The position numbers were made by a program, and so were the translations under genes. The notes below the pieces were generated by a model. The model was not told where the DNA came from and did no database searches. It worked only from the letters and a program-made list of their open reading frames with translations. DNA of 64,000 nucleotides from an uncultured Lachnospiraceae bacterium (lineage in GTDB: Bacteria; Bacillota; Clostridia; Christensenellales; UBA1242): contig CAYSOX010000001.1 of NCBI GenBank assembly GCA_964432825.1, forward strand, positions 781-64,780, read 5' to 3'. Below are positions 1-64,000 of this stretch, in pieces (within the stretch, counting starts at the first letter, position 1; every line of letters starts with the position of its first letter).

Positions 1-728
1 AAATTATTCTAAATCTTAAAGGGCTTGCAGTAAAAACTAGAGTTGACGACAATTCATTTAAAAAGGTTATTACCTTAAATCATACTGGTGCTGGTGTTAT
101 TACCGCTGGTATGATTAATCCAGATGATGAAGTTGAAATTTTAAATCCAGATATGTACATTTGTACATTAGAAAGCGATGCCGTATTAAATATGGAAATT
201 ACTGTTGGTAGAGGTAGAGGATATGTTCTTGCTGACAAGAACAAAGACGTTGCTGCTCCTATTGGAACAATCGCTATGGATTCAAACTTTACCCCACTTA
301 AGAAGGTTAATTTTGAAGTACAAAGCACTCGTGTTGGTCAAAATATAGACTATGATAAGCTTGTAATTGAAGTTACAACAAACGGCACAATGAGCGCAAA
401 GGAAATCATTAGTCTTTCTGCAAAACTTGTAAATGATCACTTAAGATTGTTTATTGACCTTGTAGAAGATATGGCTAATCAATCGCTTTTAGTTTCAAGC
501 AAGGAAGATAAGGTTATCAAACTGCTTGAAATGAGTATTGAAGATATGGATTTATCCGTTCGTTCATACAACTGTTTGAAGCGTGCTAACATTAACACTG
601 TAGAAGATTTGACTAAGAAAACCGAAGACGATATGTTAAAGGTTAAAAACCTTGGAAGAAAATCACTTGACGAGGTTATTAACAAGTTAACAGGTTATGG
701 TTTAAGTTTAAAGAGTCAAGAAGATTAA
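1..728 (+). CDS. rpoA: DNA-directed RNA polymerase subunit alpha, 3' portion (5' end outside window)
   Basis: Frame 3 is open from the window edge (..ILNLKGLAVKTRVDD..NPDDEVEILNPD..). Alpha-CTD motif SVRSYNCLKRANINTVEDL..VKNLGRKSLDEV. Followed by rplQ as in the conserved alpha operon. Confidence 0.95.
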   Translation, partial: IILNLKGLAVKTRVDDNSFKKVITLNHTGAGVITAGMINPDDEVEILNPDMYICTLESDAVLNMEITVGRGRGYVLADKNKDVAAPIGTIAMDSNFTPLKKVNFEVQSTRVGQNIDYDKLVIEVTTNGTMSAKEIISLSAKLVNDHLRLFIDLVEDMANQSLLVSSKEDKVIKLLEMSIEDMDLSVRSYNCLKRANINTVEDLTKKTEDDMLKVKNLGRKSLDEVINKLTGYGLSLKSQED

Positions 729-743
729 TTTAAGGAGAACAAA

Positions 744-1253
744 ATGAATACACGAAAATTAAGTTTGCCAACCGATGAAAGAAATGCATTAATTTCTGGT
801 TTAGTAACAGATTTGTTATGGTACGGCAAGATTGAAACAACCCTTGCTCAAGCAAAGGCTGCTTCAAGAATGGCTGATAAGTGCATAACAATTGCAATCA
901 ACGCTTGTGAAGATGTAGTTTCTGAAGAAAAGACTGCAACTGACAACAAGGGTAAAGAAACAAAGGCAACTGTAGTTAAAGATGGCCCAAAGAAACTTGC
1001 TGCTCGTAGAAGACTTATGTCTATGCTTTATGACAAGCAAGAAGAGAAGGGTAAAAATGAGAAGAAGTCTGCATACAAAGCAAGAACTGAACAAATTCAA
1101 CATCCTTTAATTGAAAGATTATTCGATGACCTTGCTCCAAAGTATGCTAAGCGTGCTGAAGAACTTGGAACTAAGGGTGGTTACACCAGAGTTTTGAAGA
1201 CCTCTCTTCGTCGTGGAGACAATGCTCAACTTGCAATTGTTTCACTAGTTTAA
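744..1253 (+). CDS. rplQ: 50S ribosomal protein L17 (with K/E-rich internal insertion)
   Basis: RBS aaggag 8 nt upstream. C-terminal GGYTRVLK..RRGDNAQLAIVSLV is typical of L17. Position is directly after rpoA. Confidence 0.9.
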   Translation: MNTRKLSLPTDERNALISGLVTDLLWYGKIETTLAQAKAASRMADKCITIAINACEDVVSEEKTATDNKGKETKATVVKDGPKKLAARRRLMSMLYDKQEEKGKNEKKSAYKARTEQIQHPLIERLFDDLAPKYAKRAEELGTKGGYTRVLKTSLRRGDNAQLAIVSLV

Positions 1254-1666
1254 TTGATAATTATTTGTAGGGGTAGGGCAATTTAAATTGTTTTACCCTA
1301 TGCAAATTTTGTAATGCAATAAAATAATCCAACAAATTATTAATTATTGTTAATTTTACAAAAGTTATAGAAACTTTTACTCTGCTAATGGTGGTTAGCA
1401 ATTGAAAGAGTTAAAAAATATGAACAAACTAAACAAAATCTCACAGATTGGTTTTATAGTTGGTCAATGCGGAATTGGAAAAAATGCCAATTCCGTTTTT
1501 ATTTTTGAAAATGTTGTGGTATTATATAAAAAGGCAATTTAATGCAGAAAAAAGTAAAAGTTTTCATAAAAATTTGGTTAACTTTTATCTTAATAGATTT
1601 TTGCTTAAGATAAATAAAAAAAATTATTAGGGGATATTAAAAAAACATTTGATAATTTGATAAGAG

Positions 1667-2518
1667 GTGAATATGAATTTACTTAGTGGCAAGGATTTAA
1701 GTGCCAAAATTAGACAAAGCATAAAAGACGAAATCACGCTTGAATATTTACAGAAAGGGAAAGAACCTCCAACACTTACCGTTGTTTTGGTTGGAAATGA
1801 CCCTGCAAGTGAAATATATGTTCGAAACAAAGAAAGGGCTTGTGAAGAAGTTGGAATGCGTTCCCGAACGGTAAAATTGCCCGAAAATTCCTCCCTAGAG
1901 GAAATTAAAAGTGCAATAAAGGAATTAAACGACGACAACAAAGTTAACGGAATTTTGGTGCAATTACCTCTTCCAAACAAAAATTTTGAGGCAGAAATTT
2001 TAGAAACTATTTCACCAAACAAAGATGTTGATGCCTTAACACTTATAAATAAAGGCAAATTAGCCTCAAATTTGGGCATTGTCGCACCCTGCACACCGAG
2101 TGGCGTTATTGACTTGTTAAAAAGTGTAAAAACCGAATTTACGGGCAAAAACGCCGTGATTGTTGGAAGAAGCCAGTTGGTTGGTCGCCCAATTGCAACT
2201 ATGCTCACAAATTTGGATGCTACAGTTACAATTTGCCATAGTAAAACTAAAAATTTAAAGGAAATATGCAAAAGTGCTGATATATTGGTTGTGGCAATTG
2301 GCAAACCTAAATTTATCACGGCGGAGTATATAAAAAATGGTGCAACCGTTATAGATGTTGGCATAAATAGGGTGGAAGAAAAGGTTGTAGGTGATGTGGA
2401 TATTGAAAGTACGATTAATTTGGAAGGATTTATCACTCCCGTTCCGGGTGGTGTTGGGCCTATGACCATTACCGAGTTATTAAAAAATACGCTAATTTTA
2501 ACAAAAAATCTAGAGTAA
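1667..2518 (+). CDS. folD: bifunctional methylenetetrahydrofolate dehydrogenase/cyclohydrolase
   Basis: PTLTVVLVGNDPASEIYVRNK, GILVQLPLP, VIVGRSQLVGRPIA and PVPGGVGPMTI motifs. RBS agaggtg. Confidence 0.95.
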   Translation: MNMNLLSGKDLSAKIRQSIKDEITLEYLQKGKEPPTLTVVLVGNDPASEIYVRNKERACEEVGMRSRTVKLPENSSLEEIKSAIKELNDDNKVNGILVQLPLPNKNFEAEILETISPNKDVDALTLINKGKLASNLGIVAPCTPSGVIDLLKSVKTEFTGKNAVIVGRSQLVGRPIATMLTNLDATVTICHSKTKNLKEICKSADILVVAIGKPKFITAEYIKNGATVIDVGINRVEEKVVGDVDIESTINLEGFITPVPGGVGPMTITELLKNTLILTKNLE

Positions 2519-2674
2519 ATTGTGGTGTTATGTGAAAAATGTACAAAATTTTAAAATGAGTCTAGACAAAATTGAAAATTTGTGGTAATATATTATTGCA
2601 AAACATAAAATTTTATTAGACAAACCCGTTTTAATTTGTTACAATATTTATAGAAATTATAAGGGGAAATTGTT

Positions 2675-3013
2675 ATGAAAACATATGTTTATCCAGCAGT
2701 TTTGCAAGATGCTAAAAATGATGAATATTTTGTAAGTGTTCCAGATTTAGGTTTAATGGCTGTTGGAGAGTCTAAAGAAGATGCGTTTTGCAAAGGTAAA
2801 AATTGTTTACTTTCATATTTTGAACTAGCGGAGATGTTTAATACTGATATTCCAGCACCATCCACTTATGATGAGATAAAAGCAAACTATCCGAAATACG
2901 ATGTTGTTATGCTTGATGTTACAACTGGTAGCGGAGCAGAAGAATTGCTTGCCACCGATGAAGCAGAAGAGTATAAAAAGTTTATGAAATTATTCTTTGA
3001 TGAGGGTAATTAG
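2675..3013 (+). CDS. HicB-like (UPF0150) antitoxin-family protein, no HicA partner seen
   Basis: N-terminus YVYPAVL..DEYFVSVPDLGLMAVGESKEDA matches the HicB N-terminal fold pattern. RBS aagggg. First gene of a tightly spaced 4-gene cassette. Confidence 0.6.
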   Translation: MKTYVYPAVLQDAKNDEYFVSVPDLGLMAVGESKEDAFCKGKNCLLSYFELAEMFNTDIPAPSTYDEIKANYPKYDVVMLDVTTGSGAEELLATDEAEEYKKFMKLFFDEGN

Positions 3014-3021
3014 GAGGGTTT

Positions 3022-3327
3022 ATGACAGAATATCAAGAGAATTTAGTAGTGCTAGCCGTTTCGCTAGGCTTCCAAACAGTTAAAAAAGATGGAAAGGTTT
3101 TTTTGGTTACAATTGACGAAAATAAAACAAAACTATTTCCGTTTGACCCAAAGTCAGGCGATGCTTTGCTTGGTAAAGATGCAGAAATTTTGGCGATAAT
3201 TGATAAGCGTTTGGGGATAAAAACAGAAAGTGACGATTTAAAGCGTAGATATAATTTATTTATGTCTGCAATGGGCGACCCAAATAATCAATTTTGGGAT
3301 AAAGCCAAGGCTAAAAACAAAAAATAA
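3022..3327 (+). CDS. hypothetical protein (101 aa)
   Basis: ORF starts 9 nt after the previous stop, with RBS aggagg. No recognisable motif. Confidence 0.6.
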   Translation: MTEYQENLVVLAVSLGFQTVKKDGKVFLVTIDENKTKLFPFDPKSGDALLGKDAEILAIIDKRLGIKTESDDLKRRYNLFMSAMGDPNNQFWDKAKAKNKK

Positions 3328-3350
3328 TTTAAACTCTAGGAGGGGAAATT

Positions 3351-3638
3351 ATGGAAACAGTTTTATTTGTTCTTGGAGCAGGAACAACAATTGCACAGTT
3401 TATTAAAACAATGGAAGGTTTGGGAGAAACCAAATTGGCGGAAAAAGCAAGAACAATGTTTAAAAATATGAAAGAAAAGGTTTCTTCATTTATTAAAAAG
3501 CCAAATGATAAAATGCAAGAATTACAAGACAGGATAGATGGCTTAGTTGCTAGTGGTACCGATGTATTATCAAATGGTAAAGGGGGCATTTCTCCTAATG
3601 TACAAAGCACAATAGCAGAAGAAATACTTCCTTGTTAA
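3351..3638 (+). CDS. hypothetical protein (95 aa), hydrophobic N-terminus then helical
   Basis: ORF has RBS aggagggg 7 nt upstream. No recognisable motif. Confidence 0.55.
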   Translation: METVLFVLGAGTTIAQFIKTMEGLGETKLAEKARTMFKNMKEKVSSFIKKPNDKMQELQDRIDGLVASGTDVLSNGKGGISPNVQSTIAEEILPC

Positions 3639-3693
3639 AATGTTTTGAGTTTAATATAATGATTAATAAAACTAGTGGGAGTGGTAGTAGCAT

Positions 3694-4224
3694 ATGAACT
3701 ACCTTCAAGATTTAGCCAAAACCATAGGCTGGGTGTTTGTCAATGATGATGACGGTTATTCGGTTTATGAGTATAAGCAGGCTGTAAATAAATATGAGAG
3801 TATTTCTTATGTGGTAAAAATCTATGAAAAGCCAACGGAAGTTGAACTTTTTGATATTTTGCAATCGTTAAAACGGGTTTTGCCACGGAAACTCAATAGA
3901 AAAATAGATAAGATTTTAAAAAATGTCAAAATTGAAGATTTGGCAAATGTTGTTGATGTGGTAAATTTTGCCGTAGAAGAGTATATGTCAAAAACCGACT
4001 ATGCAAAACTTCGTGAATATGGTAAATGTATTGGTGTGAACATAGAGGATTGGGGCTATAAATTTAAATACAATCTATCCAAAAAGGAAGTTGCAGAAAT
4101 TTTGGCAAAAATTGAAACAAATCTGCCAATTGAAATTGCTCCCGCACTTGGCCGTATAAAAAAATTAGATTACAAAATAGCATATATTAAAAATCTAAAG
4201 CAAAAATTAACAACAGAAGAGTAA
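3694..4224 (+). CDS. hypothetical protein (176 aa)
   Basis: ORF has RBS gggagtgg. Last gene of the cassette. No recognisable motif. Confidence 0.6.
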   Translation: MNYLQDLAKTIGWVFVNDDDGYSVYEYKQAVNKYESISYVVKIYEKPTEVELFDILQSLKRVLPRKLNRKIDKILKNVKIEDLANVVDVVNFAVEEYMSKTDYAKLREYGKCIGVNIEDWGYKFKYNLSKKEVAEILAKIETNLPIEIAPALGRIKKLDYKIAYIKNLKQKLTTEE

Positions 4225-4576
4225 AAAAGTTTTTAATACATTTGATTATGTAAAAAAGATTATGAAATAGTATATGTTAGAAATAATAAGTTTCAATGAG
4301 GTGAACCTCAAAAATTACTTACATAAGAGTAAAAATTAAAAAAATTTATCATAGATTAAAATAATATTAAATATTAAAAAATTCCGAGCATATCCGTTCG
4401 GGATTTTTTTATGTTGCCATTTTATTAAAATATTTTTAAAGCATCTTTGTGTGAGGGTGTTTAAAACTTAACAATTTCCGTTTAAACGAAAATAAAAAAC
4501 AATACATTAAATTATATTGTTTTAAATTTTATTTACTTTCGTTGAGAAACTCTCCAGTAAGTTTATTTGGGTTTTC

Positions 4577-4705
4577 AAAAAAAAGTCACAAAGCCGTTTG
4601 CTGGTAGTATGATTACACCAGTCGTTCTGCTTTGTGACTTTTTGTAAAAAATCTATGAATTTACGGATGAATTGTTTCAACCATCCGGCTTAGGCGGTCG
4701 GAATT
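4577..4705 (+). repeat. composite intergenic element copy E1: nested bidirectional terminator hairpin, TACGG box, CCGGCTTAGGCGG hairpin
   Basis: aaaaaaaGTCACAAAGC..GCTGGTagtatgattaCACCAG..GCTTTGTGACttttt, then ..tttacggatgaat.., then caaccatccggcttaggcggtcggaat. Shares architecture and boxes with the copies at 19691, 23218(-) and 51869. Confidence 0.7.
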
Positions 4706-6008
4706 ATAACGGTAAAATGACTTCTTTTCCGCCCATATAAGGTTGAAGTGCCTTTGGAACACGGATAGAGCCGTCTGCATTTAAGTTATTTTCTAAAAGG
4801 GCAATTAAACCGCGAGGGGATGCAACAACGGTGTTATTTAATGTATGTGCAAGGCGGGTTCCTTTATCGGTTTTAAATTTAATTCCAAGTCTTCGGGCTT
4901 GTGCGTCACCCAAGTTGGAACAAGATGCAACTTCAAAATATTTCTTTTGTCGTGGACTCCATGCTTCAATATCACAAGACTTAACTTTAAGGTCAGCAAG
5001 GTCGCCCGAACAACATTCTAATTGACGAACAGGAATATTCATATTGCGGAAGATTTCAACCGTGTATCTCCACATTTTTTCATACCAATCTTTGCTTTCT
5101 TCAGGCTTGCAAACAACTATCATTTCTTGCTTTTCAAATTGATGCACTCGGTATAGTCCGCGTTCTTCCAAGCCGTGTGCACCGCCTTCCTTTCTAAAGC
5201 AAGGAGAGTAAGATGTTAGGGTGGCAGGGATTTGGTTTTCATTTAAAATTTGACCCGAAAATCTTCCAATCATAGAGTGTTCGCTTGTGCCGATTAAAAA
5301 CAAGTCCTCGCCTTCAATCTTGTACATCATGGCATCCATTTCAGCAAAACTCATAACGCCAGTAACAACATTGCTTCTTATCATAAATGGTGGGATACAA
5401 TAGGTAAAACCTTTTTCAATCATATAGTCTCTACCATATGCAATCATTGCCTCGTGAAGTCGTGCCGCATCACCCATTAAATAATAAAAGCCTTCACCAC
5501 TAGTTCTTCCCGCACTTTCTTTGTCAAGACCTCCAATTCGTTCTAAAATATCTGCATTGTAAGGAATCTCAAAGTCTGGAACAACGGGTTCACCAAAGCG
5601 TTCAACCTCAACATTTTCGGAGTCATCTTTACCGATTGGCACACTTTCATCCAATATGTTAGGGATAACCATCATACGCTTTTTAACTTCAGCATCAATG
5701 TTTGCTTGCTCTTCTTCAATTTGAGCAAGACGGTCGGCGTTTGATTTAACTTGTGCCTTGATTTTTTCGGCTTCCTCAAAATTCTTTTCTTTCATAAGTT
5801 TGCCAACCATTGCACTCAAACGATTTCGGTCAGCACGCAAGTTTTCACTCTCGGTTTTTAATTCACGATTGGTTTTGTCTAATTCAATAACTTCGTCTAC
5901 AAGAGGAAGTTTGCTGTCTTGAAACTTCTTCTTTATGTTTTCACGAACAAGGTCGGGATTTTCTCTAATTAAAGCAATATCTATCATAAGTTTTCTCCTA
6001 TCAATCAA
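4704..6008 (-). CDS. serS: serine--tRNA ligase
   Basis: N-terminal coiled-coil arm. Class II motifs FRKEGGAHG, GLYRVHQFEKQE and TLNNTVVASPR. Confidence 0.95.
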   Translation of the reverse strand: MIDRRKLMIDIALIRENPDLVRENIKKKFQDSKLPLVDEVIELDKTNRELKTESENLRADRNRLSAMVGKLMKEKNFEEAEKIKAQVKSNADRLAQIEEEQANIDAEVKKRMMVIPNILDESVPIGKDDSENVEVERFGEPVVPDFEIPYNADILERIGGLDKESAGRTSGEGFYYLMGDAARLHEAMIAYGRDYMIEKGFTYCIPPFMIRSNVVTGVMSFAEMDAMMYKIEGEDLFLIGTSEHSMIGRFSGQILNENQIPATLTSYSPCFRKEGGAHGLEERGLYRVHQFEKQEMIVVCKPEESKDWYEKMWRYTVEIFRNMNIPVRQLECCSGDLADLKVKSCDIEAWSPRQKKYFEVASCSNLGDAQARRLGIKFKTDKGTRLAHTLNNTVVASPRGLIALLENNLNADGSIRVPKALQPYMGGKEVILPL

Positions 6009-6121
6009 TTTAGATTAAGTTAAATTGTATCACCTTTTAAATATATTGTCAACTAACGAAAAAACAAATTTTTGATTATTTGTTTGCTATGGGGTGGTTA
6101 CTGTGATATAATTTTTTTTGT

Positions 6122-6319
6122 ATGGAAAAAATAAAGATTGAAAATGTAAATTTTCTGAGCAAAAATGAAGTCTATTTTGATTGCTTTGAGGATAGTTTGC
6201 CACTTTTAACTCAAGAAAATGTGGTTAATTTGTATATTAAGTCCACAGATTTAGGTGCAGATAAACCCCGATTTGGTTCTTCTTTAAACGAAACAAAACG
6301 AATCAACAAAATTTTGTAA
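6122..6319 (+). CDS. hypothetical small protein (65 aa), weak call
   Basis: ORF only. No convincing RBS and no motif. Confidence 0.3.
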   Translation: MEKIKIENVNFLSKNEVYFDCFEDSLPLLTQENVVNLYIKSTDLGADKPRFGSSLNETKRINKIL

Positions 6320-6543
6320 AGGATGACTTTTTTGTTGAAACAAAAAGTGCTTTAAAAAGATTGCATTATGCCCGATTTTTTGCTCCTTTTATATTTAAAA
6401 AATATTAAAAGATAAGTCGGGTGATTTTGGTAAATATCTTGACTAAAAAATAAATGTTTGATATACTATTATTCCGAAAAATGTACCGCCATTCTGGTGG
6501 TAAATTATACTAAAAAGTTCAAATTTTAAAAATTGCTGATGTT

Positions 6544-8133
6544 ATGGGGGATAATATGGCTACAAAATCACAAGAGAATAAAATACCGCAAAGCGTTGCT
6601 TCAATTATGCCAAACAATGTGGAGGCTGAATTGAGTGTTTTAGGTTGTGCATTAATTTCAGAAGATGCATGTATTGGAATTATTGGAAAACTTAAGCCAT
6701 CAGACTTTTATTCGGAAGTTAATCGTAAAATTTTCGAGGCGATGCAATCGCTTTATGCAAGAAATGTCGTAATTGACTATATAACATTAACCGATGAACT
6801 TGAAAAGACAAATAATATTAACAGTGTTGGCGGGGCTCAGTTTATAATGAGTTTAACAAACGCCGTTCCAAGTGCGGTAAGATGGTCGCAATATGCTGAA
6901 ATTGTAAAGCGATGTTCGGTAAATAGAAGCCTTATAACCTCATGTGAAACCATTGAACGAAAGGCTTATAATGGGGATGAAGACTCATTATCTACCGCCG
7001 AAAAGGCAATTTTTGAACTTGCTGAAAATGGTCAAGTTTCCGAACTTGAACATATTGAGCCCTATCTTGATACCGTTATTGCAAAGTTTGAAGAGATAAA
7101 CAAAACGGGCGGTGAAACACAAGGGATTCCGTCTGGGTTTTACGCGATTGATGAGATTACTAGAGGTTGGCAAAACAGCGATTTGGTGGTAATTGCAGCA
7201 AGACCGGCAGTCGGAAAAACGGCACTTTCTATGAATTTTATTGTAAATGCGGCATTAAAGAAGAAAAAATGTGCGGTATTTTCGCTTGAAATGAGCAAAG
7301 CCCAATTGGTTCAAAGAATGATTTGTTCGGTTGCGGGCGTGGATATGTCAAAGGCATTAAGCGGAAAACTTCAAAGCAATGATTGGTCAAAACTTTTTGA
7401 GGCTATGAACACACTTAAGTCGTGTGAAATATTTATTGATGATAGTACGCTTAATACTCCATCCGATATTTTAAGTAAATGCCGAAAATTAAAAAGAGAG
7501 CGAGGGTTAGACCTTGTAATGATAGACTACTTGCAGTTGATGTATAGCGACAAAAAGACGGATAATCGTCAACAAGAAGTGTCAGATATTTCAAGAAGAA
7601 TGAAGATTTTGGCAAAGGAATTGAATGTTCCGGTGTTGCTTTTAAGTCAGTTGTCGCGTGCGGTTGAAAACCGTACAAGTAAAAAACCCGTTCTTTCCGA
7701 CCTTCGTGAAACAGGTGCTATCGAACAAGATGCGGATATAGTTATGTTTATCCATAAACCTGAAGAAATGAAGGGGGTTGAAAAAGAGGGGGCAAGCAGT
7801 GACTATACTGCCGAAATTATATTTGCTAAGCATCGTAGCGGTAAAATTGGTAGTGTGTTCATTGGTTGGAAGGGTTCTAGAGTTAGTTTTGTTAACCTTC
7901 CAAAAGATGGTAATAGTCAAAGTTTGATGGAGAGTGCACCGCCAGAAACTAAGAAAATTAAGGCACCTACACCGGTTGATGTTGGGGATTTTAATGATAT
8001 TTTTGTATCTGAGGACAATCTTCCGCCTTTTGATATGCCAGACGACGGCGGAGCACTTGACGATTTAGATTTTCCGCCAGAAGCAGAGGGGCAGTCGGAA
8101 CCAGCCGACCCAAACGGGGATATTTTTGATTAA
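6544..8133 (+). CDS. dnaB: replicative DNA helicase with ~70-aa acidic/proline-rich C-terminal tail
   Basis: NVEAELSVLGCAL, Walker A ARPAVGKTA, Walker B LVMIDYLQLM, SQLSRAVE and RETGAIEQDADIV. The start could instead be the ATG at 6556. Confidence 0.95.
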   Translation: MGDNMATKSQENKIPQSVASIMPNNVEAELSVLGCALISEDACIGIIGKLKPSDFYSEVNRKIFEAMQSLYARNVVIDYITLTDELEKTNNINSVGGAQFIMSLTNAVPSAVRWSQYAEIVKRCSVNRSLITSCETIERKAYNGDEDSLSTAEKAIFELAENGQVSELEHIEPYLDTVIAKFEEINKTGGETQGIPSGFYAIDEITRGWQNSDLVVIAARPAVGKTALSMNFIVNAALKKKKCAVFSLEMSKAQLVQRMICSVAGVDMSKALSGKLQSNDWSKLFEAMNTLKSCEIFIDDSTLNTPSDILSKCRKLKRERGLDLVMIDYLQLMYSDKKTDNRQQEVSDISRRMKILAKELNVPVLLLSQLSRAVENRTSKKPVLSDLRETGAIEQDADIVMFIHKPEEMKGVEKEGASSDYTAEIIFAKHRSGKIGSVFIGWKGSRVSFVNLPKDGNSQSLMESAPPETKKIKAPTPVDVGDFNDIFVSEDNLPPFDMPDDGGALDDLDFPPEAEGQSEPADPNGDIFD

Positions 8134-8147
8134 AGAAGGAAAATGAT

Positions 8148-9986
8148 ATGTTTACAAGTAAAGAATTAAGAAAAACATGGTTAGAATTTTACGAAAGTAA
8201 AGGACATAAAAATATAGGGGCGGTTTCACTTATTGGTGACGGCTCAACAGGGGTTATGTTTAATGTTGCAGGTATGCAACCATTAATGCCTTACCTACTA
8301 GGTAAAAAACACCCAGATGGCACAAGGCTTTGCAATGTTCAAGGTTGTGTTAGAACGGTGGATATTGATGAAGTTGGTGATGAAAGCCATTGTACATTCT
8401 TTGAAATGATGGGCAATTGGAGTTTGGGAGATTATTTCAAAAAAGAAAAGACGGCGTGGAGTTTTGAACTTTTAACCGAAAAGTTTGGGCTTGATGCTTC
8501 CAAAATTTGTTCGTCGGTTTTTGCGGGTAATGAGTATGCACCAAAAGACGATGAAACGGCAAACCTTTTGCAAAATCTTGGAATTAAGAAGGAAAATATT
8601 TTCTATTTAGGTAAAAAAGAAAATGGCAAAGAAAACAACTTTTGGGAATTAGAGGGAACGATTGGAACACCTTGCGGGCCGGATAATGAATGGTTTTATC
8701 CGCTTCACGACGAAAAATGTTCAGAAAATTGTGACATTAATTGCAAGTGTGGAAGATATGTTGAAATTGGTAATGATGTTTATATGCAATACCAAAAGAC
8801 CGAAAATGGATATGTTCCGCTTGAAAACAAAAATGTAGATACAGGCTTTGGGTTTGAAAGATGCTTGATGTTTTTAAATGGTTTAACCGATGTGTATAAA
8901 ACCGATTTGTTTGTACCAGTAATTTCACTTTTAGAAGAAAAAAGCGGAGTAAAATATGGTGAAGACGACAAGTTAACCCGTGCTATGCGAATAATTGCCG
9001 ACCATATGAGAACTACAGTAATGCTTATTGGCGACGAGAATGGTATTTTGCCATCAAATGTAGGGGCAGGATATATTTTGCGTAGAATTATGAGAAGAGC
9101 AATAAGATATGTTCGTCAATTAAACCTAGAAAGTTCGGTTTTGGTGGATATTGCAAAGATTTACATTAACGATATTTATAATGAAGCCTATCCATTACTT
9201 ATTCAAAAGCAAGCCTACATTTTGGAGGAAATTGAAAAGGAAACGGCTAGATTTGAAAAGATGTTGGTGCAAGGCAATAAAGAGTTTGAAAAGGTTATTT
9301 CAGGTATTGTTCGTAAACGCGAATTTATGCAAAAGCAAGACCCAACCGCAGTGGTTGAAAATGTGATAAATGGAAAGTCGGCTTTTAGATTGTATGACAC
9401 CTTTGGTTTTCCTTTGGAACTTACCGAAGAGATGGCGAGTGAACTAGGTTTTTCGGTGGACAAAGAAGGCTTTGAAGAAGCATTTAAAGAACATCAAGAA
9501 AAGAGTAGAACGGTTGAAAAGGGAGAGTTTAAAGGCGGATTGTCTGAGGGTGGAGAAATTGAAACAAGATATCACACCGCTTGTCACCTATTGCTTGCAG
9601 GTCTTCGTAAAAAGTTTGGTACGGGGGTTGAGCAAAAGGGCAGTAATATAACAAGCGAAAGACTTCGTTTTGACTTTAATTTTGAAAGACCACTAACAAA
9701 AGAAGAACAAGTGGAAATAGAAAATTTTGTAAATGATGCAATCCAAAAAGATATTGCGGTTGAAAGATTGGAAATGACCTTTAAAGAGGCAAAAGAGCAA
9801 GGCGCGTATGGAGTGCTAAAAGCAAATGATGAGGATGTCGTTTCTATTTATAAAATAGGCGATGTAGATTTCCAAATTTGCGGTGGGCCACATGTAAAAT
9901 CGACAAAAGAGGTTGGCAAGTTTAAGATTGTAAAAGAACAGAGCAGTAGTGCTGGAGTTAGAAGAATTAGAGCCGAAATTGAATAG
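8148..9986 (+). CDS. alaS: alanine--tRNA ligase, short form (612 aa)
   Basis: N-terminus ELRKTWLEFYESKGH, then DTGFGFERCLMFLNG and RIIADHMRT. Editing-domain HTACHLL and CGGPH. Ends at ..GVRRIRAEIE, with no C-Ala domain. Confidence 0.9.
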   Translation: MFTSKELRKTWLEFYESKGHKNIGAVSLIGDGSTGVMFNVAGMQPLMPYLLGKKHPDGTRLCNVQGCVRTVDIDEVGDESHCTFFEMMGNWSLGDYFKKEKTAWSFELLTEKFGLDASKICSSVFAGNEYAPKDDETANLLQNLGIKKENIFYLGKKENGKENNFWELEGTIGTPCGPDNEWFYPLHDEKCSENCDINCKCGRYVEIGNDVYMQYQKTENGYVPLENKNVDTGFGFERCLMFLNGLTDVYKTDLFVPVISLLEEKSGVKYGEDDKLTRAMRIIADHMRTTVMLIGDENGILPSNVGAGYILRRIMRRAIRYVRQLNLESSVLVDIAKIYINDIYNEAYPLLIQKQAYILEEIEKETARFEKMLVQGNKEFEKVISGIVRKREFMQKQDPTAVVENVINGKSAFRLYDTFGFPLELTEEMASELGFSVDKEGFEEAFKEHQEKSRTVEKGEFKGGLSEGGEIETRYHTACHLLLAGLRKKFGTGVEQKGSNITSERLRFDFNFERPLTKEEQVEIENFVNDAIQKDIAVERLEMTFKEAKEQGAYGVLKANDEDVVSIYKIGDVDFQICGGPHVKSTKEVGKFKIVKEQSSSAGVRRIRAEIE

Positions 9987-10008
9987 AATTTGAGGAGGCT
10001 AAAAATAA

Positions 10009-11649
10009 TTGAAAAAGTTAAAATTAAACATAATATTGATTTTTTCAACAATTTTGTTTTTCATTGCAGGAATGGCTGTGGTTATGATTGTTGCACCGGG
10101 GGCGGATATATTTGGCTTAAAATATATCCGTTCAACCAGTGGTAGCATTGATTCGGAACAAAATTTTCATATACAAAATGTAACCGATGCACAAGTTGTT
10201 GTAAATTGCGATAATATTTTAGTTAAGGTAAATTTCGTCCAAAGTTATAATTTCTCGGTAAGACTAATAGATGTCTATAACGGATATTGCAAAAGCGATG
10301 ATGAGCCAGTGGTTGCTATGGAAATTAAGGACGGTATTTATACTTTTTCCGTTAATGAATATAAACCTTTTATTTATCATAATAGGTCAGAAGAATCGGC
10401 ATTATATGTAAATATCCCAATATACTTTGTAGGCAGTGTCAATGTTGTTAGCAATAAGTCAAAAATTGTGGTGACGGGGCTAAAAGGAAACATTTATGGA
10501 TTAACCCTTCAAACAAATGGCACCATTATGGTTGAGGATAATTTTTCTACCACAAATTTAAATTTGGTGGTTGGAAGCGGTAAAGTTAATATTTCTGGAA
10601 ATGCCAAAATTAAAGGGGATTTGAATATTGAAAGTAAAAATTCCAACATAACTTGCAGTCCGGCAATCGGTGGAGATATTATCCTTACAGGAAAGGGTGG
10701 AAGATTAAAATTTAACACCTGTAAAAACTTGAGTGTAAAAGCCCAAAACACCGAAATTTTAACTTCGGGCGAAAATATTGCACTATGCCAAAATGCAAAC
10801 ATTGAAACAAACGACGATGTAGTTTTGGCGGTAAAGGGCAATGCAAACATTAAAACAAAACGCGGACGCGTGACACTTGGGGTTGCGGGAGAATCCTATT
10901 CGGGAGAGGTTCAAATTGAAACGGAAAGCGGTAATGTTAAAATGCTTGGAAATTATCTTGGCAAAACTACCATATCAACAAAAAGCGGAGATATTGATGC
11001 TGAATGGCTTAGAGATGCAAATATCACTACAACTTATGGAAAAATAGATGCTGTTCGAGTGGATTCTGGAAAGATAACGGCGGGCGGAAGCGGAATAAAC
11101 ATATTGTACAGCGAAAATAAATTAAATTTGAAGACCCGTGGAGGAGATATTGTTTTAGGTTGCAAGGATAAGTATTTTTATGCAAATGTAAAAGCAGAAA
11201 CAACGGCGGGAAAAATTGAAGTATACAACGCAAAAGGTGAAGAGATAAATTTAAAAACGGTTTCGGGTGATATCAATTATTCGGGCAGTAAAGATAATAT
11301 AACACGGCTTACAATTTCTTCAAGTAAAGGCTTTGTAAAAGCCACAAATTTGACGGGTGATACATCAATAAAAACGACAGGAAGCGTAGATTGTTCCATC
11401 GTTTCAAATCGTGCCGAAACCTCAATTGTTGGTAAAAATCGAGAAATAAAAGTCCAACTTTCATCGACTTATGTATATGACTTGCAATCGTCTAAAAAAG
11501 AAAACATATATTTAAACGACACACAGGTCGGCAATACCACCGAAGATGGCGGAAGTGAATACATTGTGCGTGAAGGTTATAAAGGCGAAGACAAATTGAC
11601 TATAAAAACCCAAAAGGGAAAAATCAACATAAAAGACAATAAAAATTAA
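10009..11649 (+). CDS. membrane-anchored beta-strand-repeat protein, DUF4097-like (putative adhesin fold)
   Basis: TTG start 10 nt after gaggagg. N-terminal TM. Many degenerate ~20-aa repeats of the type T.SG.I.. as in DUF4097 proteins. Confidence 0.55.
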   Translation: MKKLKLNIILIFSTILFFIAGMAVVMIVAPGADIFGLKYIRSTSGSIDSEQNFHIQNVTDAQVVVNCDNILVKVNFVQSYNFSVRLIDVYNGYCKSDDEPVVAMEIKDGIYTFSVNEYKPFIYHNRSEESALYVNIPIYFVGSVNVVSNKSKIVVTGLKGNIYGLTLQTNGTIMVEDNFSTTNLNLVVGSGKVNISGNAKIKGDLNIESKNSNITCSPAIGGDIILTGKGGRLKFNTCKNLSVKAQNTEILTSGENIALCQNANIETNDDVVLAVKGNANIKTKRGRVTLGVAGESYSGEVQIETESGNVKMLGNYLGKTTISTKSGDIDAEWLRDANITTTYGKIDAVRVDSGKITAGGSGINILYSENKLNLKTRGGDIVLGCKDKYFYANVKAETTAGKIEVYNAKGEEINLKTVSGDINYSGSKDNITRLTISSSKGFVKATNLTGDTSIKTTGSVDCSIVSNRAETSIVGKNREIKVQLSSTYVYDLQSSKKENIYLNDTQVGNTTEDGGSEYIVREGYKGEDKLTIKTQKGKINIKDNKN

Positions 11650-11663
11650 ATACAAAAGCCGAT

Positions 11664-11698
11664 AAGGTTGCACTCATATTGGGTGTAACCTTTTTTAT
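11664..11698 (+). terminator. intrinsic terminator after the DUF4097-like gene
   Basis: aaggttgcac..gtgtaacctt stem followed by tttttt. Confidence 0.7.
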
Positions 11699-11820
11699 CA
11701 AATGTAAAAATAAAAAGGTTTTACAATAAATATTAGGGTTTTAAAAAGGTTAAAACGGGTGGTCAATTATTACATTTTGTGTGAAAATTTAAGAAAAAAA
11801 TCCATAATAAATATATTTAT

Positions 11821-11849
11821 TTGACATCAAGTTTTTAAATTGATAAAAT
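11821..11849 (+). promoter_or_regulatory. sigma-70-type promoter of the glycogen operon
   Basis: TTGACA, 17-nt spacer, TAAAAT, about 55 nt upstream of glgB. Confidence 0.5.
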
Positions 11850-11904
11850 AAAAGACATATAAGGGGGAATATGTGAAAAAATATAAGCAAAGGGAATCGG
11901 AATA

Positions 11905-13788
11905 ATGGATAAAAATAGTGCACTATATCTATTTCATCAAGGAACTTATTACAATTCTTATGAGTTTTTTGGTTGTCATGTAGAGGGTAAAAACGGAAAA
12001 CAAAAGACAACTTTTAGGGTTTGGGCTCCAAATGCAAAAAGTGTAAGTGTTGTGGGTGATTTTAATGGTTGGGATAAAAGTTTAGGAAAATGTACAAAAA
12101 TTGCAAATAGCGGTGGAGTTTTTGAACTTTCAATCACCAATGCACAAATTTATGATAACTACAAATACCTAATAACAACCAAAGATAATAGAGAACTGTA
12201 TAAAGCCGACCCCTATGCTTTTCATAGTGAAACCAATGGAGCAACGGCAAGTAAAGTTTATGATTTGTCGGGTTACAACTGGGGCGATAATGCATTTTTA
12301 AAAGCAAAAGAGAAGCGAAATCATTACGAACAACCTATGAATATTTATGAGGTAAATTTATGTTCGTGGAAGCGATACCCCGATGGCAATTATTATAGTT
12401 ATAAAAAACTTGCCGACGAACTTATACCATATGTTGTCGAAATGGGATATACGCATATTGAGTTGATGCCCATAACAGAATATCCTTATGATGGGTCATG
12501 GGGGTATCAACCAACCGGTTATTTTAGTGTCACCAGTAGGTTTGGAACCCCACACGACTTTATGTATTTTATAGATAAGTGTCACCAGTCAAATATACAA
12601 GTTATATTAGATTGGGTACCAGCACATTTTCCAAAGGATGAGCACGGACTTGTTGAGTTTGATGGTAGTTACCTTTATGAATATAATTCGTGGGATAGAA
12701 TGGAGCATAAGTCGTGGGGAACTAGAAGGTTTGATTATGGCAAAAATGAAGTTCAAAGTTTTTTAATATCTTCAGCAATGTTTTTCTTAAATCTTTACCA
12801 TATTGATGGAATTAGAGTCGATGCGGTGGCATCAATGTTATATTTAGACTATGACAAAAAACGGGGCGAATGGGTTCCTAACAAAAATGGAGATAATAAG
12901 CACCTTGAAGCAATTGCTTTTTTGCAGAAGTTAAATAGTGCGGTGTTTAAAGAACATCCAACGGCATTGATGATAGCCGAAGAATCTACCGCGTGGCCGA
13001 TGGTAACCAAGCCACCATATGATGGAGGTTTAGGCTTTAATTACAAATGGAATATTGGCTGGATGAATGATACATTAGAGTATGTTCAATTAAATCCTTT
13101 TTTCCGTAAGGATAATCACAACAAGATAACATTTTCATTTATGTATGCATTTTCTGAAAACTTTATTTTGCCAATTTCACATGATGAAGTAGTTTATGGT
13201 AAAAAATCACTAATAAATAAAATGAATGGCGATTACGACCAAAAGTTTGATGCATTGCGAGCATTTTATGGATATTTGATGGCACACCCCGGCAAAAAAC
13301 TTACCTTTATGGGCACCGAAATTGGACAGTTTGATGAATGGGAAAACACGCGTCAAATTGAATACGACCTATTAAGGTTTGAAAAACATCAAAAATTACA
13401 AAATTATGTAAAAGCATTAAATTGGTTTTATTTGACACATAGTGAGTTGTTTGAAATTGACGCATCTTGGGATGGTTTTGAGTGGATAATATCCAACGAT
13501 ACGCGTAACAATGTAGTGGTTTTTAGTAGAAGCAATAAAGCAGGTGAAAAACTGATTTGTGTATGCAATTTTTCACCGGTGAAACTGGAACACTACCGAG
13601 CATATGTAGAGAAGGGGAGTTACAAAGAATTGTTTAATAGTGACAATGTTGAATTTGGCGGTGGGGGTATCACCAATGGACAAATAAAAACCAAGGTGGA
13701 TGAAAATAATAAGACTAGTCATTATTTAGAGTTGGTAATACCAGCAAATTCGTGTATGTACTTAAAAAAAAGCACAAAGAAAAAATAA
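11905..13788 (+). CDS. glgB: 1,4-alpha-glucan branching enzyme
   Basis: FRVWAPNA (CBM48), then GH13 regions VILDWVPAHFPKD, GIRVDAVASMLY, MIAEESTAWP and LPISHDEVV. Confidence 0.95.
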   Translation: MDKNSALYLFHQGTYYNSYEFFGCHVEGKNGKQKTTFRVWAPNAKSVSVVGDFNGWDKSLGKCTKIANSGGVFELSITNAQIYDNYKYLITTKDNRELYKADPYAFHSETNGATASKVYDLSGYNWGDNAFLKAKEKRNHYEQPMNIYEVNLCSWKRYPDGNYYSYKKLADELIPYVVEMGYTHIELMPITEYPYDGSWGYQPTGYFSVTSRFGTPHDFMYFIDKCHQSNIQVILDWVPAHFPKDEHGLVEFDGSYLYEYNSWDRMEHKSWGTRRFDYGKNEVQSFLISSAMFFLNLYHIDGIRVDAVASMLYLDYDKKRGEWVPNKNGDNKHLEAIAFLQKLNSAVFKEHPTALMIAEESTAWPMVTKPPYDGGLGFNYKWNIGWMNDTLEYVQLNPFFRKDNHNKITFSFMYAFSENFILPISHDEVVYGKKSLINKMNGDYDQKFDALRAFYGYLMAHPGKKLTFMGTEIGQFDEWENTRQIEYDLLRFEKHQKLQNYVKALNWFYLTHSELFEIDASWDGFEWIISNDTRNNVVVFSRSNKAGEKLICVCNFSPVKLEHYRAYVEKGSYKELFNSDNVEFGGGGITNGQIKTKVDENNKTSHYLELVIPANSCMYLKKSTKKK

Positions 13789-13804
13789 AAAGATGAGGTG
13801 TATA

Positions 13805-15394
13805 ATGAGCACAAAAGAAGCAAGGTCGGTAAAAATTACAATAGTAAAAAAGGCGTTACCACAAGAAAAGTCGTCTACACAGAATAAGCAAAGTGCAAAA
13901 CTTCAAGAGACGCAAAATAATGTAAACAAAAACATCGTAGCCCAAAAAAATAAATCAGTTGGGCTAAGCAAAAAGGTGCTGTTTGTTGCGAGTGAGTCTC
14001 AGCCATTTTGTGGAACGGGAGGTCTTGCCGATATAGTTTGTGGCTTACCTAGATTTATAAAGGAAGAAGAGCCAAATGTTGATATGCGAGTGGTTATTCC
14101 ATTGTATAGTTTTATAAAACCCGAATATAAAGACAAGTTTGAATATATTGGGAATACTTATGTAAGGCTATCTTGGCGTAATGAATATTGCGGAGTGTTT
14201 AAATATCAACAAGGTGGAATAACCTATTACTTTTTAGATAATGAAAAGTATTTCAAAAGAGACCGTGCATATGGGTATGATGATGATGCCGAAAGGTTTG
14301 CATTTTTCTCAAAAGCCGTTTTGGATTGTTTGCCAGTTTTTAACTTTTATCCAGATATTATCCATGCAAATGATTGGCAGACGGCACTTGTTCCAACCTA
14401 TTTAAAAACTCAATTTTGGCCAGATGAAAGATATGGAAAAATTAAAACCGTTTTGAATATGCATAATCTTCAATATCAAGGTCGCTTTGGAATGTCAATT
14501 TTAACGGATACATTAGGCATAGATGCAAAATATAGAGGTATTTTGGAGCACTTAAAAGATGTAAACTTTTTAAAGTCGGGGATTGTTACGGCGGATAAAA
14601 TTGTTGCCGTAAGCCCAAGTTATTCAGAGGAAGTTAAATACTCAAACAGTGGATGTGGGCTTAGTGATATCATTAAGCAAAATGCATATAAGTTAACAGG
14701 TATTTTAAATGGTTTGGATTATGATTTTTATAACCCTGAAACCGACAAGGTTATTTGGAATAACTACAATGCTGAAAATTTCGAAGTTAGAGCAAAAAAT
14801 AAAGAGCGGTTACAAAAGGAGTTTGGGTTAAATGTTGACCCTAATGTTCCGATGATTGCTATTGTTACAAGGATGGCAAAACACAAAGGTTTAGACCTTG
14901 TAAAACAATGTATGGAAAAGTTGATAATTGAAGACAATGTGCAATTTGTAGGTGTTGGAGAGGGTGAGCAAGAATATCACGACTATTTTAATTATTTAAA
15001 CGCAAAGTTCCCAAAACAATGCCATGTAAGTTTGGGGTTTAGCCTAGAACTTGGAAAGATTTTATATTCAGCAACGGATATATTTATAATGCCTAGTTTG
15101 GTGGAACCATGCGGATTATCTCAAATGGTTGCAAGCCGATATGGTGCCGTACCAATTGTCAGAGAGACGGGCGGATTAAAAGATAGTATAAAAGATTTTG
15201 GTTGTGAAAATGGTGGCAATGGATACACCTTTGCAAATTATAGAGTGGACGACCTAGTTTATTCCATAAAAAGAGCAATTAATGATTTTAAAGACAAAGA
15301 AAATTGGAAGAAAAAGATATATACTTGTATGACAACCGATTTTAGTTGGAATAAATCGGCTATAAACTATATTAATATTTATAAAAACTTATAG
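13805..15394 (+). CDS. glgA: glycogen synthase with ~55-aa K/Q/N-rich N-terminal extension
   Basis: KVLFVASESQPFCGTGGLADIV, HANDWQTALVP and MPSLVEPCGLSQM. The ORF opens at 13793, but the ATG at 13805 follows gaggtg. Confidence 0.9.
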   Translation: MSTKEARSVKITIVKKALPQEKSSTQNKQSAKLQETQNNVNKNIVAQKNKSVGLSKKVLFVASESQPFCGTGGLADIVCGLPRFIKEEEPNVDMRVVIPLYSFIKPEYKDKFEYIGNTYVRLSWRNEYCGVFKYQQGGITYYFLDNEKYFKRDRAYGYDDDAERFAFFSKAVLDCLPVFNFYPDIIHANDWQTALVPTYLKTQFWPDERYGKIKTVLNMHNLQYQGRFGMSILTDTLGIDAKYRGILEHLKDVNFLKSGIVTADKIVAVSPSYSEEVKYSNSGCGLSDIIKQNAYKLTGILNGLDYDFYNPETDKVIWNNYNAENFEVRAKNKERLQKEFGLNVDPNVPMIAIVTRMAKHKGLDLVKQCMEKLIIEDNVQFVGVGEGEQEYHDYFNYLNAKFPKQCHVSLGFSLELGKILYSATDIFIMPSLVEPCGLSQMVASRYGAVPIVRETGGLKDSIKDFGCENGGNGYTFANYRVDDLVYSIKRAINDFKDKENWKKKIYTCMTTDFSWNKSAINYINIYKNL

Positions 15395-15402
15395 GAGTGA
15401 AT

Positions 15403-17832
15403 ATGAAAAAGGTTTCTGAAAGCCTAGTTAAAGAATGTAAGGGAGAGTTAGAAAAATACCTCCTTGGAAGGTACAATGTTAAATTGCAAAATGCAAGTAA
15501 TGAGCAGATTTTTAGAAGTCTTGCAGGCATTGTAAATGAGAAGTTATATGATATACGAGAAGTTAATAATTCAAGCGCGCAAAATAGAAATGCAAAAACC
15601 TTGCATTATGTTTCTATTGAATTTTTGATTGGAAAGTCACTTAAGTCGCATTTGTTTAACTTGGGACTTTCAGACGCTTATAAAGAGGTTTTAAAAGGCG
15701 TAAATAAGTCAATAGAAGATATTTTTGAATTGGAAGATGAATCGTGCTTAGGTAACGGCGGTTTAGGTCGTCTAGCGGCATGCTTTATGGATTCATTAAC
15801 CGCTGAAAAATATCCAGCATTTGGGCATTGCATAAATTATACTTATGGTCTGTTTAAGCAAAAAATTATCAACGGAAACCAGTTTGAGTTGCCCGATGAT
15901 TGGTCACTAAACAGCGAGGTTTGGCTTAATCCTAGAGGGGATGAAAGTGTTATTGTTCACTTTGGTGGGAAAGTTGTCCAAAGTTTAGGAAAAGACGGTA
16001 AATATGATTTTAACTATATTGATACTCAAGATGTAGAGGCTTATCCATATGATATGTTGGTAAGTGGGTTTAACGGCAAAAAAGTTAATATATTAAAACT
16101 TTGGTCGGCAAAAAGCCCAGATAGTTTTGACACAAAAAAGTTTAGTCAAGGTGAATATGCTTTGGCAATGGCAAATAAAGATGATATCGAAGCAATAAGC
16201 AAGGTGTTGTATCCATCAGATAACCACGAAAAAGGGAAGAGTTTAAGGTTAAAGCAAGAATATTTCCTTGCATCGGCGGTTGCACAATTTATCGTCAATA
16301 GTTATGCAAAAACGGGAAAAGATATTCACGATTTGCCAAACACTTCCTTGGTTCATATAAATGATACTCATCCAGTGTTAATTATTCCAGAACTTATGCG
16401 TATACTTATGGATGAAAAGCGTTTAGGATGGGAAGAAAGTTTTGCAATTGTTTCAAAAATGGTAAGTTTTACAAACCATACGCTTTTAGCCGAAAGCCTT
16501 GCAAAAAAGGAATTAAATTTACTTGATAGATATGTTCCGCGTATTGCAATGATAATTAGAGAATTAAACCGTAGACTATGTGTAGATTTGGTTGAAAGAG
16601 GTTTAGACAATTCCACAATTTATGATATGTCAATCATCCAAAACGGAATTGTAAATATGACAAACTTAGCAGTTTCCACAAGTTACAAAATTAATGGGGT
16701 TAGTGAGGTTCATAGCGGTTTATTAAAAACCAACCTTTTATCGGGATATGCAAAGAGTTTCCCAGAAAAGTTTATAAATGTTACTAATGGCGTCACTCAC
16801 CGCAGATGGCTTTCTATGTCTAACCCAGATTTGGACGAATTGATTGTTTCACTTGTTGGTGAAGAATACTACACAAAGCCTGAAAAATTAAAGGAACTAG
16901 ATAATTTCGTTGGAAATACAAAAGTTGTTGACGAATTACAAAAAATTAAGATGCTTAATAAAGTTGAATTTGCAAGATATATGTTAAAAACTCAGGGTGT
17001 AATAATCAATCCAAATACAAGATTCGATGTTCAAGTTAAGCGAATTCACGAATATAAACGACAATTATTAAATGTTTTAAAAATTATTTATCTTTATAGC
17101 GAATTGAAGGACAATCCATCACTTTCGGTAACTCCTCAAACTTTTATTTTTGCAGGTAAAGCAGCCAGTGGCTATATGATGGCAAAAAGAATAATCAAGT
17201 TGATTTCGTGCTTGGGTGCTGAAATAGACAAAAATAAACAGATTTCTAAAAAATTGAAAGTCGTTTTTGTCGAAAATTACACCGTAAGTTTGGCAGAAAT
17301 ATTGATGCCCGCAACCGATGTGACCGAACAAATTTCCCTTGCTGGGCGTGAGGCTTCGGGAACGGGAAATATGAAGGCGGTTATGAATGGAGCAATAATG
17401 CTTCATACAAAAGACGGTGCTAATATTGAAATTGCCGAAAAGTGTGGAGAGAAAAATTCCTTTGCATTTGGTTTAACGGCAGAAGAAGTTGAAAATGTGT
17501 GGTCAAAAGGCTATGATGCACTAAGTTATTACAATAATAGTCCAAAAATTCAAAAGGTCATTTCATTATTAAAGCAAGGATTTAATGGTGAAAGTTTTGA
17601 TGATATTGCCCAATATTTGCTCGGCAAATCTTCAAATAGAGATATTTATATGTGTCTTGCCGATTTTGATAGTTATTTAAATGCACATATACAAATGGAT
17701 AAAATTTATAAAAATAAGAAAAATTGGTTTTCTAAAACATTACATAACATTGCTTGTATGGGCTATTTTTCATCCGATAGAAGCATTGAAGATTATGTAA
17801 GTAAAGTATGGAAATTAAAAAGGATAAATTAA
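15403..17832 (+). CDS. glgP: glycogen/maltodextrin phosphorylase
   Basis: GNGGLGRLAACF and PLP-lysine motif EASGTGNMKAVMNGA. The ATG at 15403 lies 6 nt after aggag; the ORF opens at 15397. Confidence 0.95.
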   Translation: MKKVSESLVKECKGELEKYLLGRYNVKLQNASNEQIFRSLAGIVNEKLYDIREVNNSSAQNRNAKTLHYVSIEFLIGKSLKSHLFNLGLSDAYKEVLKGVNKSIEDIFELEDESCLGNGGLGRLAACFMDSLTAEKYPAFGHCINYTYGLFKQKIINGNQFELPDDWSLNSEVWLNPRGDESVIVHFGGKVVQSLGKDGKYDFNYIDTQDVEAYPYDMLVSGFNGKKVNILKLWSAKSPDSFDTKKFSQGEYALAMANKDDIEAISKVLYPSDNHEKGKSLRLKQEYFLASAVAQFIVNSYAKTGKDIHDLPNTSLVHINDTHPVLIIPELMRILMDEKRLGWEESFAIVSKMVSFTNHTLLAESLAKKELNLLDRYVPRIAMIIRELNRRLCVDLVERGLDNSTIYDMSIIQNGIVNMTNLAVSTSYKINGVSEVHSGLLKTNLLSGYAKSFPEKFINVTNGVTHRRWLSMSNPDLDELIVSLVGEEYYTKPEKLKELDNFVGNTKVVDELQKIKMLNKVEFARYMLKTQGVIINPNTRFDVQVKRIHEYKRQLLNVLKIIYLYSELKDNPSLSVTPQTFIFAGKAASGYMMAKRIIKLISCLGAEIDKNKQISKKLKVVFVENYTVSLAEILMPATDVTEQISLAGREASGTGNMKAVMNGAIMLHTKDGANIEIAEKCGEKNSFAFGLTAEEVENVWSKGYDALSYYNNSPKIQKVISLLKQGFNGESFDDIAQYLLGKSSNRDIYMCLADFDSYLNAHIQMDKIYKNKKNWFSKTLHNIACMGYFSSDRSIEDYVSKVWKLKRIN

Positions 17833-17836
17833 TTAG

Positions 17837-19627
17837 ATGAGTGAATTTAAGTTTGATTTAACTTTAGATAAAAATCCAGTTGGTGCTGTGGAGTGTGGGA
17901 AAAATATAGAATACACACTGCATGTGCCTCAAAATGTGTATGCAAAAAGTGTAAAATTGGAACGCGTTTTAGACGGGTCAACCGATTGGGTTGAAAATGA
18001 AATGCAATTTGTGGACTTTTCTGAGGGCTACAAAAATTACAAAGTAACGGTAACCTTCAGCAAAGAGGGATTGTATTGGTATCACTTTAAAATAGAGGGT
18101 AATCAAACTTTAATCATTCAGCAAGGGGCAGACGAAAATTCAGTTTCAATTTCGGACAATCCAAACAATAGTTTTTCGCAAATTATTACCGCAAAAAAGG
18201 TTATTATGCAGTTAAAAGAGTTGGGCGGGGTAATTTACCATATTTTTGTGGATAGATTTGCAAAAAGTGGCAAAGTTACAACCAGACCTAGTCTGGTATA
18301 TAAAGAAAATTGGACAGATAAACCAACCGAAAGTGAAGATTTTGAAATAATCAATAGAGAGTGTTATGGCGGGAACTTGAAGGGAATTATTGAAAAATTG
18401 GACTATATAAAAAGCCTTAATACCAAAGTTATTTATTTAAGTCCTATTTTTTATGCCGAAAGTTATCATAAATACAATACTGCCGATTTTGAAAAAATTG
18501 ACCCAATGTTTGGCAGTTTGGCAGATTTATCCGAACTGGTAAAAAAAGCCAAAGAACGAGATATGATTGTAATTTTGGATGGTGTGTTTAACCATGTCGG
18601 AAGCGATTCAAGGTATTTTAATAAATTCGGTAAATTTTCAGAGGTTGGAGCCTATCAGTCGTTAAAATCCAAGTATGTTGATTGGTTTAATTTTTATGAT
18701 TGGCCAGATAGTTATGAGAAGTGGTGGGGTGTTCCAAGCCTTCCATGTATGAACGAGCAAAATAAAGATTATCGCAAATATATTTGTGGGAAAAACGGAA
18801 TAATTGAAAGATATATGAAACTAGGTGTTGGTGGGTTCCGTCTTGATGTTGTGGATGAGTTAACGGACGATTTTTTAACGGAGATTTGCCAAAAAATATA
18901 TTCTTTGAACCCTAATGCTTTAATTATTGGCGAGGTTTGGGAAGATGCTGCCAAAAAAGTTTCTTACGATAAAAGGCGTCAATATCTTTGGGGACATCAA
19001 TTGAATAGTGTTACAAATTATCCATTAAGAAATGCAATTTTACAATTTTTGAAAACGGGATGTGCTGACGAATATATAAATTGCTTAAACATTGTAAAAG
19101 ACGACTATCCAAAGTTTGTGCAAAGCAATTTGATGAATTTAATAGGCTCTCACGACACCTCAAGAATTATTAATGAAATAGACGCGATTGATACAAATCA
19201 CCGCAAAGAACTTTTAAAGATGGCAACCCTATTAGAGTATGGTTTTATTGGAATTCCAACCATTTTTTATGGTGACGAGGTGGGTGTTCCCAACTTTAAA
19301 GGAAACATTAGCCGAACACCATACCCATGGGGAAAAGAAGATAAAAGTTTTCTTTATTGGTTCAAGTGTATTGGTGAGTTAAGAAGTTTTAAGTCGGTAA
19401 TAAAGGGTAGTTGCACCATTATTGAAAACGAGGGTGGAGTGCTAGTTTTAATGCGTGAATTTGAGGAAGAAAGAGTGTATATTGTTATAAATCATTCAGA
19501 ATCTGACTACAAGTTTAAAACCCTTTCAAAGTTTGTAGAAGTGGTGACGGGTACAAGTTCACCTCAAAAATCCTTCACTGTAAAACCATTTGAATGCTTG
19601 GTGGTAAAGCGTTATCCAAAAGACTAA
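17837..19627 (+). CDS. GH13 alpha-amylase-family glycoside hydrolase (neopullulanase/debranching-type), glycogen-operon member
   Basis: GH13 regions I-IV: DGVFNHVG, GGFRLDVVDEL, IGEVWED and IGSHDTSR. Confidence 0.85.
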   Translation: MSEFKFDLTLDKNPVGAVECGKNIEYTLHVPQNVYAKSVKLERVLDGSTDWVENEMQFVDFSEGYKNYKVTVTFSKEGLYWYHFKIEGNQTLIIQQGADENSVSISDNPNNSFSQIITAKKVIMQLKELGGVIYHIFVDRFAKSGKVTTRPSLVYKENWTDKPTESEDFEIINRECYGGNLKGIIEKLDYIKSLNTKVIYLSPIFYAESYHKYNTADFEKIDPMFGSLADLSELVKKAKERDMIVILDGVFNHVGSDSRYFNKFGKFSEVGAYQSLKSKYVDWFNFYDWPDSYEKWWGVPSLPCMNEQNKDYRKYICGKNGIIERYMKLGVGGFRLDVVDELTDDFLTEICQKIYSLNPNALIIGEVWEDAAKKVSYDKRRQYLWGHQLNSVTNYPLRNAILQFLKTGCADEYINCLNIVKDDYPKFVQSNLMNLIGSHDTSRIINEIDAIDTNHRKELLKMATLLEYGFIGIPTIFYGDEVGVPNFKGNISRTPYPWGKEDKSFLYWFKCIGELRSFKSVIKGSCTIIENEGGVLVLMREFEEERVYIVINHSESDYKFKTLSKFVEVVTGTSSPQKSFTVKPFECLVVKRYPKD

Positions 19628-19690
19628 CCCCCGCAACAAATATGCTTTAACTATATTGTCTAAAGTTGTCGGCAAATAGCATGAGAGAAT

Positions 19691-19822
19691 AAAACACCCA
19701 ACACAGGTTTCCGACTAAGTGACCCTGTCGGGGTTCTGTTTTGGGTGTTTCAACTCAAAAGGAAAGTAAAAATACGGAAAATTATTTCCGTTTATGGTGG
19801 ATATGCAAGCGGAACAATGCCT
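19691..19822 (+). repeat. composite intergenic element copy E2
   Basis: ACACCCAACACAGG..CTGTTTTGGGTGT nested hairpin, then caaaaggaaagtaaaaatacggaaaat, then ..atatgcaagcggaac. About 75% identical by eye to the reverse complement of 23250-23378. Confidence 0.7.
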
Positions 19823-20246
19823 ATTGCATACTTTTTAGCACGTCGGAAACAAGACGCATATCCACAGTGCCGTTATAGTTTTGCTTAAAGTGTTTCATAA
19901 CACTTGGGGTAGATTTGTCTGGAAGGTTTGCAATAATGTTTTTAATTTCATCAGCAGAAAGCATTTTTGGTAGATATACTTCCAAAATTGATTTTTGTTC
20001 GGCAATGTTTTTAACTTGCTCCAAATTTCCAGCCTTTTCAAAATTTTCTTGCTCTTCATTAAGTTCCTTAATGGTTTTTGAAATGATGTTTACCATATCG
20101 GCATCGGTTACGGATTTGCCCGAGGTTCTAGCCTCTACGCTAGCCAAAAGGTGCTTGTTCATAATGATGCTGTAAATGGTACGAGCATTTTTGTTTTTGT
20201 CTTTAATTGCTTGAATGTTTGCGGTTTTAATTGAGTCAATAATCAT
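19821..20246 (-). CDS. GatB/YqeY domain protein
   Basis: 141 aa. The pattern ..AIKDKNK.ART.YS.. and ..EVYLPKMLSADEIKNII..VMKHFK.. is typical of YqeY-like proteins. Confidence 0.8.
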   Translation of the reverse strand: MIIDSIKTANIQAIKDKNKNARTIYSIIMNKHLLASVEARTSGKSVTDADMVNIISKTIKELNEEQENFEKAGNLEQVKNIAEQKSILEVYLPKMLSADEIKNIIANLPDKSTPSVMKHFKQNYNGTVDMRLVSDVLKSMQ

Positions 20247-20434
20247 AATTTTTCTCCTTTAATATACAAATAGTATAGCACAGAATTATACAAAATAAAA
20301 GCAAATTTATGCTTATAATAAAGAAACTTTTGTGATATAATTTTTCTAAAATTTAACGAAACTTTCACTTATAATTTGTTGTAAATAATATAATGATTGT
20401 GTTATACTAAAATGCATTAAAGGGGGGTTTTTGT

Positions 20435-23212
20435 ATGTTAGAATTAAAAGATATTAAGAAAATATACGAAACTAAAGATTTAAGAGTCGAAGCCCTAAAA
20501 GGAATAAACATCCAATTTAGAGAAAGCGAATTTGTATCTATTTTAGGCCCGTCGGGTTGTGGTAAAACTACTTTTTTAAATATTGTTGGTGGTCTAGACA
20601 AGTACACTTCGGGCGATTTGGTGATAAACGGAAAAAGCACCAAAGATTTTTCTGACCGTGATTGGGACTCATACAGAAACCACACAATAGGCTTTGTGTT
20701 CCAAAGTTATAACTTGATTCCGCATCAAACGGTTTTGCAAAATGTAGAACTTGCATTAACCTTGTCGGGGATAAGTGGTGAAGAACGAAAGCGTCGTGCA
20801 ACAGAAGCACTTGAAAAGGTTGGATTAAAAGACAAATTAAAAAGTAAGCCAAATCAACTTTCGGGTGGGCAGATGCAAAGAGTTGCAATTGCAAGAGCAT
20901 TGGTAAACAATCCGGATATTGTACTTGCGGATGAGCCCACAGGTGCATTAGATAGTAAAACCAGTGTTCAGGTTATGGAGTTATTGCGAGAAATTGCCAA
21001 GGAAAAATTGGTTATTATGGTAACGCATAATCCGAGTCTTGCCGAACAATACAGCACAAGAATAATTAAGTTTTTGGATGGTGAGTTGGTGGATGACAGC
21101 AACCCTCTTTCAGACTTTGAAAAATCCTTAATAGAGGATAGAAATATTAAAATGAAAGAGGAGCGTTTGTTAGAAAAATCTTCAACTTCCAAAAGACTTA
21201 AAAAAGGAAAGAGAGAGCGTACTTTTAAGCGAACTTCAATGTCTTTCTTTACCGCTCTCGGATTGTCTTTTAAAAACCTATTAACCAAGAAAACCCGAAC
21301 ACTTTTGGTGGCGTTTGCTGGAAGTATTGGGATATTTGGAATTGCTTTAATTTTGGCACTTTCAAGCGGGTTCCAAAGTTATATAAATAAAACACAAGAG
21401 GATACACTTTCTAGTTATCCAATAACCATTACGCAGTCTAATGCCGACTTTATGAGTATGGCAATGTCAATATTTGTAAATCGAAACAATGTTGAGCATA
21501 ATGCCGATGCCGTTTATGGTGGGGACACAATGTCGGGGCTATTTGAAACAGCGTCTAAGCAACTTTCAAAAGTAAATGATTTGGATTCTTTTAAAAGTTA
21601 TTTGGAAGAACACAAAGGTGAACTAGGGGACAATTTGAGCGCTATTCAATATACCTATGACTTAAGTCTTGCAAGTTCGTCAGGCGGAATGATGTCTTCA
21701 ATGACAGGTGGTGGAACAACGAGTGATTTGTTGTCGGTGTATTTGCCAAGTGGGGGAGAGATTAAGCCAAAGTCTCCAGCACTTTACGAACTTATTACTA
21801 TGTATACTGTAGTTTATCTAGAAAGCGAATTTCCTATGGAAGTAACCTATGCGGATGGAAAGTTTAATATTAAAGTCACCAACGAAACGGGCAAAACTTA
21901 CTCAACCGATTATGCAAAAGGCTTTTTAGTTAAATATATTGGTCTTGCGGGCGACAAAATTCAAGATGCAACAAATAAAATAAGTGCAATAAATTCGGGA
22001 GAGGTTGTTGAATTTACCGAAAAGGAATTTAATGCAATTGTAGGTGGGGCAATGGGTGTAAACCTTGATGCCTACCGAGAAATGGACTTAGGCTCATTTA
22101 ACGAAATGATAGACAACCTCACACTTTTAAAAAGCCAATATGAATTACTTGGAAACAACAGCAAGTGGGCAACCGAAGAAAATGAAGTTATGTTGATATT
22201 AAACTCAAATTCCGAATTGGATGACTATATTTTATATGCTTTAGGTTTGTATTCTAAAGAAAATATGGAAAGCCATTTAAGGAGTTTGTTTACCGAAAGC
22301 AAGACAACAATTAAGATTGATTATGATGATATTTTAGGCAAAGAGTTTAAAATATTGTTAAATTCCGATTATTATGTAGATTTGGATAATTCGGGAACGC
22401 TTACTGATATTAGAACACTTCAAAGTGCAAATCCAGAAAGATATGAAGAGGAGTTTAACAAACTTTTAGCAAGTACCGATGCTGGCAAAACCATCAAAAT
22501 AGTTGGTATTGCAAGAATGAACGAGTCTACAACGGCAGGGTCGTTAAGTACCGGCCTTTGCTACACCTCAAAATTGACAAATGCTTTAATTGAAAAATAT
22601 AATAGTTCAACTCCGGTTAGTCAAAACAAGATTTCTCCAATAAGCAAAACTCCAAGGTCAATAAGTTTTTACGCTTCGACTTTTGAGGCAAAAGAGGAGA
22701 TTGAAAAGTTTATAAATACTTACAACGAGGGTGTTGAAGAAGAAAAGAAAATTGAATATACCGATTATATTGGTTTAATGATGGGTGCAGTGTCAACAAT
22801 TATTTCTGCCATAAGTTATGTTTTAATTGCCTTTGTATCGGTTTCTCTTTTGGTTTCTTCAATTATGATAGGAATTATTACCTATATTTCCGTGCTTGAA
22901 AGAATTAAAGAAATTGGAATTTTGCGTGCTGTTGGTGCAAGTAAGCGTGATATAAAACGAGTGTTTACAGCCGAAACTTTGATTATTGGTATAATTGCTG
23001 GGCTTATTGGTGTTGGATTTTCAGCACTTTGCACAATCCCTATAAATATTATAATAGATAGCCTAGCAGGGATTGGAAATGTCGCAAAATTGCCAGTGCT
23101 TGGCGCGATAGTGCTTGTTGCCATAAGTATGCTCTTAACCTTTATTGCGGGGCTAATTCCGGCAAAAATCGCCTCTAAAAAGGACCCAGTAATAGCATTA
23201 AGGTCGGAATAG
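20435..23212 (+). CDS. fused ABC transporter ATPase/FtsX-type permease (MacB-like) with ~430-aa extracytoplasmic domain
   Basis: Walker A GPSGCGKTT, signature LSGGQMQRVAIARAL, Walker B LADEPTGALD. C-terminal FtsX-like TM bundle ending ..PAKIASKKDPVIALRSE. Confidence 0.9.
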   Translation: MLELKDIKKIYETKDLRVEALKGINIQFRESEFVSILGPSGCGKTTFLNIVGGLDKYTSGDLVINGKSTKDFSDRDWDSYRNHTIGFVFQSYNLIPHQTVLQNVELALTLSGISGEERKRRATEALEKVGLKDKLKSKPNQLSGGQMQRVAIARALVNNPDIVLADEPTGALDSKTSVQVMELLREIAKEKLVIMVTHNPSLAEQYSTRIIKFLDGELVDDSNPLSDFEKSLIEDRNIKMKEERLLEKSSTSKRLKKGKRERTFKRTSMSFFTALGLSFKNLLTKKTRTLLVAFAGSIGIFGIALILALSSGFQSYINKTQEDTLSSYPITITQSNADFMSMAMSIFVNRNNVEHNADAVYGGDTMSGLFETASKQLSKVNDLDSFKSYLEEHKGELGDNLSAIQYTYDLSLASSSGGMMSSMTGGGTTSDLLSVYLPSGGEIKPKSPALYELITMYTVVYLESEFPMEVTYADGKFNIKVTNETGKTYSTDYAKGFLVKYIGLAGDKIQDATNKISAINSGEVVEFTEKEFNAIVGGAMGVNLDAYREMDLGSFNEMIDNLTLLKSQYELLGNNSKWATEENEVMLILNSNSELDDYILYALGLYSKENMESHLRSLFTESKTTIKIDYDDILGKEFKILLNSDYYVDLDNSGTLTDIRTLQSANPERYEEEFNKLLASTDAGKTIKIVGIARMNESTTAGSLSTGLCYTSKLTNALIEKYNSSTPVSQNKISPISKTPRSISFYASTFEAKEEIEKFINTYNEGVEEEKKIEYTDYIGLMMGAVSTIISAISYVLIAFVSVSLLVSSIMIGIITYISVLERIKEIGILRAVGASKRDIKRVFTAETLIIGIIAGLIGVGFSALCTIPINIIIDSLAGIGNVAKLPVLGAIVLVAISMLLTFIAGLIPAKIASKKDPVIALRSE

Positions 23213-23217
23213 TTTTT

Positions 23218-23378
23218 ATTCCAACCGCCTAAGCCGGACGGTTGGAATGTTTATATTCCGCTTGCATATTCGGACAAGCGGAACAGATTAGCCGTATCTT
23301 TATTTATCTTTTGGGCTAAAACCCCGAAACAGAACCGCCAATGTAACAATACAATTGGGAACCTGTTTCGGGTTTTTT
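23218..23378 (-). repeat. composite intergenic element copy E3 (inverted relative to E2)
   Basis: attccaaccgcctaagccggacggttggaat hairpin, ttccgcttgcatattcggacaagcggaa hairpin, ccgtatctttatttatcttttggg box and a nested hairpin accccgaaacag..cctgtttcgggt. Confidence 0.7.
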
Positions 23379-23803
23379 ATATCCAAAATCTAAACAAGTC
23401 TACCAGGAAGTGCCACAATGGAAGAAAGTTTTAAATGTTAAAAGTTTGATACCTAAAATAAATTTTGTTGCAACCTATTTGGTCTTTCCCTCAAAAATCC
23501 AAACAAACTTAGTGGTGCAGTTCTCTGTATTGAGGGTTTATAAAACATTAAATATTCTTATATTATTCGCATAAAGACTTGCCATATGGTGAAGAATTTT
23601 ACCCGCAAAAGTTACTACAAATATTGTAGGGGTGGATAGAGTCCGCCTTAAACACCAATAATTTGAGGTTTGTGTAATTTTATTGTTTATTTGAAATAAA
23701 CATCGCGCGTGGTAAATATTTTGATTTTAGGTGTTGAGATATATCAATTTTTTTGATTTTCGACAAAATTTTTAACAAATTTTGCGAATTTTGGTTTAAA
23801 CTA

Positions 23804-23832
23804 TTGACATATAATTATTTAGGTGGTAAAAT
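23804..23832 (+). promoter_or_regulatory. sigma-70-type promoter upstream of tRNA-fMet
   Basis: TTGACA, 17-nt spacer, TAAAAT, about 33 nt before the tRNA 5' end. Confidence 0.55.
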
Positions 23833-23864
23833 AAATTCAAGTAACTTGAGGTTACACATAATAT

Positions 23865-23941
23865 CGCGGAGTAGAGCAGCCCGGAAGCTCGTTGGGCTCA
23901 TAACCCAAAGGTCAGTGGTTCAAATCCACTCTCCGCAACCA
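23865..23941 (+). tRNA. initiator tRNA-fMet (CAT)
   Basis: 77 nt. Position-by-position match to bacterial tRNA-fMet architecture: CGCGGAG acceptor with C1:A72 mismatch, GAGC/GCTC D stem, three G:C pairs closing the anticodon stem (GGG CTCATAA CCC), TTCAAAT T-loop and encoded CCA. Confidence 0.93.
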
Positions 23942-23947
23942 TGAAAA

Positions 23948-23982
23948 TTAGCAAGTCTATTAGTGACTTGCTAATTTTAATT
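23948..23982 (+). terminator. intrinsic terminator after tRNA-fMet (duplicated at 24158-24192)
   Basis: ttagcaagtc / gacttgctaa 10-bp stem followed by ttttaatt. Confidence 0.7.
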
Positions 23983-24073
23983 TTCAACAATCGAAAATGA
24001 TTTTTACGTTGTTTTACATTGTTAACAAATTATATATTGTAGCCGTGGATTTGTCTTAACAGAAAGTTAATAT

Positions 24074-24151
24074 CGCGGAGTAGAGCAGTCCGGAAGCCCG
24101 CCCCCGCTCATAACCCAAAGGTCAGTGGTTCAAATCCACTCTCCGCAACCA
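24074..24151 (+). pseudogene. corrupted tandem copy of tRNA-fMet (anticodon and D stems disrupted)
   Basis: Identical to copy 1 except GCTCGTTGGG is replaced by GCCCGCCCCCG. The 5' anticodon-stem strand CCCCCG cannot pair with CCCAA, and the D stem gains an A:C mismatch. The whole 124-nt unit, including the terminator, is duplicated (23859-23982 vs 24068-24192). Confidence 0.75.
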
Positions 24152-24461
24152 TGAAAATTAGCAAGTCTATTAGTGACTTGCTAATTTTAATTGTTAAATA
24201 AATATCCACCAACTAAGCAGGTGGATATTTATTATTTTATTTAGTTTGTTTTTTAAATTCTATTTTCTTTGTATAGTTTAATTTGAATTTTGTTTAGTTT
24301 ATTTTACTTAGGCGTGTGATTGTCTGATCGAGCGAAGCGATAGCACTTGTAAAAGACCGCGCACACGCCTAAATGCCATTTTAATATTATTTAGAAAATT
24401 TTAATTTTTAGATACAGATAAGTAATAGATGTGTTATAATATCTCATATAGGAGAAAATAT

Positions 24462-25292
24462 ATGTCTAATATAAAAGTTTTTGAAGATAAGAAGATTAGA
24501 ACTCAGTGGAACGACGAGGAAGAAGACTGGTATTTTTCGGTTGTCGATGTAATTACTGCATTGACGGATAGTGTTGACCCAACAGCATATTGGAGAAAGT
24601 TAAAACAACGATTAAAAGATGAGGGAAATGAAACCGTGACAAATTGTCACGCTTTGAAGATGTTTGCAAAAGATGGGAAATCAAGACTAACAGATGTTGT
24701 AAACACAAAAGATTTATTGCGATTAATTCAATCAATCCCTAGCAAAAAGGCAGAGCCATTTAAAATGTGGCTAGCACAAGTTGGAAGTGAGCGACTTGAC
24801 GAAATTGCTGACCCTGAAAAAGCAATTATTCGTGGTGCAGATTTTTATCGTGCAAAAGGTTATACAGATGGCTGGATAAACCAAAGACTTTAAACCATTG
24901 AAATGCGAAAAGAACTCACAGATGAATGGAAAGCCCGTGGTGTGACTGGGGAAAAAGATTATGCAATTTTAACCAACGAAATGACAAAGGCTTGGAGTGG
25001 ATTATCTGTTCAAGAGTATAAAAAAGTTAAAGGCTTGAAAAAAGAAAATTTGCGTGATAATATGACTAATATTGAACTTGTCTTAAATATGCTTGCAGAA
25101 GTTACTACAACTGCTCTCTCAAAGCAAGAGAAACCAAAAACTTTTAGTGAAAGCAAACAAATTGCAAAGCGTGGTGGTGGGGTCGCAAATACAGCCAAAA
25201 AAGAATATGAAAAGGCATTAGGTCAAAAGGTTGTAAGTCCACTAAATGCTCAAAATAAGAATTTGCTGGAAATCAAATCAGACGGTGAATAA
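24462..25292 (+). pseudogene. Bro-N / DinD-like protein interrupted by one in-frame TAA (24891-24893)
   Basis: ORFs 24429-24893 and 24903-25292 are in the same frame. The junction reads ..GWINQRL*TIEMRKELTDEW... From memory, intact homologues read through a Lys here. Extended -10 tgttataat and RBS aggag precede the ATG at 24462. Confidence 0.7.
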
Positions 25293-25313
25293 TGAGAGAT
25301 GAGGATAAAATGA

Positions 25314-25796
25314 ATGAAAATAGAAGAAATGAAAGAAAATCATTTTGAAGAAGTAAAAAATCTATTGGTTGAGTTGCAAGAATTTATTATTGAAATTGAT
25401 AATTTTAATTTAAACACTATTTCAAATGATTACAGAGAAAAATATTTTGAATTTATGTTAAAAGATTGCAAAGATAACAAAGGCAAAGTTTTTGTAGCAA
25501 TTGAAAATGAAAAAAACATTGGAATGATTGCTGGTTTTGTTCAAAATTATGATAAAAGAGATAGTCTTGATTATACCTGCCCTAAAAAAGGACTTATTGC
25601 CGAACTTATCGTAGGCAAAAATGCAAGATGTGGTGGTGTTGGAACAAAGTTACTAAGAGCAATGGAAGAATATTTTAAATCTATAAGTTGTGAATACTCA
25701 CAACTTGATGTGTTTGCACCAAATGAAAATGCTAAAAAGTTTTACCACAAAAATGGCTATCAAGATAGAATGATAACCATGTTTAAAAAATTATAA
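25314..25796 (+). CDS. GNAT family N-acetyltransferase
   Basis: 160 aa. Acetyl-CoA-binding-type motif ..RCGGVGTKLLRAMEEY.. and a C-terminal ..FYHKNGY.. motif. Confidence 0.8.
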   Translation: MKIEEMKENHFEEVKNLLVELQEFIIEIDNFNLNTISNDYREKYFEFMLKDCKDNKGKVFVAIENEKNIGMIAGFVQNYDKRDSLDYTCPKKGLIAELIVGKNARCGGVGTKLLRAMEEYFKSISCEYSQLDVFAPNENAKKFYHKNGYQDRMITMFKKL

Positions 25797-25805
25797 GGAG
25801 TTTTT

Positions 25806-26342
25806 ATGGAACATATTGGAACAAAAGAATTAATTTCAAATAGACTATGTTTGCGAAAATTTTCTCAAAATGACTCAAAAGAAATATTTGAAGGTTTTAG
25901 AAATCAAGAAGAGTTTTTGTATTATACAAATAAAAATAAAGTTACTCTTGAAGAACAAATTAATTCATTAAAAGATATTGATGAAAAATATAAAAATAAT
26001 GATTACTATAATTGGCTTATAACTTTAAAAGACACAAAACAAATAATTGGCGCAATCAATTTTAATGTGAATTTACGAAATGATAGCGTTATGTTTAACT
26101 ATGCCATAGATAATCGTTTTACTGGCAATGGATATATGACAGAAGCATTAGAAGTTGTTAAAAATTTTGCTTTTGGCAAAATGAAAGTTCATCGTTTTGA
26201 AGGTGGTTGCGTTGTTGCAAATATTGCTTCAAAACGAGTAATGGAAAAATGCGGACTTATTCAAGAAGGTATACTAAAAGACTATGTGAAGTTAGGTGAT
26301 GGCTATCACGATATGTATATGTTTGCTATTGTAAATAATTAA
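25806..26342 (+). CDS. GNAT family N-acetyltransferase (RimJ/RimL-like)
   Basis: 178 aa. L.LRKF..ND start, ..RFTGNGYMTEALEVV.. and ..NIASKRVMEKCGL..EG.. are typical of the RimJ/RimL subgroup. Confidence 0.8.
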   Translation: MEHIGTKELISNRLCLRKFSQNDSKEIFEGFRNQEEFLYYTNKNKVTLEEQINSLKDIDEKYKNNDYYNWLITLKDTKQIIGAINFNVNLRNDSVMFNYAIDNRFTGNGYMTEALEVVKNFAFGKMKVHRFEGGCVVANIASKRVMEKCGLIQEGILKDYVKLGDGYHDMYMFAIVNN

Positions 26343-26360
26343 TTCAACAAGGAGAAAATT

Positions 26361-26768
26361 ATGATAAAACAAGAAATTGATTTAAACTTGGAGAGTAATG
26401 AAAGAACTTTTGAAAATGACACTATGATTGCTGTAAAATCAAATAACTTGAAAAATAATACATTTGTTGGCTCTTATGTTATAATTCCAAAGTCGCAAGT
26501 GCCTACTCCATTTGATTTGTCAGACAAAGAATGGATGGATTCAAAAGCCTTACTTAAAGAATTAAAAGAATATTTAGATGAAAAATATAAACCAGACGGA
26601 TATAATATTGGTTGGAATGTCGGAAAAGTTGGCGGACAAGAAGTTGCCCATGCACATATGCATGTAATTCCAAGATATGCTGACGAACCATATGCTGGCA
26701 GAGGTTTGAGATACTGGTTTAAACGATCTGAAAACATTAGAGCATCTCTTAAAATTTTTGACCAATAA
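26361..26768 (+). CDS. HIT family protein
   Basis: Histidine triad HAHMHVIPR near the C-terminus. Confidence 0.85.
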   Translation: MIKQEIDLNLESNERTFENDTMIAVKSNNLKNNTFVGSYVIIPKSQVPTPFDLSDKEWMDSKALLKELKEYLDEKYKPDGYNIGWNVGKVGGQEVAHAHMHVIPRYADEPYAGRGLRYWFKRSENIRASLKIFDQ

Positions 26769-27200
26769 AAACTTATGTGAAATAGATTTTAATTTATTTT
26801 TTAGATATTAACAAAAAAAGAAATCTTACATTTTTAGTTGGATTCCTTTTTTTTCTGCTAGTTTCAAAAGATATTAGCATTGGGGTTGTATTTTTTTAAT
26901 TTTAAAAAAACAGATAGTGAAATGTGAATTATGTATTGGGAGTGAATTTGCGAAGTGGGGTATTGGGGTTAGTTTAGCGGTGTTGTACACTAGTTACCAT
27001 ATAATTAGCGCCACTATTTTGGAGTATTTGGTGGTGCTCAATGGTATTATACATTGTTTCTGTATACTTAGTGACATTATTTAGTGGGGTAGTTTAGCGC
27101 CAATATCATATTAATAAAGAAACTTTTAGGTTAAGATGTTAAAATGGTTGCTTTTAGTTGTTTTTACTATTATGCATTATATAAATTTATCAAAAATATT

Positions 27201-28010
27201 CTAAAATGGGCGGTAATCTCCCTCGGGTTCCATAAGTTTTGTATATCTAGAAGTGTTAGGGTGTATTGATAGGCTATGAATTACATCTTCTGCAATAGAT
27301 TTTAACAATCCAGATTTTTTAAAACTAAACACATCTTCGGTTGAAATAATTACATGGTCGGCAATTTCAATATCGTTTAAAATGCAACTAGACACCAATT
27401 TATGGGTCATAATCAAGTCGTCATCTGAAGGTTCGGCGGAAGATGTTGGATGATTGTGTGAAATGATTATTTTTGTGCAATTGTTTTTCAAAACATAATT
27501 AGTAAGTTCTCTAATTTGAATTTCAACTTTACTGCAAGTGCCAGAAGATAAAACGGTGCTATCTATTATTGAATTATCCGCACGCAAGCAAATTATGAAA
27601 AATTGTTCAATTTCAGAGCAATTGTATTTTCGGGTAATATAGTCTTTAACCATTCTTTGGTCGCGAATTGTTGTGATTTCTTTGCATTTATCTTGATTAC
27701 AGCGTTTCATAATTTCGGGTATTAACTTAATCAAAAGGGCGGAATGTTCTTTTATTCCGTCAATTTTGCAAAGTTCATTAAAAGACGCATCAAACACATT
27801 TGAAAAACTATGGAATTCATCTAAAAGTCGGTGGGCGATTGGATTTGTGTCTTTTTGAGGAATAGAAAAATAGAGCATAAGTTCCAAAACCTCATGGTCG
27901 TCAAAGCCTAAAAGTCCGTTGTTTAAAAATTTATTTTTGAAACGCTTTCTATGGTTAGCGTGGATATTTTTTGGTTTAAGGTCTTTTAATTCTTTCATAA
28001 AATGTGCCAC
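27201..28010 (-). CDS. radC: RadC-like JAB/MPN domain protein
   Basis: HhH-type N-terminal region (..ELCKIDGIKEHSALLIKLI..) and JAMM motif ISHNHPTSSAEPSDDD. Confidence 0.85.
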   Translation of the reverse strand: MAHFMKELKDLKPKNIHANHRKRFKNKFLNNGLLGFDDHEVLELMLYFSIPQKDTNPIAHRLLDEFHSFSNVFDASFNELCKIDGIKEHSALLIKLIPEIMKRCNQDKCKEITTIRDQRMVKDYITRKYNCSEIEQFFIICLRADNSIIDSTVLSSGTCSKVEIQIRELTNYVLKNNCTKIIISHNHPTSSAEPSDDDLIMTHKLVSSCILNDIEIADHVIISTEDVFSFKKSGLLKSIAEDVIHSLSIHPNTSRYTKLMEPEGDYRPF

Positions 28011-28266
28011 TCTAAGTTATATTTTAATAATTTCATTTGACCATCTTTGCAAATAGTGTAAAAGTTTCACTTTTTAAAAATAGTGGGTTATTAAGGGCAA
28101 AGATTTTCAATTTGGAAATTTTTCATCTAAGGTAATTCTAACATAATTTCATTAAAATTTCAACTAAAAAAGTAGACAAGCAAAATTAATTTATGCAATA
28201 ATATACAAGGTAAAGTGATATACTATATAAAAATAAAAGTTTTGGTATTCAATATAGGGAGATGAT

Positions 28267-29073
28267 ATGGAAAAATTAGCAATTGTTACAGGCGCTACTG
28301 GAGGACTGGGAAATGCATATTGTCGGGAACTTTTAGGGCGAGGGTATGATTTAATAATTTCCGGCACAAAAAAAGAAAGGTTAGAATCCTTAAAAGAGTC
28401 GCTATCAAAAGAGTTCTCCGATGCTACAATCTGGGTAAAGGAGTGCGATTTGAAAGATGAGGCGTCTAGAGATTCATTTTTTGATTTTTTAAATCAAGAA
28501 GCATTGCATCCAAGCACATTAATAAATTGTGCGGGGTATATATTGGAGGGTAGTTTTTTAGGGTGTAACAATAATGAAGTTTTGGATGTTACACGAGTAA
28601 ATAATATAGGAAATATTGATTTTACATATAGATTTTTAAAAAATCGTGACACAAATGAGCGAAATTATGTGTTGTTTGTTTCAAGTATGGGCGGTTTTGC
28701 ACCACTTCCTCAAATGGCATTATATGGTGCAACAAAAAGTTTTTTGACAAACTTTAGTATATCTTTAAGACGGGAATTGAGGGATGAAAATGTATACGTG
28801 ACTGCAGTGTGTCCAGGAAGTATAGCAACAAGTGATGCAATGAAGCGAAGTATTGAATCGCAGGGAATAGGCGGAAAGTTGTCTTTAGTATCCCCTCAAA
28901 AAATAGCAAAAGTTTCAATTGATAAGTTGCTTAAAAATAAGGCAAAATATATTCCGGGCAGTTTTAATAAATTTGTTTGTGCAATTCAAAAATTTGTACC
29001 ACAAACTTTAATTGCCGATTTTACTTATAAGCGATGGGTAAAATGTGAAAAAAAGCGGGGGGAATATAGATAG
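28267..29073 (+). CDS. short-chain dehydrogenase/reductase (SDR)
   Basis: TGATGGLG cofactor motif, catalytic YGATKSF (YxxxK) and VCPG. Confidence 0.85.
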   Translation: MEKLAIVTGATGGLGNAYCRELLGRGYDLIISGTKKERLESLKESLSKEFSDATIWVKECDLKDEASRDSFFDFLNQEALHPSTLINCAGYILEGSFLGCNNNEVLDVTRVNNIGNIDFTYRFLKNRDTNERNYVLFVSSMGGFAPLPQMALYGATKSFLTNFSISLRRELRDENVYVTAVCPGSIATSDAMKRSIESQGIGGKLSLVSPQKIAKVSIDKLLKNKAKYIPGSFNKFVCAIQKFVPQTLIADFTYKRWVKCEKKRGEYR

Positions 29074-29330
29074 ATTTTCAAAGTTTTAAAGTGAAATTGA
29101 CCTAAAAATCATCATTTTACAGCAAATTATAAATATTCATTATTTAATTAGACAAAAAAAAGACACTTTTTATTGAATGTTCCATTTTGAAGGACTTTCA
29201 AATTTAAGTGTCTTTTATTGTTTTATTTGGTTTTTCGTTAGGGTTTTTAACAAAGTGTTAAAAGATTGTTAAAAACTAAATTTCTCATTCTTAATTCTTT
29301 GAGTTACGAATTGAATATTTTTACTAAAGA

Positions 29331-30725
29331 CTACAACTTATTTATTGTATAGCCGTCGGCGGAGTCTTTAATTTCGTAGCCTAAATCTTTTAGTTGGTTA
29401 CGAATAGCGTCAGCCGTAGTCCAGTCTTTGTTTTTCTTCGCAATCCAACGCTTTTCCGCAAGTTCGGAAATGTTGCTATCAACTGTGTTATTTTCATCTT
29501 GAAGATGTTTTTCTGCATTTTCAAGGTCTAAACCTAATGCTAAATCACATTTAATCATTAAGTTATAAATATCTTTGGAGCGGTTTTTAATTTTTGCCAT
29601 ATCCCAAAGAATAGAAAGTGCAAGTGGTAAATTTAAGTTATCATTTACTGCATTTAAGAATTTATTAAATAATTCGTCAACAACTTCGTTTGGGGTTTCT
29701 GACGAACCGTTTTTATGTTCTAAAACCATTTTGTACAATCTTGTCAAAGCAGTTTCGCTTGAACGCAATTCATCAAGCGTAAAGTTTTGCATTTTTGAGT
29801 AGTGTGCATTTAGGTATAAATATCTTAAAGCAAGTGGGGAATAACCTTTTTCACTTAAGGTGGACAAATTCCAAACATTGCCCAAACTTTTGCTCATTTT
29901 TCCGCCATCGACCATCAAGTGTTCGTGGTGAATCCAATGTTTAACAACCTTTTTGCCTGAAACACCATAGTTTTGTGCTATTTCATTTTCGTGGTGAACA
30001 TAACGGTGTTCAACGCCACCTCCGTGGATATCCACATTGTCACCGAAAAACTTTCGGCAGATTGCAGAACATTCAATGTGCCAACCAGGATATCCATTTC
30101 CCCAAGGGCTAGCCCACTGCATAATGTGTTCTTTTGGGGCTTTTATCCAAAGTGCAAAATCGGCAGGGTTTCTTTTAAACTCATCAACCTCAATTCTTGC
30201 ACCCATACGCTTTTTATCTTGATTCATTCCGCCAAGCCTACCATAGTCGGCATATTTTGTTATATCATAATAAATTCCATTTTCTGTTTCATAGGCGAAC
30301 CCATTTTTTAAAAGTGTTGAAACAAATTCAATTATTTCAGGAATAACGCCGGTTGCTTTTTGAATATGTGTTGGACGCATAATGTTAAGTTTGTCCATAT
30401 CATTTAAACATATTTTGGTATAATATTCGGCAATTTCATAAGGACTTTTATGTTCCCTTTGACTTGCCACAATCATTTTATCGTCGCCTTCATCTTCATC
30501 ACTGGTCATGTGTCCTACATCGGTTATGTTCATTGTTGTTTCAATTTTTTTGCCATTAAGCAATACAGCCCTTCTTATTGAATCCATAACAACAAATGCA
30601 CGCATATTTCCAATATGTTGGGTGGAGTAAACCGTAGGTCCGCAATAATACATTGTAATGGTATCACCGTTAAAAGGTTTAATCTCCTTTATTTGTCTAT
30701 CTAGAGAATCGTAAAGTTTTAACAT
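29331..30725 (-). CDS. cysS: cysteine--tRNA ligase
   Basis: HIGNMRAF (HIGH), KMSKSLGN and Zn-binding region WHIECSAI. Confidence 0.95.
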   Translation of the reverse strand: MLKLYDSLDRQIKEIKPFNGDTITMYYCGPTVYSTQHIGNMRAFVVMDSIRRAVLLNGKKIETTMNITDVGHMTSDEDEGDDKMIVASQREHKSPYEIAEYYTKICLNDMDKLNIMRPTHIQKATGVIPEIIEFVSTLLKNGFAYETENGIYYDITKYADYGRLGGMNQDKKRMGARIEVDEFKRNPADFALWIKAPKEHIMQWASPWGNGYPGWHIECSAICRKFFGDNVDIHGGGVEHRYVHHENEIAQNYGVSGKKVVKHWIHHEHLMVDGGKMSKSLGNVWNLSTLSEKGYSPLALRYLYLNAHYSKMQNFTLDELRSSETALTRLYKMVLEHKNGSSETPNEVVDELFNKFLNAVNDNLNLPLALSILWDMAKIKNRSKDIYNLMIKCDLALGLDLENAEKHLQDENNTVDSNISELAEKRWIAKKNKDWTTADAIRNQLKDLGYEIKDSADGYTINKL

Positions 30726-30740
30726 ATTTTCTCCTTTTAA

Positions 30741-31127
30741 TTAAAACATTTTTGTTAATTCTTGTGCGGTTTTCTTAATTTTATTTTTGTTACGGAGTTT
30801 ACATAAAAATTCTTCGGTGTGCTTAAGTTTTGAGTCTATCAATTCTCGACCTTTATTGGTAGTGTTATAATATATTCCTTTTTTATTATTTTCTTCTTTA
30901 TTTTTTACAAGAAGCCCTTCTTTTATAAGTTGATTGCAAGTAATTGCAAGATTGCTTCTTGCAAGGTTCAAAACTTCTACCAAATAATTAGGCGAAGTTT
31001 TTTCTCTTTTTGAAACTAAATACAAAATTTTGTGCTTAATATCAAAGCGTTCGCCACATTCGGTTTCTAAAAGATAATCAAAACCTATCAACAAATCTAA
31101 AATTTCTTCCGCTATTAATGTATTCAT
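30741..31127 (-). CDS. MarR-family winged-helix transcriptional regulator
   Basis: 128 aa. wHTH-like ..SPNYLVEVLNLARSNLAITCNQLIKEGLLVK...YYNTTNKGRELI. Sits between metG and cysS on the same strand, with 9-15 nt gaps. Confidence 0.65.
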   Translation of the reverse strand: MNTLIAEEILDLLIGFDYLLETECGERFDIKHKILYLVSKREKTSPNYLVEVLNLARSNLAITCNQLIKEGLLVKNKEENNKKGIYYNTTNKGRELIDSKLKHTEEFLCKLRNKNKIKKTAQELTKMF

Positions 31128-31136
31128 AAAATCAGT

Positions 31137-32738
31137 TTAAATCCTCGTAAATAATGGTTGTATTTTTTCAATATCAATCTTTGTGTTAAATTCGGTAATT
31201 TCTTCCCAAGATGGGGTCTTTGTAATACCTAAATATTCACGCAAAGCCCCTGCAGACTTTGGCATAAATGGTTCAATCAAATTAGAAAGGTTTGCTATTA
31301 GGTATGCGCAAGTGTATATAGTGTCCGCAAAACCATTTTCATCTTCTTTTATTTGAACCCAAGGTTTTCTTTCGTCAAAATATTTGTTTCCAAGTTCAAT
31401 TAAGTCCATAACAAGGCTTCCAGCCTTTTTAAATTCAATATTCTCTATTTCCAAACCAACATTTTTGTAGGTGGTGGCAATTGCATTTTTAATATTTTCA
31501 TCTACTTTGCCTAGTGGGATTTCAGTTAAGCCTTTGTATTTTAAAGTTCGGTTAACTAAATTTCCAAACTTGTTAACAACTTCATTGTGACAAGTTTTAT
31601 ATAGGTCTAAAGAGAAGTTGCAATCTTTCTTTTCGGGTCCATTTACGGTAAAGAAATACCTTAAAGTGTCGGTATTGTACTCATTTGCCCAAGAAAGTGC
31701 TTCAAAACTATTGCCCGATTTGCTCTTACTTATTTTTTCGTTATTCATAAGCAAATATTCGGCTGAAACCATACGGTTTGGAGTTACAAAATTTTCATGC
31801 AAGCCCTCTAACATTGCTGGGAAAAATAGGGAGTGGAAGGGAATATTATCCTTTGCATGGCACATATAAATTAGTTTTTCATTTTGAGGTTCGTGGTCGG
31901 TTTTCCAAAAATCTTCCCAATCAAATCCTTCTTTTTCAGATAATTCCATACATTGAGTAAGGTATCCTAAAAGTGCTTCGTACCAAACCCAAACGGCTTT
32001 ATCTTCAAACCCTTCAATTGGAACTTTTACGCCCCATTCAAGGTCTCGCGAAAAGTCACGGTCTTGCAAATCCTTTAGGTATTTTTCAGTTTCATTAATA
32101 CTGTTGTTACGCCAAAATGTACGATTTTTTTCAACATTTTCGGTTAAAAAGTTTTTAAATGCAGATAATTTAAAAACTAATACTTTATTTTCTTTTTGGT
32201 GGGTGGTCCCACCACAAATTAGACATTTCCCGCCCTCTAAGTCTTTTTCGGTTGGAACATATCCGCAATCACAATTGTCGGCTTTTGTACGCTTTCCGCA
32301 TTCCGGACAGGTTATTTCAATTTCGGTGTCGGCAATAAATTTATTACACTTATCGCAAAAAGGTCTTAAGTTTACTTTTTCATACAAATAACCATTGTTA
32401 TAAAGTTTTTTGAAAATTTCTTGACACTTTTCCATATGATAAGGGTCATAAGTGATGCCAAATTTATCAAAAGAAAAATCAAATTTTTTAAGTGCTTCAA
32501 CAAAGTTTTGATGGTATTGGTCAACTATTTCTTTTGGAGAACAGCCAAGTTGTTTTGCTTTTAATTCTAACTTTGTTCCATGGCTATCCGACCCAGAAAT
32601 CATTAAAACACGGTCGCCGTGCATTCGGTGGTAGCGACTTAATATATCACCCGAAAGTGAACTTGCAATATATCCTAAGTGTAAATTATTGTTGGCATAA
32701 GGCCAAGAAACGCAAACTACTACATTTTTTTTGCTCAT
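31137..32738 (-). CDS. metG: methionine--tRNA ligase, short form without C-terminal tRNA-binding domain
   Basis: PYANNNLHLGY (HIGH-type), Zn knuckles CDKC..CPECG..CLICG and KISKSKSG (KMSKS). Confidence 0.93.
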   Translation of the reverse strand: MSKKNVVVCVSWPYANNNLHLGYIASSLSGDILSRYHRMHGDRVLMISGSDSHGTKLELKAKQLGCSPKEIVDQYHQNFVEALKKFDFSFDKFGITYDPYHMEKCQEIFKKLYNNGYLYEKVNLRPFCDKCNKFIADTEIEITCPECGKRTKADNCDCGYVPTEKDLEGGKCLICGGTTHQKENKVLVFKLSAFKNFLTENVEKNRTFWRNNSINETEKYLKDLQDRDFSRDLEWGVKVPIEGFEDKAVWVWYEALLGYLTQCMELSEKEGFDWEDFWKTDHEPQNEKLIYMCHAKDNIPFHSLFFPAMLEGLHENFVTPNRMVSAEYLLMNNEKISKSKSGNSFEALSWANEYNTDTLRYFFTVNGPEKKDCNFSLDLYKTCHNEVVNKFGNLVNRTLKYKGLTEIPLGKVDENIKNAIATTYKNVGLEIENIEFKKAGSLVMDLIELGNKYFDERKPWVQIKEDENGFADTIYTCAYLIANLSNLIEPFMPKSAGALREYLGITKTPSWEEITEFNTKIDIEKIQPLFTRI

Positions 32739-32917
32739 TTTGTTACCACCTTTTATTAAATTATTTAACTTATTGTATTCTAAACAATAAAATTGTCCTT
32801 GTCAAGCACTTTTCGTTTTTTAAGATATTTCTATTTAAATTTGGCAAAATTTTTGTATATTTTAATAACAATTTTTACAAACTATCCATACATTTTGAAA
32901 ATTTAAAGGTGCAATGT

Positions 32918-34075
32918 ATGGAAAGAAAAAAATTAATAAATTTAATTAGTTATATCACGGCGGGAGTAGTGTTTTTGGTGTCAATAATTATCATTTGTGT
33001 TGATGCTAAGCGGTCGGCTGGAGCCCCTGAAACTGAGTTGAAAAATGAAACAAGCATAGAAGAAGTTAAACAAAAAACCGAGGAAAATTTAGAAACTATT
33101 GAAGAAAATTTTCCAAGTCAATTGTTAGCCCCTTTTGTAGATATGGTTGCATGGGTGGATAGTTATACCTATGGGGTAAATGGTGTGCCAAACTTAGGAG
33201 TTATTAGCGATGAAACGGGGTGTAAATATTTCAATCTGGGATTTATTCGTGCAGACACAACCAAGCCAACCGAAAGCGATGGAACAATTAGATGGGGTTG
33301 GGGTGGATATTACGATTTGAGTGAAAAGGGTGGAGACAGTTATCAATATGCGGGTATAAAAAAGGCAATAAGCGATGTTCGTGACCGCGGTGGCGATGTG
33401 ATAGTTTCTTTTGGTGGTCAATTAGGAAATAGTCCATGGACAGATAGTCAAAATGTGGACAAATTAGAGCAGATGTATTTAGAAGTTATTGATGCCTATT
33501 CACTAAAGCAGATAGATTTGGATATTGAAGAAACAAATCAAGATTATGACAACAATTTCGCAAACGCAAAAGCCATTCGTCGTGTGCAAGAAAAGACAGG
33601 TGTTGAAGTTTCTTTAACCATACCAATTATGCCTTATGGATGGGATGCAAAGCAATTAAATTTGATTCGAGCATATATAGGCGCAGGTGTTGAGTTGAAA
33701 ATGATTAATAGTATGACAATGTGTTATGGGTATAATGCCGTTGGTGTAAATGAAAGTTTTGGGGATGCGTCAATTCGAGCACTTAAAAATGCAAATTATC
33801 AATTAGTTCAATTATTTGAAGAATTTGGAATAACAATGAGTAGCGAATGGGCATATAAACTTATGGGTGCAACGGTAGATATTGGTTATGAAAACTCAGA
33901 AAATCCAGTGTTTACAGTTGCAGAAACTAAGCAAGTTGCCGAGTTTTGCAAAGAAAATAGTCTAGGAATGTATTCTTTTTGGTGTATAAATAGAGATGCT
34001 ATGCTTGAAAAAAATAGTGCAATTTATAGCAAATTTGCCTATTTTACCGCCTCAACTTACTACCTTGATAAATAA
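32918..34075 (+). CDS. membrane-anchored glycoside hydrolase family 18 (chitinase/endo-N-acetylglucosaminidase-like)
   Basis: ATG at 32918 follows aaaggtg. N-terminal TM. GH18 catalytic signature IDLDIEE. The upstream part of the 32492 ORF is antisense to metG and is rejected. Confidence 0.8.
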   Translation: MERKKLINLISYITAGVVFLVSIIIICVDAKRSAGAPETELKNETSIEEVKQKTEENLETIEENFPSQLLAPFVDMVAWVDSYTYGVNGVPNLGVISDETGCKYFNLGFIRADTTKPTESDGTIRWGWGGYYDLSEKGGDSYQYAGIKKAISDVRDRGGDVIVSFGGQLGNSPWTDSQNVDKLEQMYLEVIDAYSLKQIDLDIEETNQDYDNNFANAKAIRRVQEKTGVEVSLTIPIMPYGWDAKQLNLIRAYIGAGVELKMINSMTMCYGYNAVGVNESFGDASIRALKNANYQLVQLFEEFGITMSSEWAYKLMGATVDIGYENSENPVFTVAETKQVAEFCKENSLGMYSFWCINRDAMLEKNSAIYSKFAYFTASTYYLDK

Positions 34076-34174
34076 TTTGTGAAAAAATTTACAAAAAGTG
34101 CTGAAATTAGGTGCAAAATGTTTTTTGATTTGGTATAATACTTGCGACAAAACCCAAAGTGAGGTCAAGGTATT

Positions 34175-36925
34175 ATGGAAAATTTTCGTGAAAATACACA
34201 AGAAAATACACAAAATAGTAATGGTCAGTCACAAACTATAGGTGTTGGCGGTGGAACGGTTAGCGGAGTGAGAGATAACGGTTTGAACGAATTGATAAGC
34301 GAGTTTAAGTCGTTAGAAAATGAAAAACAAGCCACGGCAACCACAAATGCAAATAATTCAACAGCCATTGACGAGGTTAAGGGAAATCTTTCCGACCTTA
34401 CTTTTGATGAGCCGGAAAATACCAGCCTAATTCAAGAGGGTGAAAAATATACACTAAGTCAAGAAGAAAATGACCAAATTGAGAAATATCTTTTAGGTGC
34501 AGACGAAGACGATGAAGATGTTGTGGAATATGTAGACGAAGAAGAGGATGATGAAACTCAAGATGTCGAGACCGAAGAAGAGGTAGAAGAGATTGAAGAA
34601 GGCGTCGAAGAAGAAAAGGGCGAGAGTTTAGCAGAAGCCGAAGAAGAACCTCCAATCATAATTGAAGAGGATGACGAGGATTTTGATTTTGACGACGAAG
34701 AATCGGAAATGGACGATTCTTTTGATGATGAGTTTAATGAAGATAATTCAGACGACCAATTTGACGACGAAGATGACTTTGATGATGAAGTTCTTGATGA
34801 TGAGGATACCAATGATGAAGCACTAGACGAAGAAAATTTCGCTAGCGACGAGAATTCTGACAACGAAGATTATACAGCAAGTGAAGAAAATCTTGAAGAC
34901 GATTCCAAAGACCAAATTGAGGACTTTAGTGAAGAAGATGAATTGGATGCGGAAGAAGATAATTCAGACACATACAATGAAGATGAAGAAGATATTGATG
35001 AAGACGAGAACGACGAAGAATATGCCGATTATGAAGACGAGGATGTTGAAGGTGACGGAGAGGGCTATTTGCCGGAGGCAGAAGACTACTCAGAAGACAC
35101 AGAAGATATTGAAAATGAGAGTGTTGAAGATGTCGAAAATGAGGATTCTGTTACCGAATCCGACACTCAAGATGGTTTAGTGGGCGATGATGCCGAAGCG
35201 GATGCTACAATAGATAATGAAGAAAATGTAATTAATGATGAAAGTGAAGTGATGGGTGCCGAAACCGAAGAGGCAAACAATCAAATTCAAGACAATGTTT
35301 CAGAAAATAATGAAGATATTGACGATTTAATGCTAGGAGAAGGAGAGGGAAGAGTTGATGAAGTTTCAGAAAGTCAACAACCAAAAGTTGTTTCAGATAC
35401 TGAATCTTTAGTTCAAACACCAACCCAAGCACAGACTACCGAGCAACCAGTTCAACAGCCAGTGCAAACAACCGAACAGCCTCAGATGGTTCAACAACCG
35501 GTGCAATATGCAACTGAGCAGCCTGTACAACAACCGGTGGTACAGCCAATGCCAGCGGTTCAAACATACGAGTCTGAGCAATCACAAACAGCAACACCAC
35601 AACCAATGGTAAATCAAGTTGCTCCAGAGCCAGTACAAACGACCGAACCAGTACAAGTTACCAAACCGGTGCAACAACAAACATACACACAACCACAGAT
35701 GGTAGAGCAACCAGCACAGCCACAAGTTTATGGACAACCACAAATGGTAGCACAACCGGTTCAACAACCAGTGCAAACAACCGAACAGCCTCAGATGGTT
35801 CAACAGCCGGTGCAATATGCAACTGAGCAGCCTGTACAACAACCGGTGGCTCAACCAGAGCAAGCAGTTCAAACATACGAGCCTGAGCAATCACAAACAG
35901 CAACACCACAACCAATGGTAAATCAAGTTGCTCCAGAGCCAGTGCAAACAACCGAACAGCCTCAGATGGTTCAACAACCGGTGCAATATGCAACCGAACA
36001 GCCAGTACAACAACCAACTGAATCGCAATATATTGTGATGGCAGAGCCACAACAAAACTTGCAACAATCTACGAAAGAGGTAGACACATTCGCTACACAA
36101 AGTCAGCCAAATGGGTATGAAAAAAGTCCTCAAACGGCTGTGAATGTGGAGGATGAAAATAGTCCAGCAAATACAATTACACAAACAGAAGAGGTTAAAA
36201 ACACCGAAAAGCCAGCAGAAGAGACTAAAGAAGTTAGATATTTTGCACCGAATGTAACGAGTGCAGACAATTTGAAAGGAAATATAGAAGTTGTTCCATT
36301 AGGTATAGAAACCGAACCTGAAAAAGAAAATGTATATATCAATGTTGATGAGCCATTAGATTCGGGATTTGTAGATGAAGAAGTGGAAGATGAAAATACC
36401 ACTTTTGGCGTAACTACAATAGTTCAGACCCCAAGTGTAGATGAGGTAGATAGTAGAAGTGCGGAATTAAAGGAATTGGAAGAACGCTTGTATACAAGGA
36501 TAATGTCAAAACTTGCTAATATGAATGTGTCTTCAGCAGACGCGCGTAGTGTGATTTCGTCTGAAACCAGCGGAGTGGAACTTCCAGAAGAAGAGGTAAA
36601 ATTGGATTTGTCTGCATTTAAAGGAAAGGTTGAGACCTTCATTCCTCTAGAATCAATACCTCAAGCAACGTGGGAAGATGTCGTAAAAAGAAAGGGTCAC
36701 CATACTTATCATGTAACATGTGCTAAGGGTGGCGGATATTTCATTAAAAAGGCAAAAACTCCAAACCCATATGCATTTGTTGAATTAAAAGAAGAGGCAT
36801 TAGAAGTTGCTAAATGCTATGCAAAACGCGAAAAAGCCGAATTGAAGATTCATGATGCCAAGGGTGTTATTGAGCAATCTATGAGTTTTGGTAAAGAAAA
36901 GAAAAAACCAGCAAAAAAATCTTAA
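34175..36925 (+). CDS. 916-aa polyacidic / Q-P-V-repeat protein with C-terminal DUF2188-like domain
   Basis: RBS gaggtcaagg. About 300 aa of D/E-rich sequence, then tandem VQTTEQPQMVQQPVQYATEQPVQQP repeats. The C-terminus ..YHVTCAKGGGYFIKKAK..FVELKEEALEVAKCYAKREKAELKIHDAKGVIEQSMSFG fits the DUF2188 pattern. No signal peptide or TM. Confidence 0.85.
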   Translation: MENFRENTQENTQNSNGQSQTIGVGGGTVSGVRDNGLNELISEFKSLENEKQATATTNANNSTAIDEVKGNLSDLTFDEPENTSLIQEGEKYTLSQEENDQIEKYLLGADEDDEDVVEYVDEEEDDETQDVETEEEVEEIEEGVEEEKGESLAEAEEEPPIIIEEDDEDFDFDDEESEMDDSFDDEFNEDNSDDQFDDEDDFDDEVLDDEDTNDEALDEENFASDENSDNEDYTASEENLEDDSKDQIEDFSEEDELDAEEDNSDTYNEDEEDIDEDENDEEYADYEDEDVEGDGEGYLPEAEDYSEDTEDIENESVEDVENEDSVTESDTQDGLVGDDAEADATIDNEENVINDESEVMGAETEEANNQIQDNVSENNEDIDDLMLGEGEGRVDEVSESQQPKVVSDTESLVQTPTQAQTTEQPVQQPVQTTEQPQMVQQPVQYATEQPVQQPVVQPMPAVQTYESEQSQTATPQPMVNQVAPEPVQTTEPVQVTKPVQQQTYTQPQMVEQPAQPQVYGQPQMVAQPVQQPVQTTEQPQMVQQPVQYATEQPVQQPVAQPEQAVQTYEPEQSQTATPQPMVNQVAPEPVQTTEQPQMVQQPVQYATEQPVQQPTESQYIVMAEPQQNLQQSTKEVDTFATQSQPNGYEKSPQTAVNVEDENSPANTITQTEEVKNTEKPAEETKEVRYFAPNVTSADNLKGNIEVVPLGIETEPEKENVYINVDEPLDSGFVDEEVEDENTTFGVTTIVQTPSVDEVDSRSAELKELEERLYTRIMSKLANMNVSSADARSVISSETSGVELPEEEVKLDLSAFKGKVETFIPLESIPQATWEDVVKRKGHHTYHVTCAKGGGYFIKKAKTPNPYAFVELKEEALEVAKCYAKREKAELKIHDAKGVIEQSMSFGKEKKKPAKKS
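35448..36020 (+). repeat. in-frame DNA repeats encoding the Q/P/V-rich tract
   Basis: A ~203-nt block at 35448-35650 recurs at 35757-35960 (offset 309) with few substitutions. A third partial copy starts at about 35937. Confidence 0.85.
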
Positions 36926-36939
36926 AATTTTAAAATTAA

Positions 36940-37067
36940 ACACAACCCGAACTAGGCGGTGGGGTGCACCCAAAAGTTTGTTAACTTTTAGAGATTCACT
37001 TCACAGTAAGCGATTATGTAGTTGCAAAACTTTTTGCTTCAAGCCTCCAATGGGTTGTGTTTTTTTG
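36940..37067 (+). terminator. long structured terminator-like element after the 916-aa gene
   Basis: Outer stem ACACAACCC / GGGTTGTGT followed by ttttttt. The ~100-nt interior contains small hairpins GGGTGCACCC, aaaagtt/aactttt and gcaaaa/ttttgc. Confidence 0.5.
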
Positions 37068-37304
37068 ATGCTTTTATTTATCGTATAGCTTAAGTGTTCG
37101 GCTATGATAATATCGCCATACTGGGGTTTGGGGTGGTTGGTAGAAAAAGCTTCTAGGGTAAGTTTTTATGGGATAATTTAAAAATGTTTACAATAAAAGG
37201 TGGAGAGTAAATTTTCTCAAAATCGCTTCAATAGACAGAAGTTCGGTGTGGCTATTTATTTAATTTTTGGAAAGAACCCAAAGAGGAAGGTTCTTTAATT
37301 ATGG

Positions 37305-37485
37305 TTTGGTGCTTTTAAATGCTAAAAATCTTTGTTAGGGCGGAAAAAGGCTTTAGATGTTAAAAAGTTTTTGTTATGGGCAGAGGGAATACTTTAGGTG
37401 TTTAGAAGTATTTCGTCGGGGTGGAGAAGAGGTTTGAAATGTTAAGAAGTTTTGGGGCTTATTTAGAAAAAGTGTTTCAAAGGGT
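37305..37485 (+). repeat. five degenerate ~36-41-bp tandem units in a C-poor non-coding region
   Basis: Units end in GGG(G) and share the core TTTaRAtGtTAAaAAGTTTTTG. Examples: cggaaaaaggctttagatgttaaaaagtttttgttatggg and tggagaagaggtttgaaatgttaagaagttttgggg. Confidence 0.6.
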
Positions 37486-37524
37486 CGCAATGATAAATTT
37501 TTATAAAAAAATATTATACAGTTG

Positions 37525-37554
37525 TTGACAAAATGGTTAGTTTGGTGTTATTAT
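37525..37554 (+). promoter_or_regulatory. promoter of the 37589 gene, flanked by an inverted repeat
   Basis: TTGACA, 18-nt spacer, TGtTATTAT (extended -10). CAGTTGTT (37519-37526) and AACAACTG (37561-37568) bracket it and may form an operator. Confidence 0.5.
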
Positions 37555-37588
37555 ACCATTAACAACTGCAAAATGGGAGTGATAAGTT

Positions 37589-38095
37589 ATGATGGATGGA
37601 AACAAAAAAATAGAAAATATGTCAATTCGGGATTTATTAAGACTTATTGCTAGTGGCAAATTGAATGTTTTGCAAATGGATTATGTCAATGATATTTTAA
37701 ATCAGAAAAGAAATGTAGCATATGAGAATTTCTTTTCATTGGAAACCGACAAAGAAAGAGAGGCTTGGCTATTAGAAAATGCCGAAGAACTTGGTGAAAT
37801 TATGACCAAAAGTTTTGAAATGTTTTTATCTAAAGAGTTTCAAGACTGGAAAAAGGGTGTGGACAAAATGAATTTTCAAGAGTTAAGGTCAGAAAGTGAA
37901 AGACTTAAAAAGGAAATTCAATTAGGAAAAGCATCGGAAAATATGTTAAACTATGTAGAGCAGGCAATTGCTTATTTAAGTTCATCGGGTGCCATAGATA
38001 GAAACAGTTCAGACGAAAGAACAGGTTTAAATGGTGATTTTTCTAATCTAAAGCATCACACAGATATGTACCAAGACTGGGAACGCTTAATTTAA
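37589..38095 (+). CDS. hypothetical protein (168 aa, helical, acidic)
   Basis: ORF with RBS gggagtg. No recognisable motif. Confidence 0.6.
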   Translation: MMDGNKKIENMSIRDLLRLIASGKLNVLQMDYVNDILNQKRNVAYENFFSLETDKEREAWLLENAEELGEIMTKSFEMFLSKEFQDWKKGVDKMNFQELRSESERLKKEIQLGKASENMLNYVEQAIAYLSSSGAIDRNSSDERTGLNGDFSNLKHHTDMYQDWERLI

Positions 38096-39157
38096 CTCCC
38101 TTTTAAAATACATAAAGAATTTATTTTTATCGGCAAAAATTTTTATATAAATGTTTAATTAAAACAATTAGGAAAGTCCTAGCCTCCTTATTTAGAGTTA
38201 AGTAGGAACTAAACAAGAATTAGGAAAGTCCTAGCCTGTAAGTAGGAAGCAAAAAAGACTGGGAAAGTATAAGCCCTAAAGTTTAAACAAAAAGTCCACA
38301 ATTGAAATAAACTCATTAAGGGTAGATTTCAAAGTGGGCTTTTATTGTTGTTGGTTTTGGGAAATTGCTTTAGTGCCTTATGGTAAAAGTTTTTTAACAA
38401 ACTTAACATATTAGAACAAATTTATAGTTCAAACAAGTCTCTCTTAATATAATTCAGAGACAATCTCCTTTATGACCCCAATACGATACAATCTTATTTT
38501 TGGTCATTTTTATTTCAAAAGTCAGTGATTTTATTGAAAATTTTTATTGCAAACTTTAAAAATATTTTTATAGAACAATACAAATTTAGAAAATTTATGT
38601 TACAATGAAATAAGGAGTTAAAACAAAAAAAGGGAAGGGAGTTAGAAATAATTTTTTATCCATGGTTTAAATGGTGATACATTAGAGTGTTGAGGATAAG
38701 ATGTAAAAAAAAATTGAGAGCAATGTTCAAGGTGGGCGAAGAGGTTTTTCTTTTGGTGAGAAAATAAAATGGGGTTACAAAGGATTGTAGTTTAATGATT
38801 TAATGCTTGATTGTGCTACAAATAATTAAATTTAACAGAGGGAGGGTGGTGTTTGGTCTGTCGATAAAAACCAAAGAAGTGGTGTAAATCCTTGTAATTT
38901 AGCGGTGTTATGTTACACATAATAGTGCGAGTGCTGAATAATTAGCCAAATTATGGGGAAATTAAGATTGTAACGGTTTCATTTTATTGTTTTAAGATAA
39001 AAGATGTGCAAGGCTGTAAAAAAATAATTGATGTTTAAGATTTTAAGTGGTGTTAATGTTAATTTTTTAGAAGCGGAAGCCGTGAGTGTATTAATTAAAA
39101 ATGGTTGTAACAAAAAATATTAAATATCGACAAAAATGTAAAAAAATTAAAAATACC

Positions 39158-39186
39158 TTGATAAAATCTTATTGTTAATATATAAT
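39158..39186 (+). promoter_or_regulatory. sigma-70-type promoter of uvrBA
   Basis: TTGATA, 17-nt spacer, TATAAT, 33 nt upstream of the uvrB start. Confidence 0.55.
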
Positions 39187-39218
39187 TGAACCATAATAGT
39201 TGAGGGGGGGGGTAAAGA

Positions 39219-41177
39219 TTGGAAGAGAAAAAATTTAAACTAGTAAGTAAATTTAAGCCAACCGGAGACCAACCTCAAGCGATTGAAAAATTGGTAGAGG
39301 GTTTAAATGACGGGCTTTCCACCGAAGTGCTTTTAGGTGTTACCGGAAGTGGAAAGACTTTTACTATGGCCAATATTATTGAAAGGGTGCAACGACCAAC
39401 CTTAATTATTGCCCATAATAAGACGCTTGCCGCCCAACTTTGCAATGAATTTCGTGAACTTTTTCCAGAAAATTCGGTAAATTATTTTGTAAGTTATTAT
39501 GATTATTACCAGCCCGAGGCGTATATTGCAAGTTCGGATACATATATAGAAAAAGAATTGAGCATAAATGATGAAATTGACCGAATGAGGCATAGCGCAA
39601 CATGTAGTTTGTTTGAACGAAAAGATGTAATAATAGTGGCATCTGTTTCTTGCATATATGGGCTTGGAGAACCTAAAGAATATGCATCGCAGGCGATATC
39701 CATAAGAAAGGACTCAACACTTGATAGGGAGGTTTTAATCAGAAAACTTATAGATATCCAATACAAGCGAAATGATATAGATTTTGCAAGAGGCTGTTTT
39801 AGGTCCCGCGGTGATGTGGTGGAAATATTTCCGTCAAATAGTGCCGAAAGAACGATAAGAGTTGAGTTTTTTGGAGACGAAGTGGACGGGATATATGAAA
39901 TTGAGCAGGTTACCGGCAATAAATTGTTATCGCTTGAACATGTTGCGATTTTCCCAGCAACACATTATGCCGTGAATAATGACACTAAAGAACTTGCACT
40001 AAAGCAGATAGAAGAGGATATGGAAAAGCAAGTTAAGTTTTTTGAGAGTCAAGGAAAACTTATAGAGGCACAGCGAATTAGAGAGCGTGTGAGTTATGAT
40101 ATTGAAATGATTCGAGAAATGGGCTACACTTCAGGAATAGAAAACTATTCAAGATATTTTGATGGAAGAAGTCCGGGTGAAAAGCCATATACCTTGTTTG
40201 ATTATTTGCCCGATGATTATTTATTGATGATAGATGAAAGCCATATAACAATCCCGCAAATTAGAGGGATGTTTAATGGCGACAAAGCCCGAAAGGACAG
40301 TTTGGTTGGGTATGGTTTTAGACTTCCATCCGCATATGATAACCGCCCATTAAAATTTAATGAGTTTGAAGACCACATATCTCAGTTGATTTGTGTTTCG
40401 GCAACCCCAGGAGAGTATGAAATGGAGCGGGCAGATAAAGTTGTGGAGCAAATTATTCGCCCAACCGGTTTATTGGACCCACTAGTTGAGGTGAGAAAAA
40501 CCGAAAACCAGATTGAAAATTTGATGGCTGAAATGCAAAAGGTGATAGAAAGTGGTGGCAGAGTTTTGGTTACCACACTTACAAAGAAAATGGCAGAAAA
40601 GTTAAGTGAATACTTAAAAACAGCCGGTTTTAAGGTGACCTATTTGCATAGTGAGATTACCACCTTAGAGCGAATGGAAATTATAAATGGTTTAAGAGAG
40701 GGAAAAACAGATATAATTGTTGGTATAAACCTTTTAAGAGAGGGGTTGGATCTTCCCGAGGTGAAACTTGTAGCCATTTTAGATGCAGATAAAGAAGGCT
40801 TTTTAAGAAGTGAAGGTGCTTTAATTCAAACAATAGGGCGAACGGCAAGAAATTCAGAGGGGCGAGTAATTATGTATGCCGATGTTATGACCGAAAGTAT
40901 GAGGCACGCCATTGATGAAACAAATAGGCGTCGAAAAATACAAGATGATTACAATAAAGCACATGGCATAACACCAAAAACCATAATTAAAGACATTGCG
41001 CCAAGCCTACTAATAAGCAAAAAAGTGAAAGAAAATAAAGCAAGCAGAAAGGAAATCCCAGCATTGATTAAGGCCATGCAAAAGGAAATGAATCAAGCCG
41101 TGAAAGAATTAAATTTTGAAAAGGCTATTGAATTAAGAGATAAAATAAAAGAGTATGAAAGTGAATTAGGGGAATGA
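39219..41177 (+). CDS. uvrB: excinuclease ABC subunit B
   Basis: TTG start after gagggggggg. [21 protein letters not shown] and a C-terminal UVR domain ..[13 protein letters not shown]. Confidence 0.95.
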
Positions 41178-43999
41178 TTGTGGAAAACGATTTTATTAAA
41201 ATTCGAGGAGCAAGAGAAAATAACCTCAAAAATATTAATATTGATATTCCAAGGAATAAATTTGTTGTTCTTACCGGACTTTCGGGGTCGGGGAAGTCGT
41301 CGCTTGCATTTGATACAATATTTGCCGAGGGTCAGCGAAGATATATGGAAAGTTTGTCTAGTTATGCTAGGCAGTTTTTAGGAATGATGCAAAAACCGGA
41401 TGTTGACCAAATAGAAGGCTTATCGCCAGCCATTGCAATTGACCAAAAGACCACAAGTAAAAACCCGCGTTCTACGGTTGGTACGGTCACCGAAGTTTAC
41501 GATTATTACCGACTTTTGTTTGCAAGTATTGGTCACATTTATTGCCCAAATTGTAAAAAAGAGATTGTAAGTAGCACAGCCGAACAAATAGTAAACCAAA
41601 TTTTAGGGCTTGCCGAGGGTACAAAGTTTTGGGTTTTAGCACCCACAATAAGAGGTCGTAAGGGTGAGTATACAAAGTTGCTTGAAAGTTACAAAAAAGC
41701 AGGCTTTATGCGTGTTCAAGTGGATGATATTGAGTATACATTAGATGAGCAAATCCCCTTAGATAAAAACAAAAAACACACAATAAATGTTGTTGTTGAC
41801 CGACTTATTATGCGTGAAAATATAACCACAAGACTAACCGAAGCCGTTGAAACAGCATTAAAACTTGCCGACGGGTTGGTGATAGTTAAAACTGAAACGG
41901 GCGAAAGATTGTATTCTTCAAAAAATTGTTGTCCAACTTGCGGTTTTTCTTTAGGCGAGTTAAATTCCAGACTTTTCAGTTTTAATGCACCGTTTGGCGC
42001 CTGCAAAACTTGTATGGGATTAGGTTTTAGAACAATAATTGACGAAAATTTATTAATACCGGATAAGAATTTAAGTTTAAATGAGGGTGCAATCAAAACT
42101 TTTGGTTGGGGCGATATGGGAATGGCATCAATGTATTACAAGGGGCTTGCAAAATTGTATAACTTCAGTTTAGATACTCCAGTAAATCAATTGCCTAGCG
42201 AAATTTTAAACATATTGCTTTATGGAACCGACCAAAAAATTGATTTATCTTATCAAACGGCAAATTATAAGGGGGAATATAAGGGTAGATTTGACGGAAT
42301 TATACCAAGTTTGCTTCGAAAATATAAAGACACAACAAGCGATTTTACGCGTGGTGAAATAGAAAAATTAATGATAGAAAGCGAGTGTCCCGATTGTAAA
42401 GGTAAAAGATTAAACACATTGGCACTTTCGGTTAAAGTTAACGGAAAAACGATTGTAGATGTGTGTGAAATGAGTGTAAAAAAAGAGTTGGAATGGGTTG
42501 AAAACCTCAATTTAACTTCAACTGAGCAAAAAATAAGTGCTATGATCATCAAAGAAATTAAAGCAAGATTAAAGTTTTTAATAGATGTTGGATTGGATTA
42601 TTTAACACTAATGCGTGCAAGTGCAACTTTAAGCGGAGGCGAAGCACAAAGAATTAGGCTTGCCACTCAAATAGGCAGTGGACTAGTTGGGGTAACCTAC
42701 ATATTAGATGAACCAAGCATAGGTTTGCATCCAAGAGATACCGAAAAATTAATAAGAACTTTGGAGCACTTAAGGGATTTAGGCAACACCGTATTGGTTG
42801 TCGAGCACGACGAAGAAACGATGAGGCGGGCAGATTACTTGATAGATATAGGTAGAGGTGCTGGAGTTAACGGCGGAAAAGTTGTTGCAGCCGGAACTCC
42901 AGAGGAAGTTTCAAACACCGAGGGTAGTATAACGGGTGAGTATTTGAGCGGTAGAAGACAAATCCCCGTGCCAACCAAAAGGAGAACTCCAAGTGGAGAA
43001 CTGGTGCTTTTAGGTTGTAAGCAAAACAACTTAAAAAACATTGATGTAACCATTCCACTAGGTGTTATGTCTGTCGTAACAGGTGTCAGCGGAAGCGGGA
43101 AAAGTAGTTTAATAAACGAAATCTTATACCCACACCTTGCAAATGTTTTAAACCCAAATTCGCATTTAAAAGAGGGTAACTTTGAAGATATTTTAGGCGT
43201 GGAACAATTAGACAAAGTGGTGGTTATTGACCAGACTCCAATAGGTCGAACCCCTCGAAGTAACCCCGCAACATATACCGGATTGTTCACCAACATTCGT
43301 GACCTATTTGCATCAACTCCCGATGCCAAAGCGCGTGGATATTCTAGCGGAAGATTTAGTTTTAACATAAAGGGCGGAAGATGTGAAGCCTGCGGGGGCG
43401 ACGGCTTGCACAAAATTGAAATGCATTTTTTGCCCGATGTGTATGTGACCTGCGAAGATTGTGACGGAAAAAGGTATAACCACGAAACATTGGAGGTTAT
43501 GTATAAAGGCAAAAATATTAGCGATATATTGAATTTAACAGTAGAAGAAGCGGTTAAGTTCTTTGAAAATTTGCCTCAATTAAAAAATAAATTGCAAGCA
43601 TTGTATGATGTTGGTTTAGGCTATATAAAACTTGGTCAACCCGCAACAACTTTAAGCGGTGGCGAGGCACAACGAGTTAAACTTGCAACCGAACTTTCTA
43701 AACGCCCAACAGGTAAAACGATTTATATTTTAGATGAGCCAACAACGGGGTTGCACACCCATGATGTGGCAAAACTGTTAGAAATTTTAAACCGCTTAAC
43801 ATTAGGTGGAAATTCAGTTGTTTTGATAGAACACAATTTGGATTGCATAAAGCAAGCCGATTATATCATTGATTTAGGTGTAGAGGGCGGTGAAAAAGGT
43901 GGGAATATTGTAGCCGTCGGAACCCCAGAAGAAATTGTAAAATGCAAAAAGAGTTTAACAGGACAAGCATTAAAAAGTGTTTTAAAAGTTAGTAAATAA
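41174..43999 (+). CDS. uvrA: excinuclease ABC subunit A
   Basis: ATGA overlap with the uvrB stop. Two ABC modules ([31 protein letters not shown] twice) and zinc-finger cysteines. Confidence 0.97.
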
Positions 44000-44009
44000 A
44001 GGGCTTATT

Positions 44010-44657
44010 ATGATACAAAAGATAAAGATTGCCATAGCCTTATGGGGTATGGTAATAATTTTACTAGTTTCGGGATGTGGTGCGTCTGCAGAAATAACCA
44101 CACAATTAATTCCAACCGAAACCGCAAAAATTAAAAGTGAAGATTCAAAAACTTTTCCTAATGAAAATATTGGTTCAATTGAAGAAAGTGAAGATGTTGA
44201 AATAAATGAGGAAATTTCAAAAGATTTAAGATTAAAGCACAAGTTTACCATCTTTAAGTTCGTCGGAAAACGCATTAATGAGTTTTGTAAAGATGCAAAG
44301 TTTACACTATTCTTCATTAAAATTAGTACGAACGATTTAACTTCCGAATTGTTTTGCATAGATATAAAATCAAAAATTCCCTTAACTTCAGCCGATGGAG
44401 TTATCCATACCGAAACATTTTCGCCTTTAGAAAATTTTAACTATCTTGAGGGCAAATTAACAGCCGAAATAATTATAACTTTCAATTATCTTGAGGAAGC
44501 AGTCAAAATTAGCGAAAATAAACTGGTCGCAATGCTTAAAAGATTGGACGAGTCAGATTTTGTTGTAACATTTACAATAAAACTAACCCAAGATATAAGT
44601 GTTCAGATTGAATGCAATTTAACAAGCGATTTAATAGAGGGGGAGTCCGTGGTGTAA
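44010..44657 (+). CDS. lipoprotein, function unknown
   Basis: Signal peptide with lipobox LLVSGC. No other motif. Confidence 0.7.
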   Translation: MIQKIKIAIALWGMVIILLVSGCGASAEITTQLIPTETAKIKSEDSKTFPNENIGSIEESEDVEINEEISKDLRLKHKFTIFKFVGKRINEFCKDAKFTLFFIKISTNDLTSELFCIDIKSKIPLTSADGVIHTETFSPLENFNYLEGKLTAEIIITFNYLEEAVKISENKLVAMLKRLDESDFVVTFTIKLTQDISVQIECNLTSDLIEGESVV

Positions 44658-44661
44658 GTTC

Positions 44662-44736
44662 CGCGGAAGCAATTTCGGGCGGATGCCCGAAATTATTGCT
44701 AGCGCAATTGAAAAATTCCCATTTTTCGCTTCCGCG
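44662..44736 (+). other. 75-nt GC-rich three-way-junction-like structure between two envelope genes
   Basis: Outer stem CGCGGAAGC / GCTTCCGCG. Inner hairpins AATTTCGGGC-GGAT-GCCCGAAATT and ATTGC-TAGC-GCAAT. Confidence 0.5.
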
Positions 44737-44828
44737 ACTTAATCTTTTTAAGAATAAAAGTGGTATAGTTAGTAAAAGGTTTGACAATCATTTAAATAAA
44801 AGGTATATTAGTTTCAAGGAAGTGAAAA

Positions 44829-45701
44829 ATGAAGAAATTTTTAAGGATTTTAATAACATTTACAATTTTGTGCCTTGCTACCTTTGGTGCAATTGGTGTA
44901 CAACCAAATAAATATAAAACAACCGAGAGCACTTCAGCCGATTCACTGGTTGCAACCGTAACATTAACAGCAAACGATGTTACACGCGGTGGGGTAGATT
45001 GCAAAATAGAAATAAACAAAGATTTGGATGTTCCAAGCACGGCAATCAAGTTTGAATACCGAACAATTGAGCCCGAAGAAGAGTTGTATTCCAAGTTTAA
45101 AAAGTCTTATAAAGAACTCACAAGCCAAGCAAAAATAGGTAAAATTGTTTATCTAAAACTAAGTTGCCCCGATTATCCCGAAGTAGAAACTTATTTGCAA
45201 ACTGCAAATGTAACACTTAAAGTATATATGCCTACATTTTTGCTAAATAAAAGCACATATTTTGTAGATTTTGCATATGCTCCCGAAAGTTCGTCTGCTA
45301 GAGTTTTAAAAGACGATGTTGTGGTAGAAGATAAAAACTTTGTGGTTTACAATATGCGTATGTCCCCCGAGGGGTGTTATGTGGCACTTGTGTACGACGG
45401 TTCATTAACAATAGTAATAATTTGCATTGTAGCATTTTTAATTATACTAGCATTATGCATCTATCTAAAAATTAGAAAAATGCACAAAGAAGACCCCGAG
45501 TATTACGAAGCATTAAAGAAAGAAAAAGCCGAAAAGAAAGAAAAAGCGTTAAAAAATAGATATTACGAAGAGTCGTTGGCAGTGTCTACCAATAAAAAAT
45601 CAAAGGTCGCGGGTTCCACCCAAAAATCTTCAAAGCAAACCACTCAAAATTCAAACAAAAAGAATAAACCAACTCCAAAACAAGTAAAAAGAAAGTTTTA
45701 A
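44829..45701 (+). CDS. type I membrane protein with K-rich cytoplasmic tail, function unknown
   Basis: N-terminal signal/TM, a C-terminal TM (IVIICIVAFLIILALCIYL), then a lysine-rich tail. Promoter TTGACA-17-TATATT and RBS aaggaag lie upstream. Confidence 0.7.
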   Translation: MKKFLRILITFTILCLATFGAIGVQPNKYKTTESTSADSLVATVTLTANDVTRGGVDCKIEINKDLDVPSTAIKFEYRTIEPEEELYSKFKKSYKELTSQAKIGKIVYLKLSCPDYPEVETYLQTANVTLKVYMPTFLLNKSTYFVDFAYAPESSSARVLKDDVVVEDKNFVVYNMRMSPEGCYVALVYDGSLTIVIICIVAFLIILALCIYLKIRKMHKEDPEYYEALKKEKAEKKEKALKNRYYEESLAVSTNKKSKVAGSTQKSSKQTTQNSNKKNKPTPKQVKRKF

Positions 45702-45779
45702 TATTTTGTGTAAACCAATTTTGGATGTATAAAGATGTAATCCGGACGCACGAAAACATAAAATAAATCCTTATTTTAT

Positions 45780-45839
45780 GTCGGGGTGCAGAGGACTTTC
45801 ACCCCGACCCCGCCAAATTCTTTGGCGGGGTTTTCGTGC
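45780..45839 (+). repeat. REP-like double hairpin
   Basis: gtcggggtg..caccccgac, then ccccgccaaattctttggcgggg, then ttttcgtgc. Followed by the attccggccgttcggtttatgtgggcggaac module. Confidence 0.7.
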
Positions 45840-45942
45840 GGAGAAATTCCGGCCGTTCGGTTTATGTGGGCGGAACAGTTTTTGTATAATTTATGTGTGC
45901 AAACAACATAATAATATTGATAAAATTTGTCTGAGGTGGGGA

Positions 45943-46983
45943 ATGAAAAAAATATTTTGTGTTGTATTAAGTTTAATAATATTTTTCGGGCTTTTTGGGA
46001 TTTTATTGTTAGACAACTTGCACCAAAACAGAAATTTTTTTGCAAATTGTTATGATTGTATAACAAATTGTGTTTCTGCAAGCCAAGAAAATTACCGCAT
46101 AACTAAGGATATTGTCCGCCCCGAGTTAGATGAAATTTATAATGTTGCAAAAACAACCAAAAATTATATCGGAAATTCTTTTAATACAACCCCAAACAAT
46201 TTGCAAAAAATGTACAACCAAAAACTTTTAAACCTTGCAAACACGGGCGAAAATGATTTAATAACTAAAAATCCCGAAACGAATATTTCCGCTTCATCTA
46301 AAACAAAACCGCAAATGGCAATAGTTATTGACGATTTTGGCTATGACCGAAAAGGTGTTGAAAAAATGCTTAATCTAGATTGCACATTAACAATTGCGGT
46401 AATGCCCGCATTGGAATTTTCTGAAGCAGATGCAAAAACCGCTCACGAAAAGGGGCACGAAGTAATTTTGCATATGCCAATGGAGGCTTACGGCAATCTT
46501 CCGCTATCATGGTACGGACCCTTGTTTATAGCAAATAACGACACCCCCGAAGTCGCTTACAACAAGATAAATCAAGGAATAAACAGCATTCCTTATTGCA
46601 ATGGGGTGAATATCCATATGGGAACAGCCGTTAGTCAAAACAAAACCTTAATGCGAGAGGTATTAAAAGCCACCAAAGAACGAAATTTAATCTTTTTAGA
46701 TAGCCGAACCATAGAAAACACCGTTTGCGAGGAGGTAGGCAAGGAAGTGGAAGCACCCGTTGTGCTACGCGATGTCTTTTTAGAACACGGCGGAGCAAAT
46801 TATGGTGTTACCACCGACCGCATAACCGAAGCCATAAATCTTTGTTTAAAAAATGGCAAATGCATAGTAATTGGGCATATAGGCTCAGTCGGACGCGATA
46901 TAACTGCCGAATGCTTAAAGGCAAACTTAAACCGCATAAAGTCTGCAGGTATAGAAATTGTGCCACTTTCCGCCTTTAAGTAA
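45943..46983 (+). CDS. divergent polysaccharide deacetylase family protein (YibQ-like), membrane-anchored
   Basis: The ATG at 45943 follows gaggtgggg. N-terminal TM. AIVIDDFGYD, HEVILHMPME and GVNIHMGT motifs. The upstream part of the 45778 ORF translates a REP element and is rejected. Confidence 0.85.
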   Translation: MKKIFCVVLSLIIFFGLFGILLLDNLHQNRNFFANCYDCITNCVSASQENYRITKDIVRPELDEIYNVAKTTKNYIGNSFNTTPNNLQKMYNQKLLNLANTGENDLITKNPETNISASSKTKPQMAIVIDDFGYDRKGVEKMLNLDCTLTIAVMPALEFSEADAKTAHEKGHEVILHMPMEAYGNLPLSWYGPLFIANNDTPEVAYNKINQGINSIPYCNGVNIHMGTAVSQNKTLMREVLKATKERNLIFLDSRTIENTVCEEVGKEVEAPVVLRDVFLEHGGANYGVTTDRITEAINLCLKNGKCIVIGHIGSVGRDITAECLKANLNRIKSAGIEIVPLSAFK

Positions 46984-46992
46984 GACGATATT

Positions 46993-47023
46993 ATTCCGCC
47001 CGTCCGGTTTAGGCGGGCGGAAT
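46993..47023 (+). repeat. GC-rich hairpin module (CCGG-TTAGGCGG type)
   Basis: attccgcccg / cgggcggaat 10-bp stem with loop tccggtttagg. The same module recurs at about 4681, 23218, 48893, 49042, 52271 and 58521. Confidence 0.7.
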
Positions 47024-47025
47024 AT

Positions 47026-47124
47026 ATCATAGGAAAAGTGTAATTTTTAGCCCTCAAAATCATAGGAAAAGTGTAGTTTTTACCCCTCAGAATTATAGGA
47101 AAAGTGTAAATTTTGCTAAAAACA
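47026..47124 (+). repeat. three 33-bp direct tandem repeats upstream of the ATPase gene
   Basis: ATCATAGGAAAAGTGTAATTTTTAGCCCTCAAA / ATCATAGGAAAAGTGTAGTTTTTACCCCTCAGA / ATTATAGGAAAAGTGTAAATTTTGCTAAAAACA, with an exact 33-bp period. Confidence 0.9.
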
Positions 47125-47206
47125 ACCCCAAAATTGTTTGTAAATACAAAGAAAAGGTGTATAATGCAGATATAATATAACCAAAGTGTATGGAGAGGCA
47201 TCTTCA

Positions 47207-48535
47207 GTGTTACAAAGAAAGATTGAAAAGCAAATTACCGATTATTTAACATCCAATTCTAATAAGATAATGATTATAGAGGGAGCAAGGCAGGTTGGAA
47301 AGTCTTTTATAATAAGACATATTGCAAAAAATGTATTAACAAACAAGTTCAAAAATTATATAGAAATCAATTTTGTTGAAGACGATTTGGGTGAAAAAAT
47401 ATTCAAAAATGTTAACAATAAAGACGATTTTTACTTGCAACTTAGTATGATTGCGGGTGATAGGATGGGTGATAAAAGCGATACCCTTATTTTTATTGAT
47501 GAAATTCAACAATACCCACAATTTTTAACAATGCTAAAATTTTTGAAACAAGACGACAAATTTACATATATTTGTAGTGGTTCGCTTTTAGGTGTTACCC
47601 TTGCAAAAACTACTTCTATTCCAATTGGAAGTATAGATATTGTAAAGATGTACCCGCTAGATTTCGAAGAGTTTTTGCTAGCAAATGGTTTCAATAATTT
47701 TGCAATTGAAACAATGAGAACTAAGTTCCTAAATTTTGAAGCATTGGATGAATCCGTACATGCCAAGGTTATTGATATGTTTAAAAAATATCTTTTAATA
47801 GGCGGTTTGCCAGATGCGGTAAATAGTTTTATAGAAAGAAAAAACATTGCCGAAGTTCGAAAAATTCAATCGGATATTTGCGATTATTACGGCGACGACG
47901 CCTCAAAGTATGATATTCAGCAAAAATTAAAAATCAAACGCATTTACGACTTAATTCCTTCAACACTTGAAAATAAGAAAAAACGCATTGTAATTCAAGA
48001 TATTGAAAATATAAAAGGCAAAAGGGTAGGTTCTTACCAAGACGAGTTTGACTATTTAATCAATTCAGGTATCGCCCTAGAGGTTAAAGCCCTATCTACT
48101 CCAATATTTCCGCTGATTGAATCAAGTGGCAAAAACTTGCTAAAACTATATCTTAACGATGTAGGACTACTCACAAACATCCTGTATAAAACCAATATAA
48201 ATGCAATTTTAAAAGACGAAAACAGCATAAATTTAGGCACTTTATATGAATCTGTTGTGGCGAGCGAACTAAAAGCCCATGGTCACAAGTTGTTTTATTA
48301 TGACAATAAAGCCAATGGTGAGGTGGATTTTTTGATTGACGACTATCAAAATTTGTCAGTGTTACCAATCGAGGTAAAGTCGGGTAAAAATTATACCGTG
48401 CATAGTGCTATCAATAAATTTTTAGCAAACAAAGATTACAATGTAAAAAATGGGGTAGTCCTTTCCAACGAACGCAAAGTGTTTGAAAAAGAGGGAATTA
48501 AATATATGCCAATATATTACATAATGTTTTTCTAA
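47207..48535 (+). CDS. AAA-type ATPase with DUF4143-like C-terminal region
   Basis: Walker A GARQVGKSF and Walker B LIFIDEIQ. The GTG at 47207 lies 8 nt after ggagagg; the ORF opens at 47186. Confidence 0.8.
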   Translation: MLQRKIEKQITDYLTSNSNKIMIIEGARQVGKSFIIRHIAKNVLTNKFKNYIEINFVEDDLGEKIFKNVNNKDDFYLQLSMIAGDRMGDKSDTLIFIDEIQQYPQFLTMLKFLKQDDKFTYICSGSLLGVTLAKTTSIPIGSIDIVKMYPLDFEEFLLANGFNNFAIETMRTKFLNFEALDESVHAKVIDMFKKYLLIGGLPDAVNSFIERKNIAEVRKIQSDICDYYGDDASKYDIQQKLKIKRIYDLIPSTLENKKKRIVIQDIENIKGKRVGSYQDEFDYLINSGIALEVKALSTPIFPLIESSGKNLLKLYLNDVGLLTNILYKTNINAILKDENSINLGTLYESVVASELKAHGHKLFYYDNKANGEVDFLIDDYQNLSVLPIEVKSGKNYTVHSAINKFLANKDYNVKNGVVLSNERKVFEKEGIKYMPIYYIMFF

Positions 48536-48627
48536 GTCCAAAACTTTTTCGGAACCTCTTTGCATATTCGCGTCTTTTTATAAAAAGTGCCGAAGTAAAA
48601 TGTTCCGCCCTACTGGGGTTGAAACCT

Positions 48628-48823
48628 GAATGGGTGATATTTCATAATTTCCCCGATAAATGTAAAATGTACAAATGCACCACAAATAAATTTGTGATGC
48701 ACGGGTCGGATAGTATCCGTCCCGCACACCCGCCACAAAATGTGGCGGGTGTCTTCGTGCTAATTATAATCTTCGTACCAATTATAATGAAAGAACATTA
48801 AAACTTTGCGGGTGTCTTCGTAC
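48628..48823 (+). repeat. ~200-bp dispersed repeat, copy R1 (partner at 58758-58966)
   Basis: gatatttcataatttccccgataaatgtaaaatgtacaaa ... cgtcccgcacacccgccacaaaatgtggcgggtgtcttcgtgctaattataatcttcgtaccaattataatgaaagaa ... gcgggtgtcttcgt. Near-identical blocks occur in R2 in the same order and orientation. Confidence 0.85.
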
Positions 48824-48857
48824 ATTTAATATTTTATATAAAACACAACCAATTTTA

Positions 48858-49068
48858 AACAACCCTAATATAGCATCCAACCCCAGTAAGTTTATCCGGC
48901 TTAGGTGGGAGGAACATTCTTGTAGGGGACGGGTAGTACCCGTCCCGCACACCCGCCACAAAATGTGGCGGGTGTCTTTGTGCGAATAATAAAAGGATAA
49001 TTAATGTTTAACAACCCCAATACAGCATTCAACCCCAGTAAGTTTATCCGGCTTAGGTGGGTGGAACA
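48858..49068 (+). repeat. two 60-nt direct copies (48858-48917, 49009-49068) flanking a REP double hairpin (48920-48982)
   Basis: aacaacccYaataYagcatYcaaccccagtaagtttatccggcttaggtgggWggaacatt occurs twice. Between the copies lies tgtaggggacgggtagtacccgtcccgcacacccgccacaaaatgtggcgggtgtctttgtgc. Confidence 0.85.
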
Positions 49069-49247
49069 TTAGACCGCCGAAAAAAAGTTCATCCGGGCAG
49101 GTGGGCGGAATAAATAAAAATTTTTCAAAAAAATTTCAAAAATGGCTTTTTTTATTTGGAGAACATTTTTTTATTTTGTATAATGTTATCGTAATATAGT
49201 TACTGGAGGTAGTCCATACTAAGATAGAAAGGAGATGGCAAAAGCAT

Positions 49248-50063
49248 ATGATGGGTTTTCAGACTAAAATAATAACATGCTTTCTATCAATATTGGGTTG
49301 TGTCAGTGTTATGACAACCGGTGTTGTCGCTATATTATATCAAAATGACTTGCTTTTAATGAATAGTGAAACTATTGAAATGCAAGCCACATCAGGTAAA
49401 CTATATGTAATGCGTTTTGGGGCGGGATATTACGATATCTATGATAAAGAAAATTCCACAACCAAAAAACAACAGCCTTTGCTTCTTTTTGATGATAGCG
49501 AACTAGTTGACCAATCATTATATAATGACTTCTTATCAAATGTCACTTTCGCCCCTCAAACCGAACAAAGTTCTGAGCGTAAAATAGAGTACCTCTTTAA
49601 ATACGAACTTAATATGCTAAGTGAGGAAATTATTTATATAGCATTGGTAAATGAAAAACTCAACCAAATAAATGCTATAACTCGGGAAGACTTAGGAACT
49701 CCTTCCAAAATGTATCAAGCATCTTACCGCTTTGCATTCACCGAAGATGAGCCCGATAGTTGGTCAGACAATACTTCAATGGTATTATCTGAATATGATT
49801 TGTCCAATAAGGATAACTTCATCACCCTAGACCCCGAAGAAAATCCCGTCGTGTGGATTCGTTGTTCCCTCACACCAAAACAAAATTATGGTATAGAAAC
49901 AAGTTCAAATACTAATACTAGTGATGATGGAGCCACTTGGAAAGATGAAACTTCCGATTCAAGAGAATTCAATTCAAGCGTTTGGTCATTCACTCTTTAT
50001 TTCGGTAATGAACTCCAAACTCTAGACCAAAAGTTAACTTCCGAACAAAGCCCTAGCAATTAA
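49248..50063 (+). CDS. secreted/anchored hypothetical protein (271 aa) with TasA/SipW-type-looking signal region
   Basis: N-terminal hydrophobic segment ending ..VMTTGVVAILYQND. Extended -10 tgtataat at 49177-49184. No enzymatic motif. Confidence 0.7.
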   Translation: MMGFQTKIITCFLSILGCVSVMTTGVVAILYQNDLLLMNSETIEMQATSGKLYVMRFGAGYYDIYDKENSTTKKQQPLLLFDDSELVDQSLYNDFLSNVTFAPQTEQSSERKIEYLFKYELNMLSEEIIYIALVNEKLNQINAITREDLGTPSKMYQASYRFAFTEDEPDSWSDNTSMVLSEYDLSNKDNFITLDPEENPVVWIRCSLTPKQNYGIETSSNTNTSDDGATWKDETSDSREFNSSVWSFTLYFGNELQTLDQKLTSEQSPSN

Positions 50064-50225
50064 CTTTAGTAGCAACTATTGTTCACATTAATCTCGGTAA
50101 CAAATGTTAAATTTTACTTAAAACCTATCTTGGGCGAAGAGGATAGGGTATACAAAAGAAAATTAAACATTAGGTTACATAAATTAAAATCAAAAAAATT
50201 AAAAATTTTAATAAGGAGAAAAAAA

Positions 50226-51542
50226 ATGAAATTAAAAAGCAAACTAATTGCGACTATCGTATCTATGTGTGCAGCAATCGCAGTTATGGGTGTTGGTGTT
50301 TGGGCTTCTACAGCACAAAGTTTCTCTTTGACAGTTAACAATGACGTAGATGTTAAAATTATCGGTGTAAACGCGGATATTTATGGTGAATTTGCTGTTT
50401 ATAGCCAATTTACAGGTCACACTACAGCTAGTGAAACTAATACATTTGCTGCAAAGTATGGTGCAACTGCAGTTGATGGTTATACTTCTCGTGAAGGATA
50501 TGACCATGGTTATCTTTTGTATGCTCAGAACATCGGTGTTAACGATGGTAAGAGAAATACTTATGATCCAACAACTGGAACATACGGCGGAAATGATTCG
50601 GAAGGTGCGGCTTTAGGCTATGGATATGATAAGTACATTAATGAAACTAAGAACAATGTTTATTTAGCAAGTTCTAATGGAACATTAGTAAATAATAATA
50701 CTAGCCCAGAAGGAACTCAAAACCTTCGTACTGGTACAGGCACACAATCTTATGACAATATCTACAATGTTGACTTTACAACACACCAAGCCCAAGTTAC
50801 ATATTTGTATACAATTAATCAATGGGCTGAAACATCTGGAAATAACGCTATTTATACAGATATTTCAATTAATTTAAGTAGTGATTTAATTGATGCAATA
50901 AATGGAACTGTGAAAAATGGTGCAAATGCACAATTTAGACCTTATGTTTATGTTGGTAAAGTTGGTGAAGGTTGGTATCAACAAAATATGACGGTTGCTA
51001 ACAATGTAGCAACTACTAAGTTCGAAATTCCTTCAGACGCTGAAAATGATCAAGTATACTATGTATTATTGACATTTACATTTGCAAGAAACAATGCAAA
51101 CTTGGATTTGAGTTCTTTAAGAGATGCATTAAATCACTCTATTGAATTCAAGGCAGAGGTTTCTGAGACTTATAATTCATACAAAGCAGCTGGTCAAGGT
51201 TCAAGCGTTTATATGTACACAGCAAATGCTAATGATACAGCCCAAAATGGTGGTTGTAAAATTACTGGAGAGTCATGGAACATTGATGCTTCCAAAACAA
51301 CCGATATCTCAACTCAAATTTCTGGAGTTGCATATAATGATGCAAGATTAAAGAATTGTTTTGCTTTAGAAACCGAAGATACAACAACATCGCATTTGCC
51401 AAATGGTTTCCTTTATACTGGAACTAGCGCAGAAGATTCAACACCTCACGCAAGCGCATGGACTTGGCTAATTGACCTTAACCAAGGTAAGAGAACTGCT
51501 TCATTTGGAAATGGTTTCGATACGACTGGCAATGGGGATTAG
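50226..51542 (+). CDS. secreted T/N/G/Y-rich protein (438 aa) with TasA/SipW-type-looking signal peptide
   Basis: The ATG at 50226 follows aaggag. MKLKSKLIATIVSMCAAIAVMGVGVWASTAQSF resembles the TasA signal ..LALVGGGTWAAFND. By eye, codon usage is ggt/gct/act/aac-rich, like rpoA and rplQ. Confidence 0.8.
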   Translation: MKLKSKLIATIVSMCAAIAVMGVGVWASTAQSFSLTVNNDVDVKIIGVNADIYGEFAVYSQFTGHTTASETNTFAAKYGATAVDGYTSREGYDHGYLLYAQNIGVNDGKRNTYDPTTGTYGGNDSEGAALGYGYDKYINETKNNVYLASSNGTLVNNNTSPEGTQNLRTGTGTQSYDNIYNVDFTTHQAQVTYLYTINQWAETSGNNAIYTDISINLSSDLIDAINGTVKNGANAQFRPYVYVGKVGEGWYQQNMTVANNVATTKFEIPSDAENDQVYYVLLTFTFARNNANLDLSSLRDALNHSIEFKAEVSETYNSYKAAGQGSSVYMYTANANDTAQNGGCKITGESWNIDASKTTDISTQISGVAYNDARLKNCFALETEDTTTSHLPNGFLYTGTSAEDSTPHASAWTWLIDLNQGKRTASFGNGFDTTGNGD

Positions 51543-51690
51543 TTTAAAGGTTATTAACTTGTTCTAAACAAGTATAAAAATTAGAAAATCAAACAAACAG
51601 GTGGCGGGGAATAGAGGATAAATCCTCAAATTCCCCAACCTCTGTTCTAAATTATAATTTAGAATAGTTCAAAAACTATTAAATCAATTA

Positions 51691-51730
51691 AAAACCTATA
51701 CTTTCGTTCGCCCGAAAGTATAGGTTTTTA
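51691..51730 (+). terminator. intrinsic terminator downstream of the 50226 gene
   Basis: aaaacctatactttcg / cgaaagtataggtttt 16-bp stem followed by ta-tata. Confidence 0.75.
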
Positions 51731-51868
51731 TATACACAAAACAAAAAACAAAACTCTCATTCGTTTGCCCGATTGAGTAGTTTTTTTATCTTTATTTAAT
51801 TGTGTTTAAGTAATATAATATGACACAATAGAATGGCGACACTAGTAGTTTTGCTTGAATTTTATGAG

Positions 51869-51991
51869 AAAAATTCACAAAACAGGTTGCTGGTAGTATT
51901 ATTACACCAGCGTTCTATTTTGGGTGTTTTTTCATAAAAGGCGAGTAAAACTACGGCTAATTGGTGCCGGCGGTTCGGGTAGACCGCCGGA
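51869..51991 (+). repeat. composite intergenic element copy E4
   Basis: cacaaaacagg..GCTGGTagtattattaCACCAGC..ctattttgggtgtttttt, then cataaaaggcgagtaaaactacggctaat, then ccggcggttcgggtagaccgccgg. Confidence 0.7.
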
Positions 51992-52100
51992 ACAACCCTG
52001 TTCGCCCGTTGATGTTTTTTAATGTGTAACTTTATTGTAACAATTGCCCAAATTACAGGTTTAACCCCCGTGGGCGAACTGTCGATAAAATTCGATATTT

Positions 52101-52159
52101 TGTAGGGGACGGATTCTATCCGTCCCGTGTATCAAAACAAAGTTTTGATGTCTTTGTGC
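52101..52159 (+). repeat. REP-like double hairpin (GTAG head)
   Basis: tgtaggggacggattctatccgtccc, then atcaaaacaaagttttgat, then gtctttgtgc. Confidence 0.75.
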
Positions 52160-52199
52160 ATTTAATATATTTTATTATCTTATTATATATTTGTAATTC

Positions 52200-52263
52200 G
52201 TACAAAGACACCCGCCAAAATATATGGCGGGCGTGCGGGTCGGGTAGTACCCGACCCCTACAT
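52200..52263 (-). repeat. REP-like double hairpin, inverted partner of 52101-52159 (BIME-like pair)
   Basis: The reverse complement reads tgtaggggtcgggtactacccgacccgcacgcccgccatatattttggcgggtgtctttgtac. Confidence 0.75.
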
Positions 52264-52570
52264 TATATTATTCCGCCCGTCCTTGTTTCAAGCGGTCGGA
52301 ATGTAATTTACTTAATTACGATTATTATAATCTAAATCTACTAAATTTTATGCAAAAACCTTAGTTAAGGGGGTAAATTTCGTAAAATTTTTAAAATATA
52401 CCCCCTTAACTTGCATTTTTGCTTAAATATGTAATCTTAAGACTATTTTATATATTTTTTAAATTCGAAATTTACTGTGTGAGTGGTTGTGTTTATGATT
52501 ATATATCATAGTTTTGACAATGTTAAAAGCACAAAATTGCAAAAATTTTACAAAAATAATGTTTTAACTA

Positions 52571-52599
52571 TTGACTTTTGTGCATAATATTAGTAAAAT
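52571..52599 (+). promoter_or_regulatory. sigma-70-type promoter of the ATPase-RloB pair
   Basis: TTGACT, 17-nt spacer, TAAAAT, 25 nt before the start codon. Confidence 0.5.
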
Positions 52600-52623
52600 A
52601 TAATAAAAGAGAGGGAAAACGGA

Positions 52624-53913
52624 ATGTTAGTAAATTTCAGATTTCAAAATTGTCGTTCGTTTTATAATGAAAACCAATTGAGTTTACAGGCGACAAATGA
52701 TGACGAGTTAAAGGATATTAACACATTTGAGATTTCTCCAACCTTATTTAATAAAAACGAGAACAATCATTTGTTAAAAAGTTCTGTAATTTTTGGGTGC
52801 AATGCGTCTGGTAAATCAAATGTAATTAAGGCTTTATCTTATATGTATAATGCTGTTAGATTATCTTCTGCGATGAATATAATTGAAACCAATAATTATT
52901 TTTTATTCTATGATGAATCATATAATAAAGAATCGTTGTATGAGGTAGAGATTATACAAAATGGTGTTTTGTATACATATGGTTTTACAATTTTACAGCA
53001 AAAAGTGCAAAAAGAGTGGTTATATAAAAGAGTTGAGCGGAATTCAAAGGTGTTTGAAAGGAATGGTAATAAAGTTGAAATTTCTGGCAATAAAGCAGCG
53101 GTTTCATTGATAAGAGTTCCGGATAGTGCCTTGTTTTTATCAATTGGTATGAATTTTAACCTTACAATTGCATCAAATTTAAAAGATGTTTTGGATTGGT
53201 TTAATAATTTAATTATTGTTTTTGAAGATAGGATAAATATATTGGATATTTATTCTGTTGATAACAAAAAATATAAACATTTAGCACTTGAAATATTAAA
53301 GAAAGCAGATATTGGCGTAACTGATATGAATGTAGTAAAAGATAAAGTTGCGGATTTAAAATCATTAAATGATGTTCTAAATTTTAATGTTTCATTGCAA
53401 ACAAACAAGAGAAGATTTGGACAACTTAAGCAAGAAGACCAAAATATGTATAATATAGACCTTGATACTAGTTTTAATGTTTATAATAACAGAAACGAAA
53501 AGGTGAGGGATTTTGATGTTTTGTTATACAGGGATGCGGGGTTTCATTCTGAGGGAACAATAAGGCTGGTAAATTATTTGGGGCTTATTTTGGCTGCTCT
53601 TGATACGGGTAGGGTGATTTTGATGGATGAAATTGATTCAAAATTACATTTCTTAGTAGTAGATTATTTATTAAAGATGTTTAATTCTATTGACAAAAAT
53701 CCACATAACGCACAACTTGTTTGCACTGCACATAATTGTTTGCTTATGGATGAGGATTTAAGGCGTGATCAAATATATTTCACAAGTAAAGATTCTGTTG
53801 GTGTAAGCACATTAGTTTCGCTTTCGGATTTTAATGGTGTGCGAAAGAATGATTTGTTTAGCAAAAAGTATTTGGCGGGGTTTTATTCTATGCTCCCAGA
53901 ATTCGATAATTAA
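52624..53913 (+). CDS. AAA15/AAA21-type ATPase, AbiLi-like (OLD-family ATPase module without nuclease)
   Basis: MLVNFRFQNCRSF start, Walker A GCNASGKSN, Walker B ILMDEIDSKLH and CTAHN. RBS gagagggaaaacgg. Confidence 0.85.
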   Translation: MLVNFRFQNCRSFYNENQLSLQATNDDELKDINTFEISPTLFNKNENNHLLKSSVIFGCNASGKSNVIKALSYMYNAVRLSSAMNIIETNNYFLFYDESYNKESLYEVEIIQNGVLYTYGFTILQQKVQKEWLYKRVERNSKVFERNGNKVEISGNKAAVSLIRVPDSALFLSIGMNFNLTIASNLKDVLDWFNNLIIVFEDRINILDIYSVDNKKYKHLALEILKKADIGVTDMNVVKDKVADLKSLNDVLNFNVSLQTNKRRFGQLKQEDQNMYNIDLDTSFNVYNNRNEKVRDFDVLLYRDAGFHSEGTIRLVNYLGLILAALDTGRVILMDEIDSKLHFLVVDYLLKMFNSIDKNPHNAQLVCTAHNCLLMDEDLRRDQIYFTSKDSVGVSTLVSLSDFNGVRKNDLFSKKYLAGFYSMLPEFDN

Positions 53914-53921
53914 GGAGGGGT

Positions 53922-54548
53922 ATGGCTAGGAGACAAGAGTTTTTAAAGGTAAGAGATGTTTTTTATATTTTAACCAATGGTGAATGTTCGGAAATGAATT
54001 ATTTCGAGTTGATTAAGTCTAGAAAGAGTATATATGATGTTAAAGTGAAATATCTCAATGCAGACCCAGTTGGCTTGGTGAAATTTGCTATTGGCTTGGC
54101 GAAAGATGTGAACCAGGTTTGGTGTGTTTTTGACATAGATAATACTTTCAATGATAATAGGCTTATTTCTGCCATAAATTTGGCAAAGTCAGAACACAAT
54201 ATACATTTAGCTTTTTCGAATACGGCATTCGAAGTTTGGTTGTTGTCGCACTTTCATAAAATAACTAAACCTTTAAACAATAACGAGTTAATAGAAGAAA
54301 TGAATAGTTTATTAAAGAATGAGTTGAATTTACATTGTAAGTATAATAAAGGTGATAAAAATCTAATTAAAAAGTATTTTATACCACAAATTGATAAAGC
54401 GTTGTTAAATACTAAGGTTGGATATCAAAAATTTGTAAAAGAACATTATGAACAATATCCACAAAACGATAATTACCAAATTTGGGAATGGAATCCTTGT
54501 TCAAATATCTTTATGTTAATAGAGGCATTAAAACTGCAAAAAAGATAA
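53922..54548 (+). CDS. RloB-like protein, AbiLii-like
   Basis: ILTNGECSEMNYF, VWCVFDID and LAFSNTAFEVWLLSHF match the RloB pattern. Starts 8 nt after the ATPase stop, with RBS aggagggg. Confidence 0.85.
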   Translation: MARRQEFLKVRDVFYILTNGECSEMNYFELIKSRKSIYDVKVKYLNADPVGLVKFAIGLAKDVNQVWCVFDIDNTFNDNRLISAINLAKSEHNIHLAFSNTAFEVWLLSHFHKITKPLNNNELIEEMNSLLKNELNLHCKYNKGDKNLIKKYFIPQIDKALLNTKVGYQKFVKEHYEQYPQNDNYQIWEWNPCSNIFMLIEALKLQKR

Positions 54549-54576
54549 AAACAAGTTTCTGACTCACTTAATTATA

Positions 54577-54609
54577 GGTAGGCGATATATTTTCGTCTAC
54601 CTTATTTTT
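54577..54609 (+). terminator. intrinsic terminator after the RloB-like gene
   Basis: ggtaggcga / tcgtctacc stem followed by ttattttt. Confidence 0.75.
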
Positions 54610-55249
54610 GATTTATGATCTTGCGAAAAGTGTTTAATTTCAAAATTAATTTTGTGTAAAAATAGTCACAAAATGGGGAAGTTTTTCAAAAAAATTTTAA
54701 CTTTTTTTCAAAACCGCCCATAAATATTTGTTATATAATTATTAATTATGGTACAATTACAATGTAAAAATAAAATCAATATAAAATTTGGCAAAATTTA
54801 ACTTTTTTTGCAATTTTTGGTTTTGTTTTGTACAAACTACTAGTGTAACAATTTGGTTGTTATCTCTAGTTTTTATAACTAAAATTTATTAACATTATCT
54901 GGCGACGGTTTGTGATTTTTTTACCGAGTTAAAGTAGGCGAAATGCTTTAATTTGCTTAAAAAGTTTTGCAAAATTGTTTAAAGGTATTTAGTAAATTTT
55001 AATAATTTTAGGTAGTTTTAGATTTCAAAGACCTAAAAAGTAAGAGGTTTTATTAGACGATTGGGGAAGGGTTTTGTACACCCAATTTGTTCGAGATAAT
55101 TGTTCTTACTGAACTATAGAAAGTTTTATCAAGAAAAGTCGAGAAAAAAGTCGAAAATTTACTAAGCCTAAATTATCATACAGTCTTAAATCTTAATCAT
55201 TAATCGTAAACATAAGCCGAAATGTGATAGATTTATAGGTTAGGAGACT

Positions 55250-57910
55250 ATGAGCAAACCAAGGAATAAGAAGAATAGGGAGTCGGAGTATTCAACCCGT
55301 TGGCTTGAAATACTTGACACCGTTACAAACATTATCATTATTCCGATTTTGGTGTTAAGTGTAATATGTTCTATTGTTATGATTAACGCCAAAAGGAGTA
55401 ACAATGTGCCAAACTTGTTTGGCTATTCTTTGGTTACCATTCTTTCCGGAAGTATGGAAAATTCAGGCTTTTATGAAGATGATACGGTAATAGTTAAGGA
55501 TATTGACACTTCAGAAATTGAAGTCGGCGATATCATAGCATATTACACATATATAGAAACATATTCGGATATAAAGCAGGCGGCACAAACAGCCTCTGCA
55601 CAAGAAAAAACCGAAATAACTGAGGCTAGTTATTTAAAAGATGGGGGCAAGGTTCCTCCAGATAAAAGCACGGTTTCATCGTGGAAATTGCAGTTAAATA
55701 AGATTTTTGCAAACCTTACATACACGGCAACAGATGCAAGTGAGCGTGCGATTCGTGCAAACAAAAAGATTACCTTCCACCAAGTCGTTGATGTTATTGA
55801 TTACCAAAATTCTAGGTGGTTTAAAACATGGGGAACCTCAAACCTAGATAGTCACGGCAACCCAAATTATGACTCTTATTGGATTAAAGAAGATTATATT
55901 ATCGGTGTTTACACTAATACTAGTTTGGTAGTTAGAAGTTTCTTAGGCTTTGCAAGTACCAATACGGGTATTATTTGGATGGTCGAAGTTCCAAGTGGTG
56001 TGCAACTTATTCTTTCCACACTAGAACTTATTGAAATTATTGATATGATGGGCAGAGTTAAGCACGACCAAATTAAAAACGGAACATATGTAGACCGTTC
56101 GGCGTACAGGCAAATGCTTAGAGAGAGGCGAAAACTTTTAGCCTCAGGTAATATTGATGTGGACACCTATAGAAGGTTTTATCCACCTTACGAAAATTAC
56201 GACATCAAAAATAATAACAGGGATATTCTTAAAACTTCAATTACGGCTAATGGTCCCCCAATGTTCCAAGATGCATCGGGTGCTTATGCACAGTCTCTCG
56301 GACGGGGACAGCCAAACGATTTGACTTACGGCAGAAATGGTCCACCTTGGAGTGATACCGGTGGTGGTACACCTCGAAACGGTCCACCTTGGAGTGATTC
56401 AGGGGGCGGAGGCCCAGCGAGAAACGGTCCACCATGGACTGACTCAGGAGGCGGAGGCCCAGCAAGAAATGGTCCACCTTGGAGCGATACCGGTGGTGGT
56501 ACACCTCGAAACGGTCCACCATGGACTGACTCAGGGGGCGGAGGCCCAGCGAGAAACGGTCCACCTTGGAGCGATTCAGGTGGCGGAGGCCCAGCAAGAA
56601 ATGGTCCACCTTGGAGCGATACCGGTGGTGGTACACCTCGAAACGGTCCACCATGGACTGACTCAGGGGGCGGAGGCCCAGCGAGAAACGGTCCACCTTG
56701 GAGCGATTCAGGTGGCGGAGGCCCAGCACGAAATGGCCCATCAAAAGCGTATAAACAATCGTTTGATAAACTAGATGGCGAGAGGACTAAAAAACTCTTA
56801 AATTCTAGACCTAATCAAGTTATAAATGAGTTGGAATCTGAAGATGAACTTACACTATTTGCAAAAATAGTTAGGTCGCTGAAAACTAAGCTTGCAAAAA
56901 CCGTTAATAGATTTGCAGTAAGACTTGGTATAAACGAAGTTCTGTTAACTTCAGCCGAAATTAATGAACTTGAAGATATGTATAATTGGGTAGGGTTCTG
57001 CTTTGTATCAAAGGCAAGAATCTCAAGGAAGGGTTATGTTGTAGAGCCTTCCCGTAAAAACCGCATATTCCTTATCGATAAGAGGACAATGAAACAATAT
57101 TCACTAGAGCCACTTGGCACTGTTTATGGCGTTTCATGTGGTCTAATCACTAGCGAAAAGGGTCTATTCAAACCAATTGCAAGACCTGAGGGAGTTGTGT
57201 TTGAACGAATTGAAATTGACTCTAAATACACGGTCGTTAAAACAATGCAAGACACATTCGGCAACGTCTACATTGGTATCACAAACGGCCCTGAAGAAGA
57301 GGAAGTTAAATACACTTCAGACGGCAAACGAGTAAGCTTGTGGAACAGAAATGCTTTACTTGCTCTCGGCAACGACAACAGATTGTATTTTGTTACAATG
57401 GACGACAGTTTCAATATTGAAAAAGGCAAGATTACCGATCTTAAAGTAATTAACAAAGAAGGTTCTCTGGTGGCTGTTATGCCAACCGAAAACACTAAAC
57501 TGGTTCGCTTTAAAGATGGTTATGATAGATATGGATTTGTTTATTATGATGGTAACTTCTTATGCCTCGATAATGGTAATAAGTACTTTAATATTAGGAC
57601 GAAGGAAACATATTCGTTGCCAATTAATTGTTGGCAGTTATCCGAAGACCAGTTAGCGATTGCACTTAACGACGGAAATCTTTACAAAGTAAAGGTACAA
57701 GATGTCTTGAATGTATTCGCGAGTGGGGAGGGTGTAAATTCAATCCAAGAAAAACAATTGCTTTTAAAGAATGTCTCTCGGGCAAACATTAGAGGTGATA
57801 GTTTAGAGTTTACATCTACAGATGGAGATAATCGATTTGTTGCTCCTTTAACGGAGGAGTTCCTCGCGCGGGCTCGTGTAAAACTTGGAGTCGACCAAAG
57901 CACTGAGTAA
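55250..57910 (+). CDS. SipW/ER-type signal peptidase I fused to GPPW repeats and a ~390-aa unknown C-terminal domain
   Basis: TM1, Ser box TILSGSME, GDIIAY, His box ITFHQVV, KTWGTSN and a second TM FLGFASTNTGIIWMVEVPSGV parallel B. subtilis SipW. Nine RNGPPW[ST]D[ST]GGG units and a motif-less beta-rich region follow. RBS taggagac. Confidence 0.8.
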   Translation: MSKPRNKKNRESEYSTRWLEILDTVTNIIIIPILVLSVICSIVMINAKRSNNVPNLFGYSLVTILSGSMENSGFYEDDTVIVKDIDTSEIEVGDIIAYYTYIETYSDIKQAAQTASAQEKTEITEASYLKDGGKVPPDKSTVSSWKLQLNKIFANLTYTATDASERAIRANKKITFHQVVDVIDYQNSRWFKTWGTSNLDSHGNPNYDSYWIKEDYIIGVYTNTSLVVRSFLGFASTNTGIIWMVEVPSGVQLILSTLELIEIIDMMGRVKHDQIKNGTYVDRSAYRQMLRERRKLLASGNIDVDTYRRFYPPYENYDIKNNNRDILKTSITANGPPMFQDASGAYAQSLGRGQPNDLTYGRNGPPWSDTGGGTPRNGPPWSDSGGGGPARNGPPWTDSGGGGPARNGPPWSDTGGGTPRNGPPWTDSGGGGPARNGPPWSDSGGGGPARNGPPWSDTGGGTPRNGPPWTDSGGGGPARNGPPWSDSGGGGPARNGPSKAYKQSFDKLDGERTKKLLNSRPNQVINELESEDELTLFAKIVRSLKTKLAKTVNRFAVRLGINEVLLTSAEINELEDMYNWVGFCFVSKARISRKGYVVEPSRKNRIFLIDKRTMKQYSLEPLGTVYGVSCGLITSEKGLFKPIARPEGVVFERIEIDSKYTVVKTMQDTFGNVYIGITNGPEEEEVKYTSDGKRVSLWNRNALLALGNDNRLYFVTMDDSFNIEKGKITDLKVINKEGSLVAVMPTENTKLVRFKDGYDRYGFVYYDGNFLCLDNGNKYFNIRTKETYSLPINCWQLSEDQLAIALNDGNLYKVKVQDVLNVFASGEGVNSIQEKQLLLKNVSRANIRGDSLEFTSTDGDNRFVAPLTEEFLARARVKLGVDQSTE
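56333..56728 (+). repeat. coding tandem array: nine 42/45-nt units, including a perfect 132-bp tandem duplication
   Basis: Unit order is A B C A C B A C B (A=RNGPPWSDTGGGTP, B=RNGPPWSDSGGGGPA, C=RNGPPWTDSGGGGPA). 56465-56596 and 56597-56728 read identically. Confidence 0.95.
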
Positions 57911-58490
57911 ATTCTTAAATTTTCTCAGTGCGGTTGGCTAGAAAAACTCATTTAAAATTAGAGTTAAAATGGTTAAACAAAAGCACACCAAATTAAATTT
58001 AATCTAATCTAATTGAATGGGTAGAAACTGTGACATACAGAAAATTTAGAGATTAAACATCTATTTAGACGCTTTAAATTTGCTATTATAAGGTAAACTT
58101 AAAAAGCAAAATATTATTAAAATTTACATAACAATTGTGGTGAGAATATAAAAGTTAAATTAAAAACTTTCACGAATAATTCGTGACACTACAAAAGTTA
58201 AACCCGTCAATTTAAGTTTGGGTATATTAGAATATTCAAACAGATTGCGGTGCAATTCAAGTTATGTAAATTAATAGAGATTGCAATTCTCAGTGGAAAT
58301 ATAACTTAAAAGTATTTGTAAAATTACCATAAGTTAAAGATAAATTCACAATGGATTGCCGAGCGTGGCAAAATGTTGCCCACCCGAAATAAGCATTAAA
58401 TTAAATACACATCCATATTGTAGGTTCGCCACTACAATATGGGTGTGTTTTTATTTGTCCCGACCCATCGTTACCGGACCAGCGGACTAG

Positions 58491-58612
58491 GTCGGATACT
58501 ATTCGACCCCTACAGAAAAACTTCCGCTCGGCCTTACCGGACGGTCGGCACTGCCATCCGTATCTTTACTTATCTCTTGGGCTACAACAAAAAAACTTCC
58601 GCCCGTCTAAGC
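58491..58612 (-). repeat. partial composite element (E5) with single GTAG hairpin
   Basis: The reverse complement contains cccaagagataagtaaagatacggatgg, ccgaccgtccggtaaggccgagcggaag and tgtaggggtcgaatagtatccgac. Confidence 0.65.
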
Positions 58613-58665
58613 AATTCAAACTTATATTTCGTATTTGTTCAATCTTCAAAATAAAATCCTTATAT

Positions 58666-58724
58666 GTTGTAGGGACAGGATAGCATCCTGTCCGACGTTG
58701 CCCGAAACGGGCAATGTCTTCGTG
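58666..58724 (+). repeat. REP-like double hairpin
   Basis: tgtagggacaggatagcatcctgtcc, then gttgcccgaaacgggcaat, then gtcttcgtgc. Confidence 0.75.
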
Positions 58725-58757
58725 CATTAAACAAATTTAGTTGGTTGTAATCCAAAT

Positions 58758-58966
58758 TGAGGATATTTCGTAATTTCCCCGATAAATGTAAAATGTACAA
58801 AGGCACCTTTAACTACCATAATTTTGCATTTACGCGAATTTGTGCGGGACGGGTAGTACTCGTCCCGCACACCCGCCACATTTTGTGGCGGGAGTCTTCG
58901 TGCTAATTATAAACTTCGTACCAATTATAATGAAAGAATATCAAAACTTGGCGGGAGTCTTCGTGC
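58758..58966 (+). repeat. ~200-bp dispersed repeat, copy R2 (partner at 48628-48823), containing a REP double hairpin at 58841-58903
   Basis: gatatttcgtaatttccccgataaatgtaaaatgtacaaa ... gggacgggtagtactcgtcccgcacacccgccacattttgtggcgggagtcttcgtgctaattataaacttcgtaccaattataatgaaagaa ... gcgggagtcttcgtgc. Confidence 0.85.
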
Positions 58967-59131
58967 TTACAATAACTTAATACAATCATAATTTTTAACA
59001 ATTTTAATGTTTTGAATTTTGAGTTGTATGCATCAAGATTTATCGTTTTTTATCAATGATTTAAATTTTTTCTAAAATGCATAAAATGTGAAGGATATTT
59101 TGGGGTAACCTATTTACAAATTAAGATTTTT

Positions 59132-59839
59132 ATGGTAGTCTATAAGTACAATATAAAAAGCGGGGGATATGTTTTAGTGGTATTGTTTTTTTCAGAGATT
59201 AATAAGCCAATTGATTTTGGTGATAGAGCAATCGAGATTTTTAATAGTGTTCTAGTTCCTGTTTACAAAGATGGCAAAAGGGTTTTAACATACAAATTAG
59301 ACCTTGAAAATGACGAAGATGGGGAACTTAGTTTTGCTGAAATTGCCGCCAAAAAGGGCGAAATAAGTGACTATAAACACATAAAATCTATAGAATCCGA
59401 AGACGGAATTTTAGATGTGGACGAAATATTTGAAACCTTTTATGGCTACGTTAAAAAGGGAGTAAAACGCTTAGGATTTGACCCTGAAGAATTTATTGCA
59501 AGCGAAGGGAATATGGCGTTTGTTACAAATATGGCAATTTTTGATGAGGACGAGTTTGAAGAAAGTGGGAGCCGTGCCGTTTCCTATTGGTCAAAATATC
59601 GTATTGCTAAAATTAAAGGAAACCGAGCAGTTTGGTTTAATTCGTTGATTTCCGAAGATGAAAAAATGATAGAAAGTTTTTATGAAGCAGGTGCCGAACT
59701 TGTGGAACTTGAAGAGATTGCGATGGATTCTGGGGACCCGTTCTCGTTTGTAAAATGTTTAGGAATTGATTTTGAAAAAGCATTAACTGCAGAAGATGAA
59801 CAGAGTTCTGCCCCTCAAGAAGGCAAAATTACGATATAA
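59132..59839 (+). CDS. acidic cytoplasmic hypothetical protein (start uncertain)
   Basis: ORF only. The GTG at 59177 lies 9 nt after ggggga and is the more plausible start. No motif. Confidence 0.55.
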   Translation: MVVYKYNIKSGGYVLVVLFFSEINKPIDFGDRAIEIFNSVLVPVYKDGKRVLTYKLDLENDEDGELSFAEIAAKKGEISDYKHIKSIESEDGILDVDEIFETFYGYVKKGVKRLGFDPEEFIASEGNMAFVTNMAIFDEDEFEESGSRAVSYWSKYRIAKIKGNRAVWFNSLISEDEKMIESFYEAGAELVELEEIAMDSGDPFSFVKCLGIDFEKALTAEDEQSSAPQEGKITI

Positions 59840-59982
59840 TTTGGTTAATGTATTGGAGAATGCGGAAATGCCTTGATTATCCTAAATTTTGGATGGTTTG
59901 GGAGGGTATATCCTGTAATTTAATTCATATTTTTTGTTTAGAAAAAAACACCAACTCATAAAGGTTGATGTGTTTATAAGTT

Positions 59983-60015
59983 AAAAAATGCACCTAATTC
60001 GTGGTGCATTTTTTG
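59983..60015. terminator. bidirectional intrinsic terminator between convergent genes
   Basis: aaaaaatgcacc..ggtgcatttttt, with A-run and T-run flanks. Confidence 0.75.
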
Positions 60016-60051
60016 ATAAGATTTTCTCAGCGGTTGCGTACAAGTGGTATT

Positions 60052-61764
60052 TTATTTGATTGGATTTTCACTCTCGTTGAAACCAAAAGTCTTTTCAATC
60101 CCCTGAGTGGTTCGGTTTTGTTGTTTATATTTGTCAATATCTAAGTTTAAGGTGCTAATGCATAAACCTAAGATAACCATAAAGAATGGGTAGGTATGAG
60201 GCATTGTGTTTCCAAAAAATGCACTAATTGCATAACACATAACGCAAAATAACAGACATATAGATAGGTTAGAAATATGTTTAAAGTACTTAATTCCCTT
60301 AACTGCAATTATTACAAGCCCTGAAATATATAAAACTGCCGATAAAATTCCTGAATGTGCCGCAAATTGCAAATACTCATTGTGTGGCTTAACAATCATT
60401 TCGCCATCGCCAAAGATTGGATATTTTGAAATCTGTTCAAAAGCATCCAGCCAAAGTTCCCAGCGGTTTGTTCCTGCTTTTTTTGTTTCTTCAGCAAGTG
60501 GTGCACTAGATACTTTAAAGAAGTCTTTAAACACACCAGAAATTTGCATGTATAAACTTGAATAAGTTGAGTCCATTGGGCGGGCTAGAGGAATGCATAT
60601 AAAACTGATTGCCGTTAACATAATTAGTGGTGTAAAACTCAAAATATCAAATTTTCTGTTCTTTATACTAATTATGATAGGTAGTAAACAAAAGCCAAAG
60701 AATAGTGCAAGATTGCTACCGAGAGTATCATTAAACATCGCTACAAACAAGTGTAGGGCAAGTACTATGCCAAACATAATACGGGTTTTTAACTGTTTTG
60801 AAAGGCAAAAGCATACAGCAATTAAACTTGTTGCCAGACATAATACATAACCGAAGTGGTTGCTGTTTACAAATGCATATGCCCAGTTGGTGTTGTTTGA
60901 AAAAGATACGGCAAGTTCGGAGTGGTGGAAAAATAATGTTAACACACACATTATTGAGGTGGATGCTAAAAATACACCTAGAAGATGCTCTTTAACTGGT
61001 CGGTCTTTAAGTGTTATTGTAGATATTAATATTGCCAAGTAAACTACAAAATATAAAACACATTCTTGCAAATATGTACCATTGTCATAATCTAAGAAAA
61101 ACTTAAAGTTTGTAGGGAAATTGTTTGTAAAAAAACTTGTAAAAATCATCCATAAAAAACTAGTAATCAAAAGAAAACATTCTAAGCGGTTTTTAAAAAT
61201 ATGCTTTGTAAAAACTTTAAATGGTTTCCATTCTTTTTTAATGATGTAGTAAATATCAAATGGTAAAAAGCAACACAAAAATACCGCTGCGGTCAATATT
61301 ATAGGTAAATAGTTCATATGGAAAGGCCAAGGTGGGCTCGAAAAAATCAAATCAAACAAAGTCACTAAAACGCCCGAAATTAAAGGCATTAAAACTATAA
61401 GGTAGGGTAAAACAACGGAAGTTTTTGATTGGTTTTCGCTTCTTAAATCTTTAAAAATATCAAATTTCTTTTTATCGCTTTGTGTGTCAAGAAATTTAGG
61501 TGAGACATCTTCTAAATTTTCATCCGTCAATTCGGTAGTCTTTTTAGTTTCGGTCGAAATTTCAGAAGGTGTTGCGTTTTTAATTTCTTCGTCCTCTAAA
61601 GTTTCTATTTCAGAAATAGAACTTGTAGAACTAACATTGTGTGAGTTCTTTGTTTTTCGCCTAGTTTTATGTGGGGTAGAGGCAGAGTTGTTTAATTGGT
61701 CGATTGAAGTTGGTAAATTTTTAGAATCAACTTCGGGTTTAATTTCGTTGTTTTTTGTATTCAT
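60052..61764 (-). CDS. O-antigen ligase/polymerase-family (Wzy_C-like) membrane protein with ~110-aa hydrophilic N-terminus
   Basis: About 11 TM segments. VNSNHFGYVL and ..KPHNEYLQFAAHSGILSAV.. match the O-antigen ligase family pattern. Confidence 0.75.
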   Translation of the reverse strand: MNTKNNEIKPEVDSKNLPTSIDQLNNSASTPHKTRRKTKNSHNVSSTSSISEIETLEDEEIKNATPSEISTETKKTTELTDENLEDVSPKFLDTQSDKKKFDIFKDLRSENQSKTSVVLPYLIVLMPLISGVLVTLFDLIFSSPPWPFHMNYLPIILTAAVFLCCFLPFDIYYIIKKEWKPFKVFTKHIFKNRLECFLLITSFLWMIFTSFFTNNFPTNFKFFLDYDNGTYLQECVLYFVVYLAILISTITLKDRPVKEHLLGVFLASTSIMCVLTLFFHHSELAVSFSNNTNWAYAFVNSNHFGYVLCLATSLIAVCFCLSKQLKTRIMFGIVLALHLFVAMFNDTLGSNLALFFGFCLLPIIISIKNRKFDILSFTPLIMLTAISFICIPLARPMDSTYSSLYMQISGVFKDFFKVSSAPLAEETKKAGTNRWELWLDAFEQISKYPIFGDGEMIVKPHNEYLQFAAHSGILSAVLYISGLVIIAVKGIKYFKHISNLSICLLFCVMCYAISAFFGNTMPHTYPFFMVILGLCISTLNLDIDKYKQQNRTTQGIEKTFGFNESENPIK

Positions 61765-61868
61765 TATATTTTTCCTTTTATTGTGCTTTGAAATTTGTTA
61801 GTTTTTATGTAAGGCTAAAGAAATTAAAATTTAGCGTTTTGTTTTATAAATTTAACATTAGACGAGTT

Positions 61869-63275
61869 TTAGGTTAATACATTTTGGTCGGTTATAATTA
61901 TTCCACCAGTTTTAATAGTTTTTTGCATTTTATGTTTTGCAATATCCACATTTAAAAATCGGTAAAAAATGCCTAAAACCATTAAAAATAAACAACCTAT
62001 GTGAGGCATAATACTTATAAATAGTGCGGTAAAAAGGTGCGAAACACAAACACCCGCCAAAATTAATGTTAGCCTACTCAAATGTTTAATATTTGTGAAA
62101 AATTTAACAAATACTATTATAACGGATATTAATAACATTGTCAAACAAGGGATGCCCCAAATTTCAGCAATTTGTAAAATAAATGAATGCGGGTTTGTGT
62201 AGGTGTCACCATTTCCAAAAATAGGATTTTTTAACACATTGTTGAAACTTTGTTTAAAAATTTTAAATCTGCCCGTTCCTGCATTTTCTGAAAGAGTGGA
62301 GTTAGGGTTTTTAAATATTTCATTAATTTCAATAAAAAGGTTTTTAATTTCTTTAAAAAAGCCAATGTATTTACTGTAAAAATCGCTTGCAAGCAGTTCT
62401 ACGGCAAAAGATAGTCCAAGAAAAATTACCAAGGGCAAGATTGCAAAAGGATTAAATCTTTTGCTATAAAAATGCGAAATAATTGCAAGCAAAATTAGTG
62501 CTAAACACACACCCAACATACTAGAAAAGGTATTAGTTAAGGAGAGTACCACACAGTGTAGGCAAAATGCCAAAATGCTAGAAATTTTAATAAGTTTATT
62601 GCGTCTAAAAATGAACAAACCTGCAAGTATAATGGTGGGAATGGTGAGATATAAACCAAAGTTATTTGAATTGTTAAATATGCTACTCCAAACATCATTG
62701 CTCGGGTTATGAATTTTAAAGGTGCACCTCGGGTCAATCAAGATAAGCACGCAAAGGATTGTTGATGTTATGGCGATTGAAAATATAATATGTTCGGCTA
62801 TGTTCCGGTTTTTTAGACCAAACCCGAATACAAAACACATACCCACAAGCAGTATTATAGGAAATCCAAGCCCGATGCCAAAAGGACTTAAAACACTTGT
62901 GGTAAAACCGTTTTGTGCGGGACAAGAAATTGCTTGAACAATAGACGATGCCAATATCAAAATCAAACAAAGTCCTAGAGGTATAATTTCGAAATATCTT
63001 TTTAAAAATTCGGAAAAACTAAAACGAAATCTTCGTTTGCCAAAAAATATTCCTAAAATGTCAATCAATATAAAGAGAACGGGGAACAATATAAGTAGGT
63101 AAATATATTGAGAATAAAGGTTTAAAAAGTCGTGTTTAGCATCGGAAAATATTCCGACAATCAAACTTAAGATTATTGTAATTATTGGCAAAAAGGATAA
63201 AATGTAGCAAATCCAAATTGAAGATTTTGCCTCGTTTTTGATGGACTTATAATTGATAAATAGTTGATTTTTCAT
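61869..63275 (-). CDS. O-antigen ligase/polymerase-family (Wzy_C-like) membrane protein, paralogue of 60052-61764
   Basis: NNSNNFGLYL and ..NPHSFILQIAEIWGIP.. motifs. The ATG at 63275 lies just after the uppP stop; the longer ORF to 63320 overlaps uppP and is rejected. Confidence 0.75.
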   Translation of the reverse strand: MKNQLFINYKSIKNEAKSSIWICYILSFLPIITIILSLIVGIFSDAKHDFLNLYSQYIYLLILFPVLFILIDILGIFFGKRRFRFSFSEFLKRYFEIIPLGLCLILILASSIVQAISCPAQNGFTTSVLSPFGIGLGFPIILLVGMCFVFGFGLKNRNIAEHIIFSIAITSTILCVLILIDPRCTFKIHNPSNDVWSSIFNNSNNFGLYLTIPTIILAGLFIFRRNKLIKISSILAFCLHCVVLSLTNTFSSMLGVCLALILLAIISHFYSKRFNPFAILPLVIFLGLSFAVELLASDFYSKYIGFFKEIKNLFIEINEIFKNPNSTLSENAGTGRFKIFKQSFNNVLKNPIFGNGDTYTNPHSFILQIAEIWGIPCLTMLLISVIIVFVKFFTNIKHLSRLTLILAGVCVSHLFTALFISIMPHIGCLFLMVLGIFYRFLNVDIAKHKMQKTIKTGGIIITDQNVLT

Positions 63276-63279
63276 AAAA

Positions 63280-64000
63280 TTACCAAATTGGATAAATAAA
63301 ATTTTGGATAAAACACACAAAAGATAGGATTGTCAAATATAAACTAAACCACTTAAAATTGCACTTACCAATTACTTTAATCATTAGTTTAATCGCCAAA
63401 AGCCCAGAAATTAATGAAGAAATAAATCCCAAAACTAGTGCAAGCCAATTAATTGAAACAAGTTCAACTTTAAATAGTTCTAAAATCAGCGAGCCTAAAA
63501 TTATTGGAATACTCATAAAAAAACTAAATTTGGCAATTGTGTCAGGTTGTTTTTTTGTAATAATTCCACCGAAAATTGTAGACCCACTACGACTTATTCC
63601 GGGTGTTAGGGCAACGCATTGAAACAACCCCATAACCAAGGCTGAACGGCTGTTAAACTCGCTTTTTAAAGCATACTTTTTGTTAAGTCTTTCGCCTAAA
63701 ATTAAGATTATTGCGGTAAACAAAAAGGTGAATGCCAGCAATTTCGAACCCGTCGCGTTTTCAAATAAATCACCAAGTGTAAAGCCTACAATAACAGCGG
63801 GAAGGGTGGCAATTATAAGCCACCAAATTGTTTTGTGGTTTTCAGGTTTTAGAAGTGAGACTAAGTCTTTAAAATAGTAAATTACAACAGAAACCAATGT
63901 TCCAAGATGTAGTATTATGGTGACAAATAAGGTATTTTCTGTAAGCCCGAAAATTTCTTGCAAAAGCAATAAGTGTCCACTGCTTGAAACGGGTAAAAAT
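63280..64000 (-). CDS. uppP: undecaprenyl-diphosphate phosphatase, 5' end outside window
   Basis: The window edge encodes ..FLPVSSSGHLLLLQEIFGL... GISRSGSTI motif. Multi-TM protein. Confidence 0.9.
   Translation of the reverse strand, partial: FLPVSSSGHLLLLQEIFGLTENTLFVTIILHLGTLVSVVIYYFKDLVSLLKPENHKTIWWLIIATLPAVIVGFTLGDLFENATGSKLLAFTFLFTAIILILGERLNKKYALKSEFNSRSALVMGLFQCVALTPGISRSGSTIFGGIITKKQPDTIAKFSFFMSIPIILGSLILELFKVELVSINWLALVLGFISSLISGLLAIKLMIKVIGKCNFKWFSLYLTILSFVCFIQNFIYPIW

Follow-up and report, generated by a model that had tools for sequence, protein, structure and literature searches.

The 64,000-nucleotide stretch of DNA analysed here ("the window") carries two neighbouring genes, which we call A and B, whose places and lengths are as given in the original prediction (table 1). 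The A protein begins MMGFQTKIITCFLSILGCVSVMTTGVVAILYQND and the B protein begins MKLKSKLIATIVSMCAAIAVMGVGVWASTAQSF; the start of B is taken to be the ATG that follows a TAAGGAG Shine-Dalgarno sequence, which lies within a longer, TTG-initiated open reading frame that opens at 50079. The only SipW-type signal peptidase gene of the window starts 3.7 kb past the stop codon of B, and REP-like repeats and an AbiL gene pair lie between them, just as the earlier reading of the sequence had it. Genes for Wzy_C proteins, BacA and glycosyltransferases are also neighbours of this locus.

Table 1. Features of the A-B region, with positions in the window
Feature	Position	Strand	Size or sequence	Remarks
Divergent polysaccharide deacetylase gene (PF04748)	45778..46983	+		Pfam 8.4e-58; conserved upstream neighbour
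AAA_14/DUF4143 ATPase gene	47186..48535	+		PADLOC candidate defence family PDC-S01; between deacetylase and A
REP-like GC-rich hairpin element	48697..49001	+		Two direct copies; upstream of A
Gene A	49248..50063	+	271 aa	ORF with Shine-Dalgarno site
Leader of A	49248..49331	+	MMGFQTKIITCFLSILGCVSVMTTGVVA	Predicted cleavage after VVA
Gene B	50226..51542	+	438 aa	ORF counted from ATG behind Shine-Dalgarno
Leader of B	50226..50306	+	MKLKSKLIATIVSMCAAIAVMGVGVWA	Predicted cleavage after VWA
First mature strand of B	50307..50363	+	STAQSFSLTVNNDVDVKII	Conserved; candidate donor/assembly strand
Hairpin, terminator-like	51689..51730	.	18-bp stem	About 150 nt past B stop
REP-like element	52100..52263	-		Inverted copies; downstream of B
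AbiLi + AbiLii defence pair	52624..54548	+		PADLOC AbiLi 8e-77, AbiLii 2e-17; Pfam AAA_21 + RloB
SipW-type (S26B) signal peptidase fusion gene	55250..57910	+	886 aa	Proposed processing enzyme

The A and B proteins begin with leaders of equal length and spacing, 27 residues of the form S-x6-V-M-x-x-G-V-x-A with a lysine-rich start and a long hydrophobic core, which end SVMTTGVVA in A and AVMGVGVWA in B. A regular expression for this shared leader, run through the 64 kb in all six reading frames, matches A and B only. Removal of the leaders at the predicted sites would leave mature proteins that begin ILYQNDLLLMNSETIEMQATSGK (A) and STAQSFSLTVNNDVDVK (B). In the A family G24 and A27 of the leader (counting from the second Met) are invariant, N38 is invariant in an 11-sequence alignment (A4), and G24 is also invariant in a 33-sequence one (A5). 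The conservation continues into the first mature strand, since that of B is common to the short-B family (hhalign 99.7%, first 51 columns only) and, again by hhalign, to A, and at least 90% of the A and short-B sequences have a conserved Asn at position +11 or +12 after the leader. In the AlphaFold2 models the A leader is a low-confidence helix (residues 3–31), a 24-residue hydrophobic stretch at its N-terminus being modelled as helical, and the post-leader strand of A (residues 31–40) likewise has low confidence (pLDDT 52); the N-terminal strand of B (34–46) is packed in cis in the monomer. Two other interpretations of this region were discarded. A as a lipoprotein processed by SPase II was rejected, because the lipobox [LVI][ASTVI][GAS]C is not conserved: ILGC is replaced by MLSC, IVAC and MVAC within the A family, the Cys shifts position (AMVCS) and hydrophobic residues continue past it. 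An isopeptide triad of the BsaA type was rejected because the conserved Asn has no conserved Lys or acid partner; no Lys, Glu or Asp of the mature region is among the invariant or ≥90% columns of short-B alignment A2 or the 33-sequence alignment A5, and in this A and B are unlike BsaA with its Asn-Lys isopeptide bond.

The leader remains almost unchanged while the mature parts fall to about 27–47% identity. That of B is nearly invariant among 42 long-B and 27 short-B proteins, pairwise identity within the short-B family is 99% in the leader and 27% in the remainder, and B is identical to its counterpart in the related locus L001 at 27 of 27 leader positions with an overall identity of 47%. At the DNA level the B leader is 84–99% identical to those of its relatives, where uvrA is 70–78% identical, and its codon differences across distant loci are 46 synonymous and 4 non-synonymous. 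The leader DNA of B and L001 is 98.8% identical, and here the synonymous sites have been kept as well, which is the expectation for a recombination anchor that flanks a swapped cassette; in the control, the ordinary signal peptide of the neighbouring gene p290, these two genomes have diverged. The original prediction described the leaders as TasA-like, and this description holds in part. Residues 1–28 of TasA can be aligned in register with the B leader, and W26-A27 is common to both (the TasA leader ends GGGTWA before AFND, and the mature chain in PDB 8AUR begins at A28). On the other hand the SipW-cognate signal model TIGR04088 (cut-off 19 bits), which TasA matches at 41.4 bits, matches none of A, B and the short-B N-termini at E-values up to 10, in a search where HMMER filters may have hidden very weak matches.

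Profile comparisons identify A and B as distant paralogues, both belonging to a superfamily of 211 clusters that has no annotation. A direct BLASTP comparison of the two finds nothing, so their kinship is visible to profile methods only: the full length of A aligns with the short-B family (hhalign 97.9%, E 5.5e-13, 208 columns), the A and B profiles align with each other (90.7%, E 1.2e-6), and long B is recovered by the combined A and short-B profile (columns 1–211, 62 bits). The first 315 or so residues of B form an A-like domain interrupted by large insertions, and a C-terminal extension follows. Of the two short patterns that had been noted as shared by eye, KIEYLFKYELN and QVTYLYTINQW fall in the same profile columns and so are probably homologous, but WSFTLYFG and LLTFTFA are not aligned; LLTFTFA of B aligns instead with the VWIRCSL strand of A. 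The A family has 32 members by profile search and B has about 45 full-length homologues (30–96% identity), and remote members of the superfamily (10–25% identity, some of them multidomain) retain the leader and first strand. Some members carry C-terminal domains of adhesin type (LRR_5, DUF285, DUF6273 and Flg_new). Pfam, NCBIfam and PDB sequence searches name no family for the A and B profiles, the 27 short-B proteins or 49 remote members, and the literature searched gave no account of it. Remote members of about 200 amino acids weakly resemble, in the leader and first strand, model NF053819 of the EF2685/EF0750 sortase-dependent surface proteins of Enterococcus; an identity with that family was rejected, the match being leader-only and below threshold (at most 19.8 bits, where the cut-off is 47, over 44–55 N-terminal residues only), and no LPXTG motif was found in A, in B or in those members that were inspected. 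Stand-alone genes (P0043–P0049) also encode the mature domain of B, there preceded by a lipoprotein signal, which implies that the domain is able to work as a tethered monomer. One superfamily member, P0144, is not near any peptidase gene, and the remote members P0212 and P0193 are on contigs too short for informative gene context.

Wherever the sequence of a related locus extends far enough, the genes come in the order deacetylase, A, B slot, SipW fusion; this applies to about ten independent loci whose UvrA proteins are 71–89% identical to that of the window. The deacetylase gene is directly upstream of A in each locus that reaches far enough, and the peptidase gene directly follows the B slot in all loci whose sequence covers that part, the AbiL insert being optional. 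A, B and the peptidase gene are contiguous in L003, L004, L006, L008, L009/L010, L011 and L025. A reverse search that started from the peptidase found it in only five GTDB species representatives, with A and B directly upstream in every locus that has upstream sequence, and so the adjacency to an S26B/ER-type peptidase that marks the functional class of SipW-dependent substrates holds across genomes. The suggestion that the window contains an interrupted module, whose three genes would be contiguous in relatives and would co-occur in other genomes, is thereby supported. The B slot is hypervariable, and its leader and flanking genes are conserved: the proteins it encodes in relatives have 240–297, 397–551 or 690 amino acids, and identities to L001 are 55% for A, 47% for B, 80–92% for the peptidase and 88% for UvrA. 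We propose that A is the conserved minor paralogue, a secreted or membrane-tethered β-sandwich protein, and that B is the strain-variable major one.

Since A, B and the peptidase gene are contiguous in relatives, the AbiL cassette in the window is an insertion. AbiLi/AbiLii lies between B and the peptidase gene in L001, L002 and L005 and is absent from this position in L003, L004, L006, L008, L011 and L025, while in L009/L010 a pair of AAA_21 genes of weak similarity (24% identity) lies downstream of the peptidase gene. The AAA_14/DUF4143 ATPase gene lies between the deacetylase gene and A in no related locus; L003 alone has a copy, on the opposite strand and beyond the peptidase gene. The inverted repeat that flanks the A-B pair (I1, 81 nt long with 83% complementarity, its arms separated by 3180 nt) raises the idea that the pair is a cassette that can invert or move and has REP-like repeats as its borders. 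We consider this exceedingly improbable, since the orientation of the genes is constant in all related loci, the upstream regions of A and B are inside the segment, there is no adjacent recombinase gene, and a further copy at 58846–58894 shows that the REP-like element occurs beyond the A-B flanks as well.

The leader and synteny data also bear on whether a dedicated peptidase is involved at all. A and B might be secreted by the ordinary Sec/SPase I route, the adjacency of SipW reflecting a shared cell-envelope neighbourhood and the leader being kept as a recombination anchor or for translation initiation. The V-x-A sites are compatible with ordinary SPase I, as they obey the general -3/-1 rule, and the silence of TIGR04088, the synonymous-site conservation relative to L001 and the occurrence of some family members away from a peptidase gene agree with such a route. 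It does not account for the excess of synonymous over amino-acid changes in the leaders of distant loci, for the same leader in members that are otherwise only 10–25% identical, for the peptidase synteny in every locus or for the lack of conservation in the p290 signal peptide, and we regard it as quite unlikely.

Neither A nor B matches any Pfam or NCBIfam HMM, and thus no SLH, CWB2, LPXTG or other anchoring domain was found in them by these models; sequence searches of the PDB gave no relatives of either, apart from a weak match of A to 6bmt (E 0.006). The AlphaFold2 models of both are β-rich (A, pLDDT 74.6 and pTM 0.73; B, pLDDT 78.5 and pTM 0.83), in agreement with the earlier impression of two β-rich proteins without enzymatic motifs. 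B had also been said to use codons like those of ribosomal protein genes. Its use of GGT (0.57), GCT (0.35), ACT (0.43) and ATC (0.27) is nearer to that of rpoA and rplQ (111–1253) than to that of most window genes (roughly 0.35, 0.15, 0.2 and 0.1, respectively), which bears this out for GGT, GCT and ACT, but CGT (0.25) and the C-ending two-fold codons (0.28) are not enriched.

A relationship of the mature domains to the TasA/camelysin family did not materialise in these comparisons. The HMMs of that family (PF12389 Peptidase_M73 and NCBIfam NF046066) do not match A or B, a TasA N-terminal fragment used as a control matches NF046066 at 2.5e-34, and Peptidase_M73 is not among the families found for the 27 short-B proteins and 49 remote members. 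When three family profiles were aligned with TasA by hhalign, the leader only or nothing was aligned (10–14% probability). Foldseek searches of the PDB (including 8AUR, 5OF1 and 5OF2) with the A and B models did not place TasA in the top 50; the best matches, with query TM of at most 0.24, are to Eph ligand-binding domains, CBMs and pilins, the weak and generic jellyroll similarities having TM ≤0.3 overall, and a search of a viral library with B gave only generic β-sandwich matches with low TM. A and B could still share ancestry with the BsaA/TasA superfamily and belong to it as genuine, though extremely diverged, members, as the similar operon logic, the leader in register and the jellyroll-like β-sandwich models might suggest, and the published BsaA/TasA family was itself assembled by iterative HMMs, with 632 of its 2172 members matching IPR022121 (PMC11580942). 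Given that neither HMM, profile-profile nor Foldseek comparison links them to TasA, the superfamily member compared, we find this ancestry rather doubtful.

The peptidase gene encodes a fusion of a peptidase, a Pro/Gly-rich repeat region and a C-terminal domain of ~360 amino acids. Its N-terminal part is a partial match to the NCBIfam SipW model (E 1.4e-12, 47.6 bits; equivalog cut-off 190), and BLASTP against B. subtilis SipW aligns two blocks, one with LSGSME and one with FHQ. The Ser-Met nucleophile motif and the His of F-H-Q are invariant in seven orthologues, all of which have GTS instead of GDN as well as a ~70-amino-acid insertion inside the catalytic domain; these last two features make the peptidase activity putative. 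The insertion and a C-terminal extension of ~600 amino acids distinguish the protein from B. subtilis SipW. WD40-like PDB matches of the C-terminal domain were set aside, as their E-values are inflated by a single 30-residue blade motif that is matched repeatedly to repeat proteins.

On balance it is probable that A, B and the SipW fusion constitute a dedicated peptidase-plus-substrates module for a surface structure or fibre, in one narrow group of uncultured Clostridia from the human gut. It is best read as an analogue of tapA-sipW-tasA or sipW-bsaAB that employs a different, or unrecognisably diverged, protein family. After export by Sec, the long leader would keep the A and B precursors attached to the membrane until the dedicated ER-type peptidase takes it off both, and the N-terminal strand so released would drive assembly at the cell surface. 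B may be the abundant, fast-evolving and strain-variable main subunit and A its conserved minor partner, an initiator or anchor comparable to TapA for TasA or BsaB for BsaA, and in the window the module has been split by insertions of defence genes. In a more specific form, which is possible and which we offer tentatively, this would be a SipW-dependent pilus-like fibre system with its own leader class, in which A primes assembly, the B slot is swapped like an antigenic cassette, adhesin-bearing members are joined or displayed by the same N-strand mechanism, and the superfamily is unrelated to TasA or diverged from it beyond recognition.

Both the lipoprotein form of P0043–P0049 and the cis packing of the first strand in the B model speak against a fibre, and they would suit a strain-variable coat that is not filamentous. 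B would then be monomeric, or form an S-layer-like lattice, under diversifying selection, A would tether it through an uncleaved signal anchor, the peptidase might be uninvolved, and the Wzy_C proteins may glycosylate B. The hypervariable slot beside a conserved leader and flanking genes, the adhesin-type domains in the superfamily, the hydrophobic helix modelled at the N-terminus of A and the nearby Wzy_C, BacA and glycosyltransferase genes would all fit. Such a coat seems to us somewhat unlikely, as it leaves unexplained why both paralogues conserve the post-leader strand and its Asn and why they always have the gene of a dedicated ER-type peptidase as a neighbour, and A and B have none of the anchoring domains sought.

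The preferred reading of a peptidase with its own substrates can be compared with systems already described. SipW cleaves both TapA and TasA, and TasA polymerises via its post-cleavage residues 28–38, the TapA N-terminus being similar (PMC9674648); in C. perfringens SipW is required for the export and polymerisation of BsaA (PMC7395162), and paralogues of the BsaA/TasA family are often in operons with signal peptidases (PMC11580942). As in tapA-sipW-tasA of Bacillus subtilis (PDB 8AUR, 5OF1), an ER-type SipW peptidase is encoded here with two secreted β-rich proteins, apparently one major and one minor partner, whose predicted post-cleavage N-termini are alike; the leader is, like that of TasA, 27 residues long and ends small-x-W-A, and the models suggest the same fold class, a jellyroll-type sandwich. 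The differences from the B. subtilis system are that the mature domains have no detectable sequence or Foldseek similarity to TasA, that the gene order is A-B-peptidase, and that both the size and the sequence of what fills the major-subunit slot are hypervariable. Like sipW-bsaA-bsaB-bsaC of Clostridium perfringens (PMC7395162, PMC11580942), this is a clostridial SipW module with paralogous candidate matrix proteins. The N-terminal segment with its Asn resembles the one that takes part in strand exchange in BsaA, a likeness drawn from the published description of BsaA, and in the published model the BsaA subunit is also proposed to be membrane-anchored by its leader until cleavage; unlike that operon, the one described here has no vWA (BsaC-like) gene. 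The archaeal donor-strand filaments (bundling pili AbpA, threads and cannulae; PMC9245690, PMC9715654) belong to a different domain of life and show no fold or sequence match. The NCBIfam SipW-dependent signal classes (TIGR04088, cognate_SipW; TIGR04089, alternate-type signal) are likewise recognisable leaders tied to a SipW-type peptidase, but these models do not recognise the A/B leader, which would therefore be a further, undescribed leader class.

Dedicated signal peptidases with cognate matrix or fibre substrates are known in Bacillus (TasA/TapA) and in C. perfringens (BsaA/BsaB). The same peptidase-substrate logic appears to operate in uncultured human-gut Clostridia with a protein family that has no database name and includes some adhesin fusions, with a leader class of its own that the curated SipW-signal models miss, and with a hypervariable main-subunit slot that adjoins defence-gene insertions. 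If this is true, the leader would provide a new class for the annotation of SipW substrates, with concrete predicted cleavage sites after VVA in A and after VWA in B, and B would be a candidate for the dominant strain-specific surface antigen or phage receptor of this lineage.

Genes A and B are real open reading frames whose N-termini agree with those of the original prediction, which had proposed the two proteins as SipW substrates in a diverged, interrupted TasA/TapA/SipW-type fibre module; the ATG of B is internal to a longer reading frame with a TTG start. The window holds no SipW-like gene other than the fusion. Neither A nor B matches a Pfam or NCBIfam model or, by sequence, a PDB chain, and BLASTP finds no similarity between them. 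About 45 full-length B homologues were found (30–96% identity, all unnamed, from gut metagenomes or MAGs of uncultured Clostridia), and for A a single-sequence search gives 6 and a profile 32. Across 11 related loci assembled by context look-ups and tblastn (about 10 independent, with UvrA 71–89% identical) the order PF04748 deacetylase, A, B-slot gene (B or another protein in its position), SipW fusion is constant. Among these, the AbiL pair, which shares the B-to-peptidase interval with REP-like GC-rich hairpin repeats, separates B from the peptidase in the window, L001/L002 and L005 alone; in L003, L004, L006, L008, L009/L010 and L011 A, the B-slot gene and the peptidase gene adjoin one another, so that the contiguity check put forward with the original prediction is passed. 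A reverse search from the peptidase finds it in only 5 GTDB species representatives and adds one locus, L025 (UMGS1908), where an A-like gene, a short-B gene and the peptidase gene again directly follow one another; the lineage that carries the module is narrow.

Features in and around the A/B module, with a lipoprotein-type relative of B
Feature	Position	Strand	Remarks
Lipoprotein	44010-44657		..LLVSGCGAS; between uvrA and deacetylase
p290 (secreted protein)	44829-45701		signal, C-terminal TM, Lys-rich tail; between uvrA and deacetylase
AAA_14/DUF4143 defence-type gene	47186-48535		between upstream deacetylase and A; PADLOC PDC-S01 1.6e-173
REP-like element copies	48697-48769, 48921-49001, 52100-52137, 52182-52263, 58846-58894		GC-rich, two hairpins
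Gene A	49248-50063	+	ORF, 271 aa, Shine-Dalgarno site in front
Gene B	50226-51542	+	ORF, 438 aa, Shine-Dalgarno site in front
AbiLi/AbiLii pair	52624-54548		Pfam AAA_21 and RloB; PADLOC 8e-77 and 2e-17
SipW-type fusion	55250-57910		886-aa ORF; NCBIfam NF046067 E 1.4e-12
Two Wzy_C (O-antigen-ligase-like) membrane proteins	60052-61764, 61869-63320	-	just 3' of module
Lipoprotein-type B-domain gene	L012 8001-9281		loci L012 and L013; LSTAC signal

With two defence-type insertions inside a conserved module, this variable surface-protein locus doubles as a small landing site for defence genes; of the related loci, only L003 has the PDC-S01 gene, on the opposite strand. The REP-like hairpins are GGGACGGGTAGTACCCGTCCC and CACCCGCCACAAAATGTGGCGGGTG; all copies that the two hairpin queries find in the 64 kb lie around the A/B locus, and those on either side of A-B are inverted to each other (81 nt, 83% complementary). 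Most relatives also carry the fast-evolving p290 gene close to the locus, several of them on the other strand. Wzy_C genes occur in L009 and L011 together with BacA and GT4 glycosyltransferases, and their products may have a role in glycosylating Ser/Thr-rich surface proteins or a wall polymer.

By BLASTP, two blocks of the fusion match B. subtilis SipW, the first of them being its N-terminal ~100 residues. In seven orthologues neither the Ser-Met nucleophile motif (LSGSME / LSESM) nor the His (F-H-Q) varies; all seven have GTS at the GDN motif, and an insertion of ~70 residues separates the two catalytic blocks. A second hydrophobic segment is followed by basic residues, about nine tandem NGPPW[ST]D[ST]GGG..R repeats (56333-56740), whose copy number varies among relatives, and a C-terminal domain of ~360 residues with one WD40-like blade motif; going by SipW's topology, this extension would be cytoplasmic. 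The reading frames at 56247-56744 (minus strand) and 56337-56774 (plus strand) are rejected as genes; they are tandem-repeat by-products in other frames of the peptidase gene.

The B slot holds a 240–260 residue protein (short-B) in L009-L011 and L025 that has only its first ~51 residues in common with B (hhalign 99.7% over 51 columns), and elsewhere variants of 397–551 or 690 residues, yet the leader MKLKSKLIATIVS[MI]CAAIAVMGVGVWA is essentially invariant across all of them. Pairwise identity within the short-B family is 99% in the leader versus 27% in the remainder, and B retains 27/27 leader residues in L001 at an overall identity of 47% (peptidase 80–92%, UvrA 88%, A 55%). The 81 nt that encode the B leader are 84–99% identical to those of relatives, compared with 70–78% for uvrA, and their codon differences are 46 synonymous versus 4 non-synonymous; in the same genomes the signal peptide of p290 (51% identical overall), taken as a control, has diverged freely. 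The A leader, MGFQTKIIxCFLSMLGCVSVMTTGVVA, is likewise conserved. Both leaders have equal length and spacing, S-x6-V-M-x-x-G-[VI]-x-A, and a six-frame scan of the window for this pattern hits A and B only. Upstream of B, an alignment with relatives (A9; window 50085-50115 and ~50170-50240) shows that TCGGTAACAAATG (~125 nt before B), GTTACATAAA (~40 nt before B) and the Shine-Dalgarno site AAGGAGAAAAA are kept, which suggests that B has its own promoter or regulatory site, apart from A.

Profile comparisons indicate that A and B are paralogues. With hhalign, the profile of the A family matches that of short-B over 208 columns (97.9%, E 5.5e-13) and that of the long, B-like proteins over the first ~125 (90.7%, E 1.2e-6). 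A merged A and short-B profile retrieves 211 clusters from 1.84 billion representatives (111 at E up to 1e-10), recovers long-B proteins (e.g. P0033 over positions 1–227, E 3e-16) and aligns with the window's B over positions 1–211. It places QVTYLYTINQW of B on KIEYLFKYEL of A, so this one of the two short patterns noticed by eye is probably genuine and the second one is not. G24, A27, N38 (an Asn 11–12 residues past the predicted point of cleavage), Y114 and W245-x-F are among the residues that ≥90% of sequences share. Larger members (388–2850 residues; P0114-P0181) retain the A/B leader and an A-like N-terminal domain, followed by DUF6273, DUF285, BspA-type LRR_5, Flg_new or Hint (Pfam scan of ten members); no LPXTG was seen in their displayed C-terminal ends. 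Remote members of ~200 residues have a sister leader, MKKxVKLxTTIASLCLAVALMAFGVYA/AT. Other Clostridia carry the mature domain of B, including its first strand, behind a lipoprotein signal (..LSTAC; P0043-P0049, 30–33% identical), in a gene that stands alone near yabP, yabQ, divIC and spoIIE.

The TasA sequence used agrees with 8AUR, whose mature chain begins at A28. Against it, three family profiles align by the leader alone (residues 1–28/32, 10–14% probability), in register, with W26-A27 in both. TIGR04088, the curated model for SipW-cognate signals, gives TasA 41 bits and reports none of A, B and short-B, and Peptidase_M73 has no match anywhere in the superfamily. Membership of A and B in the TasA/camelysin family is thus not supported by these sequence and model comparisons, although common ancestry may be too remote for detection, since the BsaA/TasA family itself was assembled only with iterative HMMs (PMC11580942). 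An affinity to NF053819 (EF0750) was rejected as a weak, leader-only, sub-threshold signal. AlphaFold2 models of B (pLDDT 78.5, pTM 0.83) and A (pLDDT 74.6, pTM 0.73) are confident and beta-rich; their Foldseek matches in the PDB are all weak and of a generic jellyroll or sandwich type (Eph ligand-binding domain, CBMs, pilins; query TM ≤0.24), TasA (8AUR, 5OF1) is absent from the top 50 for either model, and the viral library adds nothing further. A reading of these proteins as a monomeric surface coat is kept alive by the lipoprotein paralogues, by the first strand of B, which is folded in cis in its model, and by the absence of conserved isopeptide partners.

The evidence best supports a reading of the locus as a dedicated module of peptidase and substrates, which would work like tapA-sipW-tasA and sipW-bsaA-bsaB. 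SipW cleaves TapA and TasA, TasA polymerises via residues 28–38 and the TapA N-terminus is similar (PMC9674648); BsaA requires SipW for export and polymerisation (PMC7395162). We infer the cleavage sites, cleavage by the SipW fusion, and polymerisation. B, with its partly rpoA/rplQ-like codon usage, strong and conserved Shine-Dalgarno site and own upstream region, would be the abundant, strain-variable main subunit, and A the conserved minor partner. The observation behind the original prediction is confirmed and its interpretation upheld in part: the conserved order of A, B-slot gene and peptidase supports a single module that is interrupted in the window, and the profiles, TIGR04088 and Foldseek give no support for kinship with TasA. 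On evidence that is computational throughout, the operon logic is one already known; the substrate family and its leader class are new.

Follow-up and report, generated by a model that had tools for sequence, protein, structure and literature searches.

Signal peptidases are normally minimal enzymes and, to our knowledge, the only hint of an added function in one of them is the 20-residue cytoplasmic tail of Bacillus subtilis SipW. This C-terminal tail has a second, regulatory role that is independent of peptidase activity, and Asp106 of the same enzyme was reported to be essential (PMC8767453). In human SEC11A, Asp116 and Arg97 form a structural salt bridge, the catalytic triad is completed by the downstream Asp122, and an Asp116 mutant kept its activity (bioRxiv 10.1101/2020.11.11.378711). 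SEC11 also carries a Pro-linked, marginal C-terminal helix (the 'pseudo-SP helix'), which has been proposed to contact the h-regions of signal peptides, and a GFP tag at its C-terminus is cytosolic. Our literature search found no description of a SipW-type peptidase with a 620-residue extension like the one reported below.

Architecture of the gene and its homologues

The window analysed here is a stretch of 64,000 nucleotides from an uncultured Lachnospiraceae bacterium, whose relevant features are collected in Table 1. The gene under study encodes a divergent signal peptidase of the ER type (S26B, SipW-like), continued by a repeat tract and a predicted beta-propeller. Its 886-aa ORF opens with an ATG preceded, 5 nt upstream, by an AGGAG Shine-Dalgarno sequence. 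The first-pass annotation had described an extension of ~630 aa after the second transmembrane region, and searches of related genomes show it to be a conserved fusion. Thirty-three full-length homologues (664–1068 aa), from independent assemblies in ENA, Logan, NCBI and JGI, share the N-to-C architecture at 39–90% identity. The homologues come from a small set of uncultured Clostridia of the human gut. Regarding a mobile-element origin, tblastn against plasmid and phage collections gave no match, and fold matches in BFVD were not significant. For the flanking gaps at 51543-52623 and 57911-59131, the only Rfam matches were hairpins to miRNA models, all below the gathering score.

Table 1. Features of the window discussed in the text (aa numbering refers to the 886-aa protein).
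Feature	Coordinates	Strand	Evidence or remarks
Polysacc_deac_2, divergent polysaccharide deacetylase, conserved neighbour	45778..46983	+	Pfam 8.4e-58, synteny
Protein A, 271 aa, candidate for a second substrate, or an accessory protein	49248..50063	+	Synteny, signal peptide
Protein B, 438 aa, candidate principal substrate	50226..51542	+	Synteny, signal peptide, AF2
Peptidase-repeat-propeller gene, whole, 886 aa	55250..57910	+	ORF, Shine-Dalgarno and ATG, homologues, alignment
Basic N-terminus (aa 1-23, 6 K/R) and TM1 (aa 24-46), putative N-in signal anchor	55250..55387	+	Hydropathy, alignment
Extracytoplasmic S26B catalytic domain, aa 47-239	55388..55966	+	Profiles, hhalign, alignment
Ser68 codon	55451-55453	+	Ser box TILSGSME (S68, M69)
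Insertion of ~74 aa (aa 100-173), from box C (GDIIAY) to the His box	55547..55768	+	Gap in canonical relatives (alignment, hhalign)
His177 codon	55778-55780	+	His box ITFHQVV
Asp208 codon	55871-55873	+	Predicted triad Asp, alignment
TM2-equivalent, aa 240-268, GIIWMVEVPSGVQLILSTLELIEIIDMM	55967..56053	+	Matches TM2 of relatives in the alignment
Basic juxtamembrane segment, aa 269-333, pI 9.9, 14 K/R	56054..56248	+	Composition, AF2, alignment
Disordered Gly/Pro tract, aa 334-496	56249..56737	+	NGPP motifs, TRF, AF2 pLDDT ~30
Family-specific C-terminal domain, aa 497-886	56738..57907	+	AF2, Foldseek, searches
Two Wzy_C (O-antigen-ligase-like) membrane proteins and undecaprenyl-diphosphatase BacA/UppP, conserved downstream	60052..63969	-	Pfam, synteny

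The assignment of the first ~270 residues to the SipW/ER-type signal peptidases, made by eye in the first-pass annotation, is borne out by profile comparison with S26 relatives. The family was matched by hhalign to a set of 18 canonical SipW-like proteins, 17 of which match Pfam Peptidase_S26, with a probability of 99.65% (E 5e-25), and a graded chain of relatives connects it to these canonical proteins. The Ser box TILSGSME and the His box ITFHQVV are both present in the protein, and KTWGTSN aligns with TKGDNN of the canonical proteins in a 39-sequence alignment and in hhalign. In NCBIfam, the sole matches to the peptidase region were SipW and archaeal signal peptidase I, both below threshold (NF046067 SipW, 52.4 bits against a cut-off of 190; TIGR02228, 44.5 bits against 51.85), and no curated family cut-off was reached. 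A Pfam search of the protein gave nothing at E<=1, and PDB sequence searches with the N-terminal region, as a single sequence or a 10-sequence profile, gave nothing useful and did not reach SEC11. In the full-length AF2 model, the N-terminal domain is poorly modelled, with a pLDDT of 30–70.

An insertion of ~75 aa between the Ser and His boxes, thought earlier to differ from any SipW, is real (partly helical in the AF2 model, pLDDT <50), but it is not a novelty among SipW-type relatives. P0038-P0045 have shorter insertions at the same site, and both the insertion and Pro-rich tails after TM2 occur in a graded series of relatives of 280–509 aa. What is unique to the family is the NGPP array and the globular domain.

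The repeat tract and the C-terminal domain

All nine RNGPPW[ST]D[ST]GGG(G/T)P(A) units counted previously were located by motif position, starting at aa 362, 376, 391, 406, 420, 435, 450, 464 and 479, and a degenerate first unit precedes them at aa 332. At the DNA level, TRF reports an array at 56333-56740 with a period of 132, 3.1 copies, 96% match and a sub-period of ~45. The copy number of nine is not secure, because two contigs of related genomes break off at the array or within it, and close relatives differ in array length only. Across 26 sequences, the tract ranges from 9 to 345 aa, and the first NGPP (aa 334-337) is invariant.

The C-terminal ~390 aa had been described as beta-rich with no recognisable motif. 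The beta-rich character and the lack of a family match stand, as neither Pfam nor NCBIfam matched this region, but the fold can be recognised. AF2 models the domain at a pLDDT of ~85, with a helical lead-in (aa 510-550) and a propeller part of ~330 aa, in which a beta-propeller of ~27 strands in ~7 four-stranded blades spans aa ~575-866. The significant Foldseek matches in the PDB, including the top ones, were all beta-propellers (E 5e-5 to 1e-3, identity 8–13%), with poor superpositions (RMSD 12–20 A), and the best BFVD matches, which were not significant, were RCC1-like. The domain is a beta-propeller by predicted fold and an orphan by sequence. Among 1.84 billion representatives, the domain had no relatives outside the family, the only 6 matches being family members, and in Pfam searches of 15 family members at E<=10 no family recurred and no repeat-family profile (WD40, Kelch, RCC1 or Reg_prop) matched.

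The sequence of a single blade (aa 675-704) is similar to a WD repeat, in a non-significant per-domain match. A WD40 identity suggested by phmmer with the full protein (designed WD40 proteins, 3e-16) was rejected, as the E-values are inflated: one 30-residue stretch matches 8–13 identical units, each with an i-Evalue >20. We keep this similarity solely as a hint. A weak NCBIfam match of the C-terminal domain to a topoisomerase subunit model (E 0.09) was disregarded.

Topology of the extension

The N-terminal transmembrane segment recognised earlier lies at aa 24-46, with a Kyte-Doolittle value of 2.8 (aa 27-45), a crude Hessa sum of -1.1 and 6 K/R in aa 1-17, and it aligns with TM1 of canonical SipW-like proteins both in the alignment and in hhalign. 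The second segment is less simple. The region equivalent to TM2 has an invariant helix-breaker, Pro248, followed by a helix that is acidic on one face (E259, E262 and D265); nearly all of its residues are invariant in the family alignment, including four acidic ones. It is much less hydrophobic than TM2 of any relative: its Kyte-Doolittle value is 1.2–1.4, and its crude Hessa sum, -4 to +2.5 in relatives, reaches ~+6.8 kcal/mol. The second TM proposed in the first-pass annotation is marginal: a homologous segment with a conserved Pro exists, but by hydrophobicity alone it comes close to not being predicted as a TM. Helices are predicted around the juxtamembrane region at 250-277, 283-298 and 304-309, and I275, G278, T279, Y280 and D303 are invariant.

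We favour a cytoplasmic location of the extension, because the protein is homologous to SipW and SEC11 and because a K/R-rich segment follows the helix. On the other hand, the weak TM2 and its four invariant acidic residues mean that the extension could lie outside. If the helix equivalent to TM2 fails to cross the membrane, the Gly/Pro tract would be a wall-spanning stalk and the propeller would be displayed on the surface, the peptidase still being a dedicated one. The propeller would then act like TapA, as an anchor or assembly factor that is part of the enzyme itself, and bind processed A or B subunits or glycans of the envelope. We consider this arrangement unlikely. In its favour, variable-copy Pro/Gly-rich tracts are typical of Gram-positive surface-protein stalks; against it, relatives with a clear TM2 already bear Pro-rich tails (in P0039-P0044, a strongly hydrophobic TM2 is followed by Pro/Lys tails). 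The high crude Hessa sum and the acidic residues of the helix are consistent with a surface location, but the SEC11 helix is marginal too, SipW and SEC11C have homologous C-termini that lie in the cytoplasm, and 14 K/R in the 65 residues past the helix would make a strong stop-transfer signal. The best Foldseek matches, the extracytoplasmic glycan-sensing propellers BT4663 and BT4673, also point outwards, but Foldseek similarity is generic across propellers. The conserved neighbours are all envelope genes (Polysacc_deac_2, Wzy_C and BacA), again in line with a surface location, and the neighbourhood contains no conserved cytoplasmic partner gene. Composition argues for the cytoplasm: the C-terminal domain is basic (pI 8.5) and contains Cys (0.7%, one such residue being retained in 23 of the 26 sequences), against an acidic exodomain with 0 Cys in 4870 residues of 26 homologues. 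The Cys part of this argument is weak because secreted protein B has 0.36% Cys.

Secreted proteins encoded upstream

In all 8 related loci with enough upstream sequence (L001-L006, L008 and L009), the gene order is A-B-peptidase, with B directly upstream of the peptidase gene. Protein B begins with the signal peptide MKLKSKLIATIVSMCAAIAVMGVGVWA/STAQSF (the slash marks the end of the signal peptide), followed by a beta-sandwich, and protein A with one of the same class (…CVSVMTTGVVA/ILYQ), the two being similar in register. The class signal peptide is nearly invariant (…AVMGVGVWA/S; motif K-[LI]-[IV]…S…VM..G[VI]xA/): the first ~45 aa of protein B are 56–79% identical across homologues whose mature parts are unrelated. 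In L001-L007 and in the window, six-frame scans found the motif restricted to the N-termini of A and B, and B-type domains with a lipoprotein signal do not adjoin such a peptidase. A and B had no Pfam, NCBIfam or PDB sequence match. The AF2 model of B (pTM 0.77) gave weak, generic Foldseek matches to jelly-roll, pilin and CBM folds. A TasA/camelysin (peptidase M73-like) identity of A and B was rejected, as there was no family match and TasA was absent from the best 50 Foldseek matches for the B model; the comparison with TasA is kept as an operon analogy only.

These data suggest that A and B are likely the dedicated substrates of the peptidase. The link could not be extended to the shorter relatives, since P0041 (locus L007), the one whose context was examined, lacks A/B-like neighbours. 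Alternatively, the enzyme could be a housekeeping signal peptidase, and its adjacency to A and B a conserved gene order in a small clade. The clade sampled is narrow, the gene order is conserved as a whole from uvrBA to uppP, and the 64-kb window contains no other signal peptidase gene. Moreover, B and the peptidase gene are separated in the window by a pair of defence genes and a hairpin that resembles a terminator, which makes their co-transcription impossible here and leaves the gene transcriptionally separate from A and B. We nevertheless find a housekeeping role improbable, as the private signal peptide of A and B shows much stronger conservation than the mature parts of these proteins, and TM1 and TM2 are nearly invariant across the family, which is expected of an enzyme co-evolving with its signal and not of a generalist. 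In addition, SipW-type enzymes are substrate-specific in Bacillus (PMC8767453).

Catalytic residues and reality of the fusion

S68, M69, H177 and G195 are invariant in the 39 aligned sequences, the His standing where P-type enzymes have Lys, and D208 is present in 38 of them, after a 6-residue insertion specific to the family. Two residues that are invariant in 24 canonical relatives are replaced, the Asp of GDNN by Thr196 and the Arg of the HR motif by Gln178. These substitutions, together with the essential Asp106 of SipW (PMC8767453) and profile scores under the curated cut-offs, would fit a pseudo-peptidase that acts only as a membrane scaffold or receptor. Such an inactivation appears very unlikely, however, because no aligned sequence departs from Ser68, Met69 or His177 and Asp208 is nearly invariant, and because the SEC11A counterparts of the lost residues are a structural pair, the Asp116 mutant being active and Asp122 being the triad residue. 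The two positions covary in 39 of 39 sequences (R/D in 24, non-R/non-D in 15, mixed in 0), and the pair was lost jointly in several independent sublineages. The Asp of GDNN is lost jointly with its salt-bridge partner Arg, a pair that is structural and not catalytic in SEC11A, and D208 would be the triad Asp, at the position of SEC11A Asp122. Homology and the conserved catalytic residues suggest a proteolytically active enzyme.

An assembly or frameshift artefact merging a peptidase gene with an unrelated downstream gene has practically no chance of being correct: the array is troublesome for short-read assembly and two related contigs end in it, but the 33 homologues from independent assemblies have one architecture, including P0028, which keeps the fusion with nearly no repeat array (a 9-residue tract), and the C-terminal domain was never seen as a separate full-length protein among the 1.84 billion representatives. 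By sequence comparison, the fusion is genuine and conserved.

Proposed function and significance

Taken together, the locus may encode an active, substrate-dedicated S26B peptidase with private signal peptides and a likely cytoplasmic interaction module, an explanation to which, as a whole, we give an even chance. TM1 would anchor the protein N-in, with the catalytic domain (Ser68-His177-Asp208) outside, where it would remove the private signal peptide from the secreted beta-sandwich proteins A and B encoded upstream. The invariant, Pro-kinked helix equivalent to TM2 probably lies beside the bound signal peptide and may add to specificity. The chain would most likely return to the cytoplasm, where the juxtamembrane segment, the invariant NGPP motif (nine copies here) and the propeller would make up a protein-interaction module, a role for which the propeller fold and the invariance of NGPP within a hypervariable tract argue. 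Through this module the peptidase could be tied to itself or to a partner inside the cell, with clustering, localization or signalling as the outcome, and the module would be an enlarged form of the peptidase-independent role of the C-terminal tail of B. subtilis SipW.

A more far-reaching version, which we regard as doubtful, is a self-contained transmembrane coupling device, with cleavage of the private signals outside and multivalent NGPP(W) units and propellers inside that bind each other or a partner. If true, processing sites would cluster into a dedicated export or assembly platform, or substrate flux would be reported inside, and the hitherto isolated case of the 'bifunctional SipW' would be generalized to a modular signalling or organizing principle of dedicated signal peptidases.

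Here, a SipW-type enzyme has a conserved 620-residue module of a protein-binding-type fold that is found just in this fusion. The private signal and its peptidase look like a dedicated sorting system in uncultured human-gut Clostridia, comparable with the prepilin peptidase/pilin and sortase/LPXTG pairs. The system raises the questions of how ER-type peptidases read signal h-regions, given that both TM2 and the signal are invariant, and whether events inside the cell are linked to processing. It also provides an annotation handle for ~80 unannotated secreted proteins.

Comparison with known systems

The nearest profile relatives of the family are P0038-P0046, proteins of 280–509 aa from other Clostridia, which are 22–33% identical over 78–98% of the N-terminal region. 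They share the insertion site, the HQ/G[ST] variant in some members, and Pro/Lys- or Thr/Lys-rich tails after TM2, but they have a strongly hydrophobic TM2 and lack both the NGPP array and a globular C-terminal domain. As for that domain, WD40, Kelch, RCC1 and Reg_prop (BT4663) propellers have the same predicted fold of about seven four-stranded blades, with no profile match and an identity of 8–13% in the structural matches.

SEC11A and SEC11C have a Ser-His-Asp triad like the one predicted here; its Asp lies seven residues past the Gly of box E, a spacing enlarged here by the 6-residue insertion. Their Pro helix-breaker precedes a short, marginal C-terminal helix that spans a thinned membrane and has a cytosolic end, to which the Pro248 segment may be analogous. 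However, SEC11 belongs to a four-subunit complex and ends soon after the helix, whereas the present protein shows no sign of accessory subunits and runs on for another 620 aa.

The closest parallel is B. subtilis SipW, which also has an N-in TM1 and an external Ser/His(/Asp) domain containing the SGSME box, the His box and a TKGDNN-like box; its membrane helix at the C-terminus has a marginal equivalent here. As in tapA-sipW-tasA, the peptidase gene lies beside those of secreted proteins presumed to be processed by it, and, as in the SipW-TasA system, these adjoining proteins share a class-specific signal peptide (in 8/8 loci here). In contrast to SipW (~190 aa), the protein has 886 aa, with the ~74-aa insertion before the His box, HR/GD changed to HQ/GT, a marginally hydrophobic and acidic TM2, and a C-terminal 'tail' of 620 aa with the NGPP array and the predicted propeller. 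It scores far under the SipW equivalog cut-off, and its neighbouring secreted proteins have no detectable homology with TasA or TapA.

Peptidase domain and its relatives

The peptidase fusion is encoded by a single ORF of 886 aa, with an ATG start preceded at 5 nt by an AGGAG Shine-Dalgarno sequence. A Pfam search of the protein gave no match, and the NCBIfam matches of its N-terminal region, strongest over residues 25–102, were limited to the SipW model NF046067 (52.4 bits, cut-off 190) and the archaeal-type signal peptidase I model TIGR02228 (44.5 bits, cut-off 51.85); sequence searches of this region against the PDB, with the family profile included, reached no entry. Using the family N-terminal alignment as a profile query against 5.8 billion proteins, the nearest relatives were shorter SipW-like proteins (P0038–P0046, 280–509 aa; 78–98% of the N-terminal region covered, 22–33% identity). 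Farther along this graded chain came proteins of ~200 aa, several with the name 'signal peptidase I' or the Pfam domain PF10502. When the family was compared by hhalign with 18 canonical proteins, 17 of which match Pfam Peptidase_S26, the probability was 99.65% (E 5e-25) over a stretch that opens with TM1 and ends where TM2 begins, with residues 100–173 skipped. G58, S68, M69, D94, H177, T193 and G195 were invariant, and D208 near-invariant, in an alignment of 39 sequences including the relatives. Direct matches to S26-type profiles thus stayed below the cut-offs, but the profile–profile comparison and the invariant columns bear out the first-pass annotation, whose alignment by eye of the Ser box, the His box, KTWGTSN and TM2 was correct. 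The protein is homologous to S26B enzymes and would work like SipW, yet it is no SipW equivalog.

The first-pass annotation had also regarded both the insertion between the Ser and His boxes and the long extension as unlike SipW. Judging from the relatives, the innovation is the NGPP array and the propeller; the insertion and Pro-rich tails, being found in P0038–P0046, pre-date the family. Within this group, P0039–P0044 (349–430 aa; e.g. locus L007, 6001–7101) carry the insertion at the same site and have long Lys/Pro-rich tails with a conserved terminal PPKK motif, a candidate for a further linear motif, unrelated to the first, on signal-peptidase tails.

Repeat tract and C-terminal domain

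A full-length search retrieved 33 proteins of 664–1068 aa (E-values 0 to 1e-153) from ENA, Logan, NCBI and JGI assemblies, none of them named or matching a Pfam domain, and so far they are confined to a narrow group of uncultured Clostridia from the gut. In an alignment of 26 of them, the N- and C-halves were both present wherever the contig permits, and residues 185–280 (box E, TM2 and the juxtamembrane stretch) and 595–776 were densely invariant; the tract corresponding to residues 334–496 measured 9 to 345 residues. As P0028 practically lacks the array, the fusion is independent of the repeats.

At the DNA level, Tandem Repeats Finder described the array as 3.1 copies of a 132-nt period (96% match, sub-period ~45 nt), which in the protein gives nine RNGPPW… units with start positions from residue 362 to 479, preceded by a degenerate first NGPP (334–337). 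The copy number of nine is not secure, because the contigs of two related genomes (L003 and L004) stop at the start of, or within, the GPPW array; this is evidently a breaking point for short-read assemblies, and counts of the repeat are unreliable throughout the family.

A profile of the C-domain (residues 497–886 from 15 members) searched against 1.84 billion cluster representatives found six proteins, namely three family representatives and three short fragments. Pfam searches of family members yielded no recurrent family match, and NCBIfam nothing credible on the C-domain. In an AlphaFold2 model based on the 26-sequence alignment, residues ~500–870 (pLDDT ~85) start with helices as a lead-in and continue into 27 beta-strands; residues 300–500 are disordered, and the model of the peptidase domain is poor. 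Foldseek against the PDB returned 19 matches at E<=1e-3, all beta-propellers, including the BT4663/BT4673 sensor propellers, WD40, Kelch, BamB and puromycin hydrolase, with identities of 8–13% and poor superpositions; a BFVD search gave RCC1-like propellers at non-significant E-values. The beta-rich region in which no motif had been recognized is therefore an orphan in sequence, as suspected, but not in fold, which is predicted to be a generic beta-propeller.

Topology of the extension

TM1 is unambiguous. The TM2-equivalent (240–268) aligns with the TM2 of the relatives and keeps the conserved Pro248, but its Kyte-Doolittle hydropathy is marginal (1.2–1.4), it includes the invariant acidic residues E246, E259, E262 and D265, and its Hessa sum, a crude, position-independent estimate, is ~+6.8 kcal/mol vs -3.9 to +2.5 in 30 out-of-family relatives. 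This low hydrophobicity, together with the stalk-like repeat tract and the purely envelope-related neighbouring genes, favours an extension displayed on the cell surface. On the other side, the 65 residues following the helix contain 14 K/R (pI 9.9), Pro-rich tails are already present in relatives with a clearly hydrophobic TM2, and the C-terminal tail of SipW lies on the cis side (PMC8767453). SEC11A/C combine a conserved Pro helix-breaker with a 13-residue 'pseudo-SP helix' that is able to cross a thinned membrane and that the structure authors suggested touches signal-peptide h-regions. Cysteine is absent from the exodomain (0 of 4870 residues) vs 0.7% of the C-domain, a contrast that argues only weakly for a cytoplasmic extension since the secreted protein B has 0.36%. 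Overall, the extension is probably cytoplasmic, surface display being the less likely, though still serious, alternative.

Active site

The family has G-T196 and H-Q178 in place of the canonical G-D and H-R, and the two positions covary without exception among the 39 sequences (R with D in 24, neither in 15). In the human SPC structure, the GD Asp of SEC11A, Asp116, is salt-bridged to Arg97 and its mutation destabilizes the protein with activity kept, the third member of the Ser-His-Asp triad being Asp122, six residues further on (bioRxiv 10.1101/2020.11.11.378711). Because D208 aligns with Asp122, past a family-specific 6-residue insertion, and the Asp116–Arg97 pair is structural in SEC11A, we read the family as having lost the structural pair and probably retained the catalytic triad. 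An inactive pseudo-enzyme keeps a small probability, since Asp106 of SipW, essential according to a passage of a review citing Tjalsma 2000 (PMC8767453), could be either box-E Asp.

Gene neighbourhood and putative substrates

The window is chromosomal (~33% GC), with uvrB, uvrA, metS, cysS and tRNA-Met, and the related loci come from MAGs of uncultured human-gut Clostridia. The search of related genomes called for by the first-pass annotation showed that the fusion and its surroundings recur: the window and six genome loci share the order uvrB, uvrA, a small membrane/surface protein, Polysacc_deac_2, A (198–285 aa), B (242–545 aa), the peptidase fusion, one or two Wzy_C genes and BacA/UppP, and two more metagenomic loci, found via distant B homologs, have identical gene order. 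Features of the window are listed in the table.

Features of the window
Feature	Position	Strand	Remark
tRNA-like match	24074-24148		Rfam RF00005, 31.4 bits, just over gathering; 130 nt after tRNA-Met; no ARAGORN call
916-aa ORF	34175-36925		GC 0.41, AT skew 0.31 (about 0.33 and 0.1 elsewhere); C-terminal DUF2188 the sole recognizable part
AAA_14/DUF4143 ATPase gene	47186-48535		between polysaccharide deacetylase and A; not at this position in related loci
Protein A	49248..50063	+	secreted
Protein B	50226..51542	+	secreted
AAA_21 + RloB-like pair	52624-54548		OLD/Rlo-type defence module inserted between B and peptidase gene
Terminator-like hairpin	54576-54602		after the pair
Peptidase fusion	55250..57910	+	
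Repeat-derived by-product ORF	56247-56744	-	other frame
DNA repeat array	56333-56740		
Repeat-derived by-product ORF	56337-56774	+	other frame
Stretch of ~2.1 kb	57911-60051		no counterpart in L001 and L002; Rfam, sub-threshold hairpin matches only
Part of this stretch	57911-59131		no ORF of at least 80 aa
Hairpin	58407-58448		17-bp stem and T-run
235-aa ORF	59132-59839		no family match
Two tandem Wzy_C (O-antigen-ligase-like) membrane proteins	60052-63320	-	after peptidase gene

Given the inserted AAA_21/RloB pair and the hairpin behind it, the peptidase gene in the window must have its own promoter. The pair occupies the same position in L003 (7436–9360) and is absent from L001, L002, L004 and L006; L005 (12798–14051) and L008 (10815–12708) have a related AAA_21 gene, but downstream of the peptidase. 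Pairs of this kind seem to have landed at this locus repeatedly. Wzy_C genes and UppP lie downstream of the peptidase gene in all loci. Wzy_C-domain enzymes include protein O-oligosaccharyltransferases, and mature A and B, with 28–31% Ser/Thr/Asn, might be glycosylated.

The signal peptides of A (QTKIITCFLSILGCVSVMTTGVVA/ILYQ) and B (KSKLIATIVSMCAAIAVMGVGVWA/STAQ) are alike and in register, with predicted mature N-termini at Ile32 of A and Ser28 of B. Among 81 B homologs, the last ~29 resemble B in the first ~45 residues alone (56–79% identity), their mature parts (240 to 690 aa) being unrelated. Scanned in six frames, the window and seven loci have the signal motif at the N-termini of A and B only; the pattern was built from these same sequences, so that its absence elsewhere is the informative part. 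Conversely, P0139 and P0144 combine a B-type mature domain with a lipoprotein signal, in a different context without such a peptidase; the two modules, private signal and B cargo, are separable. The lipoprotein signal is of the type …LSTAC, and P0144 (L010, 7001–8281) is from a spore-forming Firmicute with YabP, YabQ and SpoIIE as neighbours. AlphaFold2 folds B into a beta-sandwich (pTM 0.77) whose structural matches, to jelly-rolls, pilins and CBMs, were all weak; TasA was missing from the top 50 Foldseek matches.

A strongly conserved signal, variable cargo and an adjoining peptidase with near-invariant membrane helices together make up the pattern expected of a dedicated signal/peptidase pair. 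With a housekeeping enzyme among the alternatives, the best-supported reading is that the fusion would be an active, dedicated S26B peptidase for its putative substrates A and B. An assembly artefact sits poorly with the 33 homologs from separate assemblies, nearly array-free P0028 included, and the extension is a genuine fusion on the evidence of assemblies rather than reads.

Possible function and comparison with known systems

All 26 sequences keep one NGPP motif unchanged, and the remaining tract expands or vanishes; NGPP is therefore taken as a short linear motif. Beta-propellers are classic readers of such motifs, which makes self-association or partner recruitment through propeller and NGPP the most economical candidate function. 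We infer that the extension may be a cytoplasmic interaction module, with the propeller and NGPP acting in this way.

A full-text literature search combining SipW with a propeller turned up no report of a fusion like this one. The novelty lies in a domain architecture paired with a private signal-peptide class, which is unexpected for protein-export specialists and opens SipW bifunctionality and the recognition of h-regions to testing. Unlike canonical S26B enzymes, the peptidase fusion lacks the GD Asp of box E and also misses the curated thresholds. Its arrangement with A and B parallels that of tapA-sipW-tasA, with cargo that is not homologous.
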